Shown here: positions 1 to 47,175 of the stretch, piece by piece
Position numbering within the stretch: the stretch's first letter is position 1
Layout of the letters: each line of letters begins with the position of its first letter
Origin: Macrostomum lignano
Taxonomy: Eukaryota
Assembly (NCBI GenBank): GCA_002269645.1
Contig: NIVC01002531.1
Coordinates: 1 to 47,175, forward strand
Direction of reading: 5' to 3'
DNA: 47,175 nt
Translations under genes and position numbers: made by a program
Notes under the pieces: generated by a model
Told to the model about the DNA's origin: nothing
The model's input: the letters and a program-made list of their open reading frames with translations, nothing else
Databases searched by the model: none

Positions 1-926
1 TAGACGAACTTTTCTTGATAGTTTGCGACTAGTCGATCCCAGTTGAATATCGACGAAGACCATAGATTGAGAAGAGCTAGTTTTGAGTCCAGGAATGCAC
101 TGTCAGCATGTGCTGTTCTGTGTCGTGTTCGATTCGGAAGTTTGAAAACTGTAATCAGAAAATCGCGAGTTTGCATGAACTGGTGCATTAGGTCGGTCAC
201 CGTTATTGGGCTACGAAGTGAAGTATAATTGATGTCTCCCATAGGTTTGAAGATGCTTTCGGAGACGGAAGTTTGCAAATCGGACAACCGATAGTTTTCA
301 TCGGATCTGACATTAGCGGTTGTGGGTTCAAATCTCGAAAAATTTAGTGTGGTCTTGAATAGCATCGATTGTTTAGGCAGGTAGTAGTATGGGAAGGCGT
401 CGCATGAGATTAGAGCTGGAGTAGCTGTGGAGACAATACGAGTCGTTGTATCCAAAAATCCAAGAACAGTATAATTTTGTAGGCGGAATTCCAGTGGGGG
501 ACGCGTGAAGCATTGGTTCGTCTTGTACTTTGGTTGGACAAAGCGGAACTGGTGTAGAGGTTTGCACTGGTAGACGAAGAGGTATCCAGCAATGGATCTA
601 GCTCGCAGGAAAGGATCATTTAATAAGAGTCGAGCAGCGAGCGTTGGTTGTGTGTAGTATAACTGTCGGTTGTACTTGAGATTAGTTGCATACATCATGC
701 ATTGAGTAGTTGCAAGCTGTCTGTACTTGGAGAAGGTCTTTTCGAGCTTTACTAGCAGCTCCTTGTAGTTGTCCAGCAAGAAGTTCAGCGGATGCGAACG
801 TTGATGAAAGTTGCGCAGTAGAGTTGCCTGAAGGGGCTGCGATGGTTTTGTCGTCTGTGCTTCGCTTGTTGCGTGGTAGTAGTAGGAGATCCGGTTGACT
901 GCCTTGTGGTTCGTGATGTGGAACTG
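1..926 (-). pseudogene. C-terminal ectodomain of the class III envelope glycoprotein, broken by about 4 frameshifts, open to the window edge
   Basis: Manual translation across frames gives ...LLLPRNKR/STDD..., then NFLLDNYKELLVKLEKTFSKYRQLATTQCMMYATNLKYNRQLYYTQPT, then LAARLL, then INDPFLRARSIAGYLFVYQC...NQCFTRPPLEF...GFLDTTTRIVSTATPALISC. The last frame is open from ~625 to base 1. The pattern matches the core helix and following cysteines of chuvirus G / herpes gB-type proteins as I recall them. Confidence 0.7.
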
Positions 927-3155
927 CTAGATTCGTGTGAATAGAAGCCAGTTGTGGATTGGTTGTTGTCGCTGGTGAGTTCGTGGTGAGGTTGAGGTTG
1001 CAGACTTTGCTGGTGCACTGGTTGTGCTGCTAGAGGTTGAGGTTGTTGGCGGTAAGGTGGTGGTACGAGGTTGTGTCGTCACTTTTGTAGTCGTCGTAGT
1101 TGAATCTGCTGTCGTTGTTGCTGCTGAGGTTGTAGCAGTGGTGGTTGTTGAAGTTGTCGGTGTTACGGTTGTGGTAGGTATTGTTGTCGTTGTAGTCGGT
1201 GGCATTGTCGTCGTAGCTGGTGGTGTTGTCGTTGTAGTCGGTGGTGTTGTCGTTGTAGTCGGTGGTGTTGTCGTTGTAGTCGGTGGTGTTGTCGTTGTCA
1301 AAATTGTAGTTGTTGGTGTTGATTTTGTAGTAGTTAGTATCGTAGTTGTTGGCGTCATTGTTGTAGAAGTGCTTGACGTCGGTGGATGATCAGGTCGCTC
1401 TTGTCGTAAAGGTTGCGGCGGTAGGAATTGTCGTGACTGAGTTGTCGTAGTGAAAGGATGTTGAGTCGTCGATTGCTGAACGGGTAATATTGTTGGTGGC
1501 GTTGGTAGTATCGCTGGTGGTGAACGACGTTTTTGTCTCGAAGAAGTGGTTTCTTCGCTAGTTTGAGGTTTTGGAGTAGCTTCTTCTAATGGGCTTCGTA
1601 AGGTGGCGAGAAATTCTGCTTCTTTGTTGTCGAGGATGTCTACGTATAGACCTTGCGTTGAAAGGTACAACGTCTTACGGACGCCAGTGCAGGTGAGAGT
1701 GTGAGTCGACGGCACTGGGTTGAAGGTTAGTCCCAATGTTTGATCATTAGTTAAGAACAAGCCGGAGTTTAAGTTGCCTTCAAGAGTACGAAATGGTTTT
1801 AAAGGACAATCAGCGAGTGGTGGAGGTGTCCAAATAAGATTTAGATGTCTTGGTCCTTTCACGTCAATTTGGTAGATTGCTTCAGTTTCCAAAGGATCCC
1901 AGGGGGATGTTAGTATTGGCAAAGGTAGGTTGAAAGCTCGCATTTCTTGTGCAGTTGTTTTAATTGTACAAAATTTGTCGGCGAGTTTGCAGTTGTCCAT
2001 TGGGAAGGACAAAGATTCCATTTTTTGATCTGCTGTTGAGTAGGCTGGGATTCCGGTGATCACTGTTGTTACTATTTGTTCTGAATGTGAACCAGGAGTG
2101 CAACGCACAGCATTTTGCGTGTTGAATGTCGATTGCAGGCGTTGGATAGACTGAGTTGACGCAGTCTTTAACACTAATGATCCATCAGGCGATAGCTTTG
2201 TTCGTGCCCAGTTTTCACAATCAGCTTGAGTGACTGGTTGCGGTTCCAACTCTACCAGGGCGGATGTCCAGGTTCTTATCACCGCCTTATCACATCTGAT
2301 AGTGATTTTCTCGCGGAAACAGACAGTCATAACCAGAGAACTGGTTTCCACGTTCGTTGTGTAAAGTTCCAGTTTCAACGGGAGTGTCGGCGTCGTTTGG
2401 TGTTTGAGCTGTTCACAACGGATCTCATGTGGTATCGTGAAAATTCGTGGGATCTGGTTGTACGGACAGACCATTGGTGTGTCAATGAAGCCCTCGTGAG
2501 ATTGTCTCTCAATCGATGGTGGAGTTGACGTCGTTATCGGCGTAGCGTTGGCTAGTGCGAAGAGTGAAGTTGCTAGGCACAGGAGAAAAAGTGTCAGTAG
2601 TGATCGGCGAATTCCGACGGAAGCTTTCACGGTTTTCTCGCGGTTGTTGTTGCTGGTCGGTGGAGTGTAGGCGTTTGTCACTCTTTCAACCGTACAAAGG
2701 CGAATAGAGTTGATAGTCGCAGCGGCAGTAGTCGGTTTTTTGAGTAAAGATTTCAGCTGCTTAGCGTCTCCAGAGTAGCGAATTTCGTTTCCAAAAGTCG
2801 GTGGGCGTTCATCAACTGTAGCAATGTGCATCAGTTGGGCAGACTCGGGAGCGTCGTGAGTCGTCCATCCAATCTGCGGCTGTTGATTCCATCCTGGGTG
2901 GGACGTTTCAGGGTCCTGAGCAGTGATGGCGCGTATCGGTGGATATTGTTGTTGCGCAAATCTCGGAGGTTGTCGTTGATTGTTGGTGCCGTTGTATCGA
3001 GGCGGATAGCGTTGCTGAGGCCGGTTTCCATAGTCTTGACGGGGTGGAAATCGTGATTGTTGTGTCGCCGGTGGACCGTAGCCTTGTGTACGTTGGGCTC
3101 GTAGTCGGCACTGGTTAATAGAGTGTCCTGGTTTTCGGCAATAGTTACAGGTCAA
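927..3155 (-). CDS. Gag C-terminus (second CCHC knuckle, Q/P/R-rich) joined in frame to an internal signal peptide, class III fusion glycoprotein N-terminal half, furin site and mucin-like domain
   Basis: CNYCRKPGHSINQC; hydrophobic RRSLLTLFLLCLATSLFALANA (~2545-2605); CFREKITIRC (C-x8-C), next Cys 24 aa later, like the rhabdovirus G fusion domain; RQKRR at 1524-1538; Thr-rich tract with 21 bp repeats (TTTTPPT). Confidence 0.75.
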   Translation of the reverse strand: MTCNYCRKPGHSINQCRLRAQRTQGYGPPATQQSRFPPRQDYGNRPQQRYPPRYNGTNNQRQPPRFAQQQYPPIRAITAQDPETSHPGWNQQPQIGWTTHDAPESAQLMHIATVDERPPTFGNEIRYSGDAKQLKSLLKKPTTAAATINSIRLCTVERVTNAYTPPTSNNNREKTVKASVGIRRSLLTLFLLCLATSLFALANATPITTSTPPSIERQSHEGFIDTPMVCPYNQIPRIFTIPHEIRCEQLKHQTTPTLPLKLELYTTNVETSSLVMTVCFREKITIRCDKAVIRTWTSALVELEPQPVTQADCENWARTKLSPDGSLVLKTASTQSIQRLQSTFNTQNAVRCTPGSHSEQIVTTVITGIPAYSTADQKMESLSFPMDNCKLADKFCTIKTTAQEMRAFNLPLPILTSPWDPLETEAIYQIDVKGPRHLNLIWTPPPLADCPLKPFRTLEGNLNSGLFLTNDQTLGLTFNPVPSTHTLTCTGVRKTLYLSTQGLYVDILDNKEAEFLATLRSPLEEATPKPQTSEETTSSRQKRRSPPAILPTPPTILPVQQSTTQHPFTTTTQSRQFLPPQPLRQERPDHPPTSSTSTTMTPTTTILTTTKSTPTTTILTTTTPPTTTTTPPTTTTTPPTTTTTPPATTTMPPTTTTTIPTTTVTPTTSTTTTATTSAATTTADSTTTTTKVTTQPRTTTLPPTTSTSSSTTSAPAKSATSTSPRTHQRQQPIHNWLLFTRI

Positions 3156-4480
3156 TCGTGGCGGTCCCTGCTGGTAACGATTTCGCGGGCATCAGAGCCG
3201 TATTGGGCTGTGTTCCTTCGATCACTTGAGTTAGGTCGGAAGGGACGAGGTTGTTGGTCATTCCTTCGACGACAGTCGGCGGCATAGTGTCCAGGTCGAC
3301 CGCAATGATAACAAGTGGGCTTCTGTTGCATATTAGCGATAGGTGGCTTGGTTTGTGTTTGCAGGGAGGCAACCACCTGCTGATTGGCTTCCTTCGTCGT
3401 TTTTTCTAAGGTAGTTAGACGCTCTGTGAGAGCTTTCAAGTCAGTGCCATCAGAGTCCATGGTGGAGTCGCGGATTTGTTCGGCGCGGATGGCCTTGTTG
3501 ATTAGCGTACTTTCCGTGGTGATATTTTGCTTCAAGAGTTCTCGTTTGATGTAGGGTAGAGCATTGTTGATAGTCGTAGCCATCAGGGTAGCAAGGAAGT
3601 CTCGGTTGCGCTGGTCGATGACAGCTTGGTTCGCGGGTGGTGTTTCCGGACCGGCACCTTCCGGAAATTCTTCCGGTATTTCCGGCATAGCTGACCTGAG
3701 CTTTCGACGAATATCGGTGAAATAAGACAGGAACGGTTCGCCGTACTGTTGTTTCCGGGTTGTTGCATTATGCAGCGTTAGAGCCGAGCCAATGGTTACT
3801 TCCCGAAGGCGTTGAGACAGTGCCTCAATGGTGGCTGGATAAGAGGCTTGGACTGCGGCAGAGAGGCGACTGTATTCGAGTTTAAGAAGGTCATTCAGTA
3901 GTCGCGGGAAGAGCCGAATCTTTGCGTTCTCCGATAGTCCAAAGGAGCGTGTGATCAAGTCGAACTCTTCAGTGAAGGAGCGGAAGTCATGCATTTGGTC
4001 GATTCCTTTCAGGGATTGACGAATTTCAGCAAGAGCAGTAGCTGAGACGGGATGGTTTGATTGCAATTGCAGACTGCGGTTCATAACGTCAGTAAGTTCA
4101 CGGACAGCATTTGTCGCTGCAGCATCAACATGGGGAGCGCCGTCCTGATCAGCCATATCTAGAGTAGATTCTTCAGCAATATCGTTTGGGGCTGGTTGAA
4201 CTGTTTCGTCCGCGTCTGTTAGGATGGAGCTGGGTGCTGGTGAGTGTGCACGGTTGTGTTCAAAATGATCCGCGAGAGGGTTATTAAACTCAACGTTATT
4301 TGGTATAAACAGGTTAGGTACTGGTGAACTATTTCGTGGGAGCTGTTCACCTATTTGGCAGTCAGAAGTTTCTAAATTTTGTTCAGGGGGTCTGTTAATA
4401 TTTGAGCTTTGAAAAACTGGTCCGGAACGTAAATCTCGGACAGGTGTGGTCATTAACAAGAATTCAATCAATAATTTCAA
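3152..4480 (-). CDS. Retrotransposon Gag (capsid-like region plus CCHC zinc knuckle)
   Basis: 442 aa ORF with FEEFDLITRSFGLSENAKIRLFPRLL, RKQQYGEPFLSYFTDIRRKL (major-homology-like region) and CYHCGRPGHYAADC. It continues via a -1 shift into the 927-3155 frame. Confidence 0.85.
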   Translation of the reverse strand: MKLLIEFLLMTTPVRDLRSGPVFQSSNINRPPEQNLETSDCQIGEQLPRNSSPVPNLFIPNNVEFNNPLADHFEHNRAHSPAPSSILTDADETVQPAPNDIAEESTLDMADQDGAPHVDAAATNAVRELTDVMNRSLQLQSNHPVSATALAEIRQSLKGIDQMHDFRSFTEEFDLITRSFGLSENAKIRLFPRLLNDLLKLEYSRLSAAVQASYPATIEALSQRLREVTIGSALTLHNATTRKQQYGEPFLSYFTDIRRKLRSAMPEIPEEFPEGAGPETPPANQAVIDQRNRDFLATLMATTINNALPYIKRELLKQNITTESTLINKAIRAEQIRDSTMDSDGTDLKALTERLTTLEKTTKEANQQVVASLQTQTKPPIANMQQKPTCYHCGRPGHYAADCRRRNDQQPRPFRPNSSDRRNTAQYGSDAREIVTSRDRHD

Positions 4481-5792
4481 GGCAACGATAGCACAAAAAT
4501 GTAACTAATAGCAAAGTAGAGTGTCAAATTCAAAGTGAGCAAACGGCAATGGCTTTCAGGGTTGCGGTTGGCGGACTGGCTGAGGAAGGGAGAAAAAGAG
4601 AGACTGTGTAATTTTTTAACTGTGATCTGCGACGAGCTTTGAAAATCGAAGTAATTTTGAATTGAACTGCCTTTTGATTGGTTCTGAAACTTTGAATTTT
4701 GAAATTTTGAACTCGGAAATCTTGAATTGAACTGCCGTTTGATCGGTTCTGAAACTTTGAAACTGAATTTGATAAAGGAGCTCCTGAATGTTGGACTAGA
4801 CGGACATCAGTGGTGGCCAATAAAATCGAATTTGTATCATTGAAGTCGGCAGTTTTCTTTTTCTTGAAGTCGGCAGTTTAGTCTTTTGAAGTCGGCAGTT
4901 TTCTTCTGAGAATTTGTTCTGGCTTTTTGAATTTCGAATTTGAATTTTGAACTATCTGACGAGTTTCAGCTAGGGGGGTTGATTTCATAATTTTAAGCAA
5001 GCGTAGAGTAATGTTTTTGTAGTTTTGTAAATTTGCTATTTTTTAATTTTTGAAAATTTTATAATTTTTATTGATCGGACTGATCATTTTGTAACTTTAA
5101 CATGATAAGAGCAGTACGGGTTGTACGAAATGAACTATAAGCAATGGTATTGTTTTTTGTGTTTTCAAGTTTTATTATTTTTTTTTTGCGATCTAATGAT
5201 CATTTTGAGTTTGTCGCAGGCTACGAAAATACTATGTGAATAGTCTAGCATAGATGAAGCGAAGAAGAGTAAATGGAGACGTGCGTTTTTTGAGGTTTTA
5301 AATTTTTTATATTTTTTGTCGATCAAATGATCATTTTCAAAGTAGTGTTTACACCATGCAGTTTAAAGTAACAGAAGGTGAGCTGGAAATGAGACTACGA
5401 TCAAAAGACAATGAGAGAGTATAGTATATTTACAGGGCCCAAGGGGGGCTGATGCTGAGGCGATAGAAATTGCGGCTTATGGGGGGGGGATCACTCAGGG
5501 CGACCACCGTATGCGGAGGCGAGAAGTTTGGGGCAAGGAGAGTCGCTAACGTCAAAACAGGGGTCGTCGGTAAAGTCGGGGTGGCCAACTATATGTTCCC
5601 GGTGGAACCGAGGGAGGGTGAGGAAATGAGCTTCAATGGCCTGACCTCTAGAACTGCCGCGATGGCGCGTCCAGGTCGACCAGAAGTGGTAGCGGAGTTG
5701 GTAAGAGGCAAGGTGGAACAGGCTTAGGGTGAGTCGAAACGGGGGGAACAAAGCTCTGGAGCAATAGTTCGTGGCGTTCACACTCCTCGTCA

Positions 5793-6295
5793 TCAATTTT
5801 GACAGTATATTCGGCGGAGATCTTTGTAGCGAAGAGGAACGCCGGTATGAAAATCAACGCAACGCAGAGCGCGGAAGAGTAGCTCGAAGTCCTGGCCTCG
5901 GAGGGCTATATCGACGATTGCGGACTTAAAAGCTCCTTGCAGGGGCGGCAGATGGAGGCCTTCGAGATGGAATAGCATATTGTCTATCTGCCCCGGGATG
6001 TGGCATTGGAGGCAGTCATAAATGTGGGTCAGGTAGGAATCAGTAATGGTGAGGACAAACTTGGTTACGGGACCAGGGCGTCCATTACAACTGAAGAGAT
6101 CGTGAAACAGGGAATCCGGGATTGCGGGCTTGACGGTACGAGGAAACGGAAAGGGCGAGAGATAGGAGGGGTGATAGTAAATGAAACTGCGGCGATGTTG
6201 GCAATAATACGTCTGACACTGGCAATCAAATAGTGGGACATCATCGGGGCAGTAAGGGATGCGGCTTCAGCGTAGATACGTGCGAAAGTAGTCAT
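5793..6295 (-). pseudogene. Accessory ORF of unknown function (~165 aa, one frameshift) in the retroelement leader
   Basis: ATG at 6295 (MTTFARIYAEAAS...). A frame change near 6140 continues RTVKPAIPDSLFHDLFSCNG...DCLQCHIPGQIDNMLFHLEG...RRIYCQN*. It is a moderately GC-rich island between AT-rich spacers. No family recognised. Confidence 0.4.
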
Positions 6296-9194
6296 GTTGA
6301 AATTATAATAAGTGAATTAAAGTACTTTAATTTAATTTACAGTGTTACCAAGTTGCTGGAACGGTAGAGACTGGATGTGAAGAGTGTCGTTCTTGCAGTT
6401 GGCTTCGTAGTACTGGAGAGGAGATTGACTCAAGAGTGCAGGATTCTGTCAATCTATAGTGCTGCAAAAGTGCTAGTATAATAGTGCTGTTGATGGCGAA
6501 TTCTGAAGGGAGTTGGGAACAGAGTTTGCGGCGTCCTCATTGGTTGGTTAGGGGGATTCCAAGCCATGCCTGGGAGACGGGGCGGTTATATTGGTGAAAC
6601 TGAAGGGGGACGGGTAAGGCTTGCTACTCCTTCGCGACTCCGCTACTTCAAACACTCCCGGACGACAATTGCTCGACTATTCATTATGGCTATGCAAGCT
6701 CAACTCGAAAGGACGAGGAAGACGGCGGATCAATGGTGGTGGCTCTGTCGGCGGTTGTGGGAGCTCGAATTGCTGCTGGAGGACGGCTGGCCCCGCGACA
6801 CGAAGCGGGGTGCTCGGCGGGGTTCGCGACTCCTGTCAGCGTTCAGGCGGCTAGTCACACCCGTCCGTAAGTGGTGTGAGCGCCGCCTCGAATGGTGGCA
6901 GGAGCTCCAGCACGTGGAAGAAGAGATTGTAGCGGGACGCCGATGGGGTAATTTTATCCTAGTTTAATGTAATGGAAGGGGCTAACCGACTGAAGGTAGG
7001 GGTAATCTTGAGTTTAATTTTTTGTAATTTTGTATAGTTTTTGTAGATATGCTAACAACAATTGAATTACTTATTAGTGTACATATATTTATATTGTTAT
7101 TGTTGCGATTACCCTTTTGTACGTGTGAATGTTTTTGTAAAAAAAAAAATACATAACTAACCTGTTTAACTATTTGAATTGATAAAGGCTGCTCAGGTTA
7201 GAGGGGGGGGGGGCTATGGGTAGGGCTCAATCTTGACAAAGCAAAGGATGGATAGCGTAACAAGATGGTTAACAAAATAAGTAGGGCAAAAGCTGTATGG
7301 GGCACTAAGCATCTATTGCCTTTGGCAATAGGGAGATGAGAGAAAAGTAGAAGTTGTTTGGATCTTAATCCATCATACAAAAACGAGAAATGGCTAGGAG
7401 AAGAAAAAATTCCTGGGGAAATTGTTTATCAGAGATCGTGAAAAGGTCGCTGAACCGGAGGGTGAGTGGCAGGATGGAGCTGGCCTGGACAGTTTGATTA
7501 AGGAAAAGATTTTTTGTGGGAGATAAAGTTGAGTGATGGTTTTAATCAAGAAAAGAGGTCGCTCTGGGAGGTCGAGTAGGCACACAAAGTCTGATGTGGG
7601 CAGTTTGTTTAAGATTAATATTTATTGGAGGGAACTGGAGTTGATTAAACACGCAAGAAATTCCCAGCATCCCGAATGATCCATAGAAGGCAACTGCCAG
7701 AATCAGCAATCCGAAAAAAAAACTTGGGTCGATAAGGATTTGATGGATGGGGCTCGTGGGGTTTGCAAACAGTGAGTTTGGAGTGTTTAATCAAGAAAAA
7801 TAATGAAAGGCTAGGCAAGCGGTCTATGAAAATCAGAAAAGTTTTCCGGATGAAGCACGCAGGTTCGGCAAACAATTGGTTGGGACTTTAATCAAGGAAA
7901 ATGATGAATGGTCAGGCAAGCAGCCTGTCGGATAAGCGAAAAAAAATTTTTTTTTTGTTGACAGCAAGAAATTGGTGGCTCCAGAGTTTGATTAATATTT
8001 GCTGAAGTGACTTTGTTTGAATAGCTCGTCAGGTTTTTTGCGTTTTCGTTCTTTCTTTCGGGCGCTTAACGGCGCAGAGAATCTGAGATAAGCCAGTTTT
8101 CTAGATGTGGCCACACACTGGGAAAAACCGAGGAGGAAACGAATGGCTCAGTCACTTTGGAGAGTTTCAAGTTTACTTGAGGAAATCCAGAGTAGACTTT
8201 GCTATTCTATGGAAAAGCAGTGAAGAAAGAAGCGTCCAACATTAAATAAACTTGAACAATTGATGATGCCGCGGTCTTTGAAAAATCGAAGCTTGGAAGC
8301 TTGAACAATTGAGGATCCGAATAACTGAATTGAATTTCTGCATTGAAGCTCTGAGGCTTGAGAATAAGAACTCGATATCAGACGTTCGACGACGTTTCTT
8401 GAATTAGAGTGAAATTGAAATTGTTCCGGAACGATAATTTATTGACTTTCATGGATCCTTTGAATCTGAAAAAACTTGAATCAGGTCTCAGTGCACTGGA
8501 CAAAACTTAGAACCGATTTGAATTCTGAATTGGAATTTGAGAGCTCGTGATTTACGATTCATTCTTCGAATATGTATTATTGACAGTCTCGAATGCTCAA
8601 AGGGGAGGGGGGGAAGCCAGTCCAACCGTTCACACCCATCAGCCACGCCTATAGCTGTCTACCCCATGCAGGGCATAGCGGCTATTGTGGTGAAACGCAT
8701 CGGAGGAAAAGTACGGTCAGGGAACCAGTGAAATATTTTAAAATATATGTTATTGTTCTTCTTCTGGTCTCTCACTTCTATGGCTCTTGTTCTACTTCAA
8801 ATATCAATGTGAGAGCCAAATAACTGAGGCGGCGGATTCAACTGACTTTTCCTGATGATGCAAACACTTGATGGTAACTTACAGACCGTTGTATTTGATG
8901 GTCACAATCTCGAGATGTTTTCTCACAAAATATAATGTCTAAGGTGGAATTCCAAATAAGAAGCTCGTTCGATTTAAGTCACAAGGTGTTTCTAGTTGTT
9001 CGGATGAACCGAAGGTTCAGTCTATTGTGAAACGTGGATTGGGTGTTGGTTTGGCTTTAGTAAGTCGACTTATAAGTTTTGGTGTTTGGGTTGAGACCCT
9101 AACTGTGTCAATCAAAATAGTCAAACGAGGCAAGCTAGGAGAAAGGCGAAGGAGAGGCAAGGGCGTGGAGAGGCGGAGCGAGCAGAAAAAAGGG

Positions 9195-9332
9195 GGGAGC
9201 TTCTTGCTTGGTTAACATGAGCTTTTATAGTACTTTTCAGTCTTGATCGCATTGGATGGTACATAACTGCTTTTCATTGGTTGAGGTTGGGGTCGTGTCC
9301 TCAGCTTTTGCTATTTGGAGCGCATTCATTGG
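9195..9332 (-). promoter_or_regulatory. Pol II promoter facing the gag-env unit: TATAAAAG plus three CCAAT boxes
   Basis: cttttata at 9222-9229 reads TATAAAAG on the minus strand. ATTGG occurs at 9251, 9276 and 9328; the latter two sit in identical AACCAATGAA context. A pyrimidine-rich initiation region lies ~25-30 nt downstream. Confidence 0.6.
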
Positions 9333-11741
9333 TTAAAATACATTCAATCTGGATGGGAGCTTTCTAGAGCCAAAATGTATCACTTCACAATAAAAACTCT
9401 GCTCTTTGCTAAAGCTTGGATCAATCTCAACAAATCATTTGCCAAAATGGCCAGCTTTAGACAATACTAGTGCATTAAGCCCCTAAAGGGGGCATTCAAA
9501 TTCAAAATCCAAACATTGAAAGCATGAAAAAAAACTTTGTTTTTTGAATAATTGACCTACTAACAATTGGTAGACATTTTATATACCCAAGTTGCCAAAT
9601 GAATTTAAATCAATTGGGCCCATTAGCTACTGCCCTGCCTGAATCTACAACTGTACCACTCAGTGTTATATTCATAAAATAAAACAAACAAGATCAGAGT
9701 AGTTTAGGGGGTTGATAGATTTTAGGCTAGCTTTTTAACCCCCATGCACCCACTCTTTCATCAACAATAATAAAATTCAACCAACCCCACAAATTGCAAG
9801 CCTGTCATGCGAAGGGTCATAAAACTCCTTTAAATTAATTGTGGTGAATATCCTACACTGTACATTGGCCAAGGAGAGGCCTAAATGGTTGAACTGAGCA
9901 ATTAAATTTAGAAACAGAGCACCCATTGAAAGTATAAAAAATTTTTTTCAAATATTTGACCCACTTCCCATTCAAATTTTTCATCAAAAGTTATGCATGA
10001 TCCCAAAAAATTTAGAATTTTTTAAGCAAATTTAAAAATAATCAGCCAAATGGTTCTAAAAAAATCAAGAACAAGCAGATAGACAGCGCAAAATTAGTAT
10101 ATTTAGATGGTCATTGCAAAAGTATTTTTTGCCATTATTGACTTTTGCCCAAAATTCCTTTTCCAAAGTGGGTTAAAACTGCATAGAGGGCTTATAGCAT
10201 CTTTTCTTATGAATCTTATATATACCAAATTTGTATATGTACAAAATTATTGATCATTTACTTTCTCACATTTAATTATATTTTCTTAAAATTTTGTAAG
10301 TTTTTTAAGTTGTATATATAGTCTGCATGACTACTTACCTCTTGACTTAAGTTATGAGTCCAATTTTATGGAAATATAGTAGTCCATAGTAAACTCAAGT
10401 AATATATAGTTAGTCAATATAGGCAAATGCACTAGATAGAAACTTAGTAAGCCAAGATTGCCATAAAAAATTTTCTTTATAGAATAGGCAATGGCTATTT
10501 TGTATAATTTATATATTTGCTATTTAAATTAGCTAAATTAGTATACTCATATTAGTACATATTATGCAATGGATAAGGCCCATAGGCATTGTCAAGAAAG
10601 TGGCTTTTGCCATAGAAAATTGTAGCATAAAGGTGTTGTGGCACAAATGACTAATAGTGCATTTTATTATTGTAAGATAATTCCTATAGACGTGCTAGAG
10701 GATTTGCACTTTATAGGTATAGGCTTAAAGCTAGTGAATACTAGCTGGAAAATCAAAAGTTATACCATAGTGCAAATGATACAACAAATACCAGCTTATT
10801 CTGGCATACAAAAAATTTGTTAGTATATACTGGCATACAAAATTTGTCTCAAAGCTACATTCTAGTATAGATTGGCATAAACTAATGTACACTAATATCA
10901 GTGACATGTACTTAGCAACATTGAAAAGTCACCATCAGAAAAGATTCTATCTATGGTTCCCAACTTCGTAAATGCAAGTAAAGCTTCTCAATGTTTACAA
11001 ATAACACAACTTAGCTATATTGCAGCAGACTTAAGTTGAATAAGTCTAGGGGAGCAGTTGCAAGGGTTGTATAGATTAAGGCTACTCCAATCAGTTTTCT
11101 TATATCTTTATGTTTTTAACTTTTCAATATGGTATATACTAAGCCTTTGTGGGCCTTTGATGTTGATAATTAAGGAAGCTAAAAAATGGTACAATATACA
11201 TTAGACTACCAGTTGTCAATTAGTCACTGTGTCAGTTTTCATCTTATGGTAACAAACAACTAGAATGCTATTGGATATTTTTTGTTTAGAAAAAAATAAT
11301 TTCATTTAACAGATTAGAAGTTTTACAAAGTATTACTTTTTACATTAATTATATATAGCTTTTGTTTAACTATGATTAAACTAAAAAAGCTAGAAATTTA
11401 TATGTGATTTAAGACAAAATGGTCAGTTTTATAGTTTTATTTAAAGTATAACTATTCAAATCCTGTAAAAATTATTAATAAAATATTGGCTGGTACATTA
11501 TTGACATTGTAGTGCAGTGCAAAAATGGAACCTATCTACTCATACCTAGTTTAACTGCTAGCTTTCTTATTTTCATGCTATTTAGCTTGTAAGATCTATG
11601 TAAGTAAATCTATGTAAAATAATTTTATGTCCTATGACTGTTTAAATAGCCAGCATATTTGCAATTGGCCTGCGGTAGCTCAACATAGTAACATTTTAAG
11701 TAAGTGATAATCTTTTCATATTTTATTGCTGTCACCCACAG

Positions 11742-12355
11742 GCGGGCAGCAGGTTCGCTACGCCCACACGGACGTGTGCAAATACCCCAACTTCGATTAC
11801 TACCGCCGCGACTCCACGCGCGATCCAACCAAGAGCCAATCCGAGACCGAGGTTGACCGCAAGATGGTCAGCTACCTTGTGGTCGGCGTTGGCCTCTCCG
11901 TGTTCGCCGTGGGCGCCAAGCAGCTGGTGCGGGCCACGGTGAACTTCCTGAACCCCAGCAAGGCGGTGCTGGCCGTGTCCAAGCTGGAGGTGGACCTGGC
12001 CAGCATTCCCGAAGGCAAGAACGCCGTGTTCAAGTGGCGCGAGAAGCCGCTGTTCATCCGGCACCGCACGGACGCGGAGGTCGACTCCGTTGCCAGTGTG
12101 TCGCTGGAGGAGCTGCGCGACCCCGAGACTGACCAGGATCGGGTGAAGGACCCGAAGTTCCTGGTGCTGCTGGGCATCTGCACCCACCTGGGCTGCGTGC
12201 CGATCTCGCACGCAGGTGAGTACGGCGGCTACTACTGCCCCTGCCACGGCTCGCACTATGACGCCAGCGGCCGTATCAGGAAGGGCCCGGCGCCGCTCAA
12301 CCTGGAGGTGCCGCCCTACAGTATCAGCGACAGTGGCGTGCTGGTTGTCGGCTGA
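11742..12355 (+). CDS. UQCRFS1: Cytochrome b-c1 complex Rieske iron-sulfur subunit, terminal coding exon (upstream exon not in window)
   Basis: CTHLGCVP and CPCHGSHY 2Fe-2S motifs, GPAPLNLEVP, and a TM helix. Acceptor cccacag at 11735-11741 (phase 1). Stop at 12353-12355. Confidence 0.96.
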
Positions 12356-13500
12356 GGCTTCTGGCCGGACTCCCGAGCTGGTCATCGCAAGAATTGTAAC
12401 CCCCAGGACCGCGGTTTCAAGCTTGTGTGCGAGTCTAGACAGGAGTTCGGGCGCGGCTAACAGTAGCTAAATAGTTTTAGATTTGTCCCCAGCGAACTGC
12501 CCAGACCCATCCTAGCTCTTTGATTTTGGTTTAACTGTTGCGCTCGCAGTGACCTGTTTGCTGCCCTCATTCTGCCCAGCTATACTGAGAGGCCGCACGC
12601 GTACCATACTACTTACCGTATCGACTCTGCTAGTAGTGCGTCTGCTTAGATTAACAAAATATTCTAAACAAATTTGTCTTATTAAGTCTCAGTTCGCTCA
12701 CCTGGTTTCTACGTGTTTGCTGGATCAGCACTCAAACACCAGCTTAGGTGAGTTTTATTGCGAAAGCTTATCCGACCGCGCTAATAACCCTAGTGGCGAG
12801 TTCTCTGCGGATTTTTTGTCGAGTGAAAAGTAAAGAAAGGCGAGCAAAGTCTCAAATATACGATAATATCTAATATTCAACATACAGTGAACATCCCTCC
12901 CTCCTAATAAAACTTTCTGGCACCCCGGATCTTTGCTTTGAGATTCGTAAATCCGGACGAATGACCATATTGTTTATTGAATTTAATATGGACTCCAAAT
13001 AGCAGATTTTGTACCAGTTTTGAAGACAATTAAAGAAGCAGTTAGTTGCTCACTCCAGACTACTCTGCGCTTTATACAGAAGCAGTTGCCATTGTTTGTT
13101 AAGCAGTTCGCTGAAACCTGACAACTTGCTTCTCTGGCCACCCGGTAATGCGGAGGAACCGGGAAATTCGTGGGCAGGCAGTGGGTGTGGCAAACTAAGT
13201 GCGGTACATTTTAGTTTTCCATGCTGCAAAAAGGGACACTTGGTTCCGACGGTCGCCTCGCGGGAAGCAGGGTCTGGTAAATTAGCCATGGCCCCGGAAG
13301 GTCATTGTGATTGAGCCCGGATGTGCCTCCGAGTTTTATTCAGATTGGTGGTAGCTGGAGGTGTTCGCCCACCTAGTCTTGTGTCGGGGTGCCCGCCCTG
13401 TCGGCTGTTTCGGTGATTAATGACTGCAGGGGATGAAGACCAGTGGCTGAGAGTCTGCGACCGGGCCAGGATTGCCATGGGGGTTGATACTTCATTTGAG

Positions 13501-13855
13501 TTGGCGCCAGTATCAGCGCCATGAGTGGCAGTATCAGTACCATAGGTGCCAGTATCGTAACCATGGACGCCAGTATTAGTAACCATGGGCGCCAGTATCA
13601 GTAACCATTGGCGCCAGTATTAGTAACCATGGGCGCCAGTATCAGTAACCATTATTGGCGCCAGTATCAGTAACCATGGGCGCCAGTATCAGTACCATGG
13701 GCGCCAGTATCAATACCATGGGCGCCAGTATCAGTACCATAGGTGCCAGTATCGTAACCATGGACGCCAGAATCAGTAACCATTGGCGCCAGTATCAGTA
13801 ACCATGGGCGCCAGTATCAGTAACCATTATTGGCGCCAGTATCAGTAACCATGGG
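13501..13855. repeat. 21-22 bp minisatellite (CCATGGGCGCCAGTATCAGTA[A]), left part
   Basis: Degenerate tandem units end exactly at the LTR and resume at 24010. Confidence 0.95.
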
Positions 13856-14014
13856 TGTTGTGCTTTTGGCTTTTAGCCTTTAGCAATTGTCAGTCTAGCG
13901 GTCTGCTGACCTCTGACGCGTCTATTCTTTTTTTCATAACTCAATAGCATGGTTCAATTCATCAACGCAGTCGCGTAACAAAAATGTCTATGGCAAAGCC
14001 ATCAACCCACAACA
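13856..14014 (-). repeat. 3' LTR (159 bp)
   Basis: TGTTGTG...CACAACA termini (7 bp inverted repeat); identical by eye to 23851-24009. Confidence 0.96.
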
Positions 14015-14027
14015 CCCTCCCTCTTCT
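14015..14027 (-). other. Polypurine tract of the Gypsy element
   Basis: AGAAGAGGGAGGG on the minus strand directly abutting the 3' LTR. Confidence 0.85.
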
Positions 14028-14050
14028 ATAGGTAGGTGTACAATTATCAC

Positions 14051-14557
14051 TCAGGTGCGATAAAAAATTCTAGTTTTCTTGGCCAAGCGTTCGCTTCGCC
14101 TGGGTGACGGCTTGGATTGAACTCCAACCTCAGTCTGTTGCTGTTGTGCTCTCTCAGCTTGTTCTGTTCCCGGTAGTATCTCAGTGTCTGTCGATGACGG
14201 ACGCGTCTGTTGGCCGTCGTCACTTGGACTGCTGCCACCGGGCTTGGAATCCCCCATTTCCGTAGTTCCGTGAGCCTCAGGTACCTCACCGATTCGTAGT
14301 TGATCGAGGTGGGTCTTTAGATTTCGTCCAGTCTCTGTGGTGACGACTGCTGTGTTGCTGCCAAGCATTTTGGCGAATCTCACAGTTCGTGGCTCATGAG
14401 AACTCGATGCACGGTAGATGAGTGATTCTCCTGGGATCCACTTGGACTGAGTGCTGCTCTCCGAGATGGGGAGTCTTATTTGTCTGCCGTTCAACAACTC
14501 GGACGGTGATGCTTGCTGCTTCCCTTTGGCAGCTCTGTAGAACAGTAGAAATCTGTC
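14051..14557 (-). pseudogene. Gypsy integrase C-terminal segment, separated from its core by the LINE
   Basis: DRFL/LFYRAAKGKQQASPSELLNGRQIR...HLDQLR...PRRSERLAKK continues SQRSIDRFL from 20358-20400. No chromodomain seen. Confidence 0.9.
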
Positions 14558-14672
14558 TTGACTTACTTGACTTAGCTGCAGGGGGCGTCCGGCGGATGCA
14601 GCGAGGAGGCGGAGGAGACCGCCCATTCCGCTAGCCCCTGGCGACCAACGACTTCCGTTGAAGTGGTGTCGC

Positions 14673-17600
14673 TCAGGGGGACCCGTCGGTCTCGCCTGCA
14701 GCGCGGTCCTCCTCACCGACGGTGGGGAAGAAATCAGCTCGTCCGGTGTCCCTGAGGTACCGGGCGAGCAGCGGGATGCTCTCGGGCCTGCAAACGTCGG
14801 AGAGAACCGGGTTTGGCCCGAGGTGAGTAAGCCTGGCCCTGGTGAAAACCGGGCAGTGGCAGATAAAATGCTCGGCGTTTTCACTGCCTGAGCGGCAGAA
14901 GGGGCACCGCTCCTCGGGTACTTGGCCCTGAAGGAAGCGGTGGCGAGAGAAGCAGCCATGCCCGGAGAGGGCCATGCTAACTGCTCTGAGGTCTCTGCGG
15001 TTGAGCCTGAGGAGGGCTCTACGCAGGAGAGGAGAGGGACAGGGGACGGCAGCACGGGATTGCCTACAATTCCGGGTGTCGTGCCACCTGCGGAGATGCT
15101 CGGAGTCAGCCCAGCGCTTAACGCGGGAATTGATTACCGAGGCGGGGATGGGGGCACCCGGGCCCGGCCCCAATAGCGCGCCGGCGGAGCCAGCAGGTCA
15201 GCGCGCTCGTTGCCGAGGAAGCCGGCGTGGCCCGGGATCCATCTGAGCTCCACCTGGTTGCCTAGCGCAAGCCCGTTGAGCTGGGTGTTGCAGTCCAGGA
15301 CGGACCTGGAGCTGGCGGTGCTGCGGCAGAGGGCCCGAAGGGCTGCTTGGCTGTCAGAGTGAAAAATAAATTTCCGGCCGCTAAGCTGCCTTCGGCGCAG
15401 CTCTGCCGCGCAGGAGCTGATGGCAAGCACCTCGCTCTGAAAAACACTGGAATTGAGCCCAGTGTGCTGGGAGTAGCTCCACACCACTTCTCCCTTGAAG
15501 AAGACGCAAGCTCTGAAGCCTGAAAGACCATGCCTCATAGAGCCGTCAGTGTAACAGTGGACTTCAGAGTCGCTCCAGCTGTCACTCGCCTCGTGTCGAG
15601 GCTGAATGGTGACCTTGTACCTTTGGCTCAGGAGAAGGGTGGCTGGGATCGAGTCCGTGAGGATGTTGAGCCCGCCACACTCCTCGAGAGCCTTGAGGCA
15701 GAGGTCAGAGTGCGGGATAAGCGACCGCTTCTTAAAGGCCCGCACTTTCTTGAAGGCCACCCCAGCATCCAGAAGACGCCGGGTGCTCTTCGCCGCCTCT
15801 CCTTTGATATAAATATCCAAAGGAGGGGCACAGAGGAAGGCATTCATGCCTTCAAAAGGAGTAGAGGGTGGAGCGCCCATAGTCATGCGGCAGGCTCTGC
15901 CCTGGATTTTGTAGAGAGCGTCGAGGTTGCTCTTGACGCTCAGGCCGCTAGCCCACACGAGGCTGGCGTAACTGATCGAGGGGCGGATGATGGCAGTGTA
16001 AATCCACCACAGCTTCCTGGGGGTGAGCCCCCAGGTGGTGCCCACGGCGCGCCTGATCTGAGCCAGTACAGCCAGGGCTTTTTTGGCTTTAGTTTGAATG
16101 TGCGGAGTCCAGTTAAGCCTGTGGTCCAGAGTGAGGCCCAGGCAGCGGACCTGCTTCTCCATGGAAATATTCTTTCCATAGAGGGTGAGGGGCTTAATGG
16201 TCCAGAGCAGTTTGTTGGTAAACATGACTGCTGTGGTTTTCGACTCTGAGAGTCTAAGGCCACATTGGTCTGCCCAACGCTCCGCTCGTCCCAGAAAGCC
16301 CTGCAGAAGGTCTCTGATGGTATCAACCGAGGGGCCCGCGCATATCGCGGTCACATCATCGGCATAGCCCACCTTGAGAATGGGGTCGTGGAGATCACTG
16401 CAAAGCAACTCATCCATGACCATGTTCCAGAGAACGGGGGTGAGAACGCCGCCCTGGGGGCCCCCTTTCAGGACAGGCACCGAAAGAGAGCTGCCGCTCA
16501 GGTGGGCCACAACAGTGCGGTTTCGGATCATGAACATGATCCACCGGACAAGGTGAGGGTGCGTGGCCCTGGATTCCAGGGCTCTGCAAAAGGCCTCGAA
16601 GATGACGTTGTCGAAGGCCCCCTCAATGTCCAGGAAAAGCGAGAGGGCAAAGCCGCTGCCAAGAACGGCCCTCTCCAGGAAGTCAACAATGACATGGAGA
16701 GCACTCTCGGTTGACCTGCCCGCGCGGAAGGCGTGCTGGTTCTGCGAGAGTGGGAAGCGCTTCAGCTCGACCGAAAGTAGGCGCCAAAGCACCAGTCTCT
16801 CGAGGAGCTTGAGGCAGAAAGAAGTGAGGCTGATAGGCCTGAAGGCCTTCACCGATTGGTAGTCGCTCTTTCCAGGCTTGGGGATAAAGACCACCCGGGC
16901 CTCTCTCCATGCAACTGGTACATAGCCCAGCTCCATACAAGCTCGAAGGAGACGACAGAGCAGGTCCAGGAAGCGGTGGTTTTTCACCGCCTCGTGCAAG
17001 AACGCTGGGTAGATGCCGTCGGGCCCAGGCGCCTTGAACGGGTTAAAGGACCTTGCCGCTCTAATAATGCGGTCTTTGGTGATCATAGACTTTGCTAGGC
17101 CTTGCCCTCCCACTGTGTGGTCGGGCGGGCCCTGCTGAGTCGGAGATTTAGGGAAAAAACTGTTGAGCATGAGCTCTAGAGTCTCTTCCGAACTCTCTGT
17201 GACCGAGCCGTCAGGTCTCTTCACAACAGAGAGTTTAGAAAAACGGTCATTAGTGAGTGCCTTAACCACGCGGGCTACGGGGCGAGAGCCCTCAAGCCCT
17301 TCGCAATATTGGCGCCACTTGGCCGTCTTGGCCCTTCTGACTTGGCCCTTAAACTCGTGGATCGCACGGGTATAGGCCTCTCTGTCAGATGGGTCTTTGG
17401 TTTTGAGCGCTCGCCTTTGGAGGGTCCTGGCTCGGCGCCGAAGGGCCCCGAGCTCTGGGTTCCACCAGGGAGCAGATTTCTTGCCTTTATAGGCCTTTAG
17501 GGGGCAGGCTGCTTCAAAGGCAGTGGTGATCGCCCGCCCAGGGAGGAGGCGAGATCGTCCACCACCTGGCAGTCAGAGAGGTCACTGGGGGGTCAAGATC

Positions 17601-18365
17601 CCGAAGGCCGCGGCTCAGCTTCGAGCCAAAGGCGGCCCAATCGGTGTTCCTGACGTTCCGACTCCAAGTGACCTTAGGCTTTTGCTTGGTCGGCCCAATG
17701 CAAAAGCGGATAAAGCGGTGGTCCGAGAGCGAGTCCTCGTCCCACACTCGCCAGCCCGTAACTGCGGAAAGCAGTCCGGGTGAGGCGATGGTGGTGTCGA
17801 TGACTTCGGCCCACCGCCCATTATTGAACGTTGGTGCATTGCCCACGTTACAGAAGTTGAGGTTAGTGCTGCTGACATAGGCCAGCAGCTCCTCGCCTCT
17901 GCTATTGATGTTCTTGCTGCCCCAATGCAGGTGGTGTGCGTTCACATCCCCTGCAATGAGCAGCTCGAACCGATGGGACGCAGCATAGTCAGTAAGGTTG
18001 ACTAACGCGTCGCAGACAACTGGGGCATCGCCCGGGAAATAGGCAGAAGCTACCAGCACAGGTTTATTGGGAATGAGGTTATTGATTTGAACAACACAGA
18101 TGTCCCCAGTCGAGAGATCAGGTCTCATCCATGCCTCAAAAGCTTTTGCAGCAAAGACCAGAGATCTTGGGCGAGGCTGAGAGCCCGCCATGCAAAAACA
18201 GTGGTAGCCAGATGGCACATTATTTGGCTTACCTTTAGTCATCCAGGGCTCCTGTACGAAGACCAGGCCCGGAAGCTGTTGCTCTGCCGTGCGCATCAGG
18301 TTGACCGACGCCGCCACGCAGTGCTGGGTGTTGATCTGCAGACACCAGGTAGTCGCTGGCATCAT
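14673..18365 (-). pseudogene. LINE ORF2: APE endonuclease, reverse transcriptase, RNase H, CCHC finger (3 frameshifts)
   Basis: APE motifs QINTQH, QEPW, GDVNAHH, SDH (17514-18365). RT motifs FRPISLTSFCLKLLERL, LDIEGAFDNV, PQGGVLTP, YADD, and RNase H YTDGS...WIPGHAG (15134-17269). C-terminal CPFC...HFICHC (14673-15173). Shifts near 17570, 17535 and 15190. Confidence 0.93.
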
Positions 18366-19881
18366 TGCAGATCGGATGTTGCAGCCGCCAGGAGTTCCTC
18401 CTCCTCCTCGGCGCTCACCGGCTTCGGGTCGGGGTCGCCGGTGTCCATGGGCTCTTCTTCAGCAAAAGGCCCCCGATTGGCCGGAAGGCAGTAGGCAGCG
18501 TTCGCCGCCCTTTGCCCACCATCCATGGGGTCCTCCGCCTCAGATTGGCCCAATGCCCTGGAGCAGCCAGCCGCCTGGGCAGGCGGGTCCGTCTCCAGTC
18601 GGCCCTGCCCCGAGGGGTTGGGCCCAGCTGGGACGTCCCCACCCTCCCTGGACGAACTGGTGCGCCTAGGCGTCCCGGCGACCTCTCGCCTCAGCTGGGA
18701 GATTTTGGCGGTACGGACTGCCTCAGCTGCACGCTGGTACAGGCCGCGCCGCTTGGTGCTGCGCGCCGGGCGTCGGTCGCCTCCGCCCTCAGCAGCGCGC
18801 TCAGCTTTGCCCGCGCGGCCGTGCTGCCGGGCAGGGCGGTTTGCTTTGGCAGTCTGAGCAGAGGCTTGCGCCTCGGCCCCGGCCGCCTCCGCATCCCGCC
18901 CGCCCTGCTCACTGCCACGGGGAGGGTCGGCCTCGTAGGAGCGGATGCGCAGCTTCCAAAGGCCGACGTTGATGAAGCTGCCGTGTGGATAACGCCTCAT
19001 CCAGGCGTCCGACAGCCCCAGGATGGCTGTGAAGCCAGTGCCGTCGGTGCGCTTAAGGGTGTCATGCACCACTAGGCCCGCGGCGGGAAGCTCCCGGTTG
19101 ACTGCTAGCAGTCCTTTCCGGAGCTCGTCAGCAGAGGTAACAACGCTCCTGGCCGGGACCCAGATTCGATGCCTCTTGGTCCGGGGGCGCTCGTCCTCTC
19201 TGCAGAAGGCTAGGTTGAGGTCCCAGCTCTGCTCGGGCAGCAGCTCAAGGAGCCGCCGACCCGAGTCAGCATCACTGGGCCAAATGAGAAGGCACGAGTC
19301 CCTCGTCGCATTCGAATGAATGTTCAGAGGCGTGCCCTTCAGAGTTTGCTTCCACAGGAGGCCATCAACGGCACTTCTCACCTGCTTCAGCTGATCGGGA
19401 GACAGGCGCGCGTCCTTTCCCAGGATGACAACCGCCGGTTGCCTCTTTGCCGCATCAGCGTAGGAGGCCCGGGGGTCAGTGGAGCTTTCTTCAGGTGGGC
19501 TGTCCACCCTCCCGGCTGCATCGGCCTCCCTATCCTGGGCAGGGGCTTCCGTGGGCTCGAGGCCCTTTCCGCCACCGCCCCAGACTGGGAAGCTTCCGCT
19601 GCCGCGGGCCGTTGGCCCCTGGCACCGGTTTGGCTTCCGCCCTCCTTGGCCCGCCTCGCCTTGTTAAGTCGACGGCGGGCAGCTCCAGAGGTGGTGCTGC
19701 GTTTCTTAGCAGCTGGAGTAGCAGGTGTCTTCTCGGAGGCACCGCTCAGAGTTGGCTCCACGGGTCTCGCCGAGGCGTCCCCGATGGTAGCAGGTGGTAT
19801 GGCCGAGGAGTCCACGGCCCCAGCCGAGGCCGGAGGCACTGTGTCATCCACAGCCGGTTTGTTACTTCGGTTAGAAGCCAT
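18362..19881 (-). pseudogene. LINE ORF1 (basic N-terminus, DUF4780-like domain), one frameshift
   Basis: ATG at 19881 (MASNRSNKP). A -1 shift leads into the 18362-19507 frame (RHRIWVPARS...LLAVNRELP...INVGLWKLRI). No zinc knuckle. Its TGA overlaps the ORF2 ATG. Confidence 0.8.
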
Positions 19882-20101
19882 TGGCTGGAAGTAAAAAGGT
19901 GGGACTTCCTGCAGAACACAGGCAAAGAGCCGCAAGGCCGCAACCCCAAACCAAGCGGCAGGCCCCCAAAAAGCAAAATACCACCCTGCGGGGGGACCCA
20001 AAAGCGCAAGGGGAACCGTTAGCGACCAGACTACTCCCTGGCCAAGCGTCCATCAGCACGGAGTTACACTGGGACATTAGAGGGTGCGTTTATGGTCACA
20101 C

Positions 20102-20340
20102 CAGGACCCGGCGCCAACGAATCAGCTCGGCAGGGCCCAAGGGGGCCTGCCTTAACACCCACGGGACGAGTACCCTTCGAAGTGCGCCTTGCAAGGTGAA
20201 AACCAGGAGACAGAGTCTCTTGAGCTATCAGCCCGCCAGGGGAGGCAGGTGTGAGCATCGCTGGCTGGGATAAAGGCCATACCAGTCTCATACTGCACAG
20301 ATAGTTCACCACGCCATTACGTGCAGGACCCGGGGTCCTG
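20102..20340 (-). ncRNA. Candidate structured RNA in the LINE 5' UTR (copy A)
   Basis: Conserved motifs and compensatory base changes relative to 35028-35247; see findings. Manual comparison of two sequences only. Confidence 0.55.
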
Positions 20341-20357
20341 GGGGCAACAGCCCCGGC

Positions 20358-21160
20358 GTAGAAATCTGTCAATACTTCTTTGGGATAAACCATTGGTCTT
20401 GATTGTCTCTTTGACGGTTCGCACCATTCGCTCTGCAATGCCGTTGCTCTGTGGATGGTAGGCGGGCGTTGTGATGTGCGAACAGCCAATCTGGGTGAGC
20501 CAGCCGGTCACCGCTTCGCTCACAAAACTAGGGCCGTTGTCTGACACGAGACACTTGGGCACCCCCTGTTGTGAGAACAATCTTCTAAGTCTGGAAATGA
20601 CTGTGTCGGCCTTCATGTCGCTCGTGATGAAGACTTCCGGGTAGCTCGAGTGCGCATCCACAATGATGAGTAGGTACTTGCCCTCTATCGGACCGGCAAA
20701 ATCAATGTGCACTCGCTCCCAGGGGTTGTCAGGTTCTGGCCACGAGTGCCGAAAGTTCTTATTTCTGGACTTGTACGCGTTGCACACGTTGCATCGTCCA
20801 ATGTAGTCAGCGATGTCACGGTCCATCTGTGGCCACCAGAACTGTTCCCTCAAAATTGACTTTGACTTTTCCACCCCAAGGTGCGTTGAGTGTACAGCTG
20901 CCAGGGCAGTTTCTCTCAGGACACGAGGCAATACAATTCTGTTCATTCTGTAAATAATTCCATCATTGACAGTTAGCTCATCTTGAACCTTCGAGTAGCT
21001 GAGTAGGTGTGGGTCGTCAAATAGATTATTGTTAATTATGGCTGCGCCCAGGCATCTGAACTCCGGGTCCTCTCTGGTTGCGTGTGCAATGCGATCCAGC
21101 TGAATTACTCCCGGGTTGTCAGCTTCGAGGAGTCCGATCGATGCTGTCTGTGCATTCGGC
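20358..21160 (-). pseudogene. Gypsy integrase N-terminal and core domains
   Basis: HSTHLG...CNVC zinc finger; D,D35E motifs IDFAGP, SDNGPSF and SNGIAER. Joined to pol by a -1 shift near 21160. Confidence 0.92.
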
Positions 21161-23822
21161 TTAGCGGCACCAGTCGAGATAGCGCATCCGACAGCATTAG
21201 CTTTGATGGTCGATACTGTATGTCATAGTCATAAGCAGCTAGTATGATTGCCCATCGTTGTAGTCGAGCTGAAACTCTGGTGGGCAGCTGTTTGTCTGGC
21301 GCGAATATGTATGTGAGGGGCCGGTGATCAGTTATCAGTGTGAACCTCCGGCCATACAAGAACCGATGGCATCTTTGAATGCACCAAACCAGTGCCAGGC
21401 CTTCACGCTCTATTTGCGAATATTTTGTTTCGGCGTCAGACAGAGTCTTGCTCATGTACAGCACGACTTGACCGCTTTGTGTCAACACTCCGCCCAGAGC
21501 TCGCTGAGAACTGTCGCATTCCAGTTCAATGGGCTTCTCCGGATCAAATATTTGAAGACTCGATTGGTCAGAGAGAGTGACCTTGATTTCGTCAAATGCT
21601 ATTTGACACTCCTTTGTCCACACGAAGTCCTCATTTTTCTTTCTTAGTCGATTGAGAGGCTTGGTCAGTGCAGCTAGGTTTCTGATGAACTTGCCGCTAA
21701 AATTTACGAGACCCAGGAAAGATTCAAGCTCGCCAACGTTCTGCGGTGGTGTCATGTCCTGGATTGCCTTCACTTTGGCTGGGTCCGGCTTGAGCTGATC
21801 TCCTTCCAATAAGTAGCCTAGAAACTTGATCGAAGTCTTGCGGAATTCACTTTTCGCCGTGTTGATCTTCAATCCTTGCTGGTTTAGTCGATGCAATACT
21901 TCCGTCTCACGAACTGCCAATTGTTCTACGCCTTTGCCGCATATCAATATGTCGTCTACGTAGGCAATGACGCCAGGAATTCCTTGTAGGACTTGGCTAA
22001 TGTACCGCTGGAAGATCGCAGGTGCTGTTTTCACTCCGAACGGAAGCTTGTTGAAAGCGAACATCCCAAATGGTGTTGACATTACTGTCAGCTCTTTGGA
22101 AGCTTCATCTAGTGGGATCTGGTGATAAGCTTTCTCTAGGTCCAGACGAGTGTATATCCGGCTGCCAGCAGCAGTTGCAATCACTTCGTCAGGTGCAGGC
22201 ATCGGATATGAATCGTTGATAAGATGAGAATTGATTGTCACCTTGTAGTCGACGCAAAGTCTGAGCTTTCCAGAAGGTTTCTTGACCACGACAATTGGTG
22301 AGGCCCATTCACTGAACTTGACGGGCTTGATGGTGTCTTCTTCAAGCAACCGATCGATTTCATCCTTGACTCCCTGTCTGAGTGCGAAGGGTAGCGGCCT
22401 GGGTTTGCAATGAATTGGAGTGGTTCCTTCCTTGATCTTAAGAGTTACTGGTGGAAATTCGCATGACTGGGTTGGCGATGTGCAGCTGTTGTCTACAGCG
22501 TTTAGCGTGAAATTGAGCTTGTCTCGGCCAACCAGAACAAAGTTCTTCTGCGATTCCACAATGAAGAATGTGATTGGAATGAACTCATCATTGTACTCCA
22601 ACTCAGTGTCGTGTGTTCCAAAGACCTTCATCTGCGTATCAGCGTATGTTGTCAGAACAGTGTCTGTAGGTGTCAGCTTTGGACAACCCAATCGTTTCCA
22701 GATCGTTTTTGACATTACTGAAACTCCTGCCCCAGTATCGATTTGTGCGTTCACGCTAAGCATCGACCCGCTCGTGTGTCTGAGCCTAACAGGCACGGTG
22801 TAGCTATCAACGGGATGTCGAATGTGAAAACAATCCTCCTGTTCAGCTTCGCTTGCATCTACAAAGCTTGTGGTCCTTGGCCACACTGCAGCTCGCCTAA
22901 ACTGACCAGATGCTGACGGGCTTTTGAACGATTTTCGGCCTTTGCCAAAACCAGTTGATTTCGTTTTGCAAACTGTTGCGAAGTGGTTTTGCATGCCACA
23001 TTTGTTGCACGTTTTTCCTTTCGCAGGACACCCTCCATTGGAGCCATGCATTGTGCCACATCTGCCACACTTGGAGCTTGTAGAGTGGGAGCCTCTGGTC
23101 ACCGATGCTGAAATTTTCATTACTTCAGAAGACTGCGGCTGACTGGTGCAACCCTTTAGTATTTGCGTTTGTGATAGGTTCTGGTGCGCCTCAGCGATGT
23201 TGATAGCTGTCTCAAACGTGAGAGTGCTGAAGTCCTGTTCCAATAACTTGCTGATGGCCACCTTGTCATTCAAACCGAATACGAGCTGATCTCTCAGTCT
23301 CTCATCTCTGGATAGGCCAAACTGACACTTGTCTGCCTGCATGCAGAGTTGCTGTGCATACTCACGAATGCTCATTGATGCCGTGCGAGTGATATGCTGG
23401 AAATTGAATCTCTCAGCCATGACGAACGTCTTTGGTTCCAGGATGCTGGCCAGTAGTTTGGTCAGTTCATCGAAGCTCTTTTCTCCCGGCTTCTTGGGAG
23501 CGGCTCGATCTGCCAATGCGTCGTACAGCTTGGTGCTGAGCTTCATCAGCAGCAGCTTGTTTTTCGTGTCGTCCTGCCAGCCGTTGAGTTCGCTGCACAG
23601 TGTGAATCGGTCCAACCACCTCTGGAAGTTCGAACTTTCATCGAGTTTTTCGATGTCAACTTGCTGTCCTCTCGATACTTGTGCGCTTGGGTTCTGCGCT
23701 GTCGCTGTTGCCGACTTTGTCGCTTGGACTGATTTCGACGAGATCGCAAGCGGTGGTACTTTGTCGCTCGAAACCGTTTTACCAACTCCTTTAGTTGGCG
23801 ATGCTGGCGTACTTCCAGGCAT
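21105..23822 (-). CDS. Gypsy Gag-Pol: gag with two Cys/His knuckles, aspartic protease, RT, RNase H
   Basis: RLRDQLVFGL; CGRCG..H...CPAKGKTCNKCGMQNHFATVC; IDTGAGVSV; LRLCVDY; YVDD; ECDSS...YSQIEREGLA...TDHRPL...DALSR. Confidence 0.95.
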   Translation of the reverse strand: MPGSTPASPTKGVGKTVSSDKVPPLAISSKSVQATKSATATAQNPSAQVSRGQQVDIEKLDESSNFQRWLDRFTLCSELNGWQDDTKNKLLLMKLSTKLYDALADRAAPKKPGEKSFDELTKLLASILEPKTFVMAERFNFQHITRTASMSIREYAQQLCMQADKCQFGLSRDERLRDQLVFGLNDKVAISKLLEQDFSTLTFETAINIAEAHQNLSQTQILKGCTSQPQSSEVMKISASVTRGSHSTSSKCGRCGTMHGSNGGCPAKGKTCNKCGMQNHFATVCKTKSTGFGKGRKSFKSPSASGQFRRAAVWPRTTSFVDASEAEQEDCFHIRHPVDSYTVPVRLRHTSGSMLSVNAQIDTGAGVSVMSKTIWKRLGCPKLTPTDTVLTTYADTQMKVFGTHDTELEYNDEFIPITFFIVESQKNFVLVGRDKLNFTLNAVDNSCTSPTQSCEFPPVTLKIKEGTTPIHCKPRPLPFALRQGVKDEIDRLLEEDTIKPVKFSEWASPIVVVKKPSGKLRLCVDYKVTINSHLINDSYPMPAPDEVIATAAGSRIYTRLDLEKAYHQIPLDEASKELTVMSTPFGMFAFNKLPFGVKTAPAIFQRYISQVLQGIPGVIAYVDDILICGKGVEQLAVRETEVLHRLNQQGLKINTAKSEFRKTSIKFLGYLLEGDQLKPDPAKVKAIQDMTPPQNVGELESFLGLVNFSGKFIRNLAALTKPLNRLRKKNEDFVWTKECQIAFDEIKVTLSDQSSLQIFDPEKPIELECDSSQRALGGVLTQSGQVVLYMSKTLSDAETKYSQIEREGLALVWCIQRCHRFLYGRRFTLITDHRPLTYIFAPDKQLPTRVSARLQRWAIILAAYDYDIQYRPSKLMLSDALSRLVPLSRMHRQHRSDSSKLTTRE

Positions 23823-23837
23823 TTTCGTAGCCTATGC

Positions 23838-23849
23838 TTGCCGACGCCA
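23838..23849 (-). other. Primer binding site, probably tRNA-Ser type
   Basis: TGGCGTCGGCAA begins 1 nt inside the 5' LTR. A TGGCG start fits tRNAs with a G discriminator. The tRNA identity is inferred. Confidence 0.65.
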
Positions 23850-23850
23850 C

Positions 23851-24009
23851 TGTTGTGCTTTTGGCTTTTAGCCTTTAGCAATTGTCAGTCTAGCGGTCTG
23901 CTGACCTCTGACGCGTCTATTCTTTTTTTCATAACTCAATAGCATGGTTCAATTCATCAACGCAGTCGCGTAACAAAAATGTCTATGGCAAAGCCATCAA
24001 CCCACAACA
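23851..24009 (-). repeat. 5' LTR (159 bp)
   Basis: Identical by eye to 13856-14014. Confidence 0.96.
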
Positions 24010-24462
24010 ATGGGCGCCAGTATCAGTACCATGGGCGCCAGTATCAATACCATGGGCGCCAGTATCAGTACCATGGGCGCCAGTATCAATACCATGGGCG
24101 CCAGTATCAGTACCATGGGCGCCAGTATCAATACCATGGGCGCCAGTATCAGTAACCATGGGCGCCAGTATCAGTAACCATGGGCGCCAGTATCAGTACC
24201 ATGGGCGCCAGTATCAGTACCATGGGCGCCAGTATCAGTAACCATGGGCGCCAGTATCAGTAACCATGGGCGCCAGTATCAGTAACCATGGCTCCAGTAT
24301 CAGTACCATGGGCGCCAGTATCAGTAACCATGGGCGCCAGTATCAGTAACCATGGGCGCCAGTATCAGTAACCATGGCGCCTGTATCAGTACCATGGGCG
24401 CCAGTATCAGTACCATGGGCGCCAGAATCAGTACTATGGGCGCCAGTATCAGTACCATGGGC
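24010..24462. repeat. 21-22 bp minisatellite, right part (~20 units)
   Basis: Same unit as 13501-13855. Confidence 0.95.
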
Positions 24463-24967
24463 AGTACTTGTAACTTTGGAGGCGCCATATGCTGCTGTCA
24501 GCTGATGGGACATGGCGCCCCAACCTTCAAGCCGCCCACGGAGGGAACCGCAGCCCTGGAGGCAAGGAGAAGCTTGAAGAGTTTAACAACTTAGCATTTT
24601 GAGCCATTTTGTGCAAACGCGATCTGTTTTGTAGCGGCCATGCAGTTTATGCCTGAGCAAAAACCACAAACGCGTTTGCCGCTAATGATTTGCCTCTTGA
24701 ACCCGCCACCGACTGCACCAAACCGTGATGAATGACTCCAGGGATCGCATGAGCTGCTGCAACTCGGCAACGCATCAGCGGTATTAATTGCTCTGCCAGA
24801 GCTGCTGGGAGGCTCCATCAAATTTGGGGCTGATAGAACTGTTGCTATTTTTAGCTTCCGGAGAACACGGATTTGATTTTACTACGCGAACTCGTATTGT
24901 ATATTTATAGCGAGTATGTGCGCCAGGTGGGCTGATAGAACTCGTCTAGAATAACTTATGCTATAGG

Positions 24968-25296
24968 TGGGATTGCTGAGTTGTCAAGGCTTACTGGGGG
25001 ATTGCTGAGTTGTCAAGGCTTACTGGGGGATTGCTGAGTTGTCAAGGCTTACTGGGGGAATTGCTAAGTGTCAAGGCTTACTGTGGGAATTGCTGAGTTG
25101 TTAAGGCTTACTGGGGGAATTGCTGAGTTGTCAAGGCTTACTGTGGGAATTGCTGAGTTGTCAAGGCTTACTGTGGGAATTGCTGAGTTGTCAAGGCTTA
25201 CTGGGGGAATTGCTGAGTTGTCAAGGCTACTGGGGGAATGGCTGAGTTGTCAAGGCTTACTGTGGGAATTGCTGAGTTGTCAAGGCTTACTGGGGG
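24968..25296. repeat. 29-30 bp minisatellite (GGGAATTGCTGAGTTGTCAAGGCTTACTGT), ~11 units
   Basis: Direct tandem units with no spacers. Confidence 0.95.
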
Positions 25297-26189
25297 GAAG
25301 GGTCAGACAGAAGCTACATATAGTGTATTCATGATTTTCTATTCTGATTTTTGATGGCTCCCCAACGGGGGGCGCTGATTATACTGGTCTATGCTAAATA
25401 CTCTCTAGAATTTGGCATGTACCCCTTAGGTACATGTAGGATAACTTCGATATCTACAGAAGTAAGTAGAATGGACTGGTTCCTGGCTGCCGCCATGATG
25501 TAGAGTGCTTCACGAGGCTCAGATGTAATATTCTACTGCATATTACATGTACATCTGCTGCAATTAAAACTCATAATACATACGCGAGCGCATTGCAGTC
25601 GCACACGTGTTTCAAACCAAATGTCCTTCAAGTCGGCCTTCTCTGCGGTGCCATTGCGATCCCAGCTCGGTGACTGGGGGGGGGGGGGGAGGGGGGGCTA
25701 GGCCTGGGCTATTTGTTCCGCCTGGTCCCTGGCCGATGCCGCAATTAGCCGGGCCCGGCCGCCTTCATTAGCCGCCGGCGGTGCGGCCTCGGAAATTCGA
25801 TTTTGCCCGGGCCGCCTCCGTGAGGAATTTTTTGTTTCGGACCTGATTGAGCGCGAATCCTGAAATTGATTGTCGCATTCTGATCGGCCCCGCTATGCAA
25901 TGTTTGAGGCCTTGCAGAGATTTTGCACTGAACTTTCTGCGCGTTTGTTGCAGCGTTCGGATGAAAGAAATCGGCGCGCTGGGCAGGTTCAGAGAGTGCT
26001 GGTGACTGCCCAGGTTTGCGGTTGCTATGGGGCTTATTACTGCATATAATACTCGTAGTTGAACGAATTAGAGGCCAATACTTCTCATTTCTTAAGACGC
26101 CAAATCCACTGCTATTCCCGGTAAAACTGTAGCTAATTAAATTTTAAACGCTTTCGAATGGGCAGTATATGGATTAAAGCTAGGTGAGG

Positions 26190-26660
26190 GAATCAGTGGG
26201 AACTGGATGGGGATGGATGGGAATAGATGGGATGGATGGAATAGATGGGATGGATGGGAAATGGATGGGATGGATGGGAAATGGATGGCAATAGATGGGA
26301 AATGGATGGGAATAGATGGTAACTGGATGAGGATAGATAGGAAATGGATGGAAAAATGAGAATTGGATGAAAAAATGGGAAGAGATGGCAAATGGATTGG
26401 ATAGATGGGAAATGGATTGGATAGATGGAAAATGGATTGGATAGATGGAAAATGGATTGGATAGATGGAAAATGGATGGTGATAGATGGAAAATGGATTG
26501 GATAGATGGAAAATGGATTGGATAGATGGGAAATGGATGGGATAGATGGGAAATGGATTGGATAGATGGAAAATGGATGGGATGGATGGCAAATAGATGG
26601 GATAGATAAAAATGGATGGGATAGATAGGAAATGGATGGGATAGATGGCAAGTGGGTTTG
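26190..26660. repeat. Purine-rich degenerate simple repeat (GATGG / ATAGATGGAAAATGGATTGG)
   Basis: 5/10/20 bp periodicity; almost no C on the + strand. Confidence 0.9.
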
Positions 26661-27338
26661 GGATCGGTAGGAAATAGAGAGGATCGATGGGAACGGGTGG
26701 GGCATGGGGGTACATTGCGAGTGCATGAGCAGCCTATGATGATGAGGACCCAGCAGCAATCGGGTGCCTCTGCGTCACGATCTCCAAGAATAGTTCTTTC
26801 ACCCTGTTTCACGAAATTCGACACGGGAAATAGAAAATTATCTTGGAACTTTGAGAAGGCGCTCAATTCCCCCAATCTCCATAATATATTACTGGCGAGC
26901 CCGCCACGGTCAGCGATGGAATCGCAAAGGGCAAAATGAAGCGCCATGGACAGCGGAGGCTGAGCGAGCAGGTCCTGTGCGGCATAAAAACTTCACATTA
27001 GTCACCGCAGTTCTCCGCTGACAATTTTCATTGAAGCAGGGGGCTGCGGGAGGCTCTGATTGAATTGAGAGGGCCGCGGAGTTTATCTCGGGCCCGCTCC
27101 GATAATGGATCGGCCATTCGGGGAGCAGGTCCGGTCTTATCGGCGCAAAAATTATTCCCATTTCGACTGCGGTGTCTGTCCGAGATATTTCTTCTTTCAT
27201 TTTTTGAGCTGAAGTTTTTCCTGGGGAGAGCGGCACGTGACCTGCCAAGGCCGCCGCGCCGGAGCTGGGGAGTGGGGATCGAGCTCGCGCTGCCGTCATT
27301 CGCTGGCCGAGAGGGGACGCAGATACCGTAGCAAGAAA

Positions 27339-28152
27339 ATGCGCAGGAAATTTCCCCTGTTCTTCCCCTGCACTGCGAGCGCATCAGCTGCTCCGGGCTT
27401 CAAGAAAGCGAGACGGCAAGGGGGTTCGAGCAGCCCGGACTGCAGGGTCCCGACGCATCGGAGCGCAGCCCGAGTCATGTACACCACCGTCAGCAGGCGC
27501 GAGTCCGACCTGCCGGTCCGACGCGAGCGGGTGCCGTTCCGCGGCGCCAACCGGCCGTTGACGGCGCTGCGGGAGCCGTACGCCCAGCCGTTCGCCAGCG
27601 GCCGCTACACGACACCCGCCGCCCGCATTAAGATGTCCAAGTCGCAGAAGCGCAAAAACCTCCGACGCCTGAGGCGCAAGAAGCGGATTAAGGAGACGGT
27701 CAACTGCTGCAAGCACTTTCTGGCCTTTATGTTTTCCAACCTGGGCCTCTCCAGCCTCATCATCGCCTACACCGTGATCGGAGGCGTCATGTTCCAGAGC
27801 CTCGAGTACCAGCAAGAGATGAGCACGCGGCAGGCTGTGCAGAAGTACTTCAACGACACCGTCACGAATATCACTGGCGATATCGAGGAGAGCATCCAGC
27901 AGCGCTGCCTGAGCCTCGGCCAGCAGCTCGTCAACGTCAGCGATGGAGGCTGGCGGCTGCTGTACGGCATCTGCCAGCGCCTGGAGGTGAAGCCACTGAC
28001 CAACCCACGGCTGGAGGCGCACCTGAAGGAGTACCACCGGAGGCTCGTTATCTTCATCAACATCGACGGCTGGAACGGCCGGTTCGACGAGGAAGTCAAC
28101 TGGAGCTTCTCCGGGGCGCTGCTGTACGTAGTGACGGTCATCACCACCATCG
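27339..28152 (+). CDS. Two-pore-domain K+ channel (K2P/TWIK family), exon 1: M1, cap, P1
   Basis: FLAFMFSNLGLSSLIIAYTVIGGVMFQSLE...WSFSGALLYVVTVITTI(G); donor GTGAG at 28153. The start could be ATG 27339, 27477 or 27633. Confidence 0.88.
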
Positions 28153-28557
28153 GTGAGCTGCGGTGAACAGAGTGCGCAGTCAAAAATGGTCGCATATTAA
28201 AAATTATTCACAGTATCTCAGAGGCTCCTTAAGGCTAAGGCGCGAATGCAGGGTCATTATAGGTCAAACTAATGATACTTGTAGATCAAATTTCATTAGA
28301 ATGAAAAAACGACTGCAATGATTTTCTGTGCAACTTTGAAAGCTTTGTACTTCAAAAATCTGCGTGATCTGACCAATATTCCCATTTTCGAATCCAAGAG
28401 ACAACTGGGCATGGTAACTGTGCTTGACCTTGATATGACCTTGAAATCATAGGGCGTCCACAGCTCAGCCCTTGAAGCTTTTTGGGTTTCATTGATTTTC
28501 CAGTTTAACTCGAATTTCACTTTAATAATCAAATTTCGGTGAACGCGAACTCCCCAG

Positions 28558-29994
28558 GTTACGGACAGGTGGTGCCCAAGACGCACAAAGGCTACCTGCT
28601 CACCATGCTGTACGCCTTCTTCGGGATCCCGCTGGTCTTCCTCTACCTCAACAACGTTGGCGACTACCTGGCTGACGCCTTCCGCCTGCTCTACCGGGAC
28701 GCCTTCCGGCCCGCCTGGCGCCGCATCTTCCGCCGGCGGACCCGAGAGCGGCTCAGCGCCTTCGCCTCCAACTGCCGCCGCCTTGCGCTGATCCCGCTGG
28801 TTGCCGCCGCCTCCGGCTTGTCCCGCCTGTGCGAGAGGCTCTGCCGCGTCTGCGCCACCGAGGTCGTGGGACCTGAGGACGAGGAAGAGGAGGAAAGCGA
28901 AGAGGTGCTCGTGCTGGATGAAGCTGCAAGCGTGCAGGTGGTCGCGACAGCTCCAAGTCCGCCGCCGCCGCCATCTCCGCCACCATCGCCCTCGCTGTCG
29001 CAGCTGCCTTCGCCGCTGGCGCTGCCCAAGTCGCGTGGCGCCGCCCTGCCGCCCTTCATGAGCAGCAACGCCTCCATCCGAGTCGCCTACGTGATGGCCC
29101 GCGTGCTGCCCGCCCGGCCCACGCCGCCTGCGCTGGACCTGACGGGAATCCCCTACCACTCCGAGCCGCCGCGCCTCGCGAACGGCACTCGTCGCCCCGG
29201 AGACTCTGCTGATGAAGCGGGGGCCACAGACGTCGATGCCAACCTGCTCGCGCAGGTGCAGACGCCGATTTCGCAGAGGCCGATCCGCGACTGGACCAGC
29301 GAGGAGCTTGAGCAGGTGCCTCTCATCGGCTGGTCCGACATCGACTGCGAGCTCATGGAAGCTGCCGCCGCGGCTGCCGCAGCCGCCGCCACTTCGGCCG
29401 CTGCCGCCAGACGCGAAGCCGACGTGTTCGGGCGGGACATTGGAGGCGGTGACGAGGACGCGCTGGAGTCGGCGGACCGGCCCGGCAGGCTGCTCAAGAG
29501 CTCCTCCGTGCCATCAACCCTCGCTGTCGCAGCTCCGACGGCTTCTGCACGCCTGCGGTCGCTAGGCGAGTCGTCGGGCTATGAGTCGGGCGCCATGCCG
29601 CCTCCGCGAGGCCGCCACTCGGAGCCGGCGCAAGTTGGCAGCCGTCGAGGGCCGCGGGCGGCGCCGGCCGCGTCTCCAGAGTGGCTGGAGTTCCTGCGCC
29701 AGCGCCAGGAATCGAACCCCATGCTGCGCCGCTGCAGCTACGTCAGCGTGCACGAGCCGTCGAGCGTTTCGACCAGCACGCAGCCGGAGGAGGACGAAGA
29801 CGACAAAGACTCCATGCAGGGCCTGACGCTGCGCCAGGTGACGGTGCCGCTTTCCCTCTCCGTGTCCGTCATGATCCTCTACATCATATTCGGCGCGCTG
29901 ATATTCACCATCTGGGAGGACAAAGACTACGTGAAGTGGTCCTACTTCTGCTTCATCACGCTGAGCACAATCGGCTTCGGTGACATTGTGCCGG
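28558..29994 (+). CDS. K2P channel exon 2: end of P1, M2, very long cytoplasmic loop, M3, P2
   Basis: Acceptor ccccag at 28557 completes TIGYG. YAFFGIPL (M2); SYFCFITLSTIGFGDIVPG (P2). Donor GTGAG at 29995. Splice phases are consistent. Confidence 0.92.
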
Positions 29995-30112
29995 GTGAGC
30001 AGGCTGCTGCAGTTTTAACTCTCAGTGGAGAATTCAGTAGAAAATCTTGAGCATCAAAGTAATTTGCAATTTACTTTTGAGATTGCTAATGTGACAGCTA
30101 TTGCAACCGCAG

Positions 30113-30356
30113 GTACCAAAGTGGACAGCGAGAATCCGAAGGAGAAGCTGATAGCTACAGTATTTTACGTAGCCATCGGCTTGTCCGTGTTCGCCATGTG
30201 CTTCAAGCTCATGCAGGAGGAGGTGCTGCAGAAGGTGCGCCGTCTCGGCCGACGCATGGTGGCCATCCGAGACCGCCTCACCAACGGCAGGGGCTCCGAC
30301 AGCGGCTCCGCCGGCGGCAGCTGCGACGACCGCGGCGGCCGGTTGAAATTCACCAG
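30113..30356 (+). CDS. K2P channel exon 3: M4 and proximal C-terminus
   Basis: Acceptor ccgcag at 30112; KLIATVFYVAIGLSVFAMCFKLMQEEV. The 3' end is uncertain: donor at 30357, a donor inside the repeat, or read-through to TGA at 30420. Confidence 0.8.
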
Positions 30357-30374
30357 GTCGCTTCGGGGCATGAA

Positions 30375-30795
30375 TGGGCTGTGGGAGAAACTCAGGCCCA
30401 GGTCCAGTGTGTCCCTCTGAGCTGCATGGGCTGTGGGAGACTCAGGCCCAGGTCCAGTGTGTCCCTCTGAGCTGCATGGGCTGTGGGAGACTCAGGCCCA
30501 GGTCCAGTGTGTCCCTCTGAGCTGCATGGGCTGTGGGAGAGACTCAGGCCCAGGTCCAGTGTGTCCCTCCGAGCTGCATGGGCTGTGGGACTGACTCAGG
30601 CCCAGGTCCAGTGTGTCCCTCTGAGCTGCATGGGCTGTGGGACTGACTCAGGCCCAGGTCCAGTGTGTCCCTCTGAGCTGCATGGGCTGTGGGAGAGACT
30701 CAGGCCCAGGTCCAGTGTGTCCCTCCGAGCTGCATGGGCTGTGGGACTGACTCAGGCCCAGGTCCAGTGTGTCCCTCTGAGCCGCATGGGTGTGG
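30375..30795. repeat. 50-52 bp minisatellite (GGGCTGTGGGAGAGACTCAGGCCCAGGTCCAGTGTGTCCCTCTGAGCTGCAT), 8 units
   Basis: CTCAGG anchors at 30391, 30441, 30491, 30543, 30595, 30647, 30699 and 30751. Confidence 0.95.
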
Positions 30796-30838
30796 GACAG
30801 TCCTGGGTTCTTAATCAACTTCTACTGACCTGAAGCAG

Positions 30839-30917
30839 CCATCGAATCTCCCACCGTCAAGAGTTGCTTGTACCCGCCAGTCACAAAGCACAAATGACAC
30901 ATGAGACTCTGCTGTAA
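30839..30917 (+). CDS. Putative K2P terminal exon ending ...THETLL*
   Basis: Branch-like TACTGAC and acceptor gcag at 30838. A phase 2 join fits either candidate donor. AATAAA at ~31082 and ~31209. Confidence 0.45.
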
Positions 30918-31742
30918 ATACGGTGCAACCAGTTCACGCCCCATTCTTTATGACAAGCACAAGTCTCGACCAAAGACTACCAAAGTAACGTAAATTAGAC
31001 TTTTTAGTTCTTCAAATTTTCACGTCTACTGCTGCTAACTTAATATCGAATACGAGCAATTCGCTCTAATTATCCATTCTGAATAAAAGGTGAATGTTTT
31101 ACTCAGCTAAAGATGGCATGATATGCATACCGCATGACGCATGAGTGCAATGCTTTGCTGCTTTTAAGAGTTTAAAGTTTGCAATACATGTACATTATAT
31201 ATGTGAGAAATAAAGCATTAGTTCAGCCAATGCATGGTTATTACTGGTTCAGCATGAGATTAATGATTTTTACATCCGTATTTTTTGGACACCTAAAAAG
31301 CAATGTGTAAGCTGACTACTTACTCACTGCTTAGTAGTATTTGACTAATTTTGCTATAAGTGGTGACTGCTTCAAATAGAAAAAGTAATAAGAAATACTA
31401 AGAATGTTTTTTACAGTTTCAAAGTGTTCAAGTTAAATTACAGTACAGAATTGGGACCATGCGGGTAGCGCTGAAGCAGCAAGAGAGTATATTTGAAGCA
31501 GATGTTCTATCAAGTAGGGTGGAAGATTGGATTCGGTAGAGAGTCGCAAAAGTACAAAAAACACCCGACGATAGTTGCGGTGCCACCGATTTCACTCGGG
31601 CTCCCCTGTTTAAATTTCAATTCTGTAAAATTTCCATTCCCGATGAGGCAAATGCCGAGTGGAGCAGGGTGAGGAATCAAGAAAACAGTCGTACTAGAGC
31701 GAATCTCAGATCTCGAGCAGTCCGTCCGATTCCTGTGGCCGG

Positions 31743-31869
31743 CTATCCCGGTGGCCGGCGGAAGTCCTCCACCGCCAGCAGCAGGAGCACACCCAGGCAG
31801 AAGAGCACCACACTGATAGAGAAGGCGTTTAGCATTGAGGCGCTCCACGAGAGCTTGTCGTAGTTGGCG
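31743..31869 (-). CDS. Cytochrome b561 family protein, exon 4 (TM6, stop)
   Basis: Acceptor ctgcag. Reads (I)ANYDKLSWSASMLNAFSISVVLFCLGVLLLLAVEDFRRPPG*, matching the Y-x10-N...KRP tail of DCYTB-like proteins. Phase 2 matches exon 3. Confidence 0.8.
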
Positions 31870-32008
31870 CTGCAGTGCGGGGCAGGGTTGAGGATCAGCT
31901 CGCTTCCAAGCAGTTGGAATTTCTACAGGAACTTTAGCCCAGGTCACACTAAATTGTGAGCATTTTTAGGCTGGTGCCGAAAGAACGAAACGAAAGAGCT
32001 CAATTTTT

Positions 32009-32949
32009 CATGCCCCCAGCCAATGTGACAGCCCCGGTGAGCACAGGCACAGTATCACTCACATGCCCCCAGCCAATGTGACAGCGCCGGTGAGCACAGG
32101 CACAGTATCACTCAAATGCCCCCAGCCAATGTGACAGCGCCGGTGAGCACAGGCACAGTATCACTCACATGCCCCCAGCCAATGTGACAGCGCCGGTGAG
32201 CACAGGCACAGTATCACTCACATGCCCCCAGCCAATGTGACAGCGCCGGTGAGCACAGGCACAGTATCACTCACATGCCCCCAGCCAATGTGACAGTGCC
32301 GGTGAGCACAGGCACAGTATCACTCACATGCCCCCAGCCAATGTGACAGTGCCGGTGAGCACAGGCACAGTATCACTCACATGCCCCCAGCCAATGTGAC
32401 AGTGCCGGTGAGCACAGGCACAGTATCACTCACATGCCCCCAGCCAATGTGACAGTGCCGGTGAGCACAGGCACAGTATCACTCACATGCCCCCAGCCAA
32501 TGTGACAGTACCGTTGAGCACAGGCACAGTATCACTCACATGCCCCCAGCCAATGTGACAGCCCCGGTGAGCACAGGCACAGTATCACTCACATGCCCCC
32601 AGCCAATGTGACAGTGCCGTTGAGCACAGGCACAGTATCACTCACATGCCCCCATCCAATGTGACAGCTCCGGTGAGCACAGGCACAGTATCACTCACAT
32701 GCCCCCAGCCAATGTGACAGTGCCGGTGAGCACAGGCACAGTATCACTCACATGCCCCCATCCAATGTGACAGCCCCGGTGAGCACAGGCACAGTATCAC
32801 TCACATGCCCCAGCCAATGTGACAGCGCCGGTGAGCACAGGCGCACAGTATCACTCACATGTCCCCAGCCAATGTGACAGCCCCGGTGAGCACAGGCACA
32901 GTATCACTCACATGCCCCCAGCCAATGTGACAGCGCCGGTGAGCACAGT
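32009..32949. repeat. 53 bp minisatellite, ~18 units, derived from the cytochrome b561 exon 3/intron 3 junction
   Basis: Minus-strand unit CTGTGCTCACCGGCGCTGTCACATTGGCTGGGGGCAT|GTGAGTGATACTGTGC. Confidence 0.95.
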
Positions 32950-33266
32950 CATGCAGGCCAGCCCCAGTATGACGGCCCCGCAGAAGCGGTGCAGGCGCAG
33001 CACGATGGCCCTGATGGGCGGGGAGCCGCCGGGGTACAGGAAGACAAGGAAGCCGGCGAGCCACTGGAGGCCGAACAGGGCGATGGTGCCGATGCCCAGC
33101 CAGGAGTGCAGGCTGAAGAAGTGCGCGTGAAGAAGGTCATTTTTGTGCTGGATGACGGCGACCAGGCCAGCGATGGTCATGCTGAAGGACATCAGGTTGA
33201 AGCAGGCGTGGGCGATCTTCACGGGCAGTTTGGGACGGTTTCGCATCAGGCGGTACAGAAGCATTC
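32912..33266 (-). CDS. Cytochrome b561 family protein, exon 3
   Basis: LLYRLMR, KIAHACF, FFSLHSWLG and RLHRFCG supply heme His ligands 2-4. Acceptor gccag; donor GTGAGT at 32911. Confidence 0.92.
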
Positions 33267-33557
33267 CTGGCATTGGGTGTGGCCGTTTTTTTAGCATCAC
33301 AGTGCACTCTAACGAGTCTAAAAACACTGCAACGAGATTTCCTAAATGCTTCCACTATGACGTCGGAGCAGTTCTGAAATAACAAACTGGTTCGACTGAC
33401 CTTGGAGCCACACCTGGTTGTTCATTTTTTTCATGCCTTTTATTGACCAAGAATGGTTTCCTTTTCTGAATGCAGTTGTCCCTGAGCCAATCACTACCGC
33501 AGTCACTTGGTCACTCGGCTAAGAGTACCGACTGAGGCAGCTGCCGTCTCCCCTCAC

Positions 33558-33699
33558 CTTTGCTGTTGAGATGCACGAGCGCAGTGGTCATGAACAGCGG
33601 GTGGAACTTGAACACGTGCTCCTTGTCCCAGGCAAAGCCGCTCTTGCCGAAGCTGTACAGAAAGACACCCAGCAGGGTCATCATGACCAGTCCGATCGC
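33558..33699 (-). CDS. Cytochrome b561 family protein, exon 2
   Basis: AIGLVMMTLLGVFLYSF...FKFHPLFMTTALVHL contains His ligand 1. Canonical AG/GT. Confidence 0.9.
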
Positions 33700-33859
33700 C
33701 TGCAGGGGCGAAGGAGAAGACTTTAACAAAAACTGGTATGACTCTGTTGGAAAACTCTTGCATGAAGTGTGCATATCCGTCACATACTTTGATAGTAGAT
33801 CCCTTTGAGTTGTGTTGTGTCAGGCAAAGATGAGAATAAAGATCCTTGTCTGCGCTCAC

Positions 33860-33958
33860 CTGCACCCCAGCGAATCCGGCCAGAAACCGACGGTAGGCGG
33901 AGCGAGAACTCGGCACCTCCGGCGGAATGTCCATCGTCTGGTAGTTGATCTCTGCCAT
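33860..33958 (-). CDS. Cytochrome b561 family protein, exon 1
   Basis: ATG 33958 (MAEINYQTM...FAGVQ), donor GTGAG. The four exons total 723 nt = 240 aa plus stop, with all phases consistent. Confidence 0.85.
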
Positions 33959-34427
33959 GGTTCGCTGTGCAGCAATTGCCAGCTAGATAGAAACCCGATC
34001 GAAGCTCTGCTTGCCTTAAACTTTTATCTGTCCCTTATCTTCAGGCAAGCTGGGCAAAACCTTGAGTGGACGACATGCTCTCGGAGACTTTCACCCGCCT
34101 CCCCCCCCCCCAGCCTGCAGCCAGCACCACCGAGCTCCAGCTGATACAGGGCACGTTGGCAGGCAGGCAGCCAGTGTGCAGGCGTCAGTGGGTGCTGCAA
34201 TCGCTCACGGCAATTATCAGCTTAGCGGGAGACCGCTTTGTGCCAGCTGGCTTGACCCACGGGCTTAAAGTCTTGAGCTTCGCAAAGTCCAATAGACAAG
34301 CTTGCTGGCATATCTACCCCCCCCCCCCCTATCAGCCGACGCAAGTGGGCAGAGACCAACTCTCAAGGCCTCGTATCAAGGCGCTTTTTATCTTTGCGAA
34401 CATTCTGTTCTTAGAGGGCTACCTTTG

Positions 34428-34540
34428 AAGGCATAGGGAAGAATAGGGAAGCATAGAGAAGCATAGGGAAGTATAGGGAAGAATAGAAAAGCATAGAGAA
34501 GCATAGGAAAGCATAGGGAAGCATAGAGAAGCATAGGAAA
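34428..34540. repeat. 10 bp tandem repeat (GAAGCATAGR)
   Basis: About 11 degenerate units. Confidence 0.9.
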
Positions 34541-35009
34541 GCTGCACAAGGCTGTGAGCTCAGAGGCCCAGTCAGTGTGTGATGGAACCGCAGTCTGTGT
34601 GTTGAGACCGGAAGTGTTTCAAACCGGTATTTAAACCCTTCGCTGTCTGAATATCTAGAAACCATTGAGCACATGTTGCCTCATGCTACTGTTAATACTC
34701 TGGTATGTCAGCTTTCTCGCAGATCACGGCCACAATGGACCTCCTGCTGAGAAGTCATCTGGTCTGTGCAACAGGAGCCCGACTGATCAGCCCTAAACAG
34801 CTAAGCAGAGTCCCCAATCCCCCCAGTCCCCTATAGGCCGTTACACCCCGCCCCCATGCTCAAATGCTCCCGAACGTCTGGATGGAGCCCCTGCTTCGGT
34901 AGAGTAAGAATGGGGGAATTCTAGAGTAAGAACGCCTGCTCATAAGGGGCGACTCCCAACAGCGCCAAAGGCAACAGGCAGGGCGGACACACAGCTACCG
35001 AATCAATCA

Positions 35010-38000
35010 GGGCTGGCGATCTGCAACCAGGAGCCTGGCATGTAATGTTGGGCTCAGCACACCTGTGTAGCATGAGACAAACCAGGCTTGCGAGCTAAGG
35101 CCTGCGATCCTACACAACTGCACCCCCTCTATTCTGGTGCAGGAATGGTAGGGGAACTCTCCAAGCTGACTCACAAGCCGACCCAGGGGTTCGCGTCTCG
35201 CATGTGTTCAAGGCAGCTTCAGGGCTGCTGGACTGACTGGGCTCCTGCGGCGGCAAGCCATCCGTGGCCTTGGCTTCTGTCTTGGCAGCTTTGGGTACTG
35301 GCTCGGCCCGGAAGTGAACCTGTGCGTATCAGGTACCTCTGACCACGGCTCTGAGGAGCAAGTATCACCCTCTGACCTTAACAGGGTATGCGGGTATGCG
35401 GCCAGTCCGCAGGCTCCGGGACAGCCTCTTGTCCCCTCAAGGGCCCAGTGTAGCAACGCGCTGATGGTCCTTTGGTTTGGCCTCTGGGTTCTCCAAGCCG
35501 GGCTCTTAGCCAGGGAGTTTCTCGATTGCTGGCCTTCGACTGGGGTACGGAGCTGGAAAACCTGTTTATCTACATGGAGGACGAGCGACCCCGGACACAC
35601 CGGCACCGTGCCTGGATTCCGGCTCGCAGCTCCATCCCCAAGGCCGATGAGCTGCGTCGCCTGCTAGTGGCTACCAATCCGGAGCTGCCGGCCAATGGCG
35701 TCGTACGAGGCTTAGTTCACGAGACCATCTCCAAGCCGGGCGGAGACGGTTTCACGGCTATTCTTTGACTGTCAGATAGTTGGATGCTCCGCTATCCGGA
35801 CATGTCCCTCATCTCTGTCGGGCTGATGCAGATTCAAATCTTCAGTTTTGAGTCTGACGCCACCCGCCCACCGCCCCCGGAGATCAATCGAGTGGGAGTG
35901 GCGAGTGGGAGCTCTGCCGGGGGGGGACGCCCAGGAAAAGAAGCTCCCGTTCGTCACGATCCCTCTGAGGACGTGGACCCCGTGAAAGCCGCAAAAGCTG
36001 CAGCAACAGGCGGACATGGAAAGGGCCGTAAACCCGCCCAGAACACTATCCACTCTGATTTGACTCAGTGCACGAAACAGCGGCTGGACACTGCCAAGGC
36101 TAACAACCGCAACAACCCCCAGCCCAGTGTCACCACTGCGGCCCCCAGGAAGACCGGGCCGAGCCTTCAACCATGGAGACCATCCGGGAAGAGTCCATGG
36201 AACTGGAGTCGGGAACCATCGGTGAGGCAGAAGAGACAGCTCTCTCGGCACAACTCGCCCTGAGCCAGCAGGAAGCTGCACGGAACACTCGTGGAATCGC
36301 CGGAGTGGAAATACTGCAGCTTAACCTGCACAACTGCATCGCGGCCTCGACCAACCTGATGCAGGTGGCAAACTTCGCGAAACCGGGCATCATACTGCTT
36401 CAGCAGCCCTGGACGAAGAAAGGTAAGATTCCGAATATTCCTGCTGGTTTTGACTGTTTTCAGGACCCCCCAAAACCCCAGAGCAGCCATTTTCGTGTCT
36501 ACCCATCTATCTCAAAGCTTGGCACAGACCGGACCGCAGAGAGACCTCTGTGTCATTCAGTCCAACCACATAATCACCAAACGCACGGTCATTATCGCCT
36601 CGATTTATATCCCTGGCAATGGCCCGCGGTTCCATCCACCCTAACCTCCCTCGTGGACTACTGCTCTGACCGCAGGTTCGAGCTGTTGGTGGCGAGCGAC
36701 GTCAACGCCCACCACACCCACTGGGGCAGTAATACCTCCAACAGCAGAGGCGAGGAACTCCTTGCTTACATCTGCACCACCAATAAGCGGGAAACCAGGA
36801 AAGCCAAGTCCGACAAGTGGCACCAACACTGCGCGGAATTAGAAGGCACCCGCCATACTTCACGCGTGGTCAAGGCTCTCACCCTCGACAAAAGGTCAAA
36901 GCTCTCAGTCATTAAAAGACCGGACGGCCGGCTCGCTGAGAACCCCGGGGAATCGCTGGACATCATGCTCACCAGCTCTTTCCCACTTGCCGCGCCGCAG
37001 CTAGGCCCACCGGACCACTCTCTGGGCGGACAGATCCTGGCTTCGACCATCATTACTAGAGAGAGGACGACTCGCGCCGCAAAACCCTTCTCTCCCTTCA
37101 AGTCACCGGGACCTGACAACATTTATCCTGCCTTCCTCCATGAGGCAGTTAAAAATGACAGGTTTCTCGGTCTCCTTTGCAACCTGTTCAAGGCCAGCAT
37201 TACCCTCGCGTACGTGCCAAAAGCCTGGCAAGAGGCCACGGTAGTCTTCATACCCAAGCCATGGAAGGGAGACTATCACTCTGCTAAAGCTTACCGCCCT
37301 ATCAGTCTGACGTCTTTCTTCCTCAAACTGAACGGCTGGTGCTCTGGTGCCTCCTCCTCGTGGAGCTGAGGAACTCCCCGCCCTCCCCCAGCCAGAACGC
37401 CTTTTGTCCTGGACGCTCCATCAAAAGTGCGCTGCATGCCATTGTCGACAAGCTGGAGCGCGCCGTGCTCGGCAGTGGATATGCGCTGTCGCTTTTCCTC
37501 GACATTGATGGTGCTTTCAATATTGTGTGCTCTTTGAAGCCTTTAAGCGGGCCCTGGAATTCCGGGCACGCACGAGCACCTCACCCGCTGGATCATGTAC
37601 TTGTACATGGTCTCCATCGGACTGCCATCTCGCACCTCCTTGGACACTCCCGCTCTGTGGAGGTCCAGAAAGGCGACCGCAAGGTGGGGTCATCAGCCCG
37701 ATTCTCTGGAACTTGTTCATGGATGAGCTGCTCTGCAGCCCGCATCCGGACCCAGTTCAGAGGTCGGCTATACGGATGATTTTACCCCCACTGCCGCTGG
37801 ACCATCAGCCGCGGTCCTCAGAGACCTCCAAGTCAATTCATCCACCGTGCCGAGCGCTGGGAACACAGCTGCGGTCTCAGGTTCTCTGAGTCTAAAACCG
37901 TGGCTATTATGTTCGCCAGCCGCCGAAACTGGAGGATCAAACCGCTCTCCTATGGCAAACCGTTACCATGGAGAGGCAAACCAGATGTCTGGGCGTCACC

Positions 38001-39205
38001 CTCGACCACAGGTTGAGCTGGACCCCACACGTTCAAACCAAAGCCCGCAAAGGTCTCGCGACTATCGCACAGATCCGCAGAGCTTTCGGCGCTACCTAAG
38101 GCCTCACCCCCGCCGCCTCTGGTGGATTTACATAGCCATCGTGAGACCGGCCATCTCCTTCGCCGGCTTCATTCGCTGGCCCCAGAGGTTAAAGGGGTTC
38201 TCGATGCTTTCAACAGGGTGCAAGGCCGCGCTTGTCGAGCTATCATAAGCGCGGCTCCCTCTATACCCTTTGCTGGCATGAGCTCCTTCCTTGACATTCC
38301 CCTCTTGACCTCTTTGTCAGAGGGGAGGCAATGAAGACCATCCGTCGTCTGCTTGACGCAGATGTCCCCATCCAGAAGCAGTTCGCCTTCAAAAAGCGGA
38401 ACCTCCGCGGCGACCTTAGCCTGCGAGACCTGGAAGCAGCGGGAGACCTGCTGACCCTCTCGGACGGAATCCCGTCCACGCTCTGCCCTCCGCTCAAATT
38501 CAAAACCAGCATTCCACCACGTCATGAAGCACGGGACAACTGGAAACCCCATGAAATCCACTGCTTCACGGACGCGTCCCAAATCAACTCCGCCTCTGGC
38601 TACGGTTACTGCATCGTGTCTGGAAGGAGAACTGTGGCGACCTTCTCCCTGCACACCGGCACCTGCTCCATTGTTTTCCAAAACGAAGTTCTCGCCATCA
38701 GCTCCTGCGCCATGGAGGTGTACAATCAGCGCGTCTGGGGGAAGGAGATTACCCTCCACTCGGACAGTCAAGCGGCGATTCACGCCCTTGAGCGCACCAC
38801 CACCTGCTCGCGTACAGTCCTCGACTGCATCGGGCAGCTCAACCGCTTAGGCGTCTCTAACAAGGTGTCTAAGTACTAAGGTGGATCCCTGGGCATTCGG
38901 GGCCACCCCGGCAACGAGTTGGCCGATTGCCTGTCCAAGGCTGGCTCGACCGGTTCTTTTACTGGTCCCCTGCCCGTGGCCCCCACCCCCACCGCCGTTG
39001 TCACCACTCGGATCAACCAGTGGGTGGCTTCTAAGCACAGGGAGAGGTGGGCTAACGCCCCCGACTGCCGGCAATCCCGCGCGGCTGTCCTCTGTCCTTC
39101 CTCCGCCCTGCGCAGGGCCCTGCTTGGACTCAACCGCAGGGACATCAGGGCGGTGACCATGGCCCTCTCAGGTCATGGCTGCTTTGCCAGGCAACGTTTG
39201 CTGGG
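35010..39205 (+). mobile_element. Decayed LOA-like LINE (second family), internally deleted and 3'-truncated
   Basis: ORF1 remnant (HRHRAWIPARS...LVATNPELP), APE (QLNLHNC, SDVNAHH), RT (YRPISLTSFFLK, LDIDGAF, PQGGVISP) and RNase H (FTDAS, HSDSQAA). APE jumps from YICTTN straight to KRETRKAK at ~36784. Many frameshifts; no tail or TSD found. Confidence 0.9.
35028..35247 (+). ncRNA. Candidate structured RNA in the LINE 5' UTR (copy B)
   Basis: Homologous to 20102-20340 with compensatory substitutions. Confidence 0.55.
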
Positions 39206-39881
39206 TACTGGCTGATTAACTATGCCATGACAGGAAGTTGCTGCAATGCTTGAATTCAATTATCGCTATAGAGGCATCCTGCGCCGCTAGGACTGTCCTG
39301 GAGATACGTATAGGTGTAAAAATCAGACAGCCCTAGCTATAGCTCTGCAACTTGAGAGAAAATTAACTTCAGGGGTTCAGAGGTAGAATGAATGCCTTTA
39401 GCAAGCTAGATAAAAATACTTTACTTTAAATTCTTGCCTTTTCGTAGAAGCCAATTATAAACATGACGCATGTATCATGGATATAAATAGGTGGCCTGGA
39501 CGGTTTCAAATTTATCCAAATATCAGTAAGCTAGCTAGCTTCAACCTCAGAACGCAGAGGCAGAACGACTACCTACCTATATCTGAGCCTTTTCGATCAG
39601 GCTCTTTACACCCGTATCTCTCCCAGCACGCTGGGTGTTCGCACTGAAGCTCCGCTGGCCAAACAGGCGCAGCCGGACCAAACTGGACTGGTTTCTGAGC
39701 GTACATTCGAGGCTGTGGCAAGCCAGTTTAACATAAATTAAGCCTGACCTCTGACTGTATGCGATAAGAAGCCACCAGCTGAAAGTATTTGATAAATTAG
39801 AGCTGCACACAAAGCGCTGAAGAAGTAGAAATTAGCTGGTCTAGTTTTTCATTCCAACTAGAGAAGCAATTCGCAATCAAG

Positions 39882-40970
39882 ATGCAGGTAAAAGTAAATT
39901 CTACACGAATTATGCTGCTACTAATAATGCTTTTGTTCTGTACTGCAACTGCAAATGGAGCATTGAGAAAGGAAAGAGTGCATGTGATCTTCATGAACCA
40001 CCTGGACGTCGGGTACAACGGAATTCCAGACACCGGCTACATTAACAATGTTCTGAATAGATACTTCCATGTGCACTTTCCGCAGGCACTCAGTCTGGTA
40101 AAGCAGATAAGAGAGGGAGGATTCAGAGAGAGATTCCGGTACACCACCCATCCGTGGCTCTTGGACATGTACCTGAACTGTCCTGACCTCACTCTTAACG
40201 GCATCCAGCTGCAGTGTCCAAACTCTACTGACCTGGAGGCGATGAAGGACGCGCTCACGCTGGGAGACGTTGTGTGGCACGCTGGACCAATGAACATGCA
40301 GATTGAGAACATGAACGGAGCCCTGCTAGAGGCCTCACTCAACATCAGCAGACGACTCGACGAGAAGTTCCAGCCAGAGAAGAAGATACGAGTTCTCAGT
40401 CAGCGCGATGTTCCAGGAATGACGAGTGCGGCGATTCCAGTGTTGAAGAAGAACAATATCGTGGCCGTGTCTGTTGGAGTCAACCCAGCCTCGTATCCTC
40501 CAGAAGTCACAAGGGAACCATTCGTGTGGTTGGACGAGTTGAGTCAAGAATCGATCGTCGGTATTTGGCACCCGGGAGGTTATCCCAACGACCCGGGAGA
40601 CAGTCCAGCGAATCCGGGCGGCATCAGCGTCAAGGACTGCAGCATGGTGAGCGGAGTACCAGAGATTCTCTGCTTCTCGTTTAGAACTGACAACCAGGGA
40701 CCTCCTCAGAGTGTTGCGGAAGTACTCAACTCATACGAGATACTGAGAGATCAGTTCAATGGAGCAGAGGTGATTGCATCGACGCTGGAGGACTTCGTAC
40801 AGGCCATTCTGCCCTACCAGAGTCTCATGCAGGTAGTGCGGACGGAAATCGGTGACACTTGGATCCAAGGAATCGCGTCGGATCCTCGCAAGATGGCGGA
40901 GTACCGAGCATTGAGTCGCGCATTCACGAGATGTCGCAGTGACGGAGCCTGTAGCGGGAACGACCCGCAG
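39882..40970 (+). CDS. Secreted DUF5054 / GH38-N-like protein, exon 1
   Basis: Signal peptide; HVIFMNHLDVGY, YTTHPWL, WHAGPMN, DVPGMT, DNQGP, EIGDTWIQGIASDPRK. Donor GTGAGT at 40971 (phase 0). Family assignment from recalled motifs. Confidence 0.8.
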
Positions 40971-41082
40971 GTGAGTAAAGCTTTTGAAGTTCTATTTAAG
41001 ACCAACACTCCTTAGAGGAGCTATAATGAAAACGAGTTAACATCACAAATCAATAACTCGGTGTCAAATTATCAAATCAAAG

Positions 41083-42192
41083 GTCCAGGACGCTGTTCGG
41101 TACATGATCAAGCCACCTGAGCACACCTGGGGTTTGCCGTCACAGCCGGATCAGAACAACTACAGGAATGTGGACTTCAACAAGGCTAGGAGCGGATCGG
41201 CTTACGTGCAGAATGAGAACGCGTGGCTCGAGCAGCGCATGTTTAACACTCTGGCAGTACAGGCAGCGAAGGGACACCCTCTCAGCAGCTACATGGCTCA
41301 GGAGATGAGTCAGCTCACTCCGACTCTGCCTGACATGACGGGATACGTGAAGCAGAGTCTTCAGCCCGACACGATATTCGAGTATGGCTACTATCGATTC
41401 AGCTTCTTTTCCGATGGTTCGATTGACCACCTGCAAATCAACGGAGGCCAGAGCTTTGCGAATCAGCGAGGCCGGCTTGCAAAGTTTGTATACCGCTCGT
41501 ACGATGAGCTGGACGACAACAAGCTGCTGCGGAGCTACGGAAACCCAGGCTACGGAAAGCCGAACATCACGGCCAACGCGAACCCGCTCAGTCTCGAGTG
41601 GCGTATGCTCGCCACCGATTTTTACCGCAAGCCGGACAACAGCAGCTTCGTGATCGTCGTTGCACCGGAGGACTCGCTCGCCGTCAGCGACTACGGCGCT
41701 CCGCAGAAGGTCTTCCTCACCTACAACTTCTCCAGCGGCATCGACGTCGACGTGCTCGTGTGGAACAAGACGTCCACTCGGATTGAGGAGGGCCTGTTCG
41801 TCGAGTTCCGAGCTTCTGCTGACATGGCCGACGCTCCAAACGCGTCGTGTCGGTGGCTGCTGAACAAGGTAGACGGGTACGTCGACCCGATGCGAGTGAC
41901 CTACGGCGGCTCCATCCTGCAGCACGCAATCAACGAGCACGCGGTTTTCTCCTGCGAGATGGGCGCCTCTAAGAAAGTACTGGTCGTGCAGTCGAAGGAC
42001 GTTCCGTTGGCTTGCCCGTTCAGCCGCTTCCAGGAGGCCAGCGTGTTCCCGTACCTCGACCGGCTGACTCGGGTCGACGGTGTCAGCTTTAACATCTACA
42101 ACAACGTGTGGATCACGAACTACATATTCTGGTACCCGTACCACACTGGAGACCAGAACTTCAAGGCTAGGTTTAGTCTGCTCGGGATGTGA
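41083..42192 (+). CDS. Secreted DUF5054 / GH38-N-like protein, exon 2
   Basis: Acceptor caaag at 41082; VQDAVRYMIKPPEHTWG...FNIYNNVWITNYIFWYP...FKARF. 112 bp intron; 732 aa total. Confidence 0.8.
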   Translation, partial: VQDAVRYMIKPPEHTWGLPSQPDQNNYRNVDFNKARSGSAYVQNENAWLEQRMFNTLAVQAAKGHPLSSYMAQEMSQLTPTLPDMTGYVKQSLQPDTIFEYGYYRFSFFSDGSIDHLQINGGQSFANQRGRLAKFVYRSYDELDDNKLLRSYGNPGYGKPNITANANPLSLEWRMLATDFYRKPDNSSFVIVVAPEDSLAVSDYGAPQKVFLTYNFSSGIDVDVLVWNKTSTRIEEGLFVEFRASADMADAPNASCRWLLNKVDGYVDPMRVTYGGSILQHAINEHAVFSCEMGASKKVLVVQSKDVPLACPFSRFQEASVFPYLDRLTRVDGVSFNIYNNVWITNYIFWYPYHTGDQNFKARFSLLGM

Positions 42193-43176
42193 CCTTTAAC
42201 CACTCGCAATATTTTAGGCTAATGCCGGAGGGAGACACTAAGTTGCAAAGAATTTACTAAATTTACTCATTGTACAGTGACAAAAATTTTGTCACTCTCC
42301 CGTTCTTTTTCTCCACGTTTCAATATCTTTTGCAGTAAACTGATCTGTTGTATTTACAAAGCTCTTAGCTTTCAACAGCTTTCATCCGGCTGTCAAGCAG
42401 AAGTCTGCTGAAATGTTTAAGCAATAAAAATTGGAGGATACTCGATCGTAAAGACTTAATTGAACAATTTTGACTCAAAATAAGTATTGTAAAAAAAGCC
42501 CCGTATTGTAAAACTGCTTGTATTCCAGCGAATAATTTAATTGCGCTAATGCCGTTCGTGCCACGTGGAGGAAGTATTCAAACATTTGTTATATATTTGT
42601 TGTGAGGCTCAAGGCAAGCCAAATAGCTGTCTCAACTAAATGGAAATTTAGTAAATCGAGTGGCCTTTAAAAATAAAATCTGCTGAGGAAGACTTCGGTG
42701 GTAAGTAAATTGTGAGAAAATCAAAGATATTGGGATTCGCTGACTGGCACACCTCCTACCATAGACATTGTGACGGATAAGCGTTGTAGAACTGTCCAGC
42801 ACCGTAACCGTTGGAGTTCGTTAAAACTGCCCCGGCAGGAAATTTGAAGGCCGAGAAAGCACAGGAGCAAAAATAAATTTGATAACTGAAAATCTGAAAC
42901 CAAAAATACAGAGAAAATTAGTTGCGCACCACATCATCCTATTCGGTACATTGAGGAAAACATTTGAGAACATAGGATGGTGTCTATCCTATCCAATCAG
43001 AAATAGTTCGGGTCCCGGAGTCCAAATTCGATTAATAAACTGCAGTTTATGGTCTGCCAGATCAAATGTGTTGGAGTGTTGTGTAGCGTGGTTTTAAAAA
43101 TACGAGTCTAATACGAGTATCTCATTGCTAGTCAAACACCCAGGTCTGGCGCCAACAGTTCGAGGGCCGCCAAGCT

Positions 43177-43528
43177 TCAAATCGCTGCTGAATACCAGCG
43201 CGTCAGGAACTCCACCACAGCATCCTCGCTGTCGCCGCACCGGGGGCACAGCGCCGCAGGTGGGAACTGCACCTTCGGGTGTTGTGGGTCTTCAGACGGC
43301 CGGCCGGCCAGGCGGTGGTTCACACGGTTGTGCAGCCGCCACAGCCACAGCAGCTCCTGGCGGGCCGGCATTGGCTCGGCTGGCAGGTCGGCCAATTCGC
43401 GGGGCGAAGTTGCGGCCGCAGTGGCTGCAGGAGAAGCAATTCACGATGAAGGCGCGCATGACTGGCGCCACAGGCTGCGCCACGGCGTCTCCGGTCTTCA
43501 AGCGCAGCGCTGTTAGGCTGTGAAACAG
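43177..43528 (-). CDS. QSOX: Sulfhydryl oxidase QSOX, exon 4 (Erv/ALR domain), one apparent +1 frameshift
   Basis: LFHSL...FSCSHC...WLWRLHNRVNHRL...DPQHPKVQFPPAALCPRC. One extra C in a C-run near 43401 breaks FARELAD. The true C-terminus is uncertain. Confidence 0.85.
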
Positions 43529-43629
43529 CTGCGAAGTGCCAGAGGGTCCAGGCAGTGGTCGGGATGAAAATAATTAGGAAAATCAACAAGGAGGATTCAA
43601 AACTGGCGACAAAAACACGCTGGACCCAC

Positions 43630-44230
43630 CTGCCACAGGCCGCACGGGTAGCCTCTAAAGTAGGGCCGCGAGCCGGCGCAGGCCACCCAGTTGTCCGGCG
43701 GCTTCTCGGGGAAACCGGACTCGGCCAGCAGGTGCTGCCAGATAGCGGCCGACGCTTCGCCAGCCAAGGCGGCCGGCAGCGACTCCGGCATGGCGGCGGC
43801 CAGGCGACCGGCGGCAGGCAGCAGCGGGGCGGCTAGCCTGGCGACGTCGCGGGCCGCTCGCCAGACCCGGGGCCGGCCGGGTCCGGCCAGCGCCACGTCC
43901 GACACCAGGGCGCGGATCAGCGCGCTTTTTAAGTCCGCTCGTGTCGGCGGCCGCGGCGCCTTCGGACTCGACGGTGCGGTGTCGCCTGTCGGTGTGGGGC
44001 GCGTCGGCTGCTTCAAGCCGATGAGGCGGCGCAGGCTGGCGGCATCGCTGGCCGAGCCAGCCGGGGCGCTGGAACCGTCGGCGGCCACGCGGCTCAGCCG
44101 CACGGCGGGGGCGGAGTCCACCGACGCTCGCCAGCGCAGGCTGCGGACGTGCAGCGCCTCCAGAATGAGGCCGCGCGACAGGACGCCGGGCCGCGGCTCC
44201 TCCAGGATGAAATCGCAGTCTGCAGTTTCG
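43630..44230 (-). CDS. QSOX: QSOX exon 3 (degenerate Trx2, linker, helix-rich region)
   Basis: RADLKSAL...NWVACAGSRPYFRGYPCGLWQ; canonical splice sites with consistent phases. Confidence 0.9.
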
Positions 44231-44250
44231 CTGAAAGAGAAGGGCTTAAC

Positions 44251-44395
44251 CATCAGCACTCAGCACGGCATCTCTCACTGATGCAATCCGCCATCAGCAC
44301 TCAGCACGGCATTTCTTACTGATGCAATCCGCCATTAGCACTCAGCACGGCATCTCTCACTGATGCAATCTGCCATCAGCACTCAGCACAGCACT
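44251..44395. repeat. 41 bp tandem repeat, ~3.5 units, in QSOX intron 2
   Basis: Unit CCATCAGCACTCAGCACGGCATCTCTCACTGATGCAATCCG. Confidence 0.9.
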
Positions 44396-44417
44396 GAGAG
44401 TTCGGACCGGAACTCAC

Positions 44418-44649
44418 CCGGGCTGCAGCGGACGCAGCTGCGGCACAAAGGGCTCCATGAGGTCCAGCAGCCGCTCGGGAAGCTCGCTGGTGTCCCTGGG
44501 CAGGGCGGCGGAGAAGCCGCTGGCCCAGCTGCAGTTGGGCGCCACATAAAGCAGCGACGGTACACCGGAGAGGCCGAAGTGCCGCATCGCCCGGGCATTC
44601 CTTTGCTTCGCCACGTCGATCACGCCGATGCGCAGAGTGTAACGCCAGG
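44418..44649 (-). CDS. QSOX: QSOX exon 2 (Trx1 second half)
   Basis: PWRYTLRIGVIDVAK...FGLSGVPSLLYV; acceptor ctcctcag, donor GTGAGT. Confidence 0.9.
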
Positions 44650-45141
44650 CTGAGGAGAAACCCAGTTTACAATTCGTCCGATAATCAGAATCCGACGGCG
44701 ACAAAATATTTTTGGGTGGTGGGGGCCCTGCTTTGTGCCCTTGGGAGTCGATGGGAATTGGCACACTACTGTGGTTGGGGCCCGTGGGGGCCGTAGCCCA
44801 GCGGTAGCGCAGCTGCTCTGGTGTGCCGCGACCCAGGCTCGATTCCAAGTGCAGCCACATTAATTTGGGGCTGGATTGGAATCTTGGCTTGGCTCGCTTG
44901 TGCAATTAACGGCCTTGAGAGCCAACCCCCCAAGGCGCAGTGAAGTGTACATGCCTAACAATTGATAAAGTTAGGGCCGCTGTACACTCCTGTGTGAGCG
45001 TGTGCCTGCGTACGTATCCGCGCGCTTGTATGCCTGCTCAGGGGAGTCGGCGGAATGGGCAGTAATGCCTCTCGCCGGTTGTGTGCCAATGACGCTTAAA
45101 TTGCGCCAGGGTGCACACAACCCCCCTGCCTCTAATAAAAA

Positions 45142-45700
45142 GTGGTTGGGGCCCTGCTTTGTGCCCTTGGGAGTCGATGGGTATTGGCACACTACTGTGG
45201 TTGGGGCCCTGCTTTGTGCCCTTGGGAGTCGGTGGGTATTGGCACACTACTGTGGTTGGGGCCCTGCTTTGTGCCCTTGGGAGTCGATGGGTATTGGCAC
45301 ACTACTGTGGTTTAGGGCCCTGCTTTGTGCCCTTGGAGTCGATGGGTATTTGCACACTACTGTGGTTGGGGCACTGCTTTGTGCCCTTGGGAGTCGATGG
45401 GAATTGGTACACTACTGTGGTTGGGCACTGCTTTGTGCCCTTGGGAGTCGATGGGTATTGGCACACTACTGTGGTTGGGGCCCTGCTTTGTGCCCTTGGA
45501 GTCGATGGGTATTGGCACACTACTGTGGTTGGGGCCCTGCTTTGTGCCCTTGGGAGTCGATGGGTATTGGCACACTACTGTGGTTGGGGCCCTACTTTGT
45601 GCCCTTGGGAGTCGATGGGTATTGGCACACTACTGTGGTTGGGGCACTGCTTTGTGCCCTTGGGAGTCGATGGGAATTGGCACACTACTGTGGTTGGGGC
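45142..45700. repeat. 55 bp minisatellite, ~10 units, in QSOX intron 1, with a detached copy at ~44716-44780
   Basis: Unit GGTTGGGGCCCTGCTTTGTGCCCTTGGGAGTCGATGGGTATTGGCACACTACTGT. Confidence 0.95.
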
Positions 45701-46143
45701 TTTTCTCGGTGCCCGATATGGTAATGAGACATCTATTGGGAGAAGTGGTAAACTAGAGCTCGAGCTCCCGATTACATGCAACTGCTACTCGTAACAGTCA
45801 ACTTCGCCCTTAACTGCTTGACAAAGTACGCAGTAACGAGTACTCGTACCAAGTAACTTCTATTGATTAACGTCTATTGATAATCGACTGGACTTTAAGC
45901 CTCTTTAACATTAGATGAACAGGTGATGAGCCAGTGACTCCGCACCCCTCTCACCCAAGACTGACTGTTCAGAGAGCCCCGAATCCAAGTCAGAAAGCGG
46001 TCAATGTACACCCGTAGTGATTTTCTCACAAGGATCAATTCAGTCTTGTCTCGAGTACTAGTACCGTTACGAGCGTAATGACCATTCTAGGGGATGCATG
46101 CAATTTGGGAAAAACGGATTTCCCGGGTGACTGGTGGACTCAC

Positions 46144-46444
46144 GCCAAAGCTCGCTGGCCAGCTTCTTGAATGCGCCGGAGTAAGCAATGCAGTGGCCGC
46201 AGGAGGCGTGGTAAACCTGCAGCAGCCAGTGCCGCTGCCGGCCTGGGTCATAGACTGCCGCTCTCAGCTGACGGAAGTCCAGCGGAGTGACGCCGTCAAC
46301 TGGGGTGTAGAGCACGCCACTGCCTCCGCTGACAGAGCCAGCAGCAGTGGCCAGAAGCAGCAGCAGCAGCAGCAGCAGCACTGGCAACAGAGGGAAAAAT
46401 CTGGCGGCGAAAGGCCGACCAGATGGGCGGCGGCAGCTCAGCAT
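46144..46444 (-). CDS. QSOX: QSOX exon 1 (signal peptide, Trx1 with CGHC)
   Basis: ATG at 46444, poly-Leu signal, WLLQVYHASCGHCIAYS, donor GTGAGT at 46143. Confidence 0.92.
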
Positions 46445-46772
46445 CGACGGACGCCCTCGATGGCGCGGCGATCGGCTACTTCAGGAAGCTCAGAATGCGG
46501 TGAAACTGGAAGAATGCACAAAGTGCACCAAAGTGACATTGTAAATAGTTTTGCTTATTCTCCGATTGGACTGTTGAAAAAGGGGGGTGCCAACAACTTG
46601 CAATTCAATATGCAGCCCGACTCAGAGCTCCGGACCAAACCGACTGCGCTCGACAGCAGAGGCACACCGAGACATTCCAGGTGCTCCCAAGTTACAGTCG
46701 ATTTGGTCCGAAGCTTCATTTCAGGCTCCATTGCAAATTTTTAGCTGACAGCCCTCGCCAGGTCAGTCAGCG

Positions 46773-47175
46773 TGTGTCAGATTGCTCAAGGTGTCAGTTG
46801 GAGCGAGTGTCGAGCTTGTGTCAGATTGCTCAAGGTGTCAGTTGGAGCTGTGTCAGATTGCTCAAGGTGTCAGTTGGAGCTTGTGTCAGATTGCTCAAGG
46901 TGTCAGTTGGAGCTTGTGTCAGATTGCTCAAGGTGTCAGTTGGAGCTTGTGTCAGATTGCTCAAGGTGTCAGTTGGAGCTTGTGTCAGATTGCTCAAGGT
47001 GTCAGTTGGAGCTTGTGTCAGATTGCTCAAGGTGTCAGTTGGAGCTTGTGTCAGATTGCTCAAGGTGTCAGTTGGAGCTTGTGTCAGATTGCTCAAGGTG
47101 TCAGTTGGAGCTTGTGTCAGATTGCTCAAGGTGTCAGTTGGAGCTTGTGTCAGATTGCTCAAGGTGTCAGTTGGA
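46773..47175. repeat. 33 bp minisatellite (GTGTCAGATTGCTCAAGGTGTCAGTTGGAGCTT), runs off the window
   Basis: At least 12 near-perfect tandem units. Confidence 0.97.

Follow-up and report, generated by a model that had tools for sequence, protein, structure and literature searches.

Env-bearing LTR elements are normally arranged as gag-pol-env, and the initial annotation of the locus described here stated this as the rule. Put in this way, the rule misses gag-env-pol elements that have already been published (Chary & Hayashi, eLife 2026, PMC13524379; Arkhipova & Yushenova 2019, PMC6431247). In the planarian element Burro/GYPSM1, env lies in frame between gag and pol, which is called "the first case" in the accessible part of that report (PMC6431247), and errantiviruses of GAG-ENV-POL order with gB-type env have been reported in Nematoda, Bryozoa and Platyhelminthes (PMC13524379). 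The latter report, in the sections available, lists LTR data for a single flatworm entry (LTRs of 864 bp, size about 10.6 kb) and cites the nematode NERVs (Sacco et al. 2022) for a flipped env/pol order; in a word search of its main text, "polyprotein", "frameshift", "splic" and "accessory" did not occur. A literature search for papers on LTR-element envelopes in Macrostomum found none.

The window analysed here is the whole stretch of 47,175 nucleotides (C2531:1-47175) from Macrostomum lignano. It carries on its minus strand the 5' half of an element, and its start is the edge of the contig, which falls exactly at the start of the TM anchor. The 5' LTR (8729..9387, minus strand, 659 bp) has TGAA...TTCA ends and is directly followed by a primer-binding site (PBS; 8714..8727, minus strand), which we take to be of the tRNA-Glu type; a tRNA gene search of the window found none. 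The leader contains an accessory reading frame, ORF-U (5491..6295, minus strand), which is broken in the window and has a BC-box/SOCS-box-like motif near 5730-5690, and a putative antisense ORF of 157 aa (6494..6967, plus strand) without Pfam match. Gag (capsid) is read from the ATG at 4453 (3152..4453, within a frame at 4504-3152, minus strand) and includes CCHC knuckle 1 at about 3313-3272 (zf-CCHC, E 3.8e-6). A second minus-strand frame (3191-927) holds knuckle 2 (about 3149-3108) with a Q/P-rich linker (together 2610..3149), an internal signal-peptide-like segment with basic residues, a hydrophobic core and A-x-A (2544..2609), and the glycoprotein, and two further frames on this strand (1029-682 and 926-3) carry Env on to the window edge, the last of them giving a weak match to the Monjiviricetes fusion protein (E 0.0066). 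Within Env, likewise on the minus strand, a beta-rich and confidently modelled N-terminal part with a furin-type site at its end (1524..2543), which by analogy may represent gB domains I/II, is followed by a Thr/Ser/Pro-rich mucin-like linker between two furin-type sites (874..1523, with a break near 988) and by a C-terminal part comprising a long helix, a beta domain and the membrane-proximal region (1..873, with a break near 719). The succession of knuckle 1, knuckle 2, Q/P-rich segment, signal and glycoprotein described by the initial annotation was thus borne out on the minus strand, as was the stop-free stretch from knuckle 2 to env; inside the window, ORFs and Pfam also agreed with its statement that pol is absent both from the gag-env interval and from the sequence upstream.

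From this layout the initial annotation had read a "pol-less" unit and offered three options, i.e. a non-autonomous structural-protein helper, a domesticated virus-like-particle system and an element with gag-env-pol order. A search of the same genome with the gag-env DNA gave 22 near-full matches of 94-100% identity, the window copy among them, and in all 21 others RT was located downstream of env. Leftward extension, which the initial annotation had proposed, was possible in the fetched copies, where the TM anchor, PR, RT, RNase H, integrase, a further frame (ORF-D) and the 3' LTR were all found beyond the position of the window edge. The order in the copies was LTR-[ORF-U]-gag-signal-env-TM-PR-RT-RH-IN-ORF-D-LTR, with the Pfam domains gag-asp_proteas, RVT_1, RT_RNaseH, Integrase_H2C2 and rve in gypsy order, and six complete copies measured 14.8-17.3 kb. 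The LTRs were 653-659 bp with TG..CA ends, and a PBS followed every 5' LTR listed. The two LTRs were without any substitution between them in four of seven contigs and differed by 7, 8 and 17 in the other three, and a 4-bp target site duplication (TSD) was present in 5/7 contigs. Several of the matches probably belong together as halves or alleles of a single insertion, since flanks pair up across contigs, and the 12 distinct 4-bp flank words among the copies suggest about a dozen insertions. One such partner may exist for the window itself: contig C3894 overlaps window positions 2-5868 with an identity of 99.25%, includes RT as well as a 3' LTR, and has as its 3' flank the same 4-bp word as the 5' flank of the window (a match expected by chance at about 6%, among about 15 flanks), so that it is likely the missing half of the window's insertion.

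These results bear directly on the pol-less reading. The window itself is without pol, and one internally deleted copy exists (C1861:77270-90174, with RNase H joined in frame to the beginning of Env), although this copy is without most of env, PR and RT. The window stops at a contig edge, its likely other half carries pol, and the 21/21 other matches with pol refute the reading for the family, so that a pol-less Gag-Env helper or a domesticated virus-like-particle gene, which was the main reading of the initial annotation, is hardly tenable. A non-autonomous helper is at odds with the LTRs, TSDs and PBS, with insertions numbering about a dozen and with a pol after env that is under purifying selection, and a domesticated particle system with a multi-copy family having pol, LTRs and TSDs, which is not a single fixed locus. 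The gag-env-pol order is the only one of the three options that holds. The element had been misread because of the contig edge and copy-level indels, and caution is in order elsewhere, since contig edges and scattered indels can mimic "pol-less" units and frameshifts.

Weak DNA matches (70-81%) on C1493, C1419, C725, C1101, C620 and C859 were rejected, being mostly repeat-derived frames without pol or knuckle motifs. Two copies at C172:391920-418200 are in tandem with one LTR in common. On C2365, mismatched flanks and 17 LTR differences were seen, and this contig is perhaps recombinant or chimeric.

We consider it very likely that the window contains the 5' half, cut off by the contig end, of a Ty3/gypsy-type LTR element that is young and multi-copy and encodes Gag, signal, Env, TM and Pol in one frame, likely as one membrane-threaded polyprotein that would build enveloped particles. 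Membership in Ty3/gypsy is indicated by the LTRs, TSDs and PBS together with the PR-RT-RH-IN order with a gypsy-type RNase H and an H2C2 integrase, the RT having been compared by pairwise identity among families of the same genome. Env between gag and pol, a gB-type Env with signal and TM, and near-identical multiple copies were all found, and by these shared features the element appears to belong with the published GAG-ENV-POL gB-type Ty3/gypsy elements. As far as the accessible text of PMC13524379 goes, the likeness to its errantiviruses extends to the Ty3/gypsy-type pol, the gene order, the gB-type env between signal and TM, the multiple copies, the LTRs and the PBS. Judged by LTR length and PBS only, the flatworm entry listed there matches a sister family, F7, on C2112. 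The family in the window differs from that entry in its LTRs (653-659 bp) and its size (14.8-17.3 kb), and its RT-RH is 40% identical to that of F7. With Burro, as described in the accessible part of PMC6431247, it has in common an in-frame env in one polyprotein, an env related to mononegavirus glycoproteins, CCHC knuckles, an upstream accessory ORF and ubiquitin-pathway cargo. Burro exceeds 30 kb, about twice the size of the present family, and unlike Burro, in so far as it is described there, this family has a mucin-like linker in Env and a SOCS-box-like ORF as cargo. In Pfam searches of its polyprotein, BIR, MATH, Bcl-2, Ubl and ankyrin gave no match, zf-CCHC being the only one in Gag-Env; a spacer of more than 200 aa between PR and RT, also without Pfam match, is a candidate place of the Burro dUTPase-like segment. 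On these comparisons, the family does not appear to be Burro proper. An in-frame env between gag and pol is already published, so the layout adds a family and not a principle; what the element adds is the mucin-like linker and a likely Elongin-binding ORF-U.

The initial annotation had also proposed one -1 shift between the two knuckles, which could be taken as a programmed frameshift setting the ratio of Gag to Gag-Env-Pol. The frame does change there in the window (3180..3192, minus strand), and a break between the knuckles is present at five further loci. The gag-env region of the window copy, however, has three breaks (near 3186, 988 and 719), and at every one of these an indel separates the window from all four short-read contig sets (4/4), whose contigs have full depth there. 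Near 3186, an indel also distinguishes 20 of the 21 other copies from the window, and knuckle 1 and knuckle 2 were in one open frame at 15/21 loci (those with both knuckle motifs seen, out of 23 examined). No slippery heptamer was present at 3160-3190, the eight heptamers in 1-4460 being all elsewhere, and sister families are in frame at this place. A programmed -1 frameshift is therefore very improbable; what interrupts the frame is either an error of assembly or a lesion peculiar to the window's assembled copy, and not a recoding signal.

Other junctions were in frame in 15/18 (knuckle 2-signal), 20/20 (ectodomain-TM), 12/21 (TM-PR), 8/21 (PR-RT) and 9/15 (RH-IN) cases, and 34 of 46 indel sites were private to one copy. 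In one copy, 2086 aa can be read without interruption, starting at the Gag Met, passing Env and PR and ending within RT. A second copy has an open stretch of 1753 aa that leads from Env as far as RNase H, and a third has one of 1154 aa from RT to the end of IN. The whole frame was unbroken in 0/8 ten-kb loci examined of the window's family, so that for this family the full single frame is pieced together from open stretches that overlap between copies, and is further based on the sister families. In the latter, the whole Gag-Env-PR-RT-RH-IN was in one frame of 2458-2859 aa at 9/20 loci, which had been chosen partly for long frames, suggesting that one-frame gag-env-pol is the rule in the group. 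The Env C-terminal part alone gave 137 matches in the same genome. Between subfamilies, dN/dS was 0.05 for capsid, 0.04 for PR, 0.04 for RT-RH, 0.15 for IN, 0.29 for the mucin-like linker and 0.10 for both halves of Env, the last value placing Env under purifying selection and showing that it is kept functional.

Regarding Env, the class III fusogen call of the initial annotation held up in three comparisons. A profile from a 37-sequence alignment matched herpesvirus gB chains with a best E of 2.6e-16, and the AlphaFold model (mean pLDDT 63, pTM 0.46, 270 residues at 90 or more) matched gB in Foldseek (E 6e-14) and in VIA (Z 12.5, rmsd 10.1 Å, 414 aligned). Env is thus predicted to have a gB-like class III fold, as judged from a model with pTM 0.46 and an rmsd of about 10 Å to gB. 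The best viral match of the model was a nyamivirus G, and other mononegavirus glycoproteins also matched. The NERVs of nematodes reportedly have a continuous gag-env-pro-pol ORF with a nyamivirus-like env and accessory ORFs; the present family resembles them in the flipped env/pol order and in having nyamivirus G proteins as its best viral Env matches, whereas its host is a flatworm and not a nematode and no helicase cargo was seen. Database searches gave 35 relatives of Env at E 0.001 or better, and several of 21 scanned relatives join gag, an Env-type glycoprotein and a protease in one protein; a screen of 2430 candidates for homologues of the Env N-terminal part among longer proteins gave none (0/2430), which is weak evidence. 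A signal-like segment with basic residues, a hydrophobic stretch and a small-residue end precedes Env in 7/7 frames examined, and a TM segment precedes PR. The mucin-like linker is about 240 aa long with 67% T+S+P, is disordered in the model and is followed by the long helix. Of eight frames examined, the three from the most closely related families (RT-RH 74-76% identical) have this linker and the other five do not. No description of a mucin-like Env linker between two furin-type sites was found in the literature searched. A public gene model of 3187 aa (P0009), containing pieces of a related element fused to laminin domains, is likely an annotation chimera.

We propose that one polyprotein would cross the ER membrane in a flavivirus-like manner. 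Gag would remain cytosolic, the signal segment would take Env into the ER lumen and be cut there by signal peptidase, and the TM would halt transfer so that Pol comes out in the cytosol on the tail of Env; the element's own protease would then release Pol and trim Gag. Furin may cut both ends of the mucin-like linker, by which the fusogen would be primed or unmasked. Gag, Env and Pol would be produced 1:1:1, and it would be the Env tail, not a Gag-Pol fusion, that brings Pol to the budding site and into particles. Such a 1:1:1 ratio is unusual among retroelements, which favours the possibility that the single frame is a genomic layout only and that splicing or internal initiation yields separate Gag-Pol and Env. 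In line with this split expression, the signal segment contains an acceptor-like site, and in 6/7 frames Met codons occur no more than 120 aa ahead of the signal. Yet a motif scan of four families revealed no donor near the end of gag and no donor/acceptor pair common to the four, in one family Met is absent from the 120 aa next to the signal, and the four contig sets over window positions 1-9500 showed no joint inside gag-env (contigs drop rare forms). The open frame and purifying selection are moreover continuous through the linker, signal and TM tail. Split expression of the same element is thus unlikely, and the membrane-threaded polyprotein is the reading that we prefer. The occurrence of several young one-frame families in one genome makes stoichiometry and Pol packaging from a single Gag-Env-Pol frame testable.

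ORF-U, located upstream of gag, encodes 269 aa in an unbroken copy and has a Cys/His-rich N-terminal part. A 2.1-kb leader block containing it (window 5210-7300) is missing from seven fetched loci of a short subfamily, suggesting that ORF-U is dispensable for copying; in comparison with five divergent copies it is under purifying selection (dN/dS 0.22-0.38), and a near-identical copy gave 0.58. Searches of Pfam (including SOCS_box) and of PDB sequences gave nothing significant, no homologue was found among 257 candidates, and the structure model of ORF-U alone had a pLDDT of 37. A BC-box pattern, which was written after the motif had been seen and is not evidential, occurred 0 times in 75,546 residues. 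ESM Atlas returned SOCS_box clusters (0.92, 196/256 features) with low recognition (1540). With regard to a cullin box, a Leu-Pro motif was seen about 25 aa beyond the BC box. When residues 180-250 were co-folded with the host's own Elongin C, the score was 0.62, compared with 0.23 for the best control; the mark used for complex scores, which this pair passed, is reached by 51/78 solved versus 2/108 mismatched pairs. The runs agreed in at least 77% of contacts with a partner pLDDT of at least 54, and the predicted interface consists of BC-box residues 188-208. Since similar BC-box/Elongin C complexes have already been solved, the score may reflect the predictor's memory of these and speaks for likeness, not for binding.

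In lentiviral Vif and in cellular SOCS-box proteins, a BC-box helix sits in the groove of Elongin C. ORF-U is similar to these in a predicted BC-box-like helix in that groove, in lying outside gag, pol and env and in its Cys/His-rich N-terminal part, and no sequence relationship to Vif or SOCS-box proteins was found in the Pfam, PDB-sequence and homologue searches. By this likeness, ORF-U is probably a separate Elongin BC adaptor, predicted to send a host factor for degradation. Full-text literature searches found no SOCS-box/BC-box accessory gene in LTR retrotransposons, and such a gene, if it holds, would point at a host factor restricting elements of this kind. It is conceivable, though doubtful, that the element as a whole has converged on tricks of vertebrate viruses, with a Vif-like ORF-U that turns the Elongin BC-cullin ligase of the host against a factor of restriction or silencing, a class III fusogen shielded by a mucin that furin releases, and Pol carried on the Env tail of a flavivirus-style polyprotein.

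The second accessory frame, ORF-D, is conserved, 320-390 aa long and located between the integrase and the 3' LTR beyond the window edge (L039:3048-4049), with a dN/dS of 0.33-0.44. Pfam gave nothing significant for ORF-D, and its ESM Atlas matches were Ulp1/C57 protease clusters (0.84), which we treat as a lead to a possible Ulp1/C57-type protease. A relationship between ORF-U and ORF-D was ruled out by comparison, and no homologue of either was found in the flanks of eight sister-family loci. The 3' accessory ORFs of two sister families show a RING-like Cys pattern, that of F7 (L128:8702-9406) with a zf-RING_2 hit of E 2e-4, below the cut-off, and that of F6 (L127:8683-9423) with no zf-RING_2 match. 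These RING-like ORFs suggest that ubiquitin-ligase capture may recur in the group. The F7 ORF begins with Met-Gly and could be myristoylated.

Tandem mosaics of errantivirus pieces were noticed at C2121:43000-73000, with homologues of ORF-U and of the gag start and with pieces of ORF-D. The same region (L190-L192) has three Cys-rich RING-like ORFs, one of them near-identical to the F7 3' ORF, and similar matches occur on C87 and C1130. The mosaics may represent a trap of the piRNA-cluster kind, or else a cargo element that arose by recombination.

In the rest of the window, an ordinary env-less gypsy gag-pol element (20317-23831, minus strand; 159-bp repeats at 13856-14014 and 23851-24009) contains a nested non-LTR retrotransposon (about 14700-19700). 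Host-like genes, read by eye from the translations, were seen at 11711-12355 (plus), 27213-30050 (plus) and 39801-42192 (minus), those listed being for a Rieske iron-sulfur protein, a two-pore potassium channel and a glycoside-hydrolase-like protein. Another non-LTR element, in a decayed state, lies at 36100-38900 (plus).

What the first reader, a model, noticed from the sequence alone, without database searches (positions are those of the whole stretch)
20102..20340. Conserved, covarying, apparently pseudoknotted ~230 nt RNA in the 5' UTRs of two divergent LOA-like LINEs (candidate new ribozyme or IRES-like element)
Seen: the intact LINE (A, minus, 20340-20102) and the decayed LINE (B, plus, 35028-35247) have otherwise unalignable UTRs. 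They share motifs in the same order and near-identical spacing: CAYGUAAUG; CUGUGYAGYAUGAGAC; GCGAU; GGGUWC.CGUCYCG; GUGUU(C)AAGGCAG-hairpin-CUGCY; CUGA. Six helices appear in both, five with compensatory changes. (i) Closing stem CAGGACCC/GGGUCCUG vs CAGGAGCC/GGCUCCUG. (ii) UGGC/GCCA vs AGGC/GCCU just before GCGAU. (iii) GCU/AGC vs CCU/AGG, each enclosing an inner hairpin. (iv) ACACC/GGUGU vs ACACA/UGUGU, which crosses (iii) and so implies a pseudoknot. (v) CGAA/UUCG vs CCAG/CUGG directly after CUGA (two changes). (vi) GAGAC with GUCCC or GUCUC, not compensatory. Established: HDV-like self-cleaving ribozymes occur in 5' UTRs of several non-LTR clades, including R2, RTE and the LOA element Baggins. 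Inference: I could not fit the canonical HDV, hammerhead or twister topology, so this may be an undescribed ribozyme, translation element or packaging signal.
Basis: partly seen in the sequence, partly recalled or inferred. Interest (0 to 1): 0.8.

Follow-up and report, generated by a model that had tools for sequence, protein, structure and literature searches.

The report
HDV-like ribozyme fold in flatworm LINE
The conserved RNA at the start of two flatworm (Macrostomum lignano) LINE retrotransposons is real and structured, and it fits the known hepatitis-delta-like self-cleaving ribozyme fold with a large extra domain, so it is probably a new member of a known ribozyme family and not a new kind of ribozyme.

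Summary
Both loci carry the listed motifs in the same order, while the UTRs are otherwise hardly alignable. A third, independent copy (Logan contig L001) carries the same element.

The interpretation needs revising. The RNA does fit the HDV-like nested double pseudoknot. P3 is 3 bp and closes a 7-nt L3 (U..NCGU). The P1 3' strand follows P3 directly. P1.1 has 1-2 bp. P4 is a hairpin. J4/2 reads CUGA/CUGC and contains the candidate catalytic C (20125 in A, 35233 in B). The P1 5' strand lies 6 nt before a conserved AAUG.

On a plain MAFFT alignment of the three copies, 43 of 45 core cells pair and 7 of 15 pairs show double changes.

Points against: no Rfam match; copy A has a P1 mismatch; a roughly 34-nt leader upstream of the predicted cleavage site lies inside A's target-site duplication; only three sequences; no cleavage data.

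Verdict: likely a new member of the HDV-like ribozymes of non-LTR retrotransposons (confidence about 0.6). Moderately interesting.

The parts
14558..20358 (-). LINE A: full length, APE-RT-RNase H type, with frame disruptions
   Evidence: Flanked by 12-bp TSDs GACAGATTTCTA at 20370-20359 and 14557-14546. Pfam domains. It is inserted in the integrase of a Ty3/Gypsy element.
20325..20358 (-). Leader upstream of the predicted cleavage site (A). Contains a GGGGC/GCCCC hairpin, the 5' strand of the closing stem S (20340-20333), and an A-specific duplicate of CGGGUCCU.
   Evidence: Lies inside the TSD, so it is part of the retrotransposed RNA. Homologous leader in B. Analogous G-rich leader hairpins in L014 and L015.
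20319..20324 (-). P1 5' strand GCACGU (A). Predicted cleavage lies between 20325 and 20324.
   Evidence: Same offset (6 nt before AAUG) as the perfect P1 strands of B and L001. A itself pairs at 5 of 6 positions, with one A x G mismatch.
20180..20318 (-). J1/2 peripheral domain (139 nt). Closing helix P1.2: 20310-20305 with 20200-20195. Y1: UGUG 20299-20296 with CACA 20253-20250. Y2: AGUAU 20294-20290 with AUGCU 20258-20254. Ha: hairpin within 20284-20262. Hc: 20249-20244 with 20237-20232. Hd: 20219-20207.
   Evidence: The MFE fold of the isolated domain has the same architecture in A and L001, and in B at +1.1 kcal/mol. Helix sequences differ between copies.
20176..20179 (-). P2 5' strand CGAA (A). 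A possible extension P2a pairs GGCGC 20188-20184 with GCGCC 20114-20110.
   Evidence: P2 is 100% paired in the three copies, and 3 of 4 pairs carry double changes.
20163..20175 (-). P3 GGG (20175-20173), L3 UACUCGU (20172-20166), P3' CCC (20165-20163)
   Evidence: GGGUNNNCGUCYCG is conserved in A, B and L001.
20155..20162 (-). P1 3' strand GUGGGU (20162-20157) and P1.1 GU (20156-20155), which pairs with AC of L3
20129..20151 (-). P4 hairpin GGCAGGCCC-CCUU-GGGCCCUGCC, preceded by J1.1/4 UAA (20154-20152)
20118..20128 (-). J4/2 GAGCUGA (20128-20122; candidate catalytic C at 20125) and P2 3' strand UUCG (20121-20118)
20102..20109 (-). 3' strand of closing stem S (GGGUCCUG). It pairs with 20340-20333.
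   Evidence: There is one compensatory C-G/G-C exchange relative to B.
35028..35035 (+). B: 5' strand of closing stem S (CAGGAGCC). It lies upstream of the predicted cleavage site.
35038..35043 (+). B: P1 5' strand GCAUGU. Predicted cleavage lies between 35037 and 35038.
   Evidence: It is the only upstream 6-mer that pairs perfectly with the P1 3' strand.
35044..35181 (+). B: J1/2 peripheral domain (138 nt)
35182..35241 (+). B: ribozyme core. P2 CCCAG 35182-35186; P3 35187-35189; L3 UUCGCGU 35190-35196; P3' CUC 35197-35199; P1' GCAUGU 35200-35205; P1.1 GU 35206-35207; J1.1/4 UCAA 35208-35211; P4 35212-35229; J4/2 GGACUGA 35230-35236 (C at 35233); P2' CUGGG 35237-35241.
35240..35247 (+). B: 3' strand of closing stem S (GGCUCCUG). 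It overlaps the last 2 nt of P2'.

Best explanation
The element is an HDV-like (delta-family) self-cleaving ribozyme fold at the 5' end of a small clade of Macrostomum APE-RT-RNase H LINEs.

Order along the RNA: a roughly 34-nt leader; P1 5' strand; a 139-163 nt structured J1/2 peripheral domain closed by a helix P1.2; P2; P3; L3; P3'; P1'; P1.1; J1.1/4; P4; J4/2; P2'. A long-range stem S pairs the leader with the sequence just 3' of the ribozyme.

Inferred mechanism, by analogy with characterised HDV-like ribozymes: the conserved C of J4/2 (20125 in A, 35233 in B) and a metal ion held by the L3 U/G pair would cleave the backbone immediately 5' of the first G of P1 (between 20325 and 20324 in A, and between 35037 and 35038 in B). 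This would free the LINE RNA from upstream sequence and leave a 5'-OH end. The J1/2 domain would bring the outer ends of P1 and P2 together, as shown for large HDV-like ribozymes.

Shown here: the motifs, the helices and their covariation in three copies.

Inferred: the HDV-like assignment, catalysis, the cleavage site, and any role in processing or translation. Copy A, with its P1 mismatch and broken ORFs, may be an inactive version.
For: 1) A descriptor written from general HDV-like rules hits A, B and L001 at the homologous site. The rules are: 3-bp P3; 7-nt L3 with the pattern U....G.; P1' adjacent to P3'; P1.1; a P4 hairpin; a C in J4/2; P2' pairing with the bases directly 5' of P3; and a 6-7 bp P1. 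The descriptor gives no hit in the first 1.2 kb of seven more distant LINE contigs. It hits only 0.13-0.4% of dinucleotide shuffles of each UTR.

2) On a plain MAFFT alignment of the three copies, not fitted to any structure, the 15 core pairs (P1, P2, P3, P1.1) are paired in 95.6% of cells. Seven pairs carry changes on both sides. None of 500 shuffles reaches the observed covariation score. Slid controls give 24-50% pairing and at most one double change.

3) In B and L001 the only perfect partner of the P1 3' strand lies at the same offset, 6 nt before the conserved AAUG.

4) The unpaired bases that are conserved sit where the family needs them: L3 U at position 1 and CG at positions 5-6, the J4/2 C, and an A three bases after it in A and B (requirements from PMC13635239 and PMC3774820).

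5) P4 and the J1/2 helices are formed by different sequences in each copy. Large structured J1/2 domains are documented (PMC4908430; 216-498 nt in silkmoth R2, PMC3774820).

6) The HDV-like nested fold plus P2 is as stable as, or more stable than, the unconstrained MFE in L001 and B.

7) Contig L001 begins exactly at the predicted first base of P1.

8) HDV-like ribozymes are established at the 5' ends of several non-LTR clades (PMC3774820, PMC3185411).
Against: - No Rfam family, including the HDV-like ones, matches A, B or L001 even at E <= 10.
- Only three sequences were available, and the structure was derived from them.
- Copy A has an A x G mismatch in P1, only 4 bp in P2, and an HDV-like fold about 5 kcal/mol worse than its MFE.
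- L001 has G-C in place of the usual G.U at the cleavage site, and a C where A and B have the J4/2 A.
- The P1 5' strand can also form a local hairpin in every copy (A: CUGCAC/GUGCAG; L001: CCUGC/GCAGG).
- In A the roughly 34-nt leader upstream of the predicted cleavage site lies inside the TSD. The RNA that was copied had therefore not been cleaved there. Characterised LINE ribozymes of this family, apart from R2, cleave at the element's 5' end.
- Related LINEs L014 and L015 share the leader and the GCAYGUA motif but have no HDV-like core. That motif may therefore be conserved for another reason.
- No cleavage data exist.
Confidence: 0.6

Rival explanations
1. A structured but non-catalytic 5' UTR RNA. 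The helices would be selected for another job, such as internal ribosome entry for ORF1, binding of the element's own proteins (packaging, cis-preference), or RNA stability. The HDV-like topology would be either coincidental or a catalytically dead descendant.
For: - Retention of the leader in copy A, inside its TSD.
- No Rfam hit.
- The strongly conserved J1/2 domain is larger than the catalytic core.
- Further conserved hairpins lie downstream in the UTR.
- The P1 5' strand has a competing local hairpin.
Against: The conserved unpaired nucleotides coincide with the catalytic-core positions of HDV-like ribozymes. The core helices P1, P1.1, P2 and P3 are kept by compensatory changes in exactly that topology. 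A pure scaffold has no obvious need for a 3-bp P3 with a fixed 7-nt U..NCGU loop and a conserved C next to P2.
Confidence: 0.25
2. The shared motifs are DNA-level elements of an internal promoter (initiator and downstream elements, transcription-factor sites). The apparent helices would be by-products of G+C-rich sequence.
For: - LINEs of this type need internal promoters.
- GCAYGUA lies about 26-31 nt from the element's 5' end in A, L014 and L015. That position is typical of downstream promoter elements (established knowledge of insect LINE promoters).
- Folding z-scores of the whole region are not significant.
Against: Seven of 15 core pairs, and most J1/2 helices, change on both strands while staying complementary. 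Slid controls lose the pairing. DNA motifs do not predict this. The promoter reading can explain GCAYGUA and the leader, but not P2, P3, P4, Hc or Y1.
Confidence: 0.07
3. A new class of self-cleaving ribozyme or a new pseudoknotted RNA, built on helix iv (ACACC/GGUGU).
For: In A the internal strand ACACCUGC pairs with GUGGGUGU over 8 bp, and in B ACACA pairs with UGUGU. No known Rfam family matches.
Against: Helix iv has 0 of 5 pairs in L001, and helix vi shows no covariation. CACA is better explained as the partner of UGUG/GUGG in the J1/2 arm, where 3 of 4 pairs carry double changes. The whole core fits a known fold.
Confidence: 0.04

Closest known systems
HDV-like ribozymes of non-LTR retrotransposons (R2, R4/Dong, RTE/drz-Agam-2, Baggins, L1Tc)
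   Same: - Location in the 5' UTR of a LINE.
- Nested double-pseudoknot order of P1, P2, P3, P1.1 and P4.
- 6-bp P1, 3-bp P3, 1-2 bp P1.1, variable P4.
- Conserved C in J4/2 and conserved U...CG in L3.
   Different: - No sequence or CM match to any Rfam HDV-like family.
- The predicted cleavage site is about 34 nt inside the element in copy A, not at its 5' end.
- An extra long-range stem pairs the leader with the 3' flank.
- The host is a free-living flatworm LINE with APE, RT and RNase H domains.
- Activity is untested.
Large HDV-like ribozymes with a structured J1/2 (P1.2) peripheral domain (mosquito drz-Agam-2-1, PMC4908430; silkmoth R2 with J1/2 of 216-498 nt, PMC3774820)
   Same: A long insertion between P1 and P2 that is closed by a helix. 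This helix brings the distal ends of P1 and P2 together.
   Different: Here the J1/2 domain is a multi-helix junction with blocks of strong sequence conservation (YAUGAGA, CGAU, CACA, CAAGSCG). In silkmoth R2 the J1/2 loops share only small regions of identity.
L1Tc Pr77 / L1TcRz dual element (PMC3383444, PMC3185411)
   Same: A LINE 5' end in which the same stretch may serve as an internal promoter at the DNA level and as an HDV-like ribozyme at the RNA level. Upstream sequence modulates folding.
   Different: L1TcRz is 77 nt and cleaves at +1 of the element. Here the element is about 220-240 nt and has a leader. Promoter function is only conjecture.
Twister-variant ribozymes at the 5' end of Schistosoma mansoni Perere-3 (PMC8501958)
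   Same: A flatworm LINE with a 5' self-cleaving ribozyme.
   Different: A different ribozyme family and a different LINE clade (RTE). No twister match was found here.

Membership tests
HDV-like self-cleaving ribozymes | Nested double-pseudoknot order: P1 5' strand, J1/2, P2, P3, L3, P3', P1', P1.1, P4, J4/2, P2' | tested here: met
   The descriptor scan hits A, B and L001 at the homologous site.
HDV-like self-cleaving ribozymes | P1 of 6-7 bp whose 3' strand directly follows P3' (PMC3774820, PMC4908430) | tested here: met
   B and L001 have 6 of 6 pairs. A has 5 of 6, with one A x G mismatch. Two positions carry double changes. About a quarter of R2 ribozymes also have P1 mismatches (PMC3774820).
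HDV-like self-cleaving ribozymes | 3-bp P3 closing L3, with the U/G pair that holds the catalytic metal and a conserved C-G in L3 (PMC13635239, PMC3774820, PMC3185411) | tested here: met
   GGG / U..NCGU / CYC is present in all three copies.
HDV-like self-cleaving ribozymes | P1.1 of 1-2 bp between L3 and the bases after P1' (PMC3185411, PMC13635239) | tested here: met
   A has AC/GU and L001 has CU/AG; both pairs are compensatory. B has one pair plus U:U. A U:U pair in P1.1 occurs in an active ribozyme (PMC13635239).
HDV-like self-cleaving ribozymes | Catalytic C in J4/2 immediately before the P2 3' strand, with an A three bases later contacting P3 (PMC13635239) | tested here: inconclusive
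   The C is conserved in all three copies (CUGA, CUGA, CUGC). The A is present in A and B but is C in L001. The catalytic role cannot be tested here.
HDV-like self-cleaving ribozymes | G.U wobble at the cleavage-site end of P1 | tested here: inconclusive
   A and B have G.U; L001 has G-C.
HDV-like self-cleaving ribozymes | Match to a curated covariance model (Rfam HDV-like families) | tested here: not met
   No ribozyme family matches at the gathering score, nor at E <= 10, in the window, in the two loci, or in the L001 core. These models are narrow and cannot span a 140-160 nt J1/2.
HDV-like self-cleaving ribozymes | Mg2+-dependent site-specific self-cleavage that leaves a 5'-OH on the first base of P1 | not testable with these tools
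   The only indirect hint is that contig L001 starts at the predicted first base.
LINE 5'-terminal processing ribozymes | [quoted passage not shown] | tested here: not met
   In A the predicted site (20325/20324) is 34 nt inside the element, whose 5' end at 20358 is fixed by the TSD. Contig L001 is consistent with the rule.
Hammerhead, twister, twister-sister, pistol, hatchet, hairpin, VS ribozymes | Match to the family covariance model | tested here: not met

The most novel reading that the evidence does not exclude
The element may be a regulated HDV-like ribozyme that decides the fate of the LINE RNA. In one conformer the P1 5' strand is held in a local hairpin and the capped leader is kept. 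This RNA stays whole and serves as the retrotransposition template, as copy A's leader shows. In the other conformer P1 forms and the RNA removes its own cap and leader. The conserved J1/2 domain then drives cap-independent translation of ORF1. The same DNA would also carry the internal promoter.
Probability: 0.12. Interest if true: 0.7.

Novelty: new member of a known kind. Interest (0 to 1): 0.45.

Why it matters
If cleavage is confirmed, HDV-like ribozymes would extend to free-living flatworm LINEs of the RNase H-bearing group. It would also provide a natural example with an unusually conserved multi-helix J1/2 domain.

It would raise a concrete question as well. The element keeps a leader upstream of its own cleavage site, which means that cleaved and uncleaved RNAs have different fates.

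For genome annotation, the result shows that curated covariance models miss large-J1/2 members of this family. A descriptor or pseudoknot-aware search finds them.

If cleavage is not confirmed, the region is still a well-supported structured LINE 5' UTR of unknown role.

Tried and rejected
- Rfam, at gathering scores and at E <= 10, on the window, both loci, eight related contigs and the L001 core: no ribozyme family.
- More homologues. Two ORF1-based protein searches returned almost nothing.
- Motif-pattern scans of metagenome, GTDB genome and viral contigs returned only chance bacterial hits.
- Look-ups of a window ORF and of a M. lignano UniRef paralogue were not on record. The P0003 contig has no DNA available.
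- The contigs of P0005 and P0006 are 5'-truncated.
- Among 123 relatives, no B-like protein has a usable contig.
- More distant LINE contigs (L003, L004, L005, L014, L015) have no HDV-like core, even with a relaxed descriptor.
- Alternative P1 5' strands were rejected because their positions are not homologous between copies. These were GCUCAC, ACCUGC and GCGCAC in A; CACAAGC in B; CCUGC near position 150 in L001.
- P2a extension (GGCGC/GCGCC in A, GCCG/CGGC in L001): kept as tentative. In B it would cross stem S.
- The 5' end of contig L003 was tested as a P1 strand: no partner found.

Full report
**Setting**

The window is Macrostomum lignano DNA. The RT/RNase H ORF of the minus-strand LINE is 100% identical to a UniRef protein of that flatworm.

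LINE A runs from 20358 to 14558 on the minus strand. It is flanked by a perfect 12-bp target-site duplication, GACAGATTTCTA, at 20370-20359 and 14557-14546. It interrupts the integrase of a Ty3/Gypsy element, whose reading frame resumes after the LINE. A encodes ORF1, an AP-endonuclease, RT and RNase H. It is not intact: ORF1 is split over two frames, and ORF2 is broken between the endonuclease and RT parts.

LINE B (plus strand, from about 35000) is heavily decayed. A and B are only about 37-43% identical in protein, apart from one 66% block. BLASTN aligns only short blocks of their UTRs.

**Observation**

A third copy was obtained through the closest database relative of A's ORF2. This is contig L001 from a Logan assembly. 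Its ORF2 is 64% identical to A and 47% to B. L001 carries the same motifs in the same order within its first 240 nt. The shared element is therefore real and older than the A/B split.

No further member could be obtained. ORF1 searches, pattern scans of metagenome, genome and viral collections, and extra contig look-ups found nothing, or contigs that lack the 5' UTR.

**What it is**

With three sequences, the 3' third of the element reads as the core of an HDV-like ribozyme.

| Element | A | B | L001 |
|---|---|---|---|
| P3 | GGG/CCC | GGG/CUC | GGG/CCC |
| L3 | UACUCGU | UUCGCGU | UCUCCGU |
| P1 3' strand | GUGGGU | GCAUGU | GCAGGC |
| P1.1 (pairs with L3 positions 3 and 2) | GU | GU | AG |
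| J1.1/4 | UAA | UCAA | GCAA |
| J4/2 motif | CUGA | CUGA | CUGC |
| P2 (5' strand directly precedes P3) | CGAA/UUCG | CCCAG/CUGGG | CUCAGA/UCUGAG |
| P1 5' strand | GCACGU | GCAUGU | GCCUGC |

- P3 is 3 bp and closes the 7-nt loop L3.
- The P1 3' strand follows P3' with no spacer.
- P4 is a hairpin with a different sequence in each copy.
- The P1 5' strand lies at the same place in all three copies, the 6 nt before a conserved AAUG. In B and L001 it is the only upstream 6-mer that pairs perfectly with the P1 3' strand. In A it has one A x G mismatch.

**Tests of the fold**

A descriptor written from the general rules of the family hits A, B and L001 at the homologous position. It hits nothing in the first 1.2 kb of seven more distant LINE contigs, even when relaxed. 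It hits 0.13-0.4% of dinucleotide shuffles of each UTR. In the whole window it gives three other, unrelated hits per 94 kb of both strands. A hit alone is therefore weak evidence; three homologous hits are not.

On a plain MAFFT alignment, not fitted to any structure, the 15 pairs of P1, P2, P3 and P1.1 are formed in 43 of 45 cells.
- Seven pairs carry changes on both sides.
- None of 500 shuffles reaches the observed covariation score.
- Sliding the 3' partners by 1-3 columns drops pairing to 24-50%, with at most one double change.

These figures come from three sequences, and the structure was derived from those same sequences. They show consistency, not statistical proof.

- Helices ii and iii hold.
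- Helix vi never covaries.

**The large middle part**

Folded alone, this segment adopts the same architecture in A and L001, and in B at 1.1 kcal/mol above its optimum.
- A closing helix: A GGUGAA/UUCACC; L001 GCAGGGCGC/GCGCUCUGC; B UCAGC/GCUGA.
- A long arm in which UGUG/CACA (L001: GUGG/CCAC) and AGUAU/AUGCU (L001: GGUAU/AUGCC) pair around an internal loop that carries GAGA.
- An apical hairpin.
- A second hairpin with three unrelated sequences: CCUGCC/GGCGGG, CUGCACC/GGUGCAG and UCCGCA/UGCGGA.
- A third hairpin.

The motifs CUGUGYAGYAUGAGAC, GCGAU and CACA are thus strands of this domain.

Large HDV-like ribozymes with a structured J1/2 domain that pinches P1 and P2 together are documented (PMC4908430). 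J1/2 loops of 216-498 nt occur in silkmoth R2 ribozymes (PMC3774820).

With P1 and P3 enforced and P2 added, the HDV-like fold is as stable as, or more stable than, the unconstrained optimum in L001 and B. In A it is about 5 kcal/mol worse.

**Comparison with the family**

Features met:
- the topology;
- a 6-bp P1;
- a 3-bp P3;
- a P1.1 of 1-2 bp (a U:U pair, as in B, occurs in an active ribozyme; PMC13635239);
- the L3 U/G pair and the conserved CG;
- the conserved C in J4/2.

Inconclusive: the G.U pair at the cleavage site and the A three bases after the C are present in A and B but not in L001.

Not met:
- No curated Rfam model matches, even at E <= 10 on a 91-nt query. Those models are narrow and cannot bridge the long J1/2.
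- The cleavage site does not coincide with the element's 5' end.

**The main anomaly**

In A, about 34 nt precede the predicted cleavage site: a G-rich hairpin plus the 5' strand of the closing stem. These bases lie inside the target-site duplication, and B has the homologous leader. The RNA that gave rise to copy A therefore had not been cleaved there.

Two related LINE contigs (L014 and L015, ORF2 44% identical to A) also have a leader hairpin followed by GCAYGUA. There it forms a local hairpin with two compensatory changes. They lack any HDV-like core.

In every copy the P1 5' strand can also form such a local hairpin. The leader and the GCAYGUA motif may therefore serve another purpose, such as an internal promoter or an alternative conformer.

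Contig L001, in contrast, starts exactly at the predicted first base of P1 and reads through the LINE's 3' end into flanking DNA. This fits a cleaved RNA or a leaderless family. The library type is unknown, and another contig (L003) also starts a few bases before an AAUGG. I treat this only as a hint.

**Verdict**

The element is best explained as an HDV-like ribozyme fold with a large, conserved peripheral domain, in the 5' UTR of a small clade of flatworm LINEs (confidence about 0.6). The main rival is a structured RNA of this shape that does not cleave, or no longer cleaves (about 0.25). Purely DNA-level motifs (about 0.07) or a new ribozyme class (about 0.04) are unlikely.

It is a new member of a known kind. 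The leader upstream of the cleavage site and the conserved J1/2 domain are the features worth following up. The decisive test is a simple in vitro cleavage assay with core mutants, plus a survey of 5' ends of genomic copies.

Noticed in passing
window 20359-20946 and 14051-14557 (minus strand); Gypsy pol ORF 21105-23822: LINE A sits inside the integrase gene of a Ty3/Gypsy LTR retrotransposon. The integrase frame (..SIDRFL | LFYRAA..) resumes after the LINE. The 12-bp TSD is perfect, which suggests a young insertion.
   Followed up: partly
window 35045-35098 (B); L001 8-61: In B and L001 the conserved AAUG opens a 17-codon upstream ORF that ends at the UAA of the conserved GCUAAGG and includes the AUG of YAUGAGA. 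The peptides differ apart from a few residues. In A the frame stops after 3 codons.
   Followed up: partly
window 20075-20020 (minus strand); L001 about 430-480: Downstream of the ribozyme-like element, the UTRs of A and L001 share another conserved block (CCCAGUGU..CGUGCUG..). It contains a hairpin CCAGGGAGUAGUCUGG / CCGGGGAGUAUUCCGG with a compensatory change. B is less clear.
   Followed up: partly
window 20332-20325 versus 20111-20102 (minus strand): Copy A carries CCGGGUCCUG twice: once in the leader just before P1, and once as the 3' strand of the closing stem. B lacks the leader copy. The duplicate gives A a strong local hairpin (CAGGAC-CCCG-GUCCUG) that competes with the long-range stem.
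   Followed up: no
L014 78-145; L015 71-140: Two JGI metagenome LINE contigs (ORF2 44% identical to A) share a 5' G-rich hairpin and GCAYGUA with A and B. They fold it into a local hairpin with two compensatory changes (UGCACG/CGUGUA versus UGCAUG/CAUGCA), followed by GGGCAAAGCC. No HDV-like core was found.
   Followed up: partly
window 14558-14581 (minus strand); L001 5945-5962: A and L001 end with the same 3' motif, CUGCAGCUAAGUCAA. In A it is followed by a short AAGUCAAGU-type repeat before the TSD.
   Followed up: no
window 34900-34935: A direct repeat TAGAGTAAGAA...TAGAGTAAGAA lies about 90 nt upstream of B's element. It may be the tail of another insertion. The 5' boundary of B could not be fixed.
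   Followed up: no
window 39882-42192 (+), 27237-30050 (+), 927-4480 (-): Other content of the window: two adjacent ORFs with DUF5054 matches (a likely host gene with an intron or frame break); ORFs with ion-channel (Ion_trans_2) matches; and a pair of minus-strand ORFs, one with a CCHC zinc knuckle (Gag-like), which points to another retroelement.
   Followed up: no
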